Positions 1-64,000 are shown, counted from the stretch's first letter. The stretch is DNA of 64,000 nucleotides from Lytechinus pictus (GCF_037042905.1 NC_087245.1:16122001-16186000); one strand, 5' to 3'. Program-made: numbers and translations. Notes: generated from the letters alone by a model not told the origin.

Positions 1-249
1 TGAATGTTTGAATAACGGTTAAAATAAATTTATGTATGAATTACTAGTTCGTTTAATGGGTAACTTCGCCATGCGGCTGTGGCTATTACAGATATTTTAT
101 TTTGATTGGATGTAATTGATTGCTAGGTCATGAGGTGCTGATTATTTATCTGTCAATATCGATGGGATTACATATGAATTTAAAGATTAAAGACCTGTAT
201 CAATCTATTACCATTCACCTTAAACTGACCGTTTTTTTTTCATTTCAAG

Positions 250-3200
250 ATTATACTGCTATCTGGTTGGGTTTGGTGCAACCTGACTACGGAAATTACA
301 AGTGGATGGACGGCGAAGATTTCAACTACACCAATTATGTCCCTTCGCCTTTTTACGATGGATCGGATTGTTTTAGGATGAATGCTGCAGATGGATATAA
401 GTGGACAGATGATCTTTGCACAAGCAAAAATCACTTCATATGTGAAAAAGAGATAGGTACATTTATATATACCCAGGACAATCTTCACCTATAACATGTC
501 TAAAGATATTGCAATAAGATAACAATTGTGTCTTTATGCAAACTATCTTAGTTTATTCAGTGGTGGTATTGAATAAAAATTGTATAATTATATTTAGCAA
601 TAAATTATGTTAGAATCTCCATGGCGCACCACAGTTATGAAAAATCGAAATCACGTAGTCCAACATCGGGATTGTTTATTAAGTGGGCAAATTAAAATTA
701 TTTTAGTGAAAAGAATATCGAATGAATACATAATAAATGTTCATATAATTAGACAGGGTGGTTCACGAATCACGACTCTCGTCTGATTTCGTGATCAATA
801 AAATATGCAATACGATCTTTTGACCCCTATGACTTTTTGCCCCATCATCCTCAACAACACACATGTGGTATTATCCAAGGGTCATTTCTACCAATTGTGA
901 AAAAACTGATGCAGAAATAAATAAATGAGAGCAATTTCAACAAAGATTTTACCTTTTTTTAAACCTTACATGACCTTTGACCCCATAATCCTCATGAACA
1001 CACATGTGGTATTACCCAAGGATCATTTTAACCAGGTGTGATCAAAATTGATGCAGAAATAAAGAAATGAGAGCAAGTTGAACAAAAACTTTTAAAATAG
1101 GATGAACATAACCTCATATCATTCAAACGTTTGACCCCTATATTGACCTTTGACCCCATTATTCTCATAGGGTCACATGTATTACCCAAAGATCATTTGT
1201 ACCAAGTCTGAACAAAATTGCAGAAATAAAGAAATCAGAGCAGGTTGAAAAAAACGTTAAATTTTTCAAACAGACCTACATGAAAAGTGATATACAGTAG
1301 GCCTCTGCCGAACTTCGTTTAGGCGAGACAAAAAGTAGATGCTTGACAATTGAATCCACAAATGCCATCCAATAACGAATATGCTATGATGTAAATTTTA
1401 AAACTGTTTGCATGGCGCCTTTGCTTGAAACTATTGTTTACCCACAGGCGTTACGCTCGAAGAGGAAATAAAGATAAGATCATTTATTGTCGGGAGAAAA
1501 GGCAACGTCCCAATTGCTCAAAACATTTTTTCCAATGAATTTTCGTCGAACCTAATGAGATGCGGCTCTTCGTGCATCTCCAATTCGAGTTGTTCAACCT
1601 TTGCTTACAAGGAGAAGACACGGGAGTGTATTCTTGCTAACCCATTGAACCAAGTGGATAGTTCTGATGACTCTGATGTGTACTTTCTTAAAGTGAATAC
1701 ACCAGAAGGTGAGTAAAATATTTGTAATACAAACAGAGGTTTAATTTGAATCATTTGAAAAGAAATAATAATGGAAAATGGGCTTGCTATGTAAACTTAT
1801 TTGAAAGTAGAGTACAAATAATGAAAAGTTTATAGGGCTATATCCTATACTTAAGGCACCCGCAGGTTTCCAAACTGTATCAAATTACTCGCAGAACAGT
1901 AAGGTTATTTTGCCGACGACATTTATTGGTTCAAATATAAGACAAATACTTTCTTTCTGTTTTTGTTTTCTATGTACTTACTACCGCGCATATGGAAGCT
2001 TAGAAGTGCCCCGAGAAGGCGACTTGTGTAACTCGTCAAGACTTCTTCGTTTTGGGCAAAAAGGGCGAGAAAGCAGCTCGCAAAGACGACCTTTTTAGAT
2101 GAGAAGGCGTGAACGCTACTTATACAAACTCGCCAAGGCACTTGTCTATATGATGACAGGAAGGCATGGGCCCCTCATATACCTACGAAAACTAGCTTGG
2201 TGATATTTTTTTGTTAGTTTGTGCTATAATTCATTTGTGATGATTGTGATTTCACATCACAACTTTATCTTATCTTTAATCGAATTATAAACGTATTTAC
2301 TTCATTCGCAGGCAACTCGAAGCGAATCTTTGTCAGCGACGAGCAAGGGAAAAAGCTATGGACGGCCGACATCCTCAAAATGCAATTCAGCGAGATACCA
2401 AGCTTTGTGACGTACCCTTTGAAAGCTACTTATGACCCGGTCAAAGGTTATGCATACGTTGCAGAATCGAACTACCAATTGAATAGGATTAGACTGGATG
2501 GCTCCTATCAACAAAAGATGAATCTAACTAGCGGCGCTGGAAATCGTAAGAGGGCTTGTCTTGACTTTTCTTAAGATGAAGAAAAAAAAACACTACATGT
2601 CACTAATTATTTCGTGCTGGACTAGACTGCTGTCACTTGTACTGGCATCCTTTTTTCGACTCTTATTGGCACAACACATAAACAGAAAACGTATACCAAT
2701 TCAAATTGACCGCATTTGTGCTCTTATAATAGGCCTACTCTGCGTGTTTTTTTAAACACTTCTTGATTACAATACTTTTTGTGTATAATAGTGTGAAGAC
2801 TGAGGCTCTAGCATGAAAGAAAATCACATGAAAATAGACACAATGTATCTAATTTATTAAATATATATATATATATATATATACTAGGATACATATGAAT
2901 TGATGAATAAATAGTAAACCGTTATTCTGTTTCAAAGAATATACACTTTTCAAGCGGCCCTTTTTGAAGTATGAAGGACAAACGAATATTAAATAACAAA
3001 GGGGAAGTACCCTGTAGGTAAAATTGATCATAATGATGGTGCTTTTTACCATAAAACCACATAAAGATCTTTGAAGAAAAAAAAATGAAATGCACACAAG
3101 TAAAGAGATATCTTATATATATCCGCTAGGTATCATGGATCTATCACTTGATGATCGATATCGCCGTCTGTATGTGGTCTTATCCCCACCCGATGTCATC

Positions 3201-4584
3201 GTCGAGTACGATATCGATTACAACTATGCTTCGCCGAGTGACTTCATCAATACTGGCCTTGGTACTCCGAAAGCCGTGCACGTTGTCAGCTCCAAAGGGT
3301 TAGTATTATTTCCCCCTCTCTCTCACACACACCCCTCCCCCTTGTGTATCTCATTATCTCGCCGTTGTTTGCAGATTCAAAGAGATGGTTTAATGATAAA
3401 AAGCATTTCCCTATTATATTTGCAAACATAAAACTGTATGAAAGCTACAACAGCCACTTGCAAATTTAAACGATTAATGTGTACTGACGAATAGAATAAA
3501 CAATATTGATGATTACAATTATTATCCTATTTCAATTGTTTAGTTATTGATTAGACGTGAAATTGTTTCATTGCTTGGTGTTTACATAATCATAAGTACT
3601 TACATACATATGATTAATATCAAATTGTATAATTCTTCATAATTGTGATAAAATATTTAACGAATTTAATCAGTATATTTTATCCGTAGTTCAATTTTTT
3701 TTTCACAAAGGAAAATACTGAGACGATAAATAGATTATACAAAGAATATGTCATTAAGCAAATCATATTTCAACAATCATTGTGTTGGTGTATTGGTGTG
3801 AACGCTTTTATAATAAGTTAAAAATTATTTCTATGTACACTGTTGTACCGTTGAAAAAAGGCAGAATATGATTGCATGCCTTTTGTTCAGGAATATAGAT
3901 GGTTGATATAAAAAACAACAATATGTAATAGAGTTAACCCAAGGAAATAATATATCGATTTTTGTGCACATCTAGGCCTACCATTTAACCACTTAATATT
4001 CTTAATGGAACGAAAGAAAACCTTTGTAACTTTGAATACTGAAGCTTTATTGTCAGCCTGACAACCACAAAAGCTCCATTATGCATTTAAAGCGCGGATC
4101 ACAATTTGCGATTTGTTGCGACGCGATTCTTTAATAAATCGCATTTTGCATTAAATGTGAAAGTTCCAAGAAGTACTAAGAAAGTCTTGAAAAGGAGGAG
4201 AGTGAAGTGAATAACCACGGGCCGCCTGAAGTTCGACACAATGTGAGAAATAATAAATTCATAATTTTGCTTTGCGGCAAGCCCTGTGGTCGGAGTAAAG
4301 TCCAAATCGCATTCAAGTTGCAGTCATCACGATTTGGATTTGATTTTTGTTTTTATTCCTACAGGGATGCTCGATCTACACTGAATTTCGATTCTCGTAG
4401 TCCTACCATAATTCTAAACTCTGATCGCTAAGATTTTAGTGGTTGGAATGTTCATATCAAATGTTATTGCAATTTCTTTGAAATTCAGATCGCAACGAAA
4501 CGCATATAGTGTGAGCCGGGCTAAACTCTCTATTTTTACTGTCATCTCTATCCCTTTTTTTCTATTCTGTTTATCCTTCCCCAC

Positions 4585-4617
<33 letters not shown>

Positions 4618-5564
4618 CCTCTCTCTACTAGGCATGTCTATTTCAGCCATGATGGTACTATCGAACGTATCGATTGTGATGGAATCAATCGCATGCTCAT
4701 CTACTCAGGTTCCCCTCTCTCAGATGTTACCGCTTTAACCGTTGATTCAGACAGTAAGCATTCGTTTATTTTGCTAACTCGGTTCACATTGAAAGCTTGA
4801 TCGACTTTTGGAGTTGATATGCAGATATTCTTTGTATTTTTTCTCATAACTGACTGTTGTTATTATTAGGGTGTGTTATTCTAACAATAAGGATGTCTAT
4901 GATCAGACATTTTCGTGATCTGCTGTCTTGCTCGATTTCTAATTTCTCATCCCCCGAATCACCGCCATCATAACCACTACATTGCGTTTAGGGTTGATTA
5001 TGACGATGGTGATGATGTACATGATGATGATGATGATGATGATGATGACGACGATTTTGATGATGGCGATGATGATGGTGATGGTTGTGGATAATGAAGA
5101 TGATGATCCAGTGGGAGATCTGAGGATTATTACAAAGAGAAATGATGATAGTAATTATGATAGAATATATAGTAGAAGAATAACAAGAATACTAATACTT
5201 ATAATGATCATATTGGCGATAATAACATTAACAATAGCACCAATAAACGAACATGATAAAAGTATGAATATAAAAACAATGACAATGATTCATCTTTCAC
5301 TCGAATCTCTTATTTAAAGCCGAAAAAATCTTCCTCGTGGATTCAAGCGTCGAAGACATCATCTACATGGAGTTGGATGGGTCAAACGTCCTGTATTTCC
5401 TGCAGGCAGCAGTAACGGTCAGAGGCTTGGGCTACCATGGCGGATTGTTATACTGGGTAGACGATGATTCCATGCTTCGTGTCTCATCAACCACCCAAGG
5501 TTCTACCGTTACAACAGAAGAGGGTTCCATCTTTGCAGATGCAAGGGCGATTTCGATCAATTAA
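250..5564 (+). CDS. Multi-exon gene (5' end outside window): C-type lectin domain + PAN/apple domain + YWTD/LDLR class B-like beta-propeller protein
   Basis: Phase-consistent AG/GT exons 250-456 (CTLD: WLGL...YKWMDG...C...WTDDLC...FICEK), 1448-1708 (PAN-like: CGSSCISNSSCSTFAYKEKTREC), 2312-2545, 3130-3298, 4632-4753, 5320-5564 (propeller blades IFVSD, YAYVAE..RIRLDGS, VYFSHD..RIDCDG, IFLVD..MELDGS, LYWVD). TAA stop at 5562-5564. No transmembrane segment in the visible part. Confidence 0.85.
815..1290. repeat. Three diverged ~150-170 bp tandem units containing TGACCTTTGACCCC (interspersed repeat in lectin gene intron)
   Basis: Recurring tgac(c/t)tttgacccc...cacatgtggtatta(c/t)ccaaggatcattt...gcagaaataaagaaatgagagca at about 830, 970 and 1143. 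Confidence 0.7.
4090..4523. mobile_element. PIF/Harbinger-like MITE, copy of the element at 14379-14772
   Basis: Shares internal sequence (gttgcgacgcgatt, tgtggtcggagtaaagtccaaatc) and the right end gtgtgagccgggct with the 14379 copy. Confidence 0.7.
4995..5290. repeat. (ATG/GAT)n and (AAT)n degenerate microsatellite
   Basis: Direct reading of gatgatgatgat and aataataa runs. Confidence 0.85.
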
Positions 5565-7810
5565 TACATTAATTATCATCAGTAATTGCCATCAGGGACG
5601 GTTCCTAGATATTTCGACAGAAGGGGCTAGACTTAAAGATGATCTCATTCCTCAATGAAAATAAGAGCTAATCGGTCGAAAACTCTCTCTTCTTATGCTA
5701 TTTGCCCCTTCCGTCCATTTCCCCCTTCCTTTATTCTATATTTAATTTGTTCCCTCTTTTTCCCCTTTTCACTACTTGCAAATTATAAGGGCGGCAGCAT
5801 CCTGCCCCCGCCACACCTCTGACACGGTCCCTGATTCCCATATGTAGGAAGACATGAAGACCAAGTTTGGTCCATATACCATCTTTCAAGATTCTCAATC
5901 CTACCCACCGAATTTCTTGGTCATAACAATATCTAGTCTTATTTTATAGGTTCCTGGAAAATTTGTATCAGGTTTCTCATGAAAAATTGACAAACCCGAG
6001 TATCGAGCTGCTTAAAGGCATGACCCCAGCTTGACATGACGGGCAAATTAGGTGAACATGCCCCTAATTTGCCACAGTTCACTACGTGGCAAAGACAATT
6101 TTGAAGATAAACCAAGTTCAAGGAGGTCGTTGACAGCAACAACTTCAGAGAACATCGATCTCATCCTTGGATTGCCGCATCTTGCCAAGAGGTATCAAAT
6201 CATTATAATTAGAGATAAACTTCGAATGTAAAAGGTATCTGCAAGCTTGGTACCATATCTTTTGACTCTGAACAAAAGCACACCACCCGCAGAATGAAAA
6301 CTTGGCATTTGTTGAGGCTAACCCGTCCGAATTCTGGGAACGATTTGTGACTTTAATAGTTTCGACACTATCAGCCTGACATCAATGAGCAGTCAATACA
6401 ATGGAAGCATCCCATGTCACCAACCCCAAAGAAGGTAAAGTCAAGTTCGTCCATTAAAATATGAGACACTTGCTTGATACAGGAACCTGTAAATTTTACA
6501 TAAGACCATATATTTTTTTATGACGAAGACACTGTAGGATAAAGAAATGAGAAAGATTTTATAAACCAAAATTGTTCTTGATATCTTAATTCTTACTATC
6601 TTAGGATCAAAAGTTTTCAGTCGCCCCTCGCATATCTGAGAAGAGAACGAGTTCATGCGATGCAATTGTATTTCACATAGAAGGAACACTGCCTTCATAT
6701 AAAAATAGCTAAAGGGGCGACAACATTAAAGGAGGGCAAGACGGCTACAAAGTGGAGTCCTTTTTTTCTAAATCGAATAATAGGGGTGTTATAGATCCCC
6801 TTACCTAATTACTTCTTATTCTATGGTCCATTTTCATTCGTTTACTGCTCTTTTTGTTGTAGTTGTTTAGACTACATATACGAGCAGGGCGGTGTCAAAT
6901 TAAAGTAATGGAGCAAAATGAAGGGAAAAAATAAGAAAAGGGAGAAAGAACGAAGAAATTTAAAAACGGGACATATGTGGACCTTAACTCCTTGGTATCT
7001 CATTCAATGGAAAAAATATATGACGTCACTTTTGGGCCGTCTTTCCATTTCCTTAATCTGCTTACAGAAAAGGGAACTGAAAAACAAATCATCTTCCGGC
7101 AAAAGTAATTTCTTGACATATTGCATAATAAACGTGTGGGTATAATCTTTATTTCAACATAGGACAGCGATAATAACTACTACCTTAATGAACAGAAGAT
7201 TACTGAGAATATTCTTTGCTAATTATTCATTTTTATTCTTTATATTTAAAGGGCCATATTAAACAGGGAGGACGATACAGTGTTTTGTTAAATTTACAAC
7301 TTTAAGTTAAACCACACAAATTTCTTAATTTATATGCGAAAAGCAATTATCGTGAATGTATGCCAATGAAAAAATAATTTCTAGGATCATGCGTGTTTAA
7401 TTTCTTTATGATATAGTATTTCTTTATCTACCATAATTATATTCTGAAATCATATTGAAAGAATGTACAGTTTGTGTAATTTATCTTCTTCGGGATCAAA
7501 GTGAGTTAGTTATTAACGTTCTTTGAATAAATATGATAAGACTGATATAGAACTATCTCTTTCAGGGGAGACAGATTGGTCTAAAAGGATGTAATGTACT
7601 TTTTGCCCCCTCCAATTTCTACAGATATGTATCTAGTATATTCATATCTAATCGGTGTAATACTTTTATATAGGAATACTTATATCATTGTTTTATAATC
7701 ATACTATGTAGGCCCCAAATCATTCTCTGTTTGAGATGAACACTGCAAATCTAAAATGTTTAATCTTTAAAACATAAAGAAATGTTATTATCCTGAACCG
7801 GTTGAGTATC

Positions 7811-10800
7811 TTAGATTGAGCACTGCTCTCCATCCAGAGGGTTATACTGTGAGCCTGAGGTATACCTCTGTGAAAGTAAAATATTACTCAGAATTATTTA
7901 GTTGTTACAATAATTTCATCAATGCTTATGTGGTTTATAATTATATTAAACAATAGTCCCATCGACTGGAGGCATGCTGTGTGTGATCAAGTTCAATGAC
8001 TGTACACACACGTGACCAAATGGAACAATAAAGACTTTCTACGACAACTTAGCCATTATTGCAAAAACCATTATAACACGGAACAGCAGCCAATCAAAAT
8101 CAAGGTTTCCATAGTATTTACAGTAATGGAAAAGTTGAAATTTGTGTAGGTCTTTATGCAACGGGCTCAAGGTTTTTTAAAACAAACCAAGCGCCTATTT
8201 TTTTTCTCAAAAAGTTAGTGTGTACATTTGCTACCCCCGCGCCATTTAAACCATGTTTTGCCCCCGAATTTGACACATCAATACATTGATTTTCGTAGCT
8301 TGTTAATACAGTAATTATACATAATTATTGGCAGGCGTCAATCCACATTTTTCCACTCTCCATCCAGGTGTTAAATGAGTACCCGGTAGGATGCGAAAGC
8401 CTATACTATGAGCTCTTTTTGGAATGTTCCTCAGGGAATGGAGAAAGTGCATACATTGTGTGCGCGAATGCCAAGATCCGATGGCCGGGGTAATGGGAAT
8501 TGCAACGCAAACCGCTTAGAAACAAAAATTATTAATCGCTATCTATATATATATATATGAATGTAACTAATATGATTATTATTCATATTATAATTATTAA
8601 CATTTTTATGATCATCATTATCTTCATTATTATTGTTACCTATATGAGGTGTTTTCCATGGGAATAATTTTCCATATTTTGCGTTGTCTACTTTCGCAGC
8701 GGGCAATATTCGCGAAAACCGATTGGAACCAGTGTGTGAAACAACGCAATATATACAATGTGTGTTTCTGTGCAGCATATTTATGGTACATACATGATGG
8801 ACGCCTGCGCGGAAACAGTTTACGTCACAATGGCTTTTAATAGCCGGGTTACTCCATCAGTTTATGAATAACCTGAAATCAGAAGTGTCAAGCAAACAAG
8901 CAGGCATATATTATAAATAGTTCCAAATAATAGCCTGAATCAAACATGATAGGCCCACAGCCATGACAGCTGTGGGTAATAATATTATTGAGGACTCCTC
9001 ATTCGGGAAACATCAAATATATTTCCCTTAAAAGAACCATAATAAATTAGACGTTATCATTAAGGCCAGTTATTATTATTATTATTATCATCTTCGTCAT
9101 AATTTGTTGTTGTAATGACAGGACCAATGTGAACAAGTTTTTTAAAACTGATCTTGCTACCCTGTGTAAATGTTTATGGTTGGATGAATTAATTAATTAA
9201 TCTTAACCAGAAAATGCTACCATTTTCTGCGTGTTTATTACTATTATTAGTATTATTATTATTATTACAATTATTATTATTATTTATATCCCTCTTATAA
9301 ATATTAATGAGTATTCTATATGAACGTTTGTCCACTTCGTGGTCATGTGACAAAGTATGATTTGAATAGGAAATTACATCGCTGCAAATAGTTTTCGATA
9401 TTTTTCGATATACTTTCATGGGGAGAACTGCGCATGCTCGTGCTCGATATGTTCTCCCAACTTTCTTAATGCCTGATATATTTGTATATTGGTTCAGTTG
9501 CTTGGTATTACCAAGTGTGTGTAAAATAAATACAACCATCGTCGGCGGCCCTGATATATGAAATGAATAATTTGGGGCGACCATTATTTTCTACATTTAT
9601 AATCAATTTTCATCGTACTCGTATAAAGTCATACTCAAATATTTACTTACGTAGTGACGAAATCCTGTTAGTTCAGAATACAATTTATCACCTGGGCAAG
9701 AAGTGGCAGTGGCTTGTCGATGGCCATATAAAGTGTAACCCGGCATTAAGGTATTCCTAAAACAGGAATGTTAGTAGGCGGGACAATGTCAATTATAGGC
9801 TACCATGTGTGATTGTAAGATATAATTTTCCATCAAATCATTATTTACAACTTAAAGGACAAGTCCACCCCAACGAAAAGTTGATTTGAATAAAAAGAGA
9901 AAAATCCAACAAACATAACACTGAAAATATCATCAAAATCGGATGTAAAATAAGAAAGTTATGACATTTTAAAGTTTTGCTTGATTTCACAAAATAGTTA
10001 TATGCACATCCTGGTGGGTATGCAAATGAGGAGACTGATGACGTCATCCACTCACTATTTATTTTGTATTTTATGATATGAAATAGGGAATATTCTATTT
10101 TTCTCCTTGTCAAGTGAAACAACGATTAATTCTCCCCTGAACATGTGGAATGAGCATTGTTTAATACTATATGATTCAGTCAAGTTGGTCCTCATTTTCA
10201 AATCTATAAAAAATGAAATATTGTATAATTCAAACAATAAAAAACAAAAGAATTAGTGAGTGAGGGACATCATCAACTTTCTCATTTGAGTTGTGCATAT
10301 CACTGTTTTGTGAAAAATAAGCAAAACTTTAAAGTGTCATAACTTTCTTATTTTTCATCCGATTTTGATGAAATTTTCAGCGTTTTGCTAGTTTGATTTT
10401 TCTCTATTTATTCAAAGCAACATTTTTCTGGGGTGGACTTGACCTTTAAATGACGTTCATATTATATGACATGTCCCTGAATACATAATGCAAGCAAACG
10501 CAACCCAATAAAAGTAGATTGTCATGCATACATTTTTAAATAATCGAGACTACAAAGATTCATAGCTCATAACATTATGAACATGAAAACGATAAGACTG
10601 GTATTGATCTTGCTATACGGCCCTTTCCATATACTCTTGATCTCAAATCTAATTATGAAGGAGACCTGTACACGTACATCACAAGACTGATTATATTTAT
10701 ATACAAAGAGCTCAGTTGCAAAAGGGGTTAGATCCATTTTTCATCAAACTTGATTTTTTTTTCTGTCTCAATCTTTAGACTTTTAGTTGCACTATAAGAT

Positions 10801-12990
10801 GATACCAAAGAAAAGTTGAATTTCCTATTAAAAAGTGAGCAAAAATGGCAAAGGAAAATTACCTTTTTCAAAATGGGTTGGAACCATTTCAGTTTGGTTG
10901 CAAAAGGGGTTAAACCACAAAGATTTTTTTTGGAAAAGAATATTTAAAAACATATGAAGACAGGTAGATTTCTTTAATACCCAATTTTATTTGCACATAT
11001 TGCAATATGGGAGAATGAAAAAAAAAATTCCTGGAGTAGATCTAACCCCTTTTGCAACCAACCTCTTTTGAAGAGCTCATTTGTCAAAAGGGGTTAGATT
11101 CATTTTTCATAAATGTATATAATATATATGAATTGAAGAAAGGTAGATTTCTTTTATGCCTAATTTAATGCTCACATGATAAAGTAGTACATTATGACAA
11201 TTCAGTTTCTCATAAGAATATTGCAAAATATGGTCCAAAGTGGATCTAACCTCTTTTGGAACCAAAACGGCTTGCAACGTTCACTCCCGTAACCACGTAA
11301 CGGCGCGCTATCACGTTTTGAGTACTTTCCAAAAAAATCGCACAAAGGGTAGGGTCTATACCTTTTTTTAATTTTGTACGCGGGTAAATCAAGAAATCAC
11401 AGTTTGCACATAATTTACATGAGTCTTTACGCACTTTATATAACAGTTTTGAAGATGATTTTTAAATTACAAGTGCTTTTTTGTAAGACTTATCATGACG
11501 TCACACACCAAAAATAAATGCACCCACACAAAGATCGCAATGTATGTGAGCAACAAAATATGCAAGTCTGAAAGTCTTACTCTTTAATTAACCGTATTCA
11601 TCTCAATTTCGCAAAGTTGTAACGTATGAAGCAGATTGATCTCCGATAGTAACCTGCCATTTGTGTTTCAGATTTTTTTTTGCATTTTCATTAAACGAGA
11701 GAAATTCCGACGGTGTTCCATGGAACCCTTGTGGTTTTCAGATCCGATTCAGATCCGCCGCTGCGGTCGGCCGTATACCGTGCGAGGCCGAGGGTGTTAG
11801 TCTGTTCTCAGTGACAATTTACATTTATTCTGTTAACGTTACGTGATGATTCGTATTTTGCTTGTAGCATTTCAACGAATTGTTTGGTCACATAACCAGC
11901 ATTCCATAGATTAGGGGGGGTTAATTTTATTATTTTATTTTTTATTTTTTACGAATGTATACGCCAAACGTGATCGTGCGCGGTGACGTGATTTCGTGAG
12001 TTTACGTTGCAAAGCCTTCATCAACTAAGCTCGCTGGCGCGCGCTGGACGCTGTTGAACAAGTTTTGTGAAGGGGGAGGGGGGGGGGGGCTTCCATAAAA
12101 TGCTATGAATATAGAACTGTTTAAAGTCTAAACAAATTTCTAAACAACGATGACTTGCAAAACTAAAGTAACATTCTTCATTAGCTCACTAATGACTGAC
12201 TTAATGGTGTCATTACAGAAATGACATGTTGTTTAAGGTTGCACTTCGATAATTTGAGGTTTGAGAAAATAATTCAAGATACAAAAATTAAAACCTATGA
12301 CATTTTACTCAAAGTATAGATTACAAATTATTAGTACTCGCTGCCAAGCAAATGAATGAAATTAAACTTTCGTTTTGGTTGCCGTATATAGTCAGAAAAA
12401 ATAACACATTTGAAGATAATGAAGATTTTGGAATTCTTGTGCCACCCCCCCCCCCCCCGGGGGGCGAGAATCTTGATGGAACTGGAATTTTTTGCTCTGT
12501 GATTTTGGAAAAATTGCACGCGAATAAACAAAGAGATCAGCCAAATCGATAAATTGTTGATAACATATCCATTCTGGAATAATTTGACATGTAAATAAAG
12601 TCAAATTGTTTTGATAATAACATGACAAGTGAAAAATTGATGAAAATTTGACTGTTAAATATGTCTTAGAGGGATTTGTCACACACACACATATTATATG
12701 TGTTTAAATAAATATATATATATATATATTTATACATATATATATGTGTGTGTGTGTACATATATATATATATATATTACTGCAAAAGATCGTGTCACCT
12801 GCTCAAGGCACAGTCGAGAAATTGCTGTAGAACTCCCATCATCTGTGATGTCGGGGTCGTCGAAGTGAAGGTACCGATCATACATATGCCTGTTTATAGT
12901 GACATATAAAGAACATCATGTGTCATTATTATGATAATGAGGCGAAAATAATATTGTGTTGCAAAGCTAATTGTTCACAACATTTTGGAT

Positions 12991-13022
<32 letters not shown>

Positions 13023-16000
13023 CTAATAGAAATATCATTTCACAAAAGCTATGTAAACTCTCCTTTTGATTAAAAATAAAATTCAGAATGAATTCGGAAT
13101 TAGGCCTGCTCGACGCAAATTTAGCCTCTTAATATTAGTGAGAATGGAATAAAGAAACACTTAACTCCTCGAGGCGAGATCTTAACCCGTTTCAGGCTCA
13201 TTGCAAGATAATAATGTTGAGGGGTTGAATCACGCCAGTCGCTCCCCTCTTGGGGTTCATTCAAAGTACCCCTAAATTTGTACAATACTTTATTTCCACT
13301 AAAGTTCGGGGAGCTGTTCCTTACCAATTTGATTATTATAGTCACACCGACTATTAAACCGACTCCAAATCGATCGATGATTTTTCATTGAAAATAACGC
13401 GATATTTTGTATTGGTTTGGAGCTAATTTTATGGATGTGACTGTAAGCTTTCTATTATTATTATTATAATAATAATAGAAAGCTTTTCTATCATATAGCG
13501 TCAGATCCACCTCGGACAAGCGGCTAGTTAATAATTGTTTGGCAAATAAATTAATAGATAAGGTATATTTATCGATAAAGTAAACCGAGAGTCCAGAAAC
13601 TTAAGCAAATAAAAATGGATGGGACAGTTCTGATGAACTTTTAGTTGAATGAGATACGCTACTTTCATTCGCTCAATTCATTTCGGATATAAATGTTCAT
13701 ATATTTACCTATGGAATACGCGTTATAATCCATAGCATGTGCTCCTTTGTTATTCCATCCACGTCCCTCGTAAACGTTCAGATCATCCCCGATCAGGAAA
13801 TTGTAACCAATATCATCCCATTTATTCGAATCCATGTGATAGTTCTGTCAACAAAGAAATCGTAAACAAAAACTAAATGTCATTTTGTAATGATCACTAC
13901 TGTACAGATGGGGGTGAAGGTGTTTCTTCATCTTTCGTTTCCTTGAAAATTAAATTCTGGCTATATAGCGCACCACCCCTCGAACTTTTGAAATGTTATA
14001 ACTTTCTTATTTTACATCCGATTTTGATGAAATTTTCAGCGTTATGGTAGTTTGATTTTTTTTCTCTATTTATTCAAATCACCATTTTTTGGGTGGAATT
14101 GACCTTTAACTCTTTGTGAGACACCCCCACCCCCCCAAAACAAATGAACATTTCACATTCCGAAGAATCAGATGATGAGATGCCCGATCTCGCCATGTCA
14201 ACTTCCTTGGGACTTGTAAGAAGATATAGTAAGACTAGGATTTTGGATCCTTTTATGTCAACATCCTATAGAAAAGATGCTCAAATGATGAGATCCCGGA
14301 TCTCGTCATGTCACCTTTTTGGGGGGAAAGATAATGAGACGACAATGTTCTTAGATCCCGTTGCGTCAACATAAATTAAGCTCGGCTCACACAAATGCCA
14401 TTCGTTGCGACGCGATTTTTCAAGAAATCGCATTTTGCATTAAATATGACAGATCCAAGAAGTAAAAATATTTTATTTAAAGTTTGCCATAATGTAAGGA
14501 ATACTAAAATCACATTTATACTTGTGGTCGGAGTAAAGTCCAAATCGGCTTCAAGTCGCAGCCGATGATGACGTCCTATACGATTTAGATTTGAATTTGT
14601 TTTTATTCATTCAGGGAGGCTCGAACTGGACTGAATTTCGGTTTCAGTAGTCCTATACCACTATTCTGAACTCTGATCCGTAAGATTTTATTTGTTTGAA
14701 TGTCCATATCAAATGTTATCACAATTTCTTTGAAATTCGGATCGCAAAGAATCGCATAGTGTGAGCCGGGCTTTAGAGATGATCAGATGATGAGATCTCG
14801 GATCTCTCCATGTCTACATCATTTAGTAGAGGTGATCAGATGATGATATCTCTTATCTCGTCAGGTCAATTTACTGTAGAAGAGATAATATCCAGATGAC
14901 AAGATCTTGGATCGAGTCATGACAAAATCCCCGAGTAGAGATGATCAGTTGAGGAGATTCCTGATTATATCATGTCTGCATATTTTATAGGAGAGATTTT
15001 TTTACGAGATCCTGAAAATTTATCGTAACTTATCTTCCTACACAATGTGTACGCACTTGGCCCTACAAGAAGGCAATCACCTTTTTTGATAATTGAGACA
15101 TGACGAGATCGGGATCACACCATGTCGACATCCTGCTGGGGAGATGATCATATGACAAGATCTTTGATCTCATTATGCCTACATCCTTCAGCAATGATGA
15201 CAAGAAAACGAGATCCTTGGAATCACTCTCAACTTATTTCTTACACCTTTAACACCCGTAGCAGGCAACACCTTGACATGTATGGTGTCATCCTAAGTGA
15301 ACATGATGAGTTCGTAATCTGATCATTGCTGGTAAAGGATGTCGAGATGTAGGGATCTGGGATCTCATCATCTGGCCATTTCCTCTAGAGGATGTCGACA
15401 TGATGAGTTCCGGCATCTCGTAATCTGATCATTTCTGTTAAAGGATATCGACATGTAGGGATCTGGCATCTCATCATCTGGCCATTTCCTCTAGAGGATG
15501 TCGACATGATGAGATCCGAGATCTAATCATCTGCGGTCATCTCTTCGAGGGGGTGTTTCACCCTAATCAGATCCAAGATCTCGTCCGCTAATAGGGTGCC
15601 TACTTTCCAAGATCAATAACTAACTCAACATGTGGGTGGTACTTTTAAGCTTCCATATACCGTACCTGTATTCCTCTGACCGTAGCCTTGCATGATGTCT
15701 CGTCATAGCATCGACTACCATCTGTATGGTGAACCACAGCATACTCGAGAGGAGCATTCAGAGCGGTTGTGCTCTTAGGACTTCGAGCTCCCCACTCAGA
15801 ACGAGAGATGATGTTGGGACACTCGTAAGCTACAAACGGACAAATAGAAACAATTTCAGCATACGAACAATGCAACTCTAATGTACGTCCAAACACCTTT
15901 CAGAAATATATATATAGTTTGTAATTTTCTTATTTATCAGGATATTTGCATTCAGGTAAATCAGCAAAGATCTGGTAGGTTATCATCGATGCCCTGATGA

Positions 16001-18794
16001 AAACGATTCATCTACCCTTCTTCAGTCCCTATCAACCTCAAAGTCACCCATGACGTCGTTTATAAAAGTCTTCATCGCATAACTACACACGAATCATGAA
16101 ATCTCTATCATTAAATGTCAAGACCACCTCAACAAAAAAGTTGGCTTGGATAAAAAGAGAAAAGGCAAACAATCATAATACTGAGAATGCCATCGAAATC
16201 GGATGTAAAGTATAAAAAAAAGCCTATTTCTTATTTTGCTTATTTTCACAAAAACTATGCTTATTAAGACATCCTGTCCTGGCGTGCGAATAATACCTCA
16301 AATACATTTCCCCTATGGCGGCCATTCGAAAACAGTCGTTTTCTTCATTTTTATGCAAGCTACCTTTGTGTAGCTGGTATAAAAAATGTTAAAACGGCCG
16401 TTTTCGACTCCTCGTAGGGGAAATGTGACTGAGGCATTAGGTAACCAGTGATAGTACGTAATCTCTATTCCAATTGTCGAAAATAGCATTAAGGCCCCCT
16501 CACACCTAACCGAATTGCCTGAAATATGCCTTGCGTTGGCTGGCGAAAGGCATTGTTTTTTAAATTGTTTTCAATGGTAACTGATAGTAAATCATATTTA
16601 CCCTTCGTGTTTGGGTTCGTAAATTTTCTGAACTAACAGCTGCGATTATTCAAATTCGCACAGAAATTTTGAACGAAATGAGAAATCGCTGGTCATCTGT
16701 TTGAATTCGTATCTCTTATTTAGTCTGCGGTAATCGTTCGTTTATCGTTCGTGTGTTTTTGTCGCGCATAGTCCCTCTTCGCGCTTTTGCCAAAGTGGAC
16801 CGATCTCGAAAGAACCCGTAACGAAGCAACACGATGACACAACGAACAAGATTGCCTGATCTATTCCCTCGTCTTCGTTTCTAATCGCACGCCATATCAA
16901 ACCATTGCTCACTGTTCCTTCGTCTTATTGGGTTATATCAACCCTTCGCTCGCCTTCGGCCGCAATTTTCTCAAAGAGGTGTATCGAAAAATCGATATCC
17001 TTTGCATGTCATATTTATCCTTTGCTTACCGTTTGTTGATAGAATTTGACAATAGTCACTGATCGCATGATTTTACGGAAATTTTATTTGAATTCGTTGA
17101 ATTCGCGTGCATTTCGTTCAATTTTCCCATTCGTCACCCTTCGTCCGCCTATATTCGGTTAGGTGTGAGCGGGCTTTTACGCATGAAAATGACGATTTTC
17201 GGCACGCACTAATTGGATTAATGTGGTTTTATTTGGATAAGAGCACGTAGAAAATTGTACTCTGTGTGCGTGTCGTAAAGTTTAAGATTTTGCAGTACCA
17301 GCACTTTATTTTAATATTTCATAATTTGTAGTACAAATATTTCATTTTAATTGCCATGGTAATAAAGAAGCCCTTCACGTACTCACATAAAACTCAATAG
17401 AATAGTACTAGCAAATATTACATTACATTCAACTCAACTTTTAGGGAGGAATGGAAGTGACATTTTAATAATAATAATAACAATAAATAAACTTAAACGT
17501 GTCTTGAAAGGGATTTGAAATTTTGTATCAAATCTACTTACTGCCTATTGGCTGAAGTACTACCGGATCTATAGAAGATACACCCACGTCCTTCAAACAT
17601 GTAAAGTAAAAACAAAAAGGAAGAAAATTGATTGAAACAAAAATGGGGTTATCGGAACGATATATTGATATCTTAAAATCATATATTCTGTCATTGATGA
17701 TGATCGGTAATGTGGTGAGGATTACGTTGACAGTGATATAAAACTCATCGCCATTTTCATATTGTTTCATAATGTAAACTAAATTTGAACTAAGAAGCTG
17801 TTTTTTTATATTCTTTCACAAATTGAAAGTCTGATTGACATTTTTTCATAAAGGCCTGGTCACACTGTTAGAACTTTGCTGGGGCGTTCCTGGAACGGTG
17901 AAAAAAAAAATTACCGCTCGCTACCTTTCACCACCTTTTAACAGAAGTTGGCTCCCGTTATGGCAACGCCGTATACGCTCTGTCACCGCTGACGGTCCCT
18001 CCTTCCGCTCCGAACGTTTTGAGCTGCACAAAATATTGCGAGTGATGAGGAGCGGTAATTTTCCGCTCCGGCAAAGTTCACCACCGCTCTTACAACGCCC
18101 AGTCAAAGTTTGGCACTGCTAGACGCAAGTTCGTGGACCCTTGGGTCCGCTAGGCCAACGCAGAGATCTTGAATGCTGGACCACCGCTGCTTCGCCAGCT
18201 TTGCCCGGGCGTTAATTAAACGTTGCATAAACTTCGGTGGAACGGTTGTAAGCGTTTTACGAGCGGACACGGGATTGCTGGAACGGTGTCGGGCGTTAAG
18301 GCAGCGATCCATTGCGGTGATGAGATTTGGTTTGGCGTTGATATGGAGGTGTCGGAGCGAACCATCGCTCGCTACCGTTAAAACCAACGCTAGAGCAACG
18401 CCGGTTTCAGCGGTGAATCGCTAAGTCAACGCCCGTGTTTTCGATTTCCCCCCCCCCCCCCCATTTTGTGCGCGGTGACGAGCGTTGTCGAAATTCGACC
18501 CCCTCTTGCTACCGTTCAAGGAACACTCAAACAAAGTTTGGGCGGTGTGACCAGGCCTTAAGATATCTTTATACAATTCGAATCCTACCTCTAACAAACC
18601 GTTTTTTAATATATAATGAAATCAGATAAAGATGATTATGAAACTGCCGAGCAAAATGTATTCTAATTATTATCATCAGACATAATTATGAAATAAGTTT
18701 CCTTTACCCTTTTCTCAACAACGTTGCCATGGCAATCGACTACTAGTATTGCGAGAGAGCAAATACTGATCAGGACATTACGCAGAGAACCCAT
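7811..18794 (-). CDS. PGRP: Secreted short peptidoglycan recognition protein, predicted zinc-dependent N-acetylmuramoyl-L-alanine amidase (229 aa)
   Basis: Exons 18794-18708 (signal peptide MGSLRNVLISICSLAILVVDCHG), 17590-17542, 15829-15666 (CPNIISRSEWGAR...VVHHT), 13844-13709 (YHMDSNKWDDIGYNFLIG...VYEGRGW...GAHA...YNAYSIG), 12889-12799 (ICMIGTF), 9756-9651 (LYGHRQATATSCPGDKLY), 7867-7811 (RYTSGSQYNPLDGEQCSI*). All junctions GT/AG and in phase, 690 nt in total. The last exon is the least certain. Confidence 0.93.
9856..10445. mobile_element. Non-autonomous DNA transposon with long imperfect TIRs, TTAA target duplication and AG...CT termini (Kolobok-like)
   Basis: ttaa|AGGACAAGTCCACCCC ... 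GGGGTGGACTTGACCT|ttaa, with about 130 bp inverted ends. Relatives at 29136-29728, 29737-29950, 13985-14105, 16115-16250 and 37895-38490. Confidence 0.8.
10708..11280. repeat. Repeat element with multiple direct and inverted copies of TTGCAAAAGGGGTTAGATCC
   Basis: Motif forward at about 10716, 10898 and 11083, reverse at about 11039 and 11243. Confidence 0.6.
14117..15561. mobile_element. Foldback-like element built from ~54 bp GATGATCAGATGA..AGATCTCGGATCTCGTCATGTCTACATC units, with a nested Harbinger MITE
   Basis: Terminal inverted gtgagacaccccc / gggggtgtttcac. Units forward to about 15250 and reversed from about 15275 to 15545. Confidence 0.6.
14379..14772. mobile_element. PIF/Harbinger-like MITE
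   Basis: tta|AGCTCGGCTCACAC ... GTGTGAGCCGGGCT|tta, 3-bp TTA target duplication. Confidence 0.8.
16492..17176. mobile_element. PIF/Harbinger-like MITE
   Basis: tta|AGGCCCCCTCACACCTAACCGAAT ... ATTCGGTTAGGTGTGAGCGGGCTT|tta. Confidence 0.8.
17852..18558. mobile_element. PIF/Harbinger-like MITE, GC-rich, in PGRP intron 1
   Basis: taa|AGGCCTGGTCACAC ... GTGTGACCAGGCCT|taa, perfect 14-bp TIR and TAA target duplication. Confidence 0.85.
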
Positions 18795-20453
18795 GGTAGA
18801 AAGTATCAGCATCCGACCAAAAAAATTGTACTTCTCGCCACCTCCTACTTTAATAGAATAATTGACGATGGTTAAAATCGTCATCGAGATACTGACCCCA
18901 AAACATGTGCCAAATTATTGAGGACTTTGAATGTGAAATGCAAATCAGTTGTGTTCAGAAGGTGATCTGTGAAATTGAATATTTGCGCCATTGTTTTCGC
19001 ATTCGAGACAGTATTTTGTAGTCTGAGGGCTATTGTATTCCCTACATTAACCTTGCATTGAAAGTCGTTACACGTGTAACGTAAAGATCTTTTTCTTGTA
19101 CTTAAAAGAGCAACCGCTATTCTGGTGAAGTATGGGCTGGATTGAGACCCCTTTTTAGGGGTCTTAAAAATTTCTTTACGATCGTAATTTCTATTCAATT
19201 TTCTTCAACATCTAACCATTTTGTCCTTATTTGATTTGCTTATACTCTTCTCTTCGTGTAATACAATAACTTAATATTAAATTAGTAAATCATTTATTGA
19301 AAACGGGTAATTTCTCATTATTCCTTGCTTCTAGCTTGCTCCCAGCTTTAGAAATGTACACTCACCATGACAACATTAAAAAAAAGTCATGGCTCAGGCT
19401 AGCCACTTGATTAGAAGGCAGGAGTAAACAGAAGGAAAAAAAATCAAACATAAATTATGATTTGATACTATATAAATTAAAAAAAGAATTGTTTTCAGAC
19501 TACCACAGCTGCATGAAGCTTCATGATTAAAGTTATTCATCGGTTATAAAACTAGTATCCTTAGCCGTGTAAACATAGTCGCAGAAATGAAGTTTGAGAA
19601 ACCAATTGTGAGACTCGATACATCTGGTGGTAAAGCAAACTTGGCACATCGTGAACTTTGTATTTTGATGAAGATATCAATGAACTGTTTTACAATGAAT
19701 CGCAATTAATAAACTTAAATCTATTCTTTAATGAGAACGTAACAATGTCAGTAATTACCCTGATATTTTTAAACTGTCTCATATTTATTGGTTATCTTTC
19801 GTAGCTATGTTGTAAACAATATGTACAATGCTACACCTATATTATAATCGTATTTACTTGGATAAATAAGGTCAACCGGTTTATTTCATCCGCGAGAGTT
19901 CAATCGAAAATCGATTATCTTATTGAGACCAAACAGAGCTGTCATAGTTATCTTCATGAGATCCATCATCATCATCGAATTATATTCTGCAGGTGATCAG
20001 ATTCTCATAATACAATTGCAAGGAGTGTGTGATGGTTAATCTTACAATTTTTTTAATCTTTTCCTGTTTTATACTTGAACTGTGCATCGAAAACCATTTA
20101 ATTGTCTGTAGATCACAATAACAATAACGTAGTAAACATAAATTATGAATGATGAATGATCTCCATTATCGACCACACCTTGAAGTATACCCTTAAAAAT
20201 CTCTCTTTCTCTCTCTCTTAATCGTATGATAATTAGTTGGAAAAAGCCCGTTAAAATGAAGGCACAGTTGAAATTATAGGCGATATGAACCAGTTGGAAT
20301 ATAGGAACACATTTCGCTTCAAATTCAGCTCAAAAATTACGAAATTAATTTCCGCCGATGTGCGATTTCCTAACGATATATAGATTTATGTCTATAAAAC
20401 CGACTAATGGAATGTTAAATGCTTGCTGGGAAAGTTTCATTATATTGTCAAAC

Positions 20454-20647
20454 TTTCACCCAGTAAATTAGATCGCATTGATCGATCTGTCTGATAAGTC
20501 AAAAAAAATCTAAGAAACAGCAGGATTTGAAACTCTCATCTACTGATTGCCGGTCAGCGACTGTAACACCAGGCCATCGCTGGTTCCTATAATTTTTTTG
20601 ACTTATCAAACAGATCGATCAATGCGATCTTATTTACAGGGTAAAAG
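20454..20647. mobile_element. Small inverted-repeat element with ~55 bp arms around a tRNA/SINE-head-like core
   Basis: gtaaattagatcgcattgatcgatctgtctgataagtcaaaaaaa versus tttttttgacttatcaaacagatcgatcaatgcgatcttatttac. The - strand core reads tggcctggtgttacagtcgctgaccggcaatc...gagtttcaaatcct. Confidence 0.65.
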
Positions 20648-22965
20648 CCATAAGTATTTACAGTATAACGACAGAGACTAGTCTTTCAACTCGTCTAAAT
20701 TCAACTTTAAATGTGGGGTGGACGCGAAACGCCTGTAATTAAATGATATTTTTGCTCTGTTTCTTTCTCCCCCCCCCCTTCTTTTGCGCATCCTCAATGC
20801 ACTGCCTATGGCACAATGTATTATCCTCCCCTAGATAGCGCCAATGATTAAATTTCCTCTCCGACTCGTAAATATAATATATGGAATCACCTTGAATTTT
20901 CACTTTGCTGGTAATTAAGGAAAAGCGAAGGAACGTTCAAGACAGAGTAAAAATTCAAAACAAGGAAACAAAATAAGGAAATAAGACATTCTATTACAGA
21001 GGGTAAAGGGAGGAAACATTTATATTCTTTCTGTGAAATGCAAAGAATGAATATTGTATTGAAACTATTTTGGGGGCAATAAAAAATAATCATATAAAAA
21101 GTATAGAAAGTAGCTGATAGTACAAAATAGAGTAATAACTAGAAGATCAGAAATACAAGTACTTTTATGTCGCGAAGGCGAATTCACAAAATAATTCCCG
21201 GAATCAATATTTCCTTTTGAGCTGTACTCACTCGTAAAAGATTCACAAAACGATATAGTTCATTCAGATACAAAGGATATATGAAGTGGTTTAGTGACGA
21301 TTTCAATTCAGATGACTTTTAGGTTTTTATTTTATTTTGATGACAAAAATAAGACATTAAAAAGTACCTGGTTCTCCTCGCTCGCTCCTATTATAATTAG
21401 CATTGTTTGAAAGCAGAATAAGTCTGAGAGACCAATCACTTAAAAAAAAAACGGGTCAGTAATATCGAAAGAATATATGAAAAGCTCCAACATTGATTGA
21501 ATGAGAAGGCAAACAAGTCAGCTAGCACCAACATTAAAAATGGCTTTAAATGACATTATTTTATTTTCAGGATCTCCTTCTCTCTCTCTGTCTCTTCATC
21601 TCTCCCTCATCTGCCCCCTCTCTCTCTCTCTCTTTCTCACACTCTCTTTAGTTAGAAAATAGATATAATTATATTTAAAAAGAGTATAATATTTTCCTGG
21701 ATATCAAAATAATTTTTTATGGTCAATAAATCGCAAAAAGGCTAATAATATGTCGACAAAAGATATCGTAAGAGAATTCGCATCGTATATAGATACATTA
21801 CGAATCCTTACTAACATTTATGGAGTGAGAAACAAAAAATACTTTATGAAACCTATTTAATACGATTCAAGCTTGATATTGATAAGGCATGAAAACGTAC
21901 TAAACAATGATGTAAACAAGAATATTGTAAATCACACATGAAAACATTAAAACACAATGGTGTCGAAATTAATGATTTTTTTCGGGTAGTTGATACATTT
22001 CATAATTTTTTTCTCGGATAAGGAACGCCTGATGAAAATATTGCATCATAACATTTTACGTGACTTTGTTCAGTAACCACTTTCCAATTCTCTACTATTA
22101 GTACCAGTACACAGAAACGAAGTAATTAATTATAGTTAGAAACTGAACAATAAGCTGTGGGCACGATAATATAGAATAATTTACCGTACTTAAAATTACT
22201 GTGGAATGTGATAAGGCGTTCTTTACATAAGTATAACCAAGGTCAGGAATCAGACCACGATAGGCCTATATGGTGTTGGTGTACATGCAGACAATGCTGT
22301 TCAATCTACAATTTAATACATGACTAAACTCCGTACGACTGTACACTTTCCATTACGCAATTACATTCATGTGTAATACTTTCATGCGAACAACCAATTC
22401 ATGACATAATTTGACCCATAAATTTCATTACTTCAAACCCATATTTCATCATGCCACTCAGCTTAAAAGATAATATTACTAATAAACTTTATGATAACAA
22501 GTAATTTTACTCACGTCACAGGGCTTGTATCACGAAATTAAACGGAATTTAACTCCGAGTACCTAGGCAAATGACACATTTTCCACGACGAGGCAAAATA
22601 AGCAACATGCCCTCAAGCGGTCAAATTCAAATCTATCTCAACGCTTTATTGCCGCTTCTGGTGTCAATTTACATCATTAAACAATCATTATAACGGATGA
22701 TGAAACTATGAAAGCTTCATCCTGCATGTAGACGCCACTAATGGCGTCGTGCCAGAAATGCTTAAGCTTTTCTAAGATTATACCAGTTTACAAAAAGGAG
22801 AAAAGAACATAGTATATATTTATTATTTACTGAGTCTTTCAAAAGTCTTTGGAAGGGTGGCTGATACCGCCGACTCGCAGTTTTTATTTATCCAAAAGTA
22901 TATTCCATCTCATGCTATTTTCTCTTTTTTTTGGGAAAAAATACCGCTTTTAATCAATCTCCAAA

Positions 22966-25900
22966 TTAGTTTGATGAATGCCATCTCGGACGATTCTTTC
23001 CAGACAATTGTTTGTGATCATATTTGATGGTCATGAAACCACCTTCACTATCCGGTAGTTGCATGAGCTGAATAGACCCGTCAGCTTTCACTAGAATCTC
23101 GAGCATACGGAAAGCCAGTGGAGTGTTGGACGGGATTTCTATGGAGCGCTTTCTTTCGTTTGACAGAGATGTTTCAAGGTTAACAATCTGAAATGTGAAT
23201 ATGGAGATAATTAATTTTCATATGTGAATAATACGTTACTATAGTTTGGGGATTAAATGTGCATTCTTGCAATAAAAAATAAATTTACAATTGACTAATC
23301 AATATTTACCAAGAAAATTTGAGAAAATCAAGTAATGATTTCTGTAACCGGAAAAATTTCATTGAATTGTTATTGTTGTTTTATTAATTTCTACTTCATT
23401 CGCATAAGTACAAAACAGTGTCACTAATAAACCATGTCTGCTAGGCCTAGCATAAATACATTGTGGCAATAGATTTAACAGGCATATAAATTACAGTTTT
23501 TGTTAACATCCAAAAGGGTAGAACAAATTGAAATGACACAATTTTAGTTATGGAAACGGACTGTCTTCTATAAATAATATTTCTAAGACTGATGATTGAT
23601 ATAGAGGCTTAAACTGGCTTTATATCTGATCTTGATTACAAGTTTACAGGGCCCTGGGAACGAATTTTTGACTGGGGTGCTGTTGTCAATTTGAAAAGCA
23701 AAAAAAAAAAATGGTTTCACTAAAAAATGAAGGTCATTTCGTCACGAGAAATATGACAAGCTAAAAAAGGGTTTCTGTTACAGTTCTCTATTTCATCACA
23801 GTGTCCAGAATTCCTGGGGGTGCTGCCTATGGAAAATAATACACTCAGCATCCCCAAGAAAAATCTAGGGGGTGCATCCCCACTTCTAAGGGCCATGCAA
23901 GTCACACAAAACTTTTCTTGGTCAAATAACTGGTCAACATTTCACCCCGTGTTGCCCCTTGTAAATGACACATTGTCAAATCGCACACAAAAGTGACACG
24001 TTTATGTGTGACATGGCACACAGTGACTGCCCTATGTGAATCACAAATTATTTGTGCCATTTATACACTCTTAAAACAAATCAGTCAAATTGACTAGACC
24101 AGTAGTCAGCTGGGTGTAACTAGTAGTCTATTATATTCTAGTCAGAAATAACTCTGTTCTCGTAAATTACGACTAGAAAAATGTCAAATATGGCTAGAAT
24201 AACAATTGCACCAAGCTGACCCTATGAACTAATTATTTTTGACCGATTTGTTTTTAGAGTGTTTTCAAAATGTGTCACGTTACAAATAAAGACAACTCAA
24301 ATGTAGAATTTAATATTCATAATTATGATATGTAGCAAAAAGACAATTTTCACAGTCATAGAAAAGTGAAAACAAATTTTTAAAAGGGAATTGAGGACAG
24401 AAAAGGAAATAAATTCATGGGAAAATAAGAGCACCGCCCATGACACGTCCCCCCCCCCCTTGCCCTAGATATGCCAGTGATTTCATCTCTTTTTTTTTGT
24501 AAATATAGAGGATTGAAATCACCATCCTTGATTATTCTTTGTTTGATGATTAAGGAAATGGAAAGAAAATAGTGACATTTAGTTAGAAAACAACACAAGG
24601 AAACGACAAAGGTTTATGCGGGGGCTGACAAAGGTTTATGGCAGATGAAGGGGTGAAACAAAATTGTATTTTTTCTGTGAAATGCGCATTAAGAATATGT
24701 TCTTGTAATAATTTATTGACGATCAAGGGAAGAAAATTCGGGTATAAACTAAGAAAAAAAAAAAAAAAAGATATCTTTCTGTGGTAGATGACTGTACAAA
24801 CTAGAGGAGAGTAATATTTACAAGATCAGTAAAGTATTAGTAATCATTATTTTCTAAATTGGAGGCAAATTCACAAAAATTGTTTTTTTTTCTTGTAAGC
24901 TGCACTCACTCATTAAACAATACAAAGGATAATTTGTTCAAGAACAAAAGGGTATATATTAATAAGTTAAGTGACATTTCAATTCAAATGTTTTAAGTTG
25001 ATATTTAATTTCATTAATAAGATATATACGCACATTAAAAAATATCTGATTCTCTTCGCTCGCTTTGATCACTCATTTATTAGGGATGTAACCGGAGATG
25101 GGTATGTGATCGGTTGTCTCGGTACTTTTTTTATATTTCATTTAAGTAGCCCCTTTCAGTACTTACTTTTTCGAAGTTATTAAGTGTATATGAGAAAGAT
25201 ACAGAAAGGGACGATACCCTAAAATTGTCAGGCCATTCTATGCCTAAAAATGGGTTTTATTATTTTCATAATCATTAAACAAATACGCAGATAATATGTT
25301 TGATCGGGCATTCACAGTTTTATTTTGAATCCTTTACATCTCAACCGTTTTATAAATTGAAATATTCCTAGTGACATCGACTTTAATTCAGCGATATTAA
25401 AGACATATTTTTAGTTTGCATGTATAAATTATCCCAAATAGATAAACTGTCAAAAACATGTTTGATGGATAATTGGAAGTTATTGTATCTTTTTTGTATC
25501 AGTGAATTATCACGTATATATTATGTTGTATGCCCGCCACAAACGGATCAATTCCTTTTTTATGATAAGTAGGCCTACTGGTAACCTGCATTAAAATGGG
25601 CTGGAATCTTGAAACCTTAATATCAAGCGATATTATTGTTTGATTTCTACAAAAAATGTCGAAATCGTTGAATTGTGGATAATCCTTTTTTTTATTGGGA
25701 TCCAACAAGCATTGTTAAGAACAATTTAGAATCTGCGTTTTATTGGCTCACCGAATTCATTGACCCCGGAGTAATATTTCCATCGGCTGATCCACTACTT
25801 TGTATGTCCACTGTAAGCTTAGACTCTGCTTCTGTGCTTAGTGTCATCACGACAAGGCAAAGAGTATTGCGTTTCGTCGACATTACTTCTTTGATGAAAT

Positions 25901-28404
25901 CATTTTTCAGGTTTACCTTCCTTTAAAAGAAAAAATGTAGTAAAAAAGGATAAATGGTTCACATTCAAGATGAAAACTAATTACCAATAACTAAGGAAAT
26001 TCCATGGGTGGGGGAAAATAACGGTCATGATATCAATATAGTTAATGCATCTACAATATCGTTGGAGTTGGACCCGATGGAACTACCTAAAGAGCCGTTA
26101 TAATAACAGCTCTGAAATTGGCTGTCCAACCATGTACCTACAATGATCCAACAGTATCGTTTCATTATTCTTATATAAGTTGCTGATTATGATATACTGT
26201 GTTTTTTATGATTTCGTAAAAAACAAAGTTGGTTTGATAAGTGAAAGCAGAAAAAATGTGAGATACATTTTGACAGACGGTTTGATGGAAACCCATCTCG
26301 GAATTTAGTTATGATTTTTTTTTTCATTTTGTGACTTACACGTATATTCACAATGAGATAGCAATATTGAATCGGGCGAAGCGGACATTCTACCACTAAA
26401 CTTCCATATGAGGGGCATTTGTTCAATGTAAAAAAAATGCCTTTGTTTAGTCTTTATACCATAATTGTAAATACACGTACAGTTTATTCATTTTGTCAAG
26501 AATCCGAGCAATCATATACAACTATATATTTTCAATGATAAAATTCCGTGTTTATGATAATTCGAACTAATTTGAACTTATTTGTATAGTCAATCGAAAA
26601 ACCAATAATTATGCAAGATTTATGTTTTGATTGATTGATTATAACAATTTATTTATGCTCTCTACTGCAATAAGCCGACCAGCATTAATATTAAATGAAA
26701 GCCCGGTTGATTTGACGACTAATTTAGGTCCTATATAATAATTTTCTTGTAACTGATTGCAAATTTGTTGCACTCCCCTATGGATGCTTAAAGTGCCACC
26801 CAAACGTTCATATAATCATCTAGTCATTTCTACATCTCTTAGGGAAAAGGATAAGATGACGAGATATCGGATCTTGTCATGTCTACATCCCGTGGGATCG
26901 ATGATAAAATGACAAGTCATGTCTACATCCCGTGTGAGAGATGATAGGATGAAAAGATCTTGGATCTCGTCATGTCTACATCTTATAGAAGAGATGATCA
27001 GATGGCAAAATTTCAGATCTCGTCATGTCTACATCCTGTGGGAGAGATGATCAGATGACAAGATCTTGGATCTCGTCATATCTACATCATGTGAGAGAGA
27101 TGATCAGATGACAAGATCTCGGATCTCGTCATGTCTACATGTCTACATGACGAGATGACTATATGAACATCTCGGTGGCACTTTTAAGCTTCCAAACCCC
27201 ACCCCTCACACGTTCAAATACACACGCATAGGCATAGGACTATAATCATACGTGAATCGTGTATATAGACTTTACCTTCCTCTGACCAAGTTGACTAGTT
27301 CAGGTACGTCAATTGATTTCTCTGCAACTTGGCCAAAGTCTACTGAAACCTCGATGTGTCGGTTGGTATCTAATTCGAATCCAGCCACTTCCCTTGCTAA
27401 AGAAGCTTCCAATTTACCTAAAGATAAACGTAAACACAAAAATCATACAATCGATGACACCATGACCGTATTTTGTCACAGCAGTATATCTTGCAAACCC
27501 GCATCTTTTGAAAAAAATTAATAAATGTCCAGGCAACATTACTTGTATGTAAAAATAAACTTACGAAACATCAAACGATTAACAAGTATATATATAATTA
27601 GAATGTCCATAATCGATTTTCGTAGCGACTCTGTATGTCAGTAATAACATATTATCAGTAATGGACCACAAAACTAATTGAAAATTAATTTACATATTAT
27701 ACATGATCTGTGGGTTTTTTCTTGCAAAAACCTAGTTTGCTAAAATGTGCATGAATATACGCCTAACCTTAATAATCAGCCTATTAATTTTTCATGAAAC
27801 ATACACCGGAACGACGTCTGCTATACCCCAGACATCGAGCCCTCGCATTGTCTACACAATGTATGCACCGACGGTATGCTTCATCCACTCACTGGGGAGC
27901 ATTCCAACAAGAGTTCCGGATTATATTGCTAGGCATATATAATTATAGGCTTTCTCATCCTACTGGTTACCCATTTAACATGAATGGAGAGCGACAAAGG
28001 ACAACAGGCCGCAGTGCGTTTCGAACAAACAACCTTCTGGTTTACAAGCCGAGAGCCAGAACCGCTACGCCGCGACGCTTCTCTAAAATGATACCTTTTG
28101 CTTCGATGGTCAGCAATCTTTCGAAGTTGACGAGGTCTTTCTTGGTCGGGTCGACTTCATCAAACGTACCATCTGCCTCATCGACATCGACGATATCGGA
28201 GAGAGTGAACGGTGTCGGATACAAACGGTCTTTATTCCAGAAAAACCTCTTTTTCTTCTTCACAACAATGTGATATGGATGACAATTATCTGCATCGGAT
28301 AAACTTGGAGATGGTATGAGGTTGGACAGGGCTCTGCTGGACACAGAGTGAACAAAGTTACCCGTTGCCTGATTGAAAATGCTATGTTTATAAGATAAAG
28401 CCAT
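22966..28404 (-). CDS. GSDME: Gasdermin E-like paralogue A: pore-forming N-terminal domain only (280 aa), no C-terminal autoinhibitory domain
   Basis: Exons 28404-28095 ([21 protein letters not shown]...[26 protein letters not shown]), 27417-27276 (VDFGQVAEKSIDVPELV), 25920-25752 (KRNTLCLVV), 23187-22966 ([30 protein letters not shown]...SSN*). These match recalled GSDME/DFNA5 N-domain motifs (FAKATRNF, KKKRFWCW, FGTLRKQEVD, NEVLCV, EIPAATTIAY, GGF). TAA at 22968-22966, AATAAA at 22888-22883. Confidence 0.85.
24066..24261. mobile_element. Palindromic MITE (CACTCT...AGAGTG termini)
   Basis: ta|cactcttaaaacaaatcagtcaaa ... tttgaccgatttgtttttagagtg. Confidence 0.65.
26788..27187. mobile_element. 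TIR element flanked by TTAA, carrying a ~54 bp tandem array (same unit as 14160-15545), in gasdermin A intron 2
   Basis: ttaaAGTGCCACC..gttcatataatcatc ... gatgactatatgaac..GGTGGCACTtttaa. Internal repeats agagatgatcagatgacaagatcttggatctcgtcatgtctacatc. Confidence 0.7.
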
Positions 28405-29135
28405 TTTGAAATCAAAGGTCAGTACCAATATTAAGATATTCCCTTCTAAACGCAAAGTGAAACGTATTAAACTATTTTAGTCGCTACCAATCTATTTGAG
28501 GTCTTATCCTGGTTCTATTTTGTAAAAATAATAATTCGCAATGTTGTTTGTAGCACAATCGTGATGAGACTTCGTAAAAGTCTTCCAAAAACAAGAGAAG
28601 TATCTCCTTTTGACGTTAAATTGTCATGTATATAATGTACAAAACGTCGGATGTGATGTGTCACGTGACGCGAGATTTTCCATGAATCTACTTCAATAAT
28701 CACTGTTTCGTAGCGATAAAAACTACCAGGTGAGAAGGAAATTTGAAGCAAAAGATTTGTCTACAGATTTTTCAAAGTGGTAAAAATTTTCCTGTTTCGG
28801 AGATAAACATTTTATTGTTCTTGAGACGATCAGCTATAGGGACGATATTAATTATGATCCAAAGAGATTACAATCAAAAGGAAAGTCTTTCCAACGATAT
28901 AGATTGAACATAAAAGAGAAAGAACAAATAATTAAGGTTCGATGAATAACGGAGTAATGATTTTTTTAATGTAACAGAGTAGCAGTTCTTCCATTATATC
29001 CAGGTGTGGTATAATTTTTTTAATGTAGGCCTACTCTTTTTTTTTCTCAAAACGAATGAAAGTGATGTTATTAGTGCAGGGGACGCATAATGCCCATTTC
29101 TATCAGAAAATAATTTGTCACCCTGTTCATTTGAA

Positions 29136-29950
29136 AGGTCAAATCCACCTCAGAAAAGTGTTGATTTGAATCAATAGAGAAAAATCAGACAAGCATAATC
29201 GTGAAAATTTCATCGAAATCGGATGTAAAATAAGAAAGTTATGGCATTTTACAGTTTCACTTATTTTCACAAAATAGTTGTATATGCACAATTTAGTCAC
29301 ATGCAAATGAGAGAATTGATGATGTCCCTCACTCACTATTTCTTTTGTTTTTTATTGTTTGAATTATACAATATTTCATTTCTTTTACAGATTTGACAAT
29401 AAGGACTAACTTGACTTAACCATAAAATGTTAAACACTGGTAATTCCACATGTTCAGGGCGAAATAAAACTTTGTTTCACAGGACAATGAGGAGAAAATA
29501 AGAGTATTTCAAATTCCATATAATAAAATACAAAATAAATAGTGAGTGAGTGATGCCATCAGTTCCTTCATTTGCATACCGACCGGGATGTGCATATAAC
29601 TATTTTGTAAAATTAAGCGAAACTTTAAAATGTCATAACTTTCTTATTTTTCATCCGATTTTGATGAAATTTTCAGTGTTGTGCTTCTTGGATTTTTCTC
29701 TTTTTTATTGTTGGGATGGACTTGTCCTTTAATTAAAGGTCAAGACCACCCCAGGAAAATGCTGACTTGAATAAATAGAGAAAAATCAAACTAGCATATT
29801 GCTAAAAGTTTCATCAGAATCGGATGTAAAATAAAAAAGTTATGACATTTTAAAGTTTCGCTTAATTTTCACAAAACGGTGATATGCACAACTAGGTGAG
29901 TCAGTCGATGATGTCCATCACTCACTATTTCTTTCGTTTTTATTGTTTAA
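29136..29950. mobile_element. Kolobok-like MITE (opposite orientation to the 9856 copy) plus an adjacent partial second copy, upstream of gasdermin A
   Basis: AGGTCAAATCCACC ... GGACTTGTCCT|ttaattaa|AGGTCAAGACCACCCC. High similarity to 9856-10445. Confidence 0.8.
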
Positions 29951-32166
29951 ATTATTGGCTATATATTATCAATAGATGGCGTGATCAAAATCAATTTGGA
30001 AAAGGGACATAGAGCTGTACTATCTATAGATAAATCTGATATATAATAAATTATGAAGAAGATATCACATGATAAATGGCATATTTTTTTCACGATGGAA
30101 TTCCTTTAACCCCCCCCCCCCACTTATCCCGCCACCAGCTCACGAGTGAGTGTGTGAGTGTGCTATCCTTTTCAAAAAAATGAAATGAAATTTTAACAAC
30201 TTGTTAGCAGGTGTTTCTGATTTATTGATAATTTCAATACATGAATCATAGTAATCATAATGCATATAAAAACATACCAAAATAAAGGATAGAATTGCAA
30301 ATTCTCACGATTACATAATAGTAGTAGATAGTAGACATAATTTACATAAATATAACCAATAACAAATAATCAAAATTTAGTAGCCATCTATCATAAGCAA
30401 ACTGCTGACACATCGTTGAAAATATTATGTTGGTGATGTCGTTAATTTGCATTAAATTATAAACCCCAAAGCATTATTGATTTTATATTTCTTCATGTTT
30501 TGTGTAAATTTTTATAATAATATTTTGATATTACGTTTTTATTAAGTATTACTTTAGTCACTTTTATTATTATTTTATATATGTAAAAGCTCTGTACAAT
30601 TCAGCTCAAGCTGCGAACAGTCTTGAAATAAAATACCATTATTATCATATTGAGAATAGCAGCCAATAAATATATCGCTCTCATACATGTACGTAGATAC
30701 ATAATGGGTAATCCTATACTGAAGGTACTCTAAGACAAACTAGCTAAGATGACTGGATCGGTATTCCGCTTATTGCAGATGATATGTACTCCTTTTTCTG
30801 ACTTTTTCAGAGTCAGAAACAACTGTGCTTTCGTTAGGTGTAACATGAATTAGGGTCATTTTTTTTAGGAATAAAATAATACTTTGCTCCACTCTCGTTG
30901 GATTTCAAGAAGCTAATGTGAGAGTGAAGATGAATCAGAAACTGGGTCTATGGTGGTTTTATACGCCTCTTGTAGTAGGTCCATGTTTTCAGGAACATCG
31001 GCACTTTGCGCTCTCGCATGATCGATTTATCTTAAGAGGTGCAGATTTTCGAAAATATATCTTGCAATACCACCGATATTTACCTACAAAAATTGTGATT
31101 TTCGCATTAATTTACCCACCCCTCTTTCTTTTTTTTTACTACACCTCCGTATGTCATGATAACATACGATCCATAAATTCCCATTCTTCAATGGTTCATG
31201 ATGACTGAATTATGTCTGATGATACGGTAATGCACAAAAAAAAATCAATTTTGTGAGAAAATGCATTTTACGGAATCTATATCACGTAACCAATAGTGAG
31301 CCGTTTGCATGTGACGTCACAAAACAAGAATTTTGAAATTCCATAACTCTATCTATCTTCGATACATTCTCGCCTTAACTTCACCAATAGTGTTAACTTC
31401 ACAAGGAGAACTTCCATTTTAAACATCAAGGTGTTTGATAACAACAACGCTTATATTCAAAGATTTTTTTTTTCTTTTAGACTATAATAATATTGTATAA
31501 AAATGTTAAATTATAGATTGTTTTAAATACTTGAGCTATATCAGCGTATACAGTTAATAATATTGCGCTAACTTAATGGTGGTTGAAAACATAAATAATG
31601 TATTATCAAAGTACATGGTGACGATTATTGTAATTTATAAAATAGCTGTATCATTTCAAGCATCGCGATTGGTCAATACGCGTCACATGACATCCAACTT
31701 TTTTTGTGCACTGCACGGTAGTGCAAAAGGTGTGCAACGAAAATTGACATTGCACGCTCGAGCAAACCAGTGCGGTAGAAGTCCAACAAAACTGTACTGT
31801 AACTTTTAAAAAAATTGTTTCTGTGTTGCTATTTTATAAAACAAATAATGCACTTGCTCTGTCGTGCGTAAAAGTAAATGCAGAGAAAGCTCGGTTTCTT
31901 CAGATGGAGCACACTGGGCACTCGCCGCAAGCGGCTCGTGCACAGTGCGACTCCTATCTGAAGAAACCTCGCGTGCTCTGCATTTCCACTAACGCACTCG
32001 GCTGCATGCATTATTTGTATATCAACAAACATGGCAGAAAGTATACATTCGGCTTATATCACTGTAACAAAACGTTATATCAATCTGTTACGCTACACTC
32101 ACACAACCGAAACCGACTCCAACCCCACCAATGGTATGCCTTTCGAAGTAACGTAATATATTTTAT

Positions 32167-32585
32167 GGTAAATTGCCAATTCGCCCACTGTCGACTCGTC
32201 CACTCACCACATGGTCTAACTTCATTTCGTCTAATGCCATTCCGTCCATCAATATTTCGTCTAACATCCATTTGGTCCAATAACCATTAGGTCCAATTAT
32301 CACTTCGTCTAATCACCAGTTCGTCTATTACCATTTTGTATAATAACCAGTTGGTCAAATGCCCATTTTACTTTCCTTCATTTTGCACAATTAACACTTT
32401 TGTTTAATTAGACCAAATGGTATATGGACTAAATGGCTATTCGATCAACTGGTTATTAGACGGAATGACATTAGACTAAATGAAAGTAGACCATATGGTG
32501 AGTGGATGAACTGATGGTAGACGAAGTGATAGTAGACGAGTTGGCAATTTGGACGAATTGGCATTAGACGAATTGGAAATAAACC
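32167..32585. mobile_element. Foldback MITE made of ~16 bp subrepeats (ttcgtctaa / ttagacgaa); partial copy at 34015-34115
   Basis: ggtaaattgccaattcg ... cgaattggaaataaacc inverted ends, with mirrored subrepeats. Confidence 0.7.
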
Positions 32586-32639
32586 GATCTGATCGGTCTG
32601 GAGCCGGTTTCATTGATGTGACTCTGACATATATTTATT

Positions 32640-33240
32640 TTATTTAATTCTTTATTCATTGATATATTCATATTCCACAAATCCTCAAAGCACATTTCGT
32701 AATAAATCATTTTTACAATGAAAAGATGCATCAACTGCATAAATCATGGAGGATTGAAACGTACCAATGAAATGAAAAAGTGGAGGGGCCTACTGAAAAG
32801 CAAAGCTTGTAAGATGTAGACCCCCTTTCAAAATATTATATAAGGGTAATATGATATAAGTAGAGTAAAAATAATCAGCAAAATGATATTAATTTATATA
32901 GACATAAAAACTGTAGCACAAATGTATATACACTATATACAAAATTAAATATTGACTTTAAAATAATCAACACTACCGTGGACTCTAAACAAATATTTGA
33001 TTGAATCAATAAAAATTCAGAAGAATCTTTTTGACGAGTAATTTAAATCAGTTCAGATTAGCTGCCTCTTTCATTACTCTGTCAAGGGAATACCAGAGTT
33101 TTGATCCTGTGAAAAATACAGTTTTGCTAGAATATACTGTACTACTTTCAAGGTAAGTGATAGTCATTTGACTGTCTCGTATTATATGAATGCAAGGTAT
33201 TGTTTCTCGTAAATTTCTTTTGTAGGACATTAGGTACACT
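32640..33240 (-). mobile_element. Degenerate 3' fragment of a CR1/L2-type LINE
   Basis: Translation SKTVFFTGSKLWYSLDRVMKEAANLN*FK resembles the conserved ORF2 end (..G.KLWNSL....K...L..FK), followed by a 3' UTR-like AT-rich tail. Confidence 0.55.
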
Positions 33241-34941
33241 ATTTCTATCTAGCTGATACATGAATTGGAATAGTTAGTTGTAAGTGACACAGGTCACTGA
33301 CTCCTTATTAAGGATACGGTTCTGACGAAACAATTCATCCGTATGAGCTCTAAAGGACACATTTCATATTATTCTCAGTACTTTTTTCTGAAGTAGCAAA
33401 TAAGTTATTTTAATTCTGAAACCTACAATATGAAAAAAATATATATATTAATATATATATTACAAAAACAGGAAAACAAAACAAATACTGAAGTAATTTG
33501 AATTAATACATAAAAATAATAAATTAAGTATAATGATAAGAACTTACATTATCTTTAAAGTGTTTTTTAATCCTTAAATTAAACTCATTGTCATGTGCTG
33601 AAAACTTGATACAAAATCACAATGTAGTACTTAAAGACAGATAGCCTTGTTGAAATATTCAATAATATCAAAGCAGTAGTGGCAACAGATAAAATAAACT
33701 TTCTAATTCATGTATTTCACTATTTTGAGTTCAACAGTTTACATACTGTACTTTTCTGTATATACAGAGTGCATTATCTAAGATAAAACGAGTTACAGTT
33801 GTTTGTCATCAGATGTATATCTTGCAATTCTGCCTGATCACTAACATTTTTAGTATATTTATATTTACACTACTTAAATGATGAGTAAGGCTATAATCGA
33901 ACCTAAATTTGGAAAAATTTACAAACTTTACCAATATCCTGATTTGGTGGTAGTTATGACTAACATTTCAATCAGGATGCGACATGAATTATACAAGATT
34001 CATCTTTGTGCCCAATAGTCATTTCGTCTACCATCAGTTCATCCACTCACCATAATGGTCTACTTTCATTTAGTCTAATGCCATTTCGTCTAATAACCAG
34101 TTGGTCGAATAGCCGACAAAGTTAAATTAGGTTACTAGTAGGGAGAGAGAAACCTTTTGGTTTGTTTGCCTGTTGAGACATTATAACAAAAATTAGAATA
34201 AAAGGCAAAAATATGTTAATATTAAATCCTGATATTTTATCAAGGTCGTCTGCTCTGAAGTTTCAAGCGTGACAATTTTGATATTAATCTGTGTTCATTT
34301 AGAAGAAAAAAAAACTTCTCGAATCCCTTTTTGATAATATATAAAATATTTTTTTCTGATTTTGGATAAACCTAAATCTGTGCTACGTTTAGATCATAAT
34401 CTAATGAATAATGCAATTAAACTGTTATTAAAGTTACCAATATGGTGAAGGCATATTACGTTTTCGTGACATATCATAATTCATGAGGCTTCAGTATGCA
34501 AATTAGTTAACCGATGATGTCATATTGAGATTGATGTTTGGCAGGCTTATGTCACAAAAGCCGACATATACGACTTACAGCGTTCAGTTGGTTATAATTA
34601 CACATGTGAATCTATACTGAAACACTAAAGATGGTCACTGTGGTCCAGCAATAAATTATTTTGTCATTTTCATCAACGTTACTAGCAAGAGATGGCACAC
34701 TGCAATGCCAACGCGGCAATGCCTTTGTTCTTCCGACCCCGTTCAAATTCAGTGTTAGAAATGTACAGTTTCATATCTGCATTAAAAACAAAACGTTTAG
34801 CTTTACGAATGGCAAAAAATTGCTTGAGTTAAACCTTGGTTCGAAATATTAATAGCTGTCTTTTAAACACGTTTCTTTATGTTGTAAAAAAATGTGGTAT
34901 GGTGTAAAAATGTATCAATTTAACGCATTCTACAAGATTTT

Positions 34942-37900
34942 TTAGTCCCAGAGGGCGCACATGATGACAAGCAACCCATACGGGCTGAGATCATCCTCTT
35001 TCGTTTCCGTAGAATGGTAGGAGAGGAACCAATCTCCACCTGTTCTCTCTAGCTGGAGCCCCAAGCTAAACACAAGGCACTCTGCCCGCCTGGAACCAGC
35101 GAAGAGATCGCTAACAATCGGTTGGTCCAATGGCAGTCTCCCCGCCGTAAGTGTTTCCGCTAGCTGGTAACAAAATTGATTTAAAAAAAATAAAACTTTC
35201 ACATCAATGAAAAGTTTTCACATCGTTATAAATACTTTTACATCATCAGAATAAACTTTCACATCATCATAAGAAAATAATAAAACAAATTATATATGAT
35301 AATCAGATAAAATTATACTTTCACATCATTAGAAATATAGTTGAATGTTTAAATCTGAAGTACGTAGGTTCATTTTAGGAATCAACTTAAAGATTGTATT
35401 CAGTTATTTTCAGAGTGTAGATAGAGTTGTAATGAGTGAAAACCTTCATTTTGCAGTTTATTTTTTTAAATATGAAGAAAAAAAAATGGAGCGGTGGTGT
35501 CCTTAAATAAAACGTTAATTCTGTCGTATATTATAAAAAGTGGGTCAGTTTTTCATCCATATAAGATGACCCCCACCCACTTCCATCCTCATATCTACAT
35601 TTAAATGCAAGTGTTCTTCAGCATAAATGATAATAATAAGGTATTTTCATTTATTTTCATATTTCTTATTTTTGATTCACATAAAAAACAGTAACAGTAA
35701 TGCATAACCATTGAATTATAGACAACTGAATAATATACAATTAACATAATATAATGATACAATCAGTCGAGTTGTAAGGTAAAAGTCAAAGAAATCTGAT
35801 GGGACCTAAATAAATACTAGCTTGATAAATTGCTTGTGTTTTGAAAAGGAGAGGGTGGAATCTGCGATATATTGAAAAGCGTGGCCGCGAGATCCACCAT
35901 TATCCGATTATTCGAAATACTAAATACCAGCAAAACACGAATTCTTCTTACCACTTTAATAATTGACCGTTTCTCCTCTTCTGAACACTCGAACAATATT
36001 CTTCCCTGGTCTTCATTTAATGCTTGAATAGAAAAATTAATGAAATAATACAAATATTGATAAACAATGGATGATAAGCAATGAATGAATAATACAAATA
36101 TAAATAAATAATTATTTCCAAATTTTCTTTACAAAATAATGATAAAGAAAATCCCTCCCTAACAAGCAAATCCCTCGAAATTCCTGCTGTACGTGGAAAG
36201 ATAATTACTCTAACAAAAGTACTCAAATAAAAATACTTCATTAAAAGTACTTTAATTGATGTGACGTCATAATAGGTGGAATATGTGTCATATTTTTTCT
36301 GAGCAACTTTGCTATGGGTTTTTTTACCATGTACACATGGTAAATTTCTCTGATCTTAATATTCAATCTTGGTTGTGCACATTCACAGTCTGTAGACCTT
36401 TGAATGATGGTACAGGTATGTGTGTGACGAGGGTGTAGATCTAGAGCTTGTGTGGGGGAATCATAATCTTCATTCCTCTTTCTGGCAAGCCTTACCCTCA
36501 CCCTGAAGGGAACACTCCGGACACCCTGGGACCAGATGTACTTGTTTGGAGGGTGTTGTTTGTCGCAAACTTTATGACAGCCTCCTTCGTTGCGAAAATT
36601 ATAAAACAATTGCAATTAAATTATTAATTAATTGACCCGTTAAAGTGTCTTGAAATGAATGAATAAAATGATTACATAATGAGGTATTCACCTATGCAAA
36701 TGGTAGAATAGTTGTGAAAGTATTCTTCGCATATATCATGTGCTTAAAACAAAAAAATACTTACAACCCATTAGATCCACTAAATAGGACGTACAGACGA
36801 GGATGTTACTTTCATCTCCAGTCGGAAATACTATGTTCTCCTTCTATTAATATCATGTAAGAAACAAAACAAACATGAAATCACGATGGTGCGTTTTCTC
36901 CCATCTTCATGACATTCAAAGAAAATCTACCCTTTATCCTTTGTTTGTTTGTTTTATTTCCGTGTACATAGTACAAAAAACATGAAATGATAGATGTCAA
37001 GGTCGCAGTACAGTAAGAATTAATAAGGATAAAAAAGTAAATCATACGGCTGGTAGTCCATATTCAGTTGCAATATCATATTGCTGCTGGTCTTCCATTG
37101 GAGCCAGTTTACTTGAATAATAGAAATGATTACCATAGTTGTATAGGAAGCTGACCAATAATAATAATAATAAAACATTTTACATAGCCCACATCTACTC
37201 AACATCCTAAAATCCGAATTATTTATTGCACATCTCATTATCATTTTCTCCCTCTTCCTCCATAAACCTTGGGTTAAAGAAATTGGTCTTTTCTCCTTCC
37301 ATTTTTTCTTCTTTTTTGGGGGGGAGGGGATGTTTGGTTCTTTCATTTGCTTTTCTTCATCCCTGTACCTTTTCATCATCGATGCTATTCCCTTCTCTAT
37401 TTTCCCCTTTTTCTTCTCTCTGCTTTCCGAAAGCATACAAATTATCATATTTGCAACTGAAATCCCAGTCAGTCGATTAACTAAGCTCTTCAAAATGAAA
37501 AAAACAACAACTGGGGCCTGTTGCATAAAACTTTTCACCCGAGAAAACTCTGGTTAAAACTGAAAACTAAGGTTAGTCTGATTTCTGCCATTGACTTTAA
37601 CACAGGGCAAAAACTCCGGTAAAAACAACCTGAGTTTTTTCAGGTAAAAAGTTTTATGCAACGGGGCCCTGATGAATAGACAAACCTCGAAACTGAAGCC
37701 CGCCACCTGTAGGTAAGGTTTGATATCATTGAGATCGGGACAGCCGAGCTTCTCTTTCATCATCTCCCATGTCGTCTGCTTCCCTCCTTCTCCGACAAGT
37801 AAAGCATTCAGTGCGACCTGCAGCTGTAAAGATGGAAAGGGGAATTTATTTCAATAGCAATATGGGTGCAGGTTGCTGCCAGTTCCTCCTATTTAAAAGG

Positions 37901-40900
37901 ATGATCCGGGCTGGAAATATTTCTATCTAATTGAAAAGAGTTAAATTAGCAGAGCAAAATGCTGAAAATTTGATCAAAATCAGATGACAAACAAAGTTAT
38001 TGAATTTTAAAGTTAGCAATATTTTGTGAAAACAGTTATATGCACATCGTCATGAATATTCATTAGGTGGGCTGATGATGTCACATCCCTACTTTCCTTT
38101 TTCCTATGTTATTACATGAAATCATAATTGATTCATTATTTGATACATGTGTGAATGATATGTCTCCTGTATAATAAAATACGTTGCAGCAGTGCTTATC
38201 TAATGCTCTCAATCAGTTGTCAATCTAATTTCTTTAGTTATTGGAGGAAAAAATTGAATAAACCTAATTTCATATAATAAAATGCAAAAGAACAAGTGGG
38301 GATGTGATATCATCAGTTTACTCATTGAATATTCATGAAGACATGCCTAGAACCTTTTCACTGGAATAATGCAAAACTTTAAAATGTCATAACTGTGTTA
38401 TTCTTTGTCCGATTTTGATCAAATTTCAGTGTTTGTTTGTCTGATTTTTCTTTATCTCTTCAAATCATATTATTTTCAGCCTGGAGTACCCATTCAAGAC
38501 GAGCCTGAAAATTACAGTATCATATGTCATATACGACGTTTGGATATGCGACACCTTTTCATGTCTGAATGCTCTTCTATTGGTGCTTATGTCTGAATCT
38601 GAATGGTTGTTCATTCACTTATCGTATCATAAATTATCTTGTATTAATATACCACATTAGAAAGTGCATTTTAAGTAGAGTTGGAGTATCTATAATCTAA
38701 CTTAATTTGCCAGATAAAGCCGACTTGAAAATATTTGTAATTCAACTATCTCTGATTTTATAATCCTTATTCCCACTACAAATTCACTAAAGGTTCATAA
38801 AAATGAGGTTAAAACTCACCATGATGTTCAGACTGTCTAGTTGGATAGGATGTTTGAGAAGTAGAGTAAGGGACTGACGAACATCCTTGAGATCTTGATC
38901 AGGCAAAGACAACATTGCTTTTAACTGATCTCGAATCTCACCTATGTCTCGCACTGGAGCTGCATGGAGTAGAGAAAGATAATATAAATGGTTACTGGTA
39001 CATATTGTATATTACTGAACATTAAACAATGATAATCTTGAATTATCATTAATAGAAAATATCATATCAGGAATGATTAATGGCAACAATAAAAAAGATC
39101 ACATCACTGTAAAAACTATAATTGTTAAATCAATGATGGTATTGTCAATGAAAATAACAATAACAATAAAATGAAAGGATTATAATATCAATGGGTTTTT
39201 TTATATAATAGGATTCCCTTGCACTCCGTAACTAAAAAAAAACATAATTAACTTTCAAACTCCAAAAACAGACTTTGCACGAAATAGCAGCCTTTATCTT
39301 GCCACACTTAAATTTAAGTCATTTGCAGAAAATATTCGACCCCCCCCCCCTCTGCCCGCTACCATGGCTACAGAAGTTGGCATCTCACACTTACCATTTA
39401 CATTGAAATGAAGATCGCCCCTCGGTGTTAAATCTGTATCTTAATGAAAAGGAGCAAATACAATATCAAATCAAATCAAATCAAATCTGAACAAATGATT
39501 GAATCAATAAAGTAAGAAATTAAATTTTATGACATCATCGAACCATTTTTCATCAATATAAATCCAAACGAATTACGTCCTTTTTACATATGTTTATTTA
39601 AAAGATGAAAAGTAAAAGATGACAATAAAGACAATGATGTAACGATGATGATGGCGATGATGAGGATGAGGTAGAATATATTGATGATGACGATGATGAA
39701 GATGATGAACATAATGATGATGATGATGATGATGACGATGATGACAATGATGACGATGATGGTGATGATGATAATGATGCTTAAAATTAAATACAAACCT
39801 TGTGATTCAGATAAACGTTCAACTAAATGTAAATCTTACCTTTCTTTCATATGTTTCCATCTCCTTTCTTTTCTTTACTGCGCAACGAGCATCTTCTCCA
39901 GCCGGTGCATTTTAAATGTCCGTATAATTTTATTATTGTCATCATTATTATGATTATGATGACGGTGATGACGAAGATGGTTGTGATGGTGGTGATGGTA
40001 GTGCCGTGCCGTGGTGGTATAGGTGGTGGTGGTGATGATGATGATGATGATAATGATGATGACGACGACGACGACGATGATAGATGATAACGATGTTGAT
40101 GATGGTGGTGGTGGTGATGTTGATGGTGATAATGATGATGATAAAGGTAACTATAGATATAGTAATGGTGATGGTGGTGATTTTTTTTTTTACCAATTGA
40201 TTCATTATACAACGCGCCAGAAATGTTGTCGATTTTGTCCTCTTGAAGTACTAGTATTCTTTTTTTTGGGAAGGGGGTTTATGAAGAAACATATTTCATA
40301 AAAATATACTTACGATCATATTTAGGCTTATGACCACGTTCATCATCTTTAATGGTCATGAAACCACCTTCACTGTCCGGTAGTTGCATGAGCTGAATCG
40401 ACCTGTCAGCTTTCACAAGAATCTCGAGCATACGGAAAGCTAGTGGGGTGTTGGATGGGATTTCTATGGAACGCTTTCTGTCGTTTGACAGCGAAGTCTC
40501 AAGGCTAACCTGAAATACGAATATAATGAGATTTATCTTCATTTATGACCGATACGATAACGTATCGAGGGGGTATGTAAACATACTTGCAGTCGAAAGC
40601 AACATGTTTAGATCACCCTTTAGCATGTTTATGGTACAGTGACGTCACAACCAGAATGATCAGCATTATTGGTGGAGGAGCCGTGGTGTAGTGGTTCTGA
40701 CTCTCGCCTTGTAAACCGAGGGTCGTGTGTTCGAATCCCACCACGGTCTGGCGTCCTTTGGCAAGGTGTTGATCCACACTTTGCCACTCCCGACCCAGGT
40801 GCTAAATGGGCACCCGGTAGGATGTGAAAGTCATTGTAGCTTGTCCGGTACTGTGTGTGCCTCACCGGCGACTGGCTGAGATACTCCCCATGGAGTGGAG

Positions 40901-43900
40901 GATGTGCAAACATTGTGTGCGGGAATGACTGATTGAACCAGTCGACCGTTGTAATAATATATCTGTAAAGCGCTTAGACACGTCGTTCCTATGTATTAAG
41001 CGCTACACTGTAAAAAATGAAGTGCTAATCTAGCACTTACAGTGCTTGTATAGTGACTGTACTACGAGTGTTGATTTTCTAGTTTAAATTTGAACTAGAA
41101 AATCATCACTAGTAGTGCAGTCCCTATACAAGCACTGTAAGTGCTATATTAGCACTTCGTTTTTTACAGTGTATATAAAAGCAGATTATTATTATTATTA
41201 AGTTCACACTAAGAAACACCTTGTTTTCATGCATGAAGAGGTGGGACTGTAGTTATGTAGGTGATTAAATCTTCCATCTTTAATTCCGATGATTGTTGAT
41301 TCGAGTACCGTTACCGGCGTCCGTGTCCTAAAACATTTATCTAGTTTGATATTCACTGTTATAGATACTTTATGCAGTTAGGCGTATGTGAGTGTTTTTT
41401 TTTAATGTTTATAATTATACATTACAATCAAGAGCAAAACAAAATATTCAATAGTGATGAAAATCACTATTGAATATTGAGACAACGTAGGTTAGAAGAA
41501 TTATCCAAAAGGGAAATGTTTTACCCATGCATTTAGCGAAAGTAAAATTAATCGAAATCAATTCCATAACCTAGACACTTCTAGTAACACCCTTTTGAAT
41601 GTCTCATCAATTTCTGGTGAAGTCTATGTCAAGGGTTACCAAGAATGTATACAATAATAATAATAATATAGGGTATTTATATTGCGCACATCAAGGCGCT
41701 CCTATATTACCCGGCTAAGCTAGGCGTTCATAGCACACACAGCTGTCTAATTTAGTCTGTGGAGTTCAAATTCAAGTGTCGTGGGTATAAAGTTCAGGAA
41801 GTGAAAGTGAAGCATATCGTATATAAAATCATGACCACTTGAAAGCATTCTTGACAAGAAAAAAAATGTGAACGTAATCATGGTATAGATGGAAACATAA
41901 ATCAAGTGTTTCTAATTATTAGCTATGACAATGGTAACAAACTGGTTTCATTAGCGAAACTTAATATTCGTTGTAATTAATGTTGATTATTCTCATTTCT
42001 GATATTTAACGGGGTATTACCCTTTAAGTGAAAGTTGAATCATTGAAATTTGTATCAGATATGAAGCATACGATTTTTTCAAATGCACTTGTGAGCAAAA
42101 TAATATATAAAAGTGTAAAGTAAATTGAATGAAAAGCAGTGAATTTAAGATTCACGGTAGATTTGTCAAAATATCGACCCCCACGGTCAATAACAATATA
42201 TTTGAACCCAAGTTTGCACGTAAACATGTACATAAATAATCACAAATATTATGATCCTGTCAACACTTTTATATTGAATAACTGGCATTTATTTGCTCTG
42301 CTGTATTTGTGTTCTTTTTGTATCAATGAATGTTTGTATCATTCCTATATCATATCGCATACCCTCCACAAACATGACAAAACGCTGAAAGGTACTTTTA
42401 AGCCTATACAGTATAGACTTGAATCTTAACATTTTGATCTTTGGTGGATCTTTGCTTTTAAAGAAATTTTGATTGAATTGTGTCGAGCTTTTGATCAAAG
42501 AATTTATGACTGTGATGGAGTATAAGGTACATTTATCAAATCAACGCTCTGATTGGCTCACCGAATGCGCTGATCCCGTAACATTTCCATCGGCTGATCC
42601 ACTAGTTTGAATATCTGTTGTGATTTTAGACTCTGCTTCTGTGCTTAGTGTCGTCACGACAAGGCAAAGCGTATTGCGTTTCGTCGACATTACTTCTTTG
42701 ATGAAATCATTTCTCAAGTTTACTTTCCTTTAAAGAAAAATAAAGGATGTTTGGTTTATATTTTACATGGAAGGTGTATGTGATTATACAGGTGGGGAAA
42801 ATAACGATCATGAAATCGGACATGGTCAATGCATTTACACAGCTTGAACTCCCCGTGGCATCAAATTCGGTGTGATAGCTGAAAACAGAAAATAAGAGAT
42901 ATTAAAATACCTTTTCGCCCAAAACATGGATGTATATAGTTATGAATCTTGTTTAATCCTAACGTTTTATCTCGTGACTAATTTTCAAAATAATGTATAA
43001 AGAGATCGAATAGTGATACTAAAATTCCATGTGAATATATACTTGCAATCGTCAGATCGTGTATTGATAATCATGTTAACTTAACACCCTATATGTTTAT
43101 AGCCAGTATAATGAACAGAAACAAATTTGTAGTCAATCGACTACCAGTTGTATATTCTGCATGATTATTTGCCATTGATATACATGTAGATCAAGTTATA
43201 TTTGAAGCCATAATTTTATACTCCATTTGTGTTCCAAGAATGCGGACAATGGCAATTATCATATTAATTGCAAGCCTTACATGTTTCACTGATTTGAGGA
43301 CTTATAAATTTTACTTGAACTTCATTTTAATATTCTTGCAACACTGCATCTTCACACGTACATCCACCCCTGAGCACGCAGACTCACGCACGTATTATTG
43401 TGCATTCATGTATGTATCCTGTATATGAATCAATATTTACCTCCCTTTTACCGAGTTGACTAGTTCTGGTATGTCGAGTGATTTCTCTGCAATTTGGCCA
43501 AAGTCTACTGAAACTTCGATCCGATGATTGCCATCTAATTCGAAACCAGCCACCTCCATCGCTAAAGAAGCTTCCAATTTACCTAAAGATGATTATAATC
43601 ACGATGATAGCACAGTACAAGTAAATACTTGTTTGTAATCTCTTCACATAACATCAATTATTTGTATAGTGATAGAACATTGTTTTGCCACAACAGTATA
43701 TTCATATTAATATATTGCAGACCATATGAGTATGATGGGTTTTTTTAATGAACAAATAAATGAGGAAACGTGTACAATATGCAAAATTTAGACTTCGACG
43801 GAGGTATGCAAACTTTATCGCTAATTAGCGACAATATATTCATTTATAGAAGTGTTATGGATGAATGGACATCAAACCTTTGAAAGAAAATTTCATTTTA

Positions 43901-44500
43901 ATGCACGACTTTTCTCATCGAAAAAAACACTGTTTAAAAGGTACATGCAGTAGTTAGCATAAAGATCAAATATGAGGTCGTTAATCAGCCTTATATCTTT
44001 CCATGGTATACATGTAAAAAGCACTTGCTTATCAATGATTACGTATATGCTTGGAATACTATAGAAAAATTATGAGAATATCTTCGATATGATCGAAATG
44101 CAATTCAATTATCACTATTCAGTTGCGATTGTACTCAATTCATATTACGAAAAGTATAAAAACAGATAATGACCGGTACATAAATGATACCTTTTGCTTC
44201 GATGGTCAGCGTTCTTTCGAAGTTGACAAGGTCTTTCTTGGTTGGGTTGACCTCATCAAACGCATTGTCTGTCAGGTCGCCATCGACGATATCGGAGAGA
44301 GTGAACGGCGTCGGGTACAAACGGACTTTATTCCAGAAATACTTCTTGTTCTTCTTCACGACAAGGTGATATGGATGGCAGTTTCCTGCATCGGACAAAC
44401 TTGGAGATGGTACGAGGTTGGACAGGGCTCTGCTGGACACAGAGTGAACAAAGTTACCCGTTGCCTGATTGAAAATGCTATGTTTGTAAAATAAAGACAT
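34942..44500 (-). CDS. GSDME: Gasdermin E-like paralogue B: full length (about 502 aa), N-terminal pore domain + linker + helical C-terminal domain
   Basis: Exons 44500-44191, 43582-43441, 42727-42562, 40509-40314, 39439-39395, 38959-38820, 37823-37686, 36843-36765, 36022-35952, 35163-34942. All GT/AG and in phase, 1509 nt in total. The N-domain is paralogous to copy A. The C-terminal exons are leucine-rich and helical, ending [12 protein letters not shown]. Linker DHTD at residues 271-274. Confidence 0.9.
36363..36552 (-). pseudogene. RPL31: Ribosomal protein L31 retrocopy fragment (5'-truncated, frameshifted) within an intron of gasdermin B
   Basis: [31 protein letters not shown], then after a frame disruption [24 protein letters not shown], matching the eL31 C-terminal half. 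Uninterrupted by introns. Confidence 0.85.
37513..37669. mobile_element. Palindromic MITE 17 nt from a gasdermin B splice donor
   Basis: ggggcctgttgcataaaactttt ... aaaagttttatgcaacggggccc. Confidence 0.75.
39630..40182. repeat. (GAT)n/(GGT)n microsatellite blocks in gasdermin B intron 4
   Basis: Direct reading; two blocks at 39630-39780 and 39945-40182. Confidence 0.85.
40676..41200 (+). mobile_element. tRNA-derived SINE with (ATT)n tail, interrupted by a MITE
   Basis: A box gtggtgtagtgg, B box gttcgaatcc, core ccactcccgacccaggtgctaaatgggcacccggtagg, tail aagcgcta..tataaaagcagattattattatt. Relatives at 63745-64000 and 8342-8550. Confidence 0.8.
41006..41171. mobile_element. Near-perfect 166 bp hairpin MITE with TA target duplication (Tc1/mariner-like)
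   Basis: ta|CACTGTAAAAAATGAAGTGCTAAT ... ATTAGCACTTCGTTTTTTACAGTG|ta. Confidence 0.85.
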
Positions 44501-46329
44501 GATGAGGTTGTAGCTCAATAAATTATCAGTCCCTTCTGAATGCAAAATTAAAAGTATCAAACTATTGCAGTGGCTGATGTCCTCGTTTAGGCCTTTCTCT
44601 GGTTCTTATGTTACGTGTATTCTGTTGATAGCAGTATCCTGATGGAACGTCAGAATGGTTTTCCAGTGTCAAGTGAAATATTGCCTTTTAAAGATAAATC
44701 TATTTGTACAAAACCTCGGAGAAATCCTAGTTAAAACTTTCAGAAGGCGAAAAAAAAATCCAGTTCGGAAAACAATGTATCGTTATGAAGTGAGAAAAAA
44801 AAATTGTCCATGCACGGATTTCTCCAAACAGTGAAATTGTGTTGTTTTCTGTCAGGGAAAACCTCCCATCTATATGCTTCCGTTTGGTTCAGTGGACTGA
44901 GAGATAACTAACAGCGAAGATGACAATATTATCACAGTAATCAATATTATTAACGCCTGCTCTTCTAGGGACTATTTGCTTTTTCTCTGCACTTTGAGTA
45001 CTACTGTTTTCAAGCTGATTGAGAATACCAGTATACGCTCCATTGAAACATAAACATTCGTTATATTTATACTTCGCTCGAAGTCTCTCACTATATATTT
45101 TTTCTGTAATTATTCAAATACGTGCGAATTAGCTCGCGCGGTGGAGTAACTGGATTAGAGGAACCACGTTGAATACAAATATTTTTACTACTTCCTTTTC
45201 GGAAATTAAACAAAAATGATAAGAGCATAAATGGGCTAAATGAGATTTTTTTCTGATTTCATTGGATTTCCATAAATGTACGCTGATACAAATGTTCATA
45301 ATAATCATAAGGGGGGGGGGATCTCTGATTTCTCATATCTATATTTCAAGGTAGTTTAACATAATATGAAACAAATTGGGTGAAGTTAACTGAAATTAAG
45401 TTTGCATCTACCACCTCATAATAAGGCAATAATAAAGATAATAATAATAATTATTCTATGTTTCATCCCCCCCCCATTTGATCTCATCAAAATCGTAGGG
45501 TTTTCACCACCCCCCCCCCCCCTCATTCTCCCTTGCACCACTGACTGTATCTTTAAAGTGTACTTTCTTCAAGCTGGTGGGGGCTGAATTTGTAGTCTAT
45601 CAATAGCGAAAATGATGGGGATTATTAATCTCATTTCATGTTTGCGGAAGAATCCTCTCAAATGGATATTTAATATTGGGATAGTGACACGGAACTATAA
45701 TTTGTTTATTCAATCAGTAAACATATTCGAAACTGAAAGCTTATCAATGTCCGGATGGCATGATGTGGAAAAAGATGCAATGTCGTCGTGGGGAAATTTG
45801 ATACCAATTCCTGCCTTTTGTTTCTCCATCTGTTGTATGTGTGGTTCGAGTTCGTTTGCCGTTTGATAATGCTTCCCAAATGCCACAGTGGGTCCTACCA
45901 TTTGCCTTGATATTTTTTAAATAGTGGCTGTCTTTGTTCGATTTTTTTTTTGGGGGGAGGTCCTTTAAATTTCCAGACTTCTACCCTGCCCCTTCATGAT
46001 AAAAGTCCCATGGCTACCTTTTCTTATTTGACATTATGCTTATCACAATGTTATAGCCTGCCACCCGCCCCCCGCTTGTGTAATATTATGTCGATGATAT
46101 ATCAATAGGGATGATAATTGGCAATATGGTGCTATTAGAAATTTTCTAACTGAAAAAAAATCTCGATAAGTCATCAATAAATTGAGGGGGGGCAAGTGTT
46201 TAGTTTGAGTATACGAGATGGCTCACTTGTGGAAGGGAGGGGGGTGGTCGACTCGCAGCCCTGGTTCGAAACCCAGTCCGTGCCCCCAACGCCCATCTCA
46301 AAAGGTCGTTACTTGGCACTCTTTCCTAC

Positions 46330-49300
46330 CTAGAAGACTTGTTAACTGCAAAAAAAGGGTACAAATGTACCTCTTGGCATGTTTATTCCTTGAACCCATT
46401 GGATTTTTTTTATCCAAAGAGACACTCTGTATCTATGCAAATTAGCCCTAATTAGCATAAATTATGTAAATTAGCCTCTAAAATGAGTAATTTACTAAAA
46501 CACTTGTAAAAATGTAAAGCTACTTCATAGCAATGTCAAATTTGATGCAAAGCGTTTGTGGAAGTAGCAAAAGAAAACTAATGAAAAGAACATGCAGTAA
46601 CCATTCATTTCTTTACCTTATTTGCACAAATTTTTACACATTTTCAATAAAAAGTGCCCATTTTTCAAATGATTCTGGACAATCTGAATTGGATAAAAGT
46701 ATCAATAAATGTGGTATGTAAATAACAAATGGTAGAAATGTGTCTTAGAGTCTGGGAAAGACATTGAACAAATGAACTTTTTTTAATATGCAAATAATCC
46801 CTAATTATCACAATTTATGCATAAAACTGCAAAATGCTCTGAACATTAGAAAAACCGCTTTAATAGTAAAACATGTCTTACTCGTGACAATCTAATGATG
46901 ATGAAAGGAAAAGAAACTATACATGAGAAAACTATATCTTTGTAATTTTCAATATTTGCGTTAAATTCATTTGTTTGTGATATTCAGTGCATAGTTTGCA
47001 TAAATTATGCAAATTAGTACTATATTAAACTTTTGTGTGAGTTTGAATGATCTAAACTTAATAAATAATGATATATGTGTTAAATAGGGTTATTATAAAG
47101 TATTCGGGCACAGAGAATTCACTACATCTATGCAAATGACCACTTATTACCATAAATACGTATTAATGAGTTTACCTATACTAATTCCATGAGTAGAGTA
47201 AAAAACTTCAATCAACAAAACTGAGGCATTTTAATCAGTACTAACGTTCAATGTATGGAGGAAAAGAAAACATTTACCAACGAGCCGTTTATCAGTCCAT
47301 ATTGTCGTCTAATTTGCATAAATTATGTATAGATTATTCATAAATTATCATACATTATGCAAATTCGAACATAAAATGGCTTATTTTCGCAGTTTATACC
47401 TGATTCCCAATTAAAATTGTGGCACAATTAAAACTAAAGTTCAATATGACATGAAGAGACAAGTAAATACAGATATCATGCTAATTACAATTGGTATAAT
47501 TACATAGTTCCAGACAGTGTTATTTAATTGCTTGTATCAACTAAATTGATTCTCTTCTAACATATACATGGGGTTATATTTACAAAAATTGGTCCCACAG
47601 TTAAAGCAAATTTTAGAGTTTTAGAGTTCATAGTCTGAAACTTTTATATTTTCCCAAACCACTGTAAACGCTGCGATGCCACAATTAGCAAAACAACTTT
47701 TATATTTATGAAACCTCCTCTGTTCTTTTTTTTAACCCTTCCACAGGCATGACAGGGGTCCTTTATTGAAATCACTATAATACATATTTTTTGACAATAT
47801 ATAATTGAATAATTTACACAGTATATGACACACAAGTTGAATATGTACAATACAATATTCCATGAAATTGTCGTAACATTTGTATAAAAAAGCAAAATCA
47901 AGGTGCAAAGGAAAGAAAAAATCCATACAAGATATATATATATATATATATATATGTATTTTAGAATGATATCTGAGAGACTTAATGTAATAAAGGAAAA
48001 GATGACCACCTTTTTATGAATTTCTTCTCTTTCAGATTTGTTTTATATATATACTTTTCCATACCATAATAAGATTTTATTTCAGACAAAATATGGTCGA
48101 AAACTGGAAGACAGTGTTTGCATTTTGCTGCAAAAAATAATTTTCTAACGATTATAAAAATACAATTAAGAGCACCATTGTTGTTTCCGTAAAAACCGAA
48201 TAGTTTATTCTGGTTTGAAATTTTGATATGCAAATTGTTACGAGAAAACCAAATTTCGAGTTGAGACCATATTTCGTTTGTGTGGGCACAAGAACAAAAA
48301 ATACGCATAATAGTTTTTTTTATAATTATAACAAAAAGTACATAAGTTATCTGTAACCAATTAAAATCGTAACAAAACATCTTTCATATAAATAATTATA
48401 TTCACTATTTTGAACTGAAACCTCTGTTCTTGGTAAAATCAGAGAAAGACAGAGGTTATTATTGTAGTTTTAGTATTGAATTGATTTTTGTTCTGGTTTC
48501 TGTGAATGCGTATTTTGAGCCATGTTTAGTCAAATGAATTACTTACATACGATGTTATTTAAGGAACTCTGCACTTCAAACATTTTCTTGTTTATGCTTT
48601 CATAGTTCCTACTTTGTATTATATGTACATTATATTCAGTCAATTTGTTTCTTGTTATGCATGGAGAAAAAAAAAAAAACTTTCTTCAGGAAACACGTTG
48701 ACTGATGTCTCAAACATCTGTCTTTTCTAAGTCGATAATACATCTCAAACTGACTTTGTAAAGTAGCGGGAATGCAGATTTGCCACATCAGGGTCTCCAA
48801 AAGATAGATATTATAATAAAGTTAAAATATGGATTGAGGTGGGGTACATTCGTCATGATTCATGTGTTTATATTTTTGATGTGCCAGAGCTTCATTAAAG
48901 TAAACTGCAAAGTAATGTCTCCTCTAAATTTTCCAAGAGAAACAAATTAGAAACAAATAAAACAAATTGTGTTTTACCGATACCAAAATGCATTTTGCCC
49001 GTATATACCATATAATTATTACGTTGTGGCAGACACACCAACAAAAGCGATACGAGAAGCCGATGGAAGCTATTGTGTTGGGATTGTGTTATCTCGAATG
49101 ACATACCACTGATCGCTTTATAGCGGATTCGTGAGTGTGACTGTGACAAAGAGGTGTGTTTTGCTCTCGTTTTAGCGCAATATCACGTAATACATTTTGA
49201 CATATTTTCCCTCTTTCTAAACTAATTAAGACACTAATAAGGTCATGAAGCATATCAATGTTTTCGCTAATATATTCTTTCATGTAGAATGTTGACATTG

Positions 49301-49680
49301 TGCATTAATTGCTGTTATTCATAAAACATTTCAGAATTCATGAAACAAATACTCTGTTTTAAATTATAATTTGCATAATTCATGTAAATTAGGTAATAGT
49401 AAACAAGGATATCCCATTTTTTTATGACAATTTTCTTCCCTTTCTTACCCTAAGTCTTTGTTTCCAATTTTAGAGCAGTTCTGGTTAAATATATACTCTT
49501 AAATACTTGTTTTCGCTATATCAACATAATATGCAAATTTATGCAAATTACCTGCTTATTTGCATAGAGACAGCGTGTCTCTTCGGATGAATCTTTTTCT
49601 TTTGACTGAAGGAACATTTGTGCCGAGTGGGACATTTGTACTAAGAAATGCAGCGTTCAACCTCTCAACAAGTCTACTAA
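46330..49680. mobile_element. Large old non-autonomous TIR element rich in ATGCAAAT/TTTGCATA motifs, with a nested LINE fragment
   Basis: Left end gtacaaatgtacc..ttggca...aagagacactctgtatctatgcaaat is inverse to right end atttgcatagagacagcgtgtctctt...tgccgagtgggacatttgtac. Confidence 0.55.
47700..48380 (-). mobile_element. 3' fragment of an L1/Tx1-type LINE ORF2 plus 3' UTR
   Basis: RIFCSCAHTNEIWSQL...LFG...LNCIFIIVRKLFFAAK...MEKYIYKTNLKEKKFIKRW resembles the C-terminal region that follows the RT zinc knuckle. Confidence 0.65.
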
Positions 49681-52600
49681 CCCAGCAGTCAAGCAAAATA
49701 GCCAATAACGCCACTTCCAGTAACTGGTAAATTCACGTCTTGAAAAGTTACCGTTCTGTATTAGTCCCGACCTTTCGTTGGAAGAACGCGAACGCTTATT
49801 TACGACGTTAGTTGATTTTGGAAGAGACTTTTGGGCCCGTCGTTATGGTCGTAAAACTCTGTCCTGCAATGCAAATTATGTGACATGGGTTTTTTTTTCG
49901 TTTCGCATCTGGAACGGAAACATTCAATTTGCGTTTCGTGTGCAAAATTCTGGTTGCTACTATGGTAACAGCGATATATCCGATTTAGGACGACTTTCCA
50001 AGTCCACATTTGGTTCCTCCCAGAGCTCGAGAGGCCGCCCGAGGGGCCCACTTCCATTGAAGAGTGGATACCAGGCGCAACCACGCGTAAAAAGGGAAAG
50101 AGTGGGTAAGTACGTTACGTATAGGCCTATGTAACGTTATAAAGGTGTCAAAACGATGATTAAAATACTGAAAAAAGGGGATATATTTCCAATACTTGTA
50201 GGGTTTCACAAGCCAAATACTTGTTAAAAGATGCATTTTCATAATCTGGAAAAGACTTGCTTCCCTTGTTTAGGGTACTTTTCGAAACCCCATGGTCGTG
50301 CCTGGTATCCACTCATCCATGGAAGTGGTCCCCCCGGAATTTGAATCTTATCCCCCATTTCTGGGGAAAGTAAAACATAATGCCCATTACATCGTGTGCT
50401 AGAGGTGTATCGTTTGTGTGGAAGGAGTAAACAAAAGAGACAAAAGAAACCCGCATGTTCAATCGTATTGCATACGCTGTGTACATATCAACGCATGCGA
50501 AATTGTTTTGGCTGGAGAGGTGATCTGACCAAGGAAATAGATATCTCCTTGATCTGACCCATGGAATCAATTGCCAGTCATCCACCAATAATCCACATTA
50601 AATGCAATATCGATTCGATGGACTGATGTGATCTATATCTAAGCCTTAATTCAGTAAGTTTTTCCTCACTCAATATGTACTCGATTTGTTTGAAAAACCA
50701 CTTTCTTATCCATGTCATATTCTATTTTAGGTCCCGCATTTCGAATATCTCCAGCCATCAGTCGTAATACATGCATGTATGGTGCGGGTGTCGTGGGAAA
50801 GAAATTTGCACACGAAAAGCAGATCTGTTGGGCCTGTAACCCCCCTGTAACACAAATCTTAGCATTGATTGTAGAGCAGTTTTCTACGTTTGATTCTATT
50901 GACTATAATGTACAATCAATCTTAAAAATCAAGTGTATGATTAAGCGTCAACTTTTGTGTTAGGGGACCCTAATATTAGCGTCCGTGATGATTGCGAAAG
51001 GTTATCACAGAGGGCGTGATCTAAATCATTCAGAAGATGACTTTAAACTATCTGAAGTGGGTATGAGTGCATTATTTCCTCTTTTGTTTTTAATGAGAAC
51101 CCCGTTAAAACCAAACAATAACAACATCATTGGTGGCACGATTTTTGTTTTCAAGGACTTCACTGAGATCCCCCACCCCAATTAGAAGCAGAGATCTAAA
51201 TAAAATTGTTTTATTTGATCAAAGAGTGAATTGTATATAGCTATCACAAATTCGAATTGCTAAGCTAACAACGTTCCTATTTTACCAAGCAGATTTCATC
51301 TCCTTGATTTTACCGGGAACCATTAACACAGGGCGTTGAGTGTAGCTTGTTTAAATGGATGCCGATTTGGTCAAAGGACGCTTATGGAAAATCGCTGAAT
51401 AAAATGCGTAAGAATTAGCGATTCTAGAATTTCCTTTTTTTTCAATTCCCACTCGGTCGTCCAATGCCTGGACTCTCCACTATAAATAACCAGAGCTTTC
51501 AATGTTCAAGATGGTTCTTGCGTGACTTTCAAGAATTAACTTTATATTTAATAGCAAGGCATCACGGCCTACACAGTGATGGGGGAGACAGAGAGAGACA
51601 GTTGCATCTCCCCTTTCAAGCCCCCTTTTTAGTTCAATGAATGCACCATGTCCTTGTTCAAATCCAATCCCTGCGCAAATGCAGATCCCTCGTAAAGAGC
51701 TCGGTCGCTTTTACTTCTTGCTCGAAAAAGAAGATAAAATATAAACAAAACGCAGAAGTGCCTTGATGATGATTTTTACCAATGTTTCAAGGTTGTTTTT
51801 TTGTTTTTTAGATTGAAAATGGATCGCTTTGAAATTGCTTTACCCTATCGACGATAAGGAGCTATAGACCAGGCTAGTCAGTGCCACGATGGTGGATCAT
51901 CAAATAGGTGAAATGAGATAATGGGTCGGAGAGGAATTTTTATCCAAACATGATATTGATAGTTGGGTGTCATCGTTCCTGTAACCTTTGACCTATGTAA
52001 CGTGTGGGACTATACAGATGAAAGAAGCACCCATCTTGAAACAAGAGAGTCCTGTATAATGTATTCCATTCTCTTGTAGCAGCAAGCCTATACCCATCTC
52101 ATACCAGTCATATTATCTCATGCTCAAACCTATACCCTTCTTCAATCTATATACTGGTTGCTATCGAGGAAATAATCACAGCAGTTGGATGTAACTCGTC
52201 CGAAACAAATTATTTATAATGTCCTGTAAAGGTAAGCATTGTGACGTCATCATATCAGATTACTGTTTACTAGTACGTTATGAGAATGTAGTCTTGTGCG
52301 TGTGGGGCTGGGGGTTTGATCCAACATCGTTTATTTTATGCTAAATATTGCTTCTATAAATGAAACCGTAAATAAAGACCGAAATTGAGATTTAATTTCA
52401 ATTGTTTAATTTTCGTGTCTGTTTTGACATACTAAAGCTTTAATTTAATTTTATGTTGTGTCATACAAGCTAAACTGCGGCGGGAAGGCATGCCCCCTAT
52501 TTGGATAACAAGTTACAGACGCAAGTGTATATAGCAATGGAGGGAATTCATATAGACTGCGAATATTCGGCCTATCATTTCCAAACAATTTGATTTTTGT

Positions 52601-54459
52601 TTTCACACGCTTGCATAGGCCTTGATGGGCCACATCTAGCAACGAACATTTCAAGTCTTCTTTAATATCACGTGATACGACTTGTGCTTACTTATAATTT
52701 AAACCAGCGTTCATATTCGATCGTCTTGGTGGTACTCTTATCGCAAATTAGACCAACGCCAAATAAATGGCACCTGTATTAAGATTGATCATGTAACACA
52801 GATATGTGATTTCATTATGCTTTGTACAGGGATCATTCATTTCCAGGAGACATTCGACTGATTTTTTTTTCGACTCTAAATGAGCTATAATTTTCTTTTT
52901 AATCGGGTTGTAAGATGTATCCGGGCATGTGATCATCAAATCATAACTACAAATTCATGGGTTAGATAATTATACTACAGTTCCTAACAGTGGCGTACAT
53001 ATAGGGGGGGGGGCTTGAGGGAGCTCTTGCCAGCCCCATCCCAAGTTTTCATGACCAAGAAAAAAAACGAGAGAAAATGAAAGGCAAAAGAGAAGAGTGA
53101 AATTTTTGCTCGCTTGCAACTTTTCTAAATTTCACCCGATACGCCATATCTGGCCCCCTCAAAATGTTTGCCTCATTACGCCACTGGCTCCAAATCAGAA
53201 GTTGTTTTAATTGGAACTCATTGTTTTGGGCAACTCTATGCCCTAATGCTGTTAATTTTTTAGAGCGTTGGTCTGTCAATTCAATGACCTTTAAAAATGA
53301 TATATATACGTCATAAAACTTTCGCCAAACAGAGTGGATTTCTGCTTCGTAGCTGTCTTTTTTTTACTCTCTATATACTCACTCCCTGTTTTCTTTGTTT
53401 GTACATCAAGGGGATATCAGGGTGTGTATGTTTGTGTACATCGATAATAGGTACATGATTGACAATAATAGTGAATAAGCAGCTGTAATGTCAACCATCA
53501 AATGCAACTGGTGATGTCAGCAGTTCCACCTTCGTATCCGCTCTTGAAACGAAGCCAATATTATTTCTTTAATGTCAGTCTGTATTGACTGAGGAAGAAA
53601 GAGAAAATTATTTAGGAGATAAATGATAGGATAAATAGGGAAGAAAGGGGATGCGAGTCAGTGGCGGGACTTGGGTAAAATAGGGGGGCATTGGAGCACG
53701 TGACCCTAATACTTAATCGACCAAGAAAAAAAAAGATTGGGGCCAAAGAGGACATCATTTTCCGAATATGTCACACATTTCCAAATCAATAATTGAAGTA
53801 AATTTTCATTTAAGATATGTGTATTGTGATGTTCGCTCGCTAGCTTACTTTTTAAACAGTTTTCCCCATACACCATTTCACCATTTACGCCTTATAATTG
53901 TTTTTTCTTTTGGGGGCTTATCACAAAACCGAGTGGTGGATTCAGCACTTCTATAAAAGAGGGGGTTATAAGGGGGCAGGGGCGTCGATCCATTTTTCAG
54001 ATGGGGGGGCAAAATCATGAATCAACGTTCCAAAGGCGCTCGGTCACACAAAACAAACAAACTCACCCACACACACACACCCACACACATAGGCCTCTCT
54101 CTCTATATATATACATATGACTCATAAGAAAGAGACACATATCTCACCAACATATTAATGCGAGCGTGAAGCCCGAGCTGAAATTTTAGTATAATGACCT
54201 GAAAACAGAAAAAAGGGTACCTGTTTAGGACTGTTTGTAGTAACTCATATATAAGGAGGATACATATATGACTACACAGATAATGCGAGTGCCGAGAGCG
54301 AGCTGAAATTCCTTTATATTCTGACCTGAAAGCTTGATATTCTAAGCATTTTTGGTACCAATGATTAAGATGGGTATCTAAAAGAACAATAGATGCGAAG
54401 CGCGAGCTGAAAATTTTGATATTTCGATCTGAAAAAATTACAGTTTAATGGACATTTTT

Positions 54460-55235
54460 TTATTTTTTATTTTTTTTTATTTTTTTTTATATTTCTGTTT
54501 TTATTATAATAAATTGAAATAAATCACAAAATTTACAAATGATTATTAGGTTATTGCAAGTCAGTAACACAAAAAAGACAAAATAACAACCATACTAATA
54601 AAAAAAAATCTACCCACTTATCCTCCCCCACCCCCCAAAAAAGGAATGTGGCAAAGTGATGACTTAATATCAGTGTTATCTAAACAAAGATAGGTGATTT
54701 GGTAAATAAAGTAGACAAAACAAAATATACAAGCTATGATTTTAAAATGGTTTCCCAACAACTATTGATAGGATTAAAAAACACAACTGGTTATCCAAGA
54801 CGACATAATTATGGAGGTTTATAAACGAAAAAGTATATCAAGGAAACTGAGATACAAGTTGCATGAAAAAATGGGATCTGATGCTACAACCATATAACCA
54901 ATACTGTAACAGTGCAGTATTATTTTTTTTAAATGGGGCACTAAGCCCGTTATACAAAATATACATTGTTAGTTAACATGTAACCTGTTGATATTTTTGA
55001 AAACCAAATTATAAGGTGAATCGCCACTTCTTAAAGTGAGCGGGCAACTTATTTTTTTTCTTAGCTATCAAGTATTCCAAGTCCTGTTGTTTTTTAACAA
55101 ATGTTTTAAAAAGAGCAAAACTTGGAGGATTATTCTTAAATTTACATGTATGAATATAATACTTCAAAAGTAAGAAAAGGTATGAAATGAACTTATCAGC
55201 TGGGAGTCCGAACATTTTTTCAAAATTAGAACCAT
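54460..55235 (-). mobile_element. 3' fragment of an L1/Tx1-type LINE with A-rich tail
   Basis: MFG...ISYLFLLLKYYIHTCKFK...F..FVKKQQDLEYLIAKKKNKLPAHFKKW*. T-rich run at 54455-54500 on the + strand corresponds to an A-rich tail. Confidence 0.65.
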
Positions 55236-55463
55236 TTATTTGGACAGGATCGACGCCTCTGTAAGGGGGATTGACACTAATAAAATGACAGAATACCGTC
55301 TCAAAATGGAAGCATTTTCATTTAACAGGTTAAAGGTGGTATTGTTTTTTAGAGAAGCCACAAAATGCCAATTTTGAGCCAAGGTTGCGCCATCTGCACC
55401 TGCATCTGCATGATAAGACAACACTTTTCATTGATGCTTAATTCATTATGAAGTGGCCATGGG

Positions 55464-55637
55464 CACTAGCGTACCTACGGGGGGGGCAGAGGGGGCAGTC
55501 TGCCCCCACCTGACGAGCCACAACCCATGCAAAGGACGTATTCCTGCCCCCCCCCTGACGAGCTTTTTTTTTTTTTTTTTTTTTTTTTGCTTGTCAAATT
55601 TTTTTCTGAGACGAAATCCTTCATTTGTGATTGAAGA

Positions 55638-55675
<38 letters not shown>

Positions 55676-55718
55676 GGACGGTTTTGCCCCCCTGTGAAAA
55701 ATCCTAGGTACGCCACTG
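55464..55718. mobile_element. hAT-like MITE with 8-bp target duplication
   Basis: gccatggg|CACTAGCGTACCTA ... TAGGTACGCCACTG|gccatggg. Confidence 0.8.
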
Positions 55719-57194
55719 GCCATGGGTCTTAATAAGTAGACCATTTTATGATAATGTACGTTTAATGAAGAAGTCGTCACGCCTATCACGTTCACCTAGT
55801 CCGTATTCTTTCTGACCTATACGACTTTTACATTTCACATATCCACCAGCACATTTCCCGCGTTGTATTTGAATACAGAGCAGGGGTAATAGATAACTTT
55901 GGGTATCACTTCAAAAAAGGGAAACTACTAGAAAAATGGGGCGCATCGGGATTTGGGTAAGAGTAGTCGGGGACCTCCCCCATTTAAAAAAAATCACACT
56001 GCACATAAATTATACATGTCCCATGTATCTTGTATTTATTTTATGATCGACGAGGCCCCGCCCCTCCCAGCCCATCCTCTCCCTTGTATATTGTATCTCG
56101 CCCATGACTTGAGCAATATACTACGCTTGCAATATCGACCTTGAATTCGAGCAAGAACAGAAGTCCATGACACCTTTGTTAATGACTCAAGGGCTGGCTT
56201 CTTCTATAATTATCTATACTACCGGTACACATCGTGCAAAGGTTGTAACATTTAAGACGAGGTTTAGCGTGGACTGTGTAAGTGCTATGCTGCCTGTAAT
56301 TTTGCTGGAAGAAAATGGTAAAATTCATATTTTCAGTGTTTTTGCTATGGGTACTTTAAATCGCTATTTATTGTCTTGTAATTAGCCGTGAGCTGAGCTT
56401 AATGCTTCATGTATGAATTCAATAAATGTCTATTGCACAGTGATTGTTGTATTATTGTTTTTACCCCTGCATGCAATTGGTGCCGTACATTATCATCGGC
56501 TTAACTGGGAGCTTATTCTGGTGTTTGCTATTTTTCTTCTTTGTCAAATGTTATGATAATTTCGTTTGTATTTTGTTTATCATTTTTATATTTTATATTT
56601 GCTTAGTTCGTTTGCATCTGCATTTGGTCATGGTGGTGGTGGTGATGATGTTTGTGGTAGTGATGAATATTTCTAAATTTGAACATTCTTATCCACATCT
56701 AAAGCAGTATTACCCCCCGGATGTGACCATAATCATGATAATCAGGCGCGTATCCAGGATTTCGCACCCCTGGGGGCCCGACCTAATTTCGGTGCCCATT
56801 TTAACTTGAAAATGGCGCCCCCCCCACCAGACGATCATAGGTACCTTAAATGCATGTTGAATCATCTTATTTCATAATCGCGTGAAAAAAAAGCAATCGA
56901 CGACCACTTTTTTTCAATATGTTCATAAAAAAAAGTATCCATGAATATGTTGTAATACCACTGTTTGAAAAGAATAAAGCGACCATAAAGCATAGAATTT
57001 TAAGCATTTTGTGGTTTCAATTTAGTTAAATTTCTCATCAAAGTGGTAGGTCCTACTAAAATTGTATGTGCGGGAGCTGTAATTTCTTTACCAGGGGCGG
57101 ATCCAGCTTTTGTTAATGGGGGGGGGGTATTTTCATCTATATGTTTCCCGATCAAACATTGCACTTTTTGCAACCATGGACATTATGGCTATAC

Positions 57195-57950
57195 GTATTG
57201 ATGCGAGCGCGAAATGCGAGCCGAAAAATTGTGATATTCTGACCTCAAATTTGGAAAATCTATAAGCACTTTTGGTAATCAAGAACAGGATGGGTATCTA
57301 TCTCAACATTTTATGCGAGTGCGAAGCGAGAGCTTAAAATATGTGATATTTAGACCCAAAACTTGACATTCTAAGCAAATTTTGTGACCATGAATAGTAT
57401 GGGTATCCATCTAAACAATTGATGCGAGCGCGAAGCGCGAGCTGAATAATTTTGATATTCTGACCTAAAATTTAGACATTCGAAGCACTATTGGTGATCA
57501 TGAACAGAATGGGTATCTAACAAATAATGTTATGCGAGCGCAAAGCGCTAGCTTAAAATTTTTGATATTCCGACCCAAAACTGGGCATTCTAGGCACATT
57601 TTGTAACAAGGAAAAGGATTGGTGCCTATGTATACATTTGTGCGAGCGCGAAGTGCGAGCTGAAAATTTTGATATTTTGATATCTAAGCACTTTCTATAA
57701 TCATGAACAGGATGGGCATCTAATGAATCGATGCGAGGGCGAACTTACATTTTTTGATATTCCGACCCAAAGTAGGATATTCTAAGCACGCATCTCACCA
57801 TAAACAAGATCGTGATCTTATTTACTAAACATTTGATGCGAACTCGAAGAGCGAGATAAAAAAAAATGATATTCTGACCTTAAATTTTGACTTTTAAGCA
57901 CTTTTGGTAATCATGAACAGGATGGGCATCTAAAAAGTATTTGATGCGAG
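57195..57950. repeat. Tandem ~110-115 bp units with GCGAGCGCGAAGCGCGAGCTGAAAA core (MITE-internal satellite); also at 54155-54450 and within 61010-62552
   Basis: About seven consecutive units gatgcgagcgcgaagcgcgagctgaaaatttttgatattctgacc...aacaggatgggtatcta. Confidence 0.8.
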
Positions 57951-57954
57951 AAAA

Positions 57955-58300
57955 CATGAGTTTTGCACCCCCCTCCCATGTGAAACATGAATTTGCCCCC
58001 ACCCCAGAACAAACATCGCATTGGCGCCCCAAAGGTGGAATATGAGTTTGGCAACCCTCTCCCTGGGTTAAGCCTGAATTTGGCGCCCTAGGACAAACAT
58101 TAATTCGGCGCCCCCACCCTGGGTTAAACATGAATTCGGCGCCCTAGGACAAATATTAATTCGGTGCCCCTCCCTTATCAAACTTCAATTCGGCGCCCGT
58201 ATCAATTTTGCGCCCCCTAGGTAGAACTTCAATTCGGCGCCCCCTCCCTATTTCGAACATTAATTCGGCGCCCCTAGGTCAGACATCTATCCGGTGCCCC
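57955..58300. repeat. Minisatellite of ~25-35 bp units with AATTCGGCGCCCC core
   Basis: More than ten recurrences of aattcggcgccc / aatttggcgccc. Confidence 0.75.
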
Positions 58301-59188
58301 CTTTTCCTTTTCTTTTTCTTTTCTTCTCTCATTTTTTCTCTCCTTTTTTTCTCTTTCTCTTCTTTCCCTCCTTTTTTTATCCCGCTTTTCTTTCCCTCTC
58401 TTTTCTTGCTCTTTTTGGTGCTCCCTTTTTCGCCTACCCGAGGGCCACCAGAATACGCACATAATAATAACGGTAAGAAGAAGAATAAAGAAGAAGAAGA
58501 AGAGGAAGAAGAAGAATTATGAAATCAATAGAATTATTATACATCCATTATGCTTATCAAAACGATAGTAATAATAGTATTCATGATGATATATAACAAT
58601 CATAATTATATTCTTGAATATAACATGTCAAAAAGCAAGTTCAAGGGCTTGATCATATAATTGAGATGCCATCATTTACTATATGAAACACAAGTGATCC
58701 CCTCATTAAGCAATGAAGATATATGACCTAGATTGGCTGAAGGGTGGTGGAAGTCTGAGCCTATTTGGGACGATGTTTGACCCCCCCCCCCCAGAAAAAA
58801 CATTAAAAAAAACCACGAGAGGAATATTCAACGAGCAAGTCTCACTTCATATTCTTAAAAAACTATTATTTTCACCCCCTTCAAAATTTGTTTATAAAAA
58901 AATCACATTGCACCTGAGGCGTACAGATTGGAGGCTTAGGAGCGCTTGCCCCCCATCCTCCACAAAAAGAAATCACGACCGAGAAAGAAAATAAAAGAGA
59001 TAATGGTGTAATATGATGTCGTTTTCTGAATATTATATCAAAATCTATCCTACAATATTTATTTTATAAAATTGTCCAAATTATTGCTCCCTCGCAACTT
59101 AAAAAAAATTTCCTCATGCGCCATGTCTTGCCCCCTTATTTTTTTCATCATTTTGGCTTATTATGCCACTGCATTACACCACTGGCCA

Positions 59189-59609
59189 CAGTGGCGTACA
59201 ATCGGCTGGCCAAAAAAAAAACGGGGAAAAGGAGAAAAAGAGATAGAAAGGAAAAGAAACGTAAAATGGGAAAGAATAAATTATTGTTCTTTATAATGTT
59301 ATGTTATATTATGATTATGTTATGTCAATGTATATTACATAAGAAACATTTTTTTTCATAACATTATGAAACATAATCTGCTCAGGGCCTATGTCTTCAT
59401 TGTTCCTGGGGCTCGCATTGTCTGTTCAACTAGATATAATAGATCAATTTTTTCGGAACACTATAATTTTCAAGTATATTTGAGAGACCTGAAGTCAAAT
59501 CAAATCCATATACACCAAATATATTTCCTCGCACTTCGAGTAATTATTGTTTTATATAGTGACATATGCCCCCCCCCCCCCCAATGCCGTGACCCACGGT
59601 ACGCCACTG
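59189..59609. mobile_element. hAT-like MITE, internally deleted relative of 61010-62552 in the opposite orientation
   Basis: actggcca|CAGTGGCGTA ... TACGCCACTG|actggcca, 8-bp target duplication. Confidence 0.85.
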
Positions 59610-60685
59610 ACTGGCCATGATTGCTGCTTTTCCATTTAATTTTCAAAATTACTGTTCCCACCTTTAATGTGAAGATACGCTACTGTTTTGATGATTTCAT
59701 AAACATACATCAAGATAGCGTCAAGTTTTAAGCACACGTTATCTGCATGTACTTGTCATATACCTGTCAGCAAGCTGTCTTGAATTATCATTTTCCTGAA
59801 AAAATGCAATGTTTAGATAGGATATGAAGAATTCTAAACTTTTTAATGATTGATTCCAAATTGGATGTAATGGTTTAGTAATCTCAATTTTGGACGGGTG
59901 TTATCTATAAGTTTATAATCATTTTCTAGAGATTTGAAGGAATATTATTTCGGTGGCCTGGTGTGAGGCCTGGTGATAATACGTGCTTTGGGCTTTACGT
60001 AGCATAGAGAGGGGACAGTTTACCCTCGCTCCCCCACAAAAGGGTACGAATAAGAAATCCAAAGCTAATATTTTATTAAAAAGAGAATGGATTAAAAAGA
60101 GAATGAGGAAAGCCTTGTGCACTTCGTTCCCTCTCTTTCATAAATTTAACGTATGCCCCCCCCCCGCAGAAATAAAGATACATGTATACGATGATGGACC
60201 TGCTTGAATCCTGTTTTTTATTTCAAGAGACATCCTAACGAAAATGAAAGTTTATATCTGATAAGGGGACACTCTCAGCCACGCAATTAAAACACATTCT
60301 TTGATTCAAAGAAATAAAATGCGAATATGATCATTATTAAAGTTGAAGAAAGGAAATCAATTAAATCCGAAGATTTCAATTTAAGTTCAATTAGAGTGGT
60401 ACCTTTCCATTGCAAAGATGTACCTGGCAGTTCTGTAGGTTTGATTTTTTTTTCTTTTTTTGTGTATGTGTGTTTGTTTTTTATATTTTTTATTTTGTTC
60501 TTTTTTCTTTGCTGCGATTTTTGCTCAGTTTGGGTTATTGTTTTGTATACACGTTTTTCTTTCTTAGTGTGTGCATTATAAAGTGTGTGAGCCTGTTTTT
60601 GCTTTTGTTTGGGTTCTTTTGGTAGCTGGTGTTGGTACGTGTATTTTTGAACTATTGTTCTATGACGTATAACCCTAATAAAAAC

Positions 60686-60810
60686 CTAAGGCTTGAAGAG
60701 CTGCCTTTGGTACACCATTGCCCTCTCAACGATGCTGCCATCATTCAACATGGCGACTGTGTAAGGATCATGAGGATAGGAGGAGTAAACTGCGTCAGTG
60801 TAACCAACAC
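60686..60810 (-). CDS. Probable terminal coding exon of an unidentified gene extending beyond the window end
   Basis: Acceptor cattatag, phase-1 open frame GVGYTDAVYSSYPHDPYTVAMLNDGSIVERAMVYQRQLFKP*, TAG at 60688-60686, GC-richer than the flanks, AATAAA about 200 nt downstream. Family not recognised. Confidence 0.45.
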
Positions 60811-61009
60811 CTATAATGACATCACAACATGTTTAAATATAAACCAAAGGCCAGGAGATATAGGCCGTCAGACCTATTAACTACATATACATCTTGCTTA
60901 AGAAGATAGATAGTTGTTCTATATGATTAAGCCTCTGTTTGAAGTAGGACAGGGAGTCTATGAAGCGTACAAAGCGATCAGACACCGAGAGAAAACAAAC
61001 AGGACTTGG

Positions 61010-62552
61010 CAGTGGCGTACCGTGCGTCACGGCATGGGGGGGGGGGGCACCAGCAAAAATTTCGAGTCACTTAGGGAGCGCGCGAAGCGCGCTCAGTTGT
61101 CAGGTATACTGACCTAATAGAGATATTTTAAGGACATGCAGTGCCATTAAACGGATATGTATCTCACTGATTAAATAGTGCGAGCGCGAGCTGAAAATTT
61201 TTGATATTCAGAGCTAAAAAGGGACATTATAAGCAATTTTTTTGTAATCATGATACATAACTGTCTCGCTAAGCAAACAATGCGAGCGCGAAGCGCGAGC
61301 TATTTTTTTGGTATATATTGACCCTAAACAGGGAAATTTTAAGGACTATATTTTAGAATCCATTAAGAGTATAAATATCTCACCATAGTCATCTAATGCT
61401 AGTGCCATCCTTTGCTGATTTTGTTAGAATTACATCTAAACACAAATCATGAAGCACCTTTTGTAGCCATTGTAATCATGATTATCATACGCATCTTAAT
61501 CAAATACCGCAAGTGCGAAGCGCTAGCTGAAAATTTAGGAAATTCAGACCTGAAGAGATGCATTCTAAGGCTTGTTTGTAGGAATTCCCTAAGACCGTAC
61601 GTATTTCACTAACCAAATAATGCGAGCGCGAAGCGCAAGCTGAAAATTGTGTATATATTGACCCCAAACATGGATATTTTAAGGACTATGTTTTTTAGGA
61701 ATCCATTAAGAGTATACATATCTCACCATAGTCATCTAATGCGAGTGCCAAGCGCTTGCTGATTTTGTTAGAAATTAGAATTACATCTAAACACATGAAG
61801 CACTTTTTGAAGTCATTGTAATCATGATTATCATACGCATCTCACTAATCAAATACTGCGACCGCGAAGCACGAGCTGAAAATTTAGGAAATTTTTAGAC
61901 CTGAAGAGGGGCATTCTAAGGCTTGTTTGTAGGAATTCACTAAGACCCTACGTATTTCACTAACCAAATGATGCGAGCGCGAAGCGCGAGCTGAAAATTT
62001 TTGATATTCAGATCAGAAAAATTGTCATTTTAAGGACTGATTTTAGGAGTTCATGAAGAGCAGAAATCTCACCAATCCACTAATGCGAACGTTAGCACGG
62101 ACAGGAAATGTTTTATATTAAGACCTTAAAATAGGGCAATCACTTTAAGTAGTCATGAAAAAGAAGAATATGTCACTACATAAAACAATAATAACTCGAA
62201 TTGCGAGGAAAAATATATTTGTTGTATTTGAAAACGGGAGGTTTTAGTACAACATGATTATATATCTCGTTAAACAGTCTATACGAGTACCAGGAACAAT
62301 GAAGACACAATGAAGCAAATAATGTTTCATAAAGTTATGAAAAAATGCTTCTTATATGTAATATAACACAATATAATATAACAGTATAATGAACAATAAT
62401 ATATTCTTTCCGGCCCACTACGTTTCTCTTTCTTTTTCCCTCTTTTTCTCCTTTTCCCCGTTTTTTTTTGGCCAGTCGATTGGGGGGGGGGGGACACGTG
62501 CCCCCCCGTGCCCCTCCCCCCATGCCCCCCCCCCCCCCGTAATACGCCACTG
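61010..62552. mobile_element. hAT-like non-autonomous element with internal GCGAGCGCGAAGCGCGAGC tandem units
   Basis: ggacttgg|CAGTGGCGTA ... TACGCCACTG|ggacttgg, 8-bp target duplication. Confidence 0.85.
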
Positions 62553-63139
62553 GGACTTGGTTTGTCTACCATCAAAATGTTTCAACGAAATGAAATATTT
62601 CTTGATGGGGCAGGGACGTGATCGGGAGAAGTATGTATATAGAATGGGCGCCCTCAGTAGCCTAATGTTGGTAATGTTAACATTTGTAAAAACTTTGCAT
62701 GATGATTTTGTACAAATAAATGATTAACATGATTAAATGAACAGGATTAAATAAATGAAATGAGATTAGTGAATTTTAGTTTATATTTTCAACCCCTCAT
62801 AGTTTTTACTGCTATTCGTCTCATTTGATATCACAGTAATACATTATAATGCGTTCGGATAATCTGGTCAAAGCTTACTATAGACTTATATCGATTTATT
62901 CTGTTATTGGTAAGTTTCATGTTGATCTGGCTAACACGTATTTACTGATATTTCGATAATGAATAAATCAATAAATGACAACAAATGCATGCATTCATAC
63001 CTAAATTAATCAGTAAATAGATTAATCAATCAATTAGTTATTGAGTAATTACTTATTTTGATAAATCATCATTGAAGAAGAAATATATAATGATCGAAGA
63101 ATTAAAAATTGAATTAATTTGTTCCCCAGCTATATTTCT

Positions 63140-63400
63140 GAGCTTTTACAAAGAAAAGTTCACAGACACATTCACAACCTGCGCAGTTCTCATGATAATT
63201 CGCTCCTTCACATCCCACTCATAATACAAAGATAACTTTGGGAGATCGTGCTTTTGCCTGTGCAGCCCGAAAATTATGAATGGTTTGTCATAATAGTATA
63301 TAATAAGATCCTGTCCATTAGTAGAAACGTTCAAACCTTAACTAAAAACCTATCTGTTCAAATAATTGCCATACATTTCGTTTTCCCCTTTTCTAAATAT
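63140..63400 (+). mobile_element. 3' fragment of an L2/CR1-type LINE
   Basis: NLRSSHDNSLLHIPTHNTKITLGDRAFACAARKL matches the L2-type ORF2 end motif (LRS...GDRAF..AAP.LWN). Confidence 0.65.
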
Positions 63401-63744
63401 GTTCTCAAGCATGCATATATGCACATAGTTTTTGCGCTTTAAAATCCGTATATTACCAGTATATTATTCTTAAAAGAAAAAAATAGAAAGTCGATAATTC
63501 ATTTTCTATGGAAATTAAATTCGCATTAAAGCAGTGGTGTTTTCTCGTTCTTCTTATTTCCTTTAAATTTCCCTTTTCTAACTTTCGTTTGATTTACTGT
63601 TCTTCCTTAATATTATTTTATTCATTTGCTTCCCACTTTTTCTCCCTCACTGCCTTTGCTTTCCCTAATAACAAAATTTGCAGTCAATAAAACTATTGAA
63701 GGAAAAACCTTTAGTGCTTGGATGTTTCGTTTGGTCGCATTATG

Positions 63745-64000
63745 GGTGCGTCGTGATCCGGTGGTTCTGACTCTCGCCTTTCAAACAGAGGGTCGTGGGT
63801 TCGAATCCTAGCCATGGCGTGTTCTCCTTCAGCAAGAAATTTATCCACACTGGGCTGCACTCCACCCAGGTGAGGTGAATGGGTACCCAGCAGGATTAAT
63901 TCTTTAAATGCACTGAGTGTCGGTAGCTAAATTCAAGCTAAAGCCGGGCTAATAATAGCAAGTGCTTTGTATCCTCGGGCAAAAAACGCTATATATCTAA
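63745..64000 (+). mobile_element. tRNA-derived SINE (same family as 40676)
   Basis: gtggttctgactctcgccttt..gagggtcgtgggttcgaatcc and core cacccaggtgaggtgaatgggtaccc. Confidence 0.75.

What the first reader, a model, noticed from the sequence alone, without database searches (positions are those of the whole stretch)
22966..28404. Pore-domain-only gasdermin: a genetically pre-cleaved GSDME paralogue beside its full-length parent
Seen in sequence: copy A has four intact exons matching exons 1-4 of copy B, then reads past the position of B's donor to a TAA at 280 aa, with AATAAA about 80 nt later. I found no homologue of B's six downstream exons between 18.8 and 22.9 kb. The product ends close to where caspase cleavage of B would end (D274). 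Established: GSDME is held inactive by its C-terminal domain, and the free N-domain forms lytic pores; N-domain-only gasdermins with cleavage-independent control are known from Trichoplax (redox/disulfide) and Neurospora RCD-1 (heteroallelic pairing). Inference: A may be a protease-independent pyroptosis effector controlled by transcription or by a partner in trans (for example B or its released C-domain), or a dominant-negative/co-oligomerising modulator of B. I cannot confirm that this is undescribed.
Basis: partly seen in the sequence, partly recalled or inferred. Interest (0 to 1): 0.92.

Follow-up and report, generated by a model that had tools for sequence, protein, structure and literature searches.

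The report
Sea urchin gasdermin gene lacking its brake
A sea urchin carries, next to its normal two-part gasdermin cell-death gene, a second intact copy that encodes only the membrane-piercing half; the copy appears to be kept by selection, but it is already annotated and similar short forms have been published, so it is a useful test case and not a new principle.

Summary
In this Lytechinus pictus window, copy A (minus strand, 28404-22966) has four intact exons matching exons 1-4 of the ten-exon copy B (44500-34942). It runs 8 codons past B's exon-4 donor position to a TAA at 280 aa, with AATAAA 78 nt later. No trace of B's C-terminal exons lies downstream of A or elsewhere in the 812-Mb assembly.

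A equals RefSeq XP_054757324.2 ("pejvakin-like"), so it is already annotated. A covers the whole Pfam gasdermin pore domain and folds confidently as one. B folds as a two-domain gasdermin with a disordered linker.

A-B dN/dS is 0.26. A changes about 2.6 times faster than B but stays below neutrality (about 0.38). Expression evidence is thin: one short contig.

A tree puts A with B. S. purpuratus's own 271-aa N-only gene groups with S. purpuratus paralogues, which implies independent origins or gene conversion.

Precedent exists. The amphioxus splice form BbGSDME-S1 lacks the C-domain and is lytic. N-only forms are reported for S. intermedius and Hydra, and S. purpuratus GSDME Ea/Eb/Ec are listed (PMC10155998).

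Verdict: a real, probably functional N-only GSDME paralogue, a new member of a known kind. Its mechanism is untested.

The parts
28095..28404 (-). Copy A exon 1 (ATG at 28404; 310 nt)
   Evidence: Model reproduces P0003 exactly. It is 84.6% aa identical to B exon 1. The donor AAAG|GTATCATT is identical to B's.
27276..27417 (-). Copy A exon 2 (142 nt)
   Evidence: A 249-nt contig of run X5 (depth 3.5) covers 27275-27482 without mismatch. Its match stops within 1 nt of this exon's donor boundary, and 41 more letters of the contig lie elsewhere.
25752..25920 (-). Copy A exon 3 (169 nt; one codon longer than B's 166 nt)
   Evidence: The donor TTCG|GTGAGCCA is identical to B's.
22966..23187 (-). 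Copy A exon 4 with its own end: 8 read-through codons (RPRWHSSN) and TAA at 22968-22966
   Evidence: Blastn homology with B stops at 23017/40342. Nothing is alignable beyond the donor position.
22987..22992 (-). Former exon-4 donor position in A: AATC|GTCCGA. It keeps GT but has lost +3, +4 and +6 of B's GTAAGT.
   Evidence: That this donor is weak is inferred from the consensus, which I recall. No splice-site scorer was run.
22819..22888 (-). Two AATAAA polyadenylation signals (22888-22883 and 22824-22819), 78 and 142 nt after the stop
   Evidence: pattern search. No 3' end was seen in reads.
28405..28804 (-). A's upstream region, homologous to B's upstream region (44501-44900), so the duplication took the promoter-proximal DNA with it
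   Evidence: Local alignment of 391 columns at 62% identity scores 62, against shuffles of 14.6 +/- 2.3. Blastn aligns 28086-28651 with 44182-44720 at 77.6%.
22310..22724 (.). Dispersed repeat about 240 nt downstream of A's stop. A second repeat family lies at 21822-22183.
   Evidence: Own-genome search found 44 matches on many contigs at 69-78% identity.
34942..44500 (-). Copy B, the full-length two-domain gasdermin (10 exons, 500 or 502 aa; a 39/45-nt linker microexon at 39395-39433/39439)
   Evidence: The AF2 model has pLDDT 83.6, an N domain, a disordered stretch at 269-288 and a helical C domain at 289-500. Foldseek matches full-length GSDMD and GSDMA3, and the GSDMD C domain 6ao3_C at TMt 0.72. 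A spliced contig across exons 7-10 is present in run X5.
15648..15899 (-). Exon of the next gene downstream of A, a peptidoglycan-recognition-protein homologue. It limits the space available for any further A exons.
   Evidence: phmmer against PDB sequences gives E = 1.5e-11 to PGRP3 4z8i.

Best explanation
Copy A is a genuine, intact gene, kept by selection, that encodes only the pore-forming N domain of a GSDME-type gasdermin.

Shown:
- A arose with B by tandem duplication in the Lytechinus lineage.
- Its homology with B ends at the exon-4 donor, so either the duplication was partial or the 3' part was lost later.
- The donor has decayed from GTAAGT to GTCCGA. The frame closes 8 codons later, and polyadenylation signals follow.
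- The product is a complete gasdermin N domain that stops inside what is the disordered linker in B. It has no autoinhibitory C domain.

Inferred:
- A is a cleavage-independent pore former.
- Its activity is gated mainly by when and where it is made: rare or induced transcription, perhaps with post-translational control. This is what the amphioxus splice form BbGSDME-S1 suggests.
- Similar C-domain-less paralogues arose separately in Strongylocentrotus.
For: Architecture:
- The exact 4-exon model equals RefSeq XP_054757324.2.
- Splice sites are intact.
- No C-terminal exons lie downstream or anywhere else in the assembly.
- No homologue of the alternative C-terminal tails of the S. purpuratus paralogues is present in the window.

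Fold:
- Pfam PF04598 scores 93.9 bits against a cut-off of 25 and covers profile positions 2-238 of 240.
- The AF2 model has pLDDT 84.1 and pTM 0.81.
- All top Foldseek hits are gasdermins: TrichoGSDM 8jyw and 8jyv, GSDME 9h5m, and the GSDMB, GSDMA3 and GSDMD pores.

Selection:
- Over 262 codons dS is 0.296, dN is 0.077 and omega is 0.26, with a bootstrap 95% interval of 0.15-0.42.
- Exons are 88.8% identical in nucleotides, against about 60% for flanking introns and upstream DNA.
- With A's share of amino-acid changes taken, omega on the A branch is about 0.38. P(32 or fewer nonsynonymous of 54 | neutral) = 0.002.

Lineage-specific origin:
- (LpA, LpB) has support 95/94.
- The clade of all four Strongylocentrotus sequences, which holds the N-only Sp271 and Sp711, has support 95/92.

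Precedent for lytic activity of a C-domain-less GSDME: BbGSDME-S1 induces pyroptosis in 293T cells (PMC10155998, passages read).

Transcription: one X5 contig on exon 2 whose match ends at the exon's donor boundary.
Against: - A evolves faster than B: 21 A-derived against 8 B-derived changes, 8 ambiguous, among 37 differing sites; two-sided P = 0.024. Constraint is therefore relaxed.
- The constraint measured may date from before the truncation if the 3' exons were lost recently.
- An open frame alone is weak evidence. Under neutral simulation P(no stop) is 0.05-0.22.
- Expression is barely documented. In three RNA raw-read runs, about 6% sampled, the bins holding A's exons are at or near zero. 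B's exons are equally silent there, so those samples say little. The single X5 contig also carries 65 nt of intron 1, and exon 1 has no cover.
- No orthologue of A was found in another species. L. variegatus proteins did not appear in the searches at all.
- No lytic activity, lipid binding or control mechanism has been tested.
- An unrestrained pore former would be dangerous to the cell, so some unknown control must exist.
Confidence: 0.5

Rival explanations
1. A is a functionless truncated duplicate. Either it was a dead-on-arrival partial copy, or it was once full length and recently lost its 3' exons. It is still open by chance and annotated only because the frame is intact.
For: - A accumulates amino-acid changes 2.6 times faster than B.
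- P(no stop) under neutrality is 0.05-0.22.
- Almost no RNA cover was seen.
- No orthologue was found elsewhere.
- Dispersed repeats sit just downstream of the break.
Against: - Omega on the A branch is about 0.38, with P = 0.002 against neutrality.
- All three introns keep their splice signals. The only length differences in the shared 262 codons are in frame.
- Exons are far more conserved than introns.
- The break leaves a complete domain, followed at once by a stop and poly(A) signals.
- An independent N-only paralogue exists in S. purpuratus.
Confidence: 0.25
2. A is not an autonomous killer. It is a modulator of B: it co-assembles with the cleaved N domain of B, tuning or blocking the pore, or it is held in check in trans by B's C domain.
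For: - In amphioxus the longer N fragment N304 binds N253 and inhibits N253-driven pyroptosis (PMC10155998, passage read).
- A and B are 86% identical over the N domain and share upstream sequence, so co-expression and mixed oligomers are conceivable.
- A's relaxed but real constraint fits a derived role.
Against: Nothing tested here speaks to binding. A keeps the whole pore domain, including the basic and aromatic KKKKRFFW stretch that aligns with the family consensus WFWQ. It therefore shows no obvious loss of pore features.
Confidence: 0.15
3. The 280-aa model is incomplete. In vivo, A exon 4 splices, from the retained GT at 22991 or from another donor, to unrecognised downstream exons. These would encode a different C-terminal region, as in the 711-aa S. 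purpuratus paralogue with an acidic tail.
For: - GT is retained at the old donor position.
- S. purpuratus has a gasdermin N domain followed by a long acidic tail (P0009), and an older 304-aa model carried a different tail (P0008).
- About 4 kb lies between A and the next gene.
Against: - The donor has lost +3, +4 and +6.
- tblastn of P0009 and P0008 finds no tail homology in the window.
- The current RefSeq model ends at the TAA.
- Poly(A) signals lie directly after the stop.
- Much of the downstream DNA is dispersed repeat.
Confidence: 0.07
4. A is an assembly artefact: a haplotig or a collapsed or misjoined copy of B.
For: Tandem position next to B in a highly heterozygous species. That sea urchins are highly heterozygous is recalled, not tested here.
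Against: - A and B differ at 11% of exon bases and about 40% of alignable intron columns, and their intron lengths differ. This is far beyond allelic divergence.
- Each exon is present once per copy in the assembly.
Confidence: 0.02

Closest known systems
Amphioxus BbGSDME-S1 (Wang et al. 2023, PLoS Biol, PMC10155998; passages and S1 Table read)
   Same: It is a GSDME product of an invertebrate deuterostome that lacks the C-terminal inhibitory domain through early termination. It was shown to induce pyroptosis in 293T cells without cleavage. The same paper states that Hydra and S. intermedius have N-only isoforms.
   Different: S1 is an alternative splice form of the single full-length gene. 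A is a separate locus with no C-terminal exons at all, its own poly(A) signals, and its own history of selection.
S. purpuratus 'pejvakin-like' XP_030830372.1 (271 aa; P0007), one of the GSDME Ea/Eb/Ec genes listed in S1 Table of PMC10155998
   Same: It is a sea urchin gene for a gasdermin N domain that ends a few residues after the same exon-4 boundary. The Pfam pore domain is complete.
   Different: It is only 62% identical to A. In the tree it groups with S. purpuratus paralogues, not with A. It is therefore either an independent truncation or an orthologue masked by gene conversion.
TrichoGSDM of Trichoplax adhaerens (PDB 8jyv, 8jyw)
   Same: It has a pore-domain-only architecture in an animal, and it is the best structural match of the A model: E = 1.2e-15, TM 0.58-0.67, 22% identity. 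It is activated without cleavage (PMC13305819, passage read).
   Different: Its control is a disulfide-linked autoinhibited state released by antioxidant systems. A has only two cysteines, C41 and C172, and both are shared with B and the other urchin paralogues. No A-specific redox switch is visible.
Neurospora RCD-1 (PDB 8jyz, 8jyy)
   Same: It is an N-domain-only gasdermin-like protein activated without cleavage, by pairing with a second variant (PMC13305819). This is conceptually like a possible A plus B-N pairing.
   Different: The structural match is very weak: E = 4.9e-4, TM 0.22-0.26. It is a fungal allorecognition system with antagonistic alleles, and nothing comparable was tested here.
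Vertebrate pejvakin (PJVK/DFNB59)
   Same: It is a short gasdermin-family protein with a heavily truncated C-terminal domain (PMC8742441, passage). NCBI's automatic name for A is 'pejvakin-like'.
   Different: A is a recent paralogue of the urchin two-domain gene (86% aa identity). It has no C-terminal domain at all beyond an 8-residue read-through. Orthology to PJVK was not tested.

Membership tests
Gasdermin family (pore-forming N domain, Pfam PF04598) | Sequence match to the pore-forming domain profile above the curated cut-off and over its full length | tested here: met
   A scores 93.9 bits against a cut-off of 25; residues 10-258 cover profile positions 2-238 of 240.
Gasdermin family (pore-forming N domain, Pfam PF04598) | Gasdermin N-domain fold | tested here: met
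   The AF2 model has pLDDT 84.1 and pTM 0.81. The top 31 Foldseek hits with E <= 0.001 are gasdermins, led by 8jyw, 8jyv and 9h5m.
Gasdermin family (pore-forming N domain, Pfam PF04598) | Lipid binding, oligomerisation and membrane pore formation | not testable with these tools
   This needs cell-death and liposome assays.
Two-domain, protease-activated gasdermins (GSDME type) | C-terminal autoinhibitory domain joined by a cleavable linker | tested here: not met
   A ends at residue 280 inside the linker equivalent. No C-domain exons lie downstream or elsewhere in the genome. B meets this feature.
Two-domain, protease-activated gasdermins (GSDME type) | Caspase cleavage at a linker aspartate | not tested
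   B's linker (about 263-288) holds several Asp residues, including D271 at the exon-4 end. No protease assay or site prediction was done. A has no domain to be cut off.
C-domain-less GSDME splice isoforms (BbGSDME-S1 type) | Product is the N domain alone through early termination | tested here: met
   The 280-aa product stops 8 codons past the old donor.
C-domain-less GSDME splice isoforms (BbGSDME-S1 type) | Made by alternative splicing of a gene that also makes the full-length protein | tested here: not met
   A is a separate locus 6.5 kb from B and has no C-terminal exons.
TrichoGSDM-type redox-gated N-only gasdermins | Pore-domain-only architecture | tested here: met
TrichoGSDM-type redox-gated N-only gasdermins | Disulfide-linked autoinhibited state released by reduction | tested here: inconclusive
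   A has two cysteines, C41 and C172, both also present in B and in the 6 outgroup sequences aligned. There is no A-specific cysteine. Whether they form disulfides cannot be told.
RCD-1-type heteromeric activation | Activation by pairing of two distinct N-only variants | not tested
   No evidence bears on this. The structural match to RCD-1 is weak (TM 0.22).
Pejvakin (PJVK) orthologues | Orthology to vertebrate PJVK, with its short C-terminal region | not tested
   The name is NCBI's automatic label. The tree used only urchin, hemichordate and unnamed sequences.

The most novel reading that the evidence does not exclude
Sea urchins have repeatedly and independently turned duplicates of their GSDME gene into stand-alone pore-domain genes: A in Lytechinus, and the 271-aa gene in Strongylocentrotus. 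They keep these genes under selection as protease-independent executioners, switched on by transcription during immune responses, or as partners that set the threshold of the full-length gene's pore. That would be a genetically hard-wired alternative to caspase control of pyroptosis in a deuterostome.
Probability: 0.3. Interest if true: 0.7.

Novelty: new member of a known kind. Interest (0 to 1): 0.42.

Why it matters
Gasdermins are normally kept safe by their own C-terminal domain, and how cells tolerate forms without it is known for only a few cases. A dedicated N-only GSDME gene beside its full-length parent would allow a direct test of how an animal controls an unrestrained pore former. 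I recall that L. pictus can be bred and gene-edited in the laboratory, which would make such tests practical. The apparent second origin of such a gene in Strongylocentrotus hints that the arrangement is useful and not accidental. The principle of C-domain-less GSDME that is lytic is already in print for amphioxus, and this gene is already annotated. The value therefore lies in a new, tractable example.

Tried and rejected
- Complex prediction of A(1-266) with B's C domain (280-500) gave no verdict: score 0.01 against a mark of 0.34, and the controls were not run. It counts neither for nor against binding.
- Sequencing-run search: no RNA holder was listed for the A stretch. Six runs were offered by species label only.
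- Laying four runs gave repeat-derived partial reads for X1-X3: 96-98% of what was laid runs on unlike the stretch. There was almost nothing on A or B exons. Only X5 contigs were informative.
- Clustering of A-specific substitutions in the beta1-beta2 loop (5 within 16 residues) looked suggestive but is not significant after a scan correction (permutation P = 0.25). I dropped it.
- The search for short fragments of A in the protein collection found none: 43 candidates, 0 scored.
- Searches for A orthologues found no Lytechinus variegatus protein. Whether that species' proteins are in the collection is unknown, so this is not evidence of absence.
- Earlier notes of this scan: nothing near this place. 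The 8 notes shown for 'gasdermin' concern archaeal, bacterial, fungal and phage loci and do not bear on this.
- A bacterial promoter/terminator scan is irrelevant to a eukaryote and is not used.
- Pfam did not recognise B's C domain at E <= 0.01. The fold comparison did.
- Literature searches found no paper describing a Lytechinus gasdermin or discussing N-only gasdermin paralogues in echinoderms. The architecture drawings in S1 Table of PMC10155998 are graphics that I could not read. They may already show the N-only S. purpuratus gene.


Full report
**What the window is.** The best protein match of copy A's first exon is a 280-aa RefSeq protein, "pejvakin-like [Lytechinus pictus]", at 100% identity. 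Copy B matches a 500-aa "pejvakin-like isoform X2" of the same species (9 proteins at E <= 0.001 among 86 candidates; accessions XP_054757324.2 and XP_063953205.1). The window is G000:C1:16122001-16186000 of an 811.7-Mb, 368-contig assembly. GC content is 31-40%.

**The observation.** Blastn of the A region against the B region aligns four segments and nothing else except dispersed repeats:
- 28086-28485 with 44182-44575 (85.3%)
- 27271-27425 with 43436-43590 (86.5%)
- 25742-25934 with 42552-42740 (88.1%)
- 23017-23238 with 40342-40559 (85.1%)

I rebuilt both gene models from window coordinates until they gave the database proteins letter for letter.
- A has four exons: 28404-28095, 27417-27276, 25920-25752 and 23187-22966.
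- B has ten: 44500-44191, 43582-43441, 42727-42562, 40509-40314, 39433-39395, 38959-38820, 37823-37686, 36843-36765, 36022-35952 and 35163-34942.
- Isoform X1 of B uses acceptor 39439.

All three A introns keep GT..AG and pyrimidine tracts. B's exon 4 ends GATC|GTAAGT. A reads AATC|GTCCGA at the same place (22992|22991), and its frame runs 8 more codons (RPRWHSSN) to TAA. AATAAA follows at +78 and +142 nt. The only correction is that the aspartate at the end of B's exon 4 is D271 in P0004 numbering.

**Absence of a C-terminal half.**
- tblastn of B against the window finds residues 273-500 only in B's own exons. The best hit below 23 kb has E = 2.4.
- Sensitive blastn of 16000-23060 against 28500-40400 finds only repeats.
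- A local alignment of the DNA after A's donor position against B's intron 4 scores 16-22, against shuffles of 14-18 +/- 2. Control flanks score 39-62.
- In the whole assembly B gives 14 matches: 9 on B exons, 4 on A exons and one weak hit on another contig.
- The C-terminal tails of the S. purpuratus paralogues have no counterpart in the window.
- The next gene downstream is a PGRP homologue, with an exon at 15648-15899 (E = 1.5e-11 to 4z8i).
- Dispersed repeats occupy 22310-22724 and 21822-22183 (44 genomic matches).

Homology thus breaks at the exon-4 donor. Either the duplication was partial, or the 3' part was lost later. I cannot tell which.

**What the proteins are.**
- A covers the Pfam gasdermin pore-forming domain end to end: 93.9 bits against a cut-off of 25, profile positions 2-238 of 240.
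- With an 85-sequence alignment, AF2 gives pLDDT 84.1 and pTM 0.81. Confidence is low only at residues 1-5, at about 102-120 and 192-218, and in the tail.
- Foldseek's best solved matches are TrichoGSDM (8jyw, 8jyv), GSDME (9h5m) and the GSDMB, GSDMA3 and GSDMD pores.
- B, modelled with 63 sequences, has pLDDT 83.6, an N domain, a stretch of pLDDT below 50 at 269-288 and a helical domain at 289-500.
- B matches full-length GSDMD and GSDMA3 over about 505 columns, and matches isolated GSDMD C domains (6ao3_C, TMt 0.72). Pfam itself did not recognise B's C domain.
- A therefore ends inside the equivalent of B's linker.

**Is A alive?**
- Over 262 shared codons dS = 0.296, dN = 0.077 and omega = 0.26, with a bootstrap interval of 0.15-0.42.
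- Exons are 88.8% identical, and 4-fold sites differ at 20 of 103. Flanking introns and 400 nt upstream align at only about 60% with many gaps.
- I polarised the 37 amino-acid differences with the S. purpuratus and S. intermedius 502-aa proteins. This gives 21 changes on A, 8 on B and 8 ambiguous (two-sided binomial P = 0.024).
- If synonymous changes are split evenly, omega is about 0.38 on A and 0.14 on B. The probability of 32 or fewer nonsynonymous among 54 changes under neutrality is 0.002.
- A is therefore relaxed but still constrained.

Caveats:
- The even split of synonymous changes is an assumption.
- The constraint could pre-date a recent truncation.
- The open frame alone is weak evidence: P(no stop) is 0.05-0.22 in neutral simulations.
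- An apparent cluster of A-specific changes in the beta1-beta2 loop is not significant (P = 0.25).

**Expression.**
- No RNA run was listed as holding the stretch.
- In three RNA raw-read runs, about 6% sampled, nearly all laid reads are partial repeat matches. The bins holding A's and B's exons are at or near zero.
- In the contig run X5, B has a spliced contig across exons 7-10, with joints 35163/35952, 36022/36765 and 36843/37686 at depth 6.4.
- In X5, A has one 249-nt contig at depth 3.5 on 27275-27482. Its match stops within 1 nt of exon 2's donor boundary while 41 letters continue elsewhere. It also includes 65 nt of intron 1. Exon 1 has no cover.
- This is consistent with low-level, partly processed transcription of A, but it is thin.

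**Relatives.**
- S. purpuratus has a 502-aa full-length protein, a 271-aa N-only protein and a 711-aa protein with an acidic tail, all on one 39.7-Mb chromosome.
- A maximum-likelihood tree of N domains (11 sequences, first 275 residues) groups A with B (95/94). It puts all Strongylocentrotus sequences together (95/92), with Sp271 and Sp711 as sisters (100/100).
- A's branch is 0.16 against 0.051 for B.
- N-only genes therefore arose independently in the two lineages, or gene conversion hides an older origin. I could not test conversion or synteny because no other echinoid genome was available.
- Short gasdermin predictions are common in databases. Of 10 short representatives looked up, 7 carry names: a hemichordate, a jellyfish, a bivalve and four fishes. 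Several sit beside a longer isoform or model.

**What is known.**
- Reviews note sea urchin gasdermins only as homology hits (PMC9355259 passage; PMC11508797 passages).
- PMC10155998 (passages; S1 Table text) reports that the amphioxus splice form BbGSDME-S1 lacks the C-terminal inhibitory domain and induces pyroptosis in 293T cells.
- The same paper states that Hydra and S. intermedius each have an N-only isoform, and that S. purpuratus has GSDME Ea, Eb and Ec on one scaffold.
- The GenBank S. intermedius "isoform 2" that I could see (415 aa) lacks the N-terminal part, not the C domain.
- Cleavage-independent N-only gasdermins of early-branching eukaryotes work through disulfide release or heterodimerisation (PMC13305819 passage).
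- A has only two cysteines, both shared with B and the outgroups.
- My searches found no paper on Lytechinus gasdermins or on selection and independent origins of N-only paralogues.

**Verdict.** A is best read as a real, selectively maintained gene for a stand-alone GSDME pore domain. It most likely acts as a cleavage-independent pore former gated by expression (confidence 0.5). The rivals are a functionless truncated copy (0.25), a modulator of B (0.15), hidden 3' exons (0.07) and an assembly artefact (0.02). It is a new member of a known kind: annotated, with published precedents, but uncharacterised and well placed for experiments.

Noticed in passing
window 15648-15899 (-): An exon of a peptidoglycan-recognition-protein homologue lies directly downstream of copy A, so the two gasdermin genes sit next to another innate-immunity gene.
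   Followed up: partly
window 120-5561 (+): A plus-strand gene has a C-type lectin domain (120-491, E = 2.7e-11) and a PAN domain (1429-1713), plus ORFs that look to me like YWTD/LDL-receptor repeats. The last point is my reading and Pfam did not confirm it.
   Followed up: partly
window 39580-40280, inside B intron 4: A long low-complexity tract reads as runs of His, Asp, Ile or Ser in different frames. It is probably a microsatellite-like expansion.
   Followed up: no
window 27884-27917 and 29130-29960: Short segments attract hundreds to more than a thousand RNA reads per run that continue into unrelated sequence. These are probably transcribed dispersed repeats. The 29.1-30.0 kb element also occurs at 9.8-10.4 kb, 14.0 kb, 16.1 kb and 38.2-38.5 kb of the window.
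   Followed up: no
L016 1126-1755 (-) = G000:C8 about 10378 kb: A 209-codon open frame has a weak match (E = 0.0085, 38% identity) to residues 9-82 of B. It may be the first exon of a distant third gasdermin-like gene, or it may be chance.
   Followed up: partly
P0009 (S. purpuratus XP_030830373.1, 711 aa): A gasdermin N domain is followed by a long Glu/Asp/Lys-rich tail in place of the usual C domain. This is a second kind of C-domain replacement in sea urchins.
   Followed up: no
P0017 (S. intermedius UYI58619.1, 415 aa): The deposited 'gasdermin E isoform 2' lacks about the first 115 residues and keeps the C domain. That does not fit the description of an N-only isoform in PMC10155998, so another record may be meant.
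   Followed up: partly
A and B exons against their flanks (window 22966-28804 and 40314-44900): Four-fold degenerate sites differ at 19%, while adjacent introns and upstream DNA differ at about 40% of alignment columns. This could reflect exon-biased gene conversion, constraint on synonymous sites, or fast intron turnover.
   Followed up: no
window 39395-39439 (-): B's 39-nt linker microexon has two acceptors 6 nt apart (39433 and 39439). These give isoforms of 500 and 502 aa that differ by two residues in the disordered linker.
   Followed up: partly
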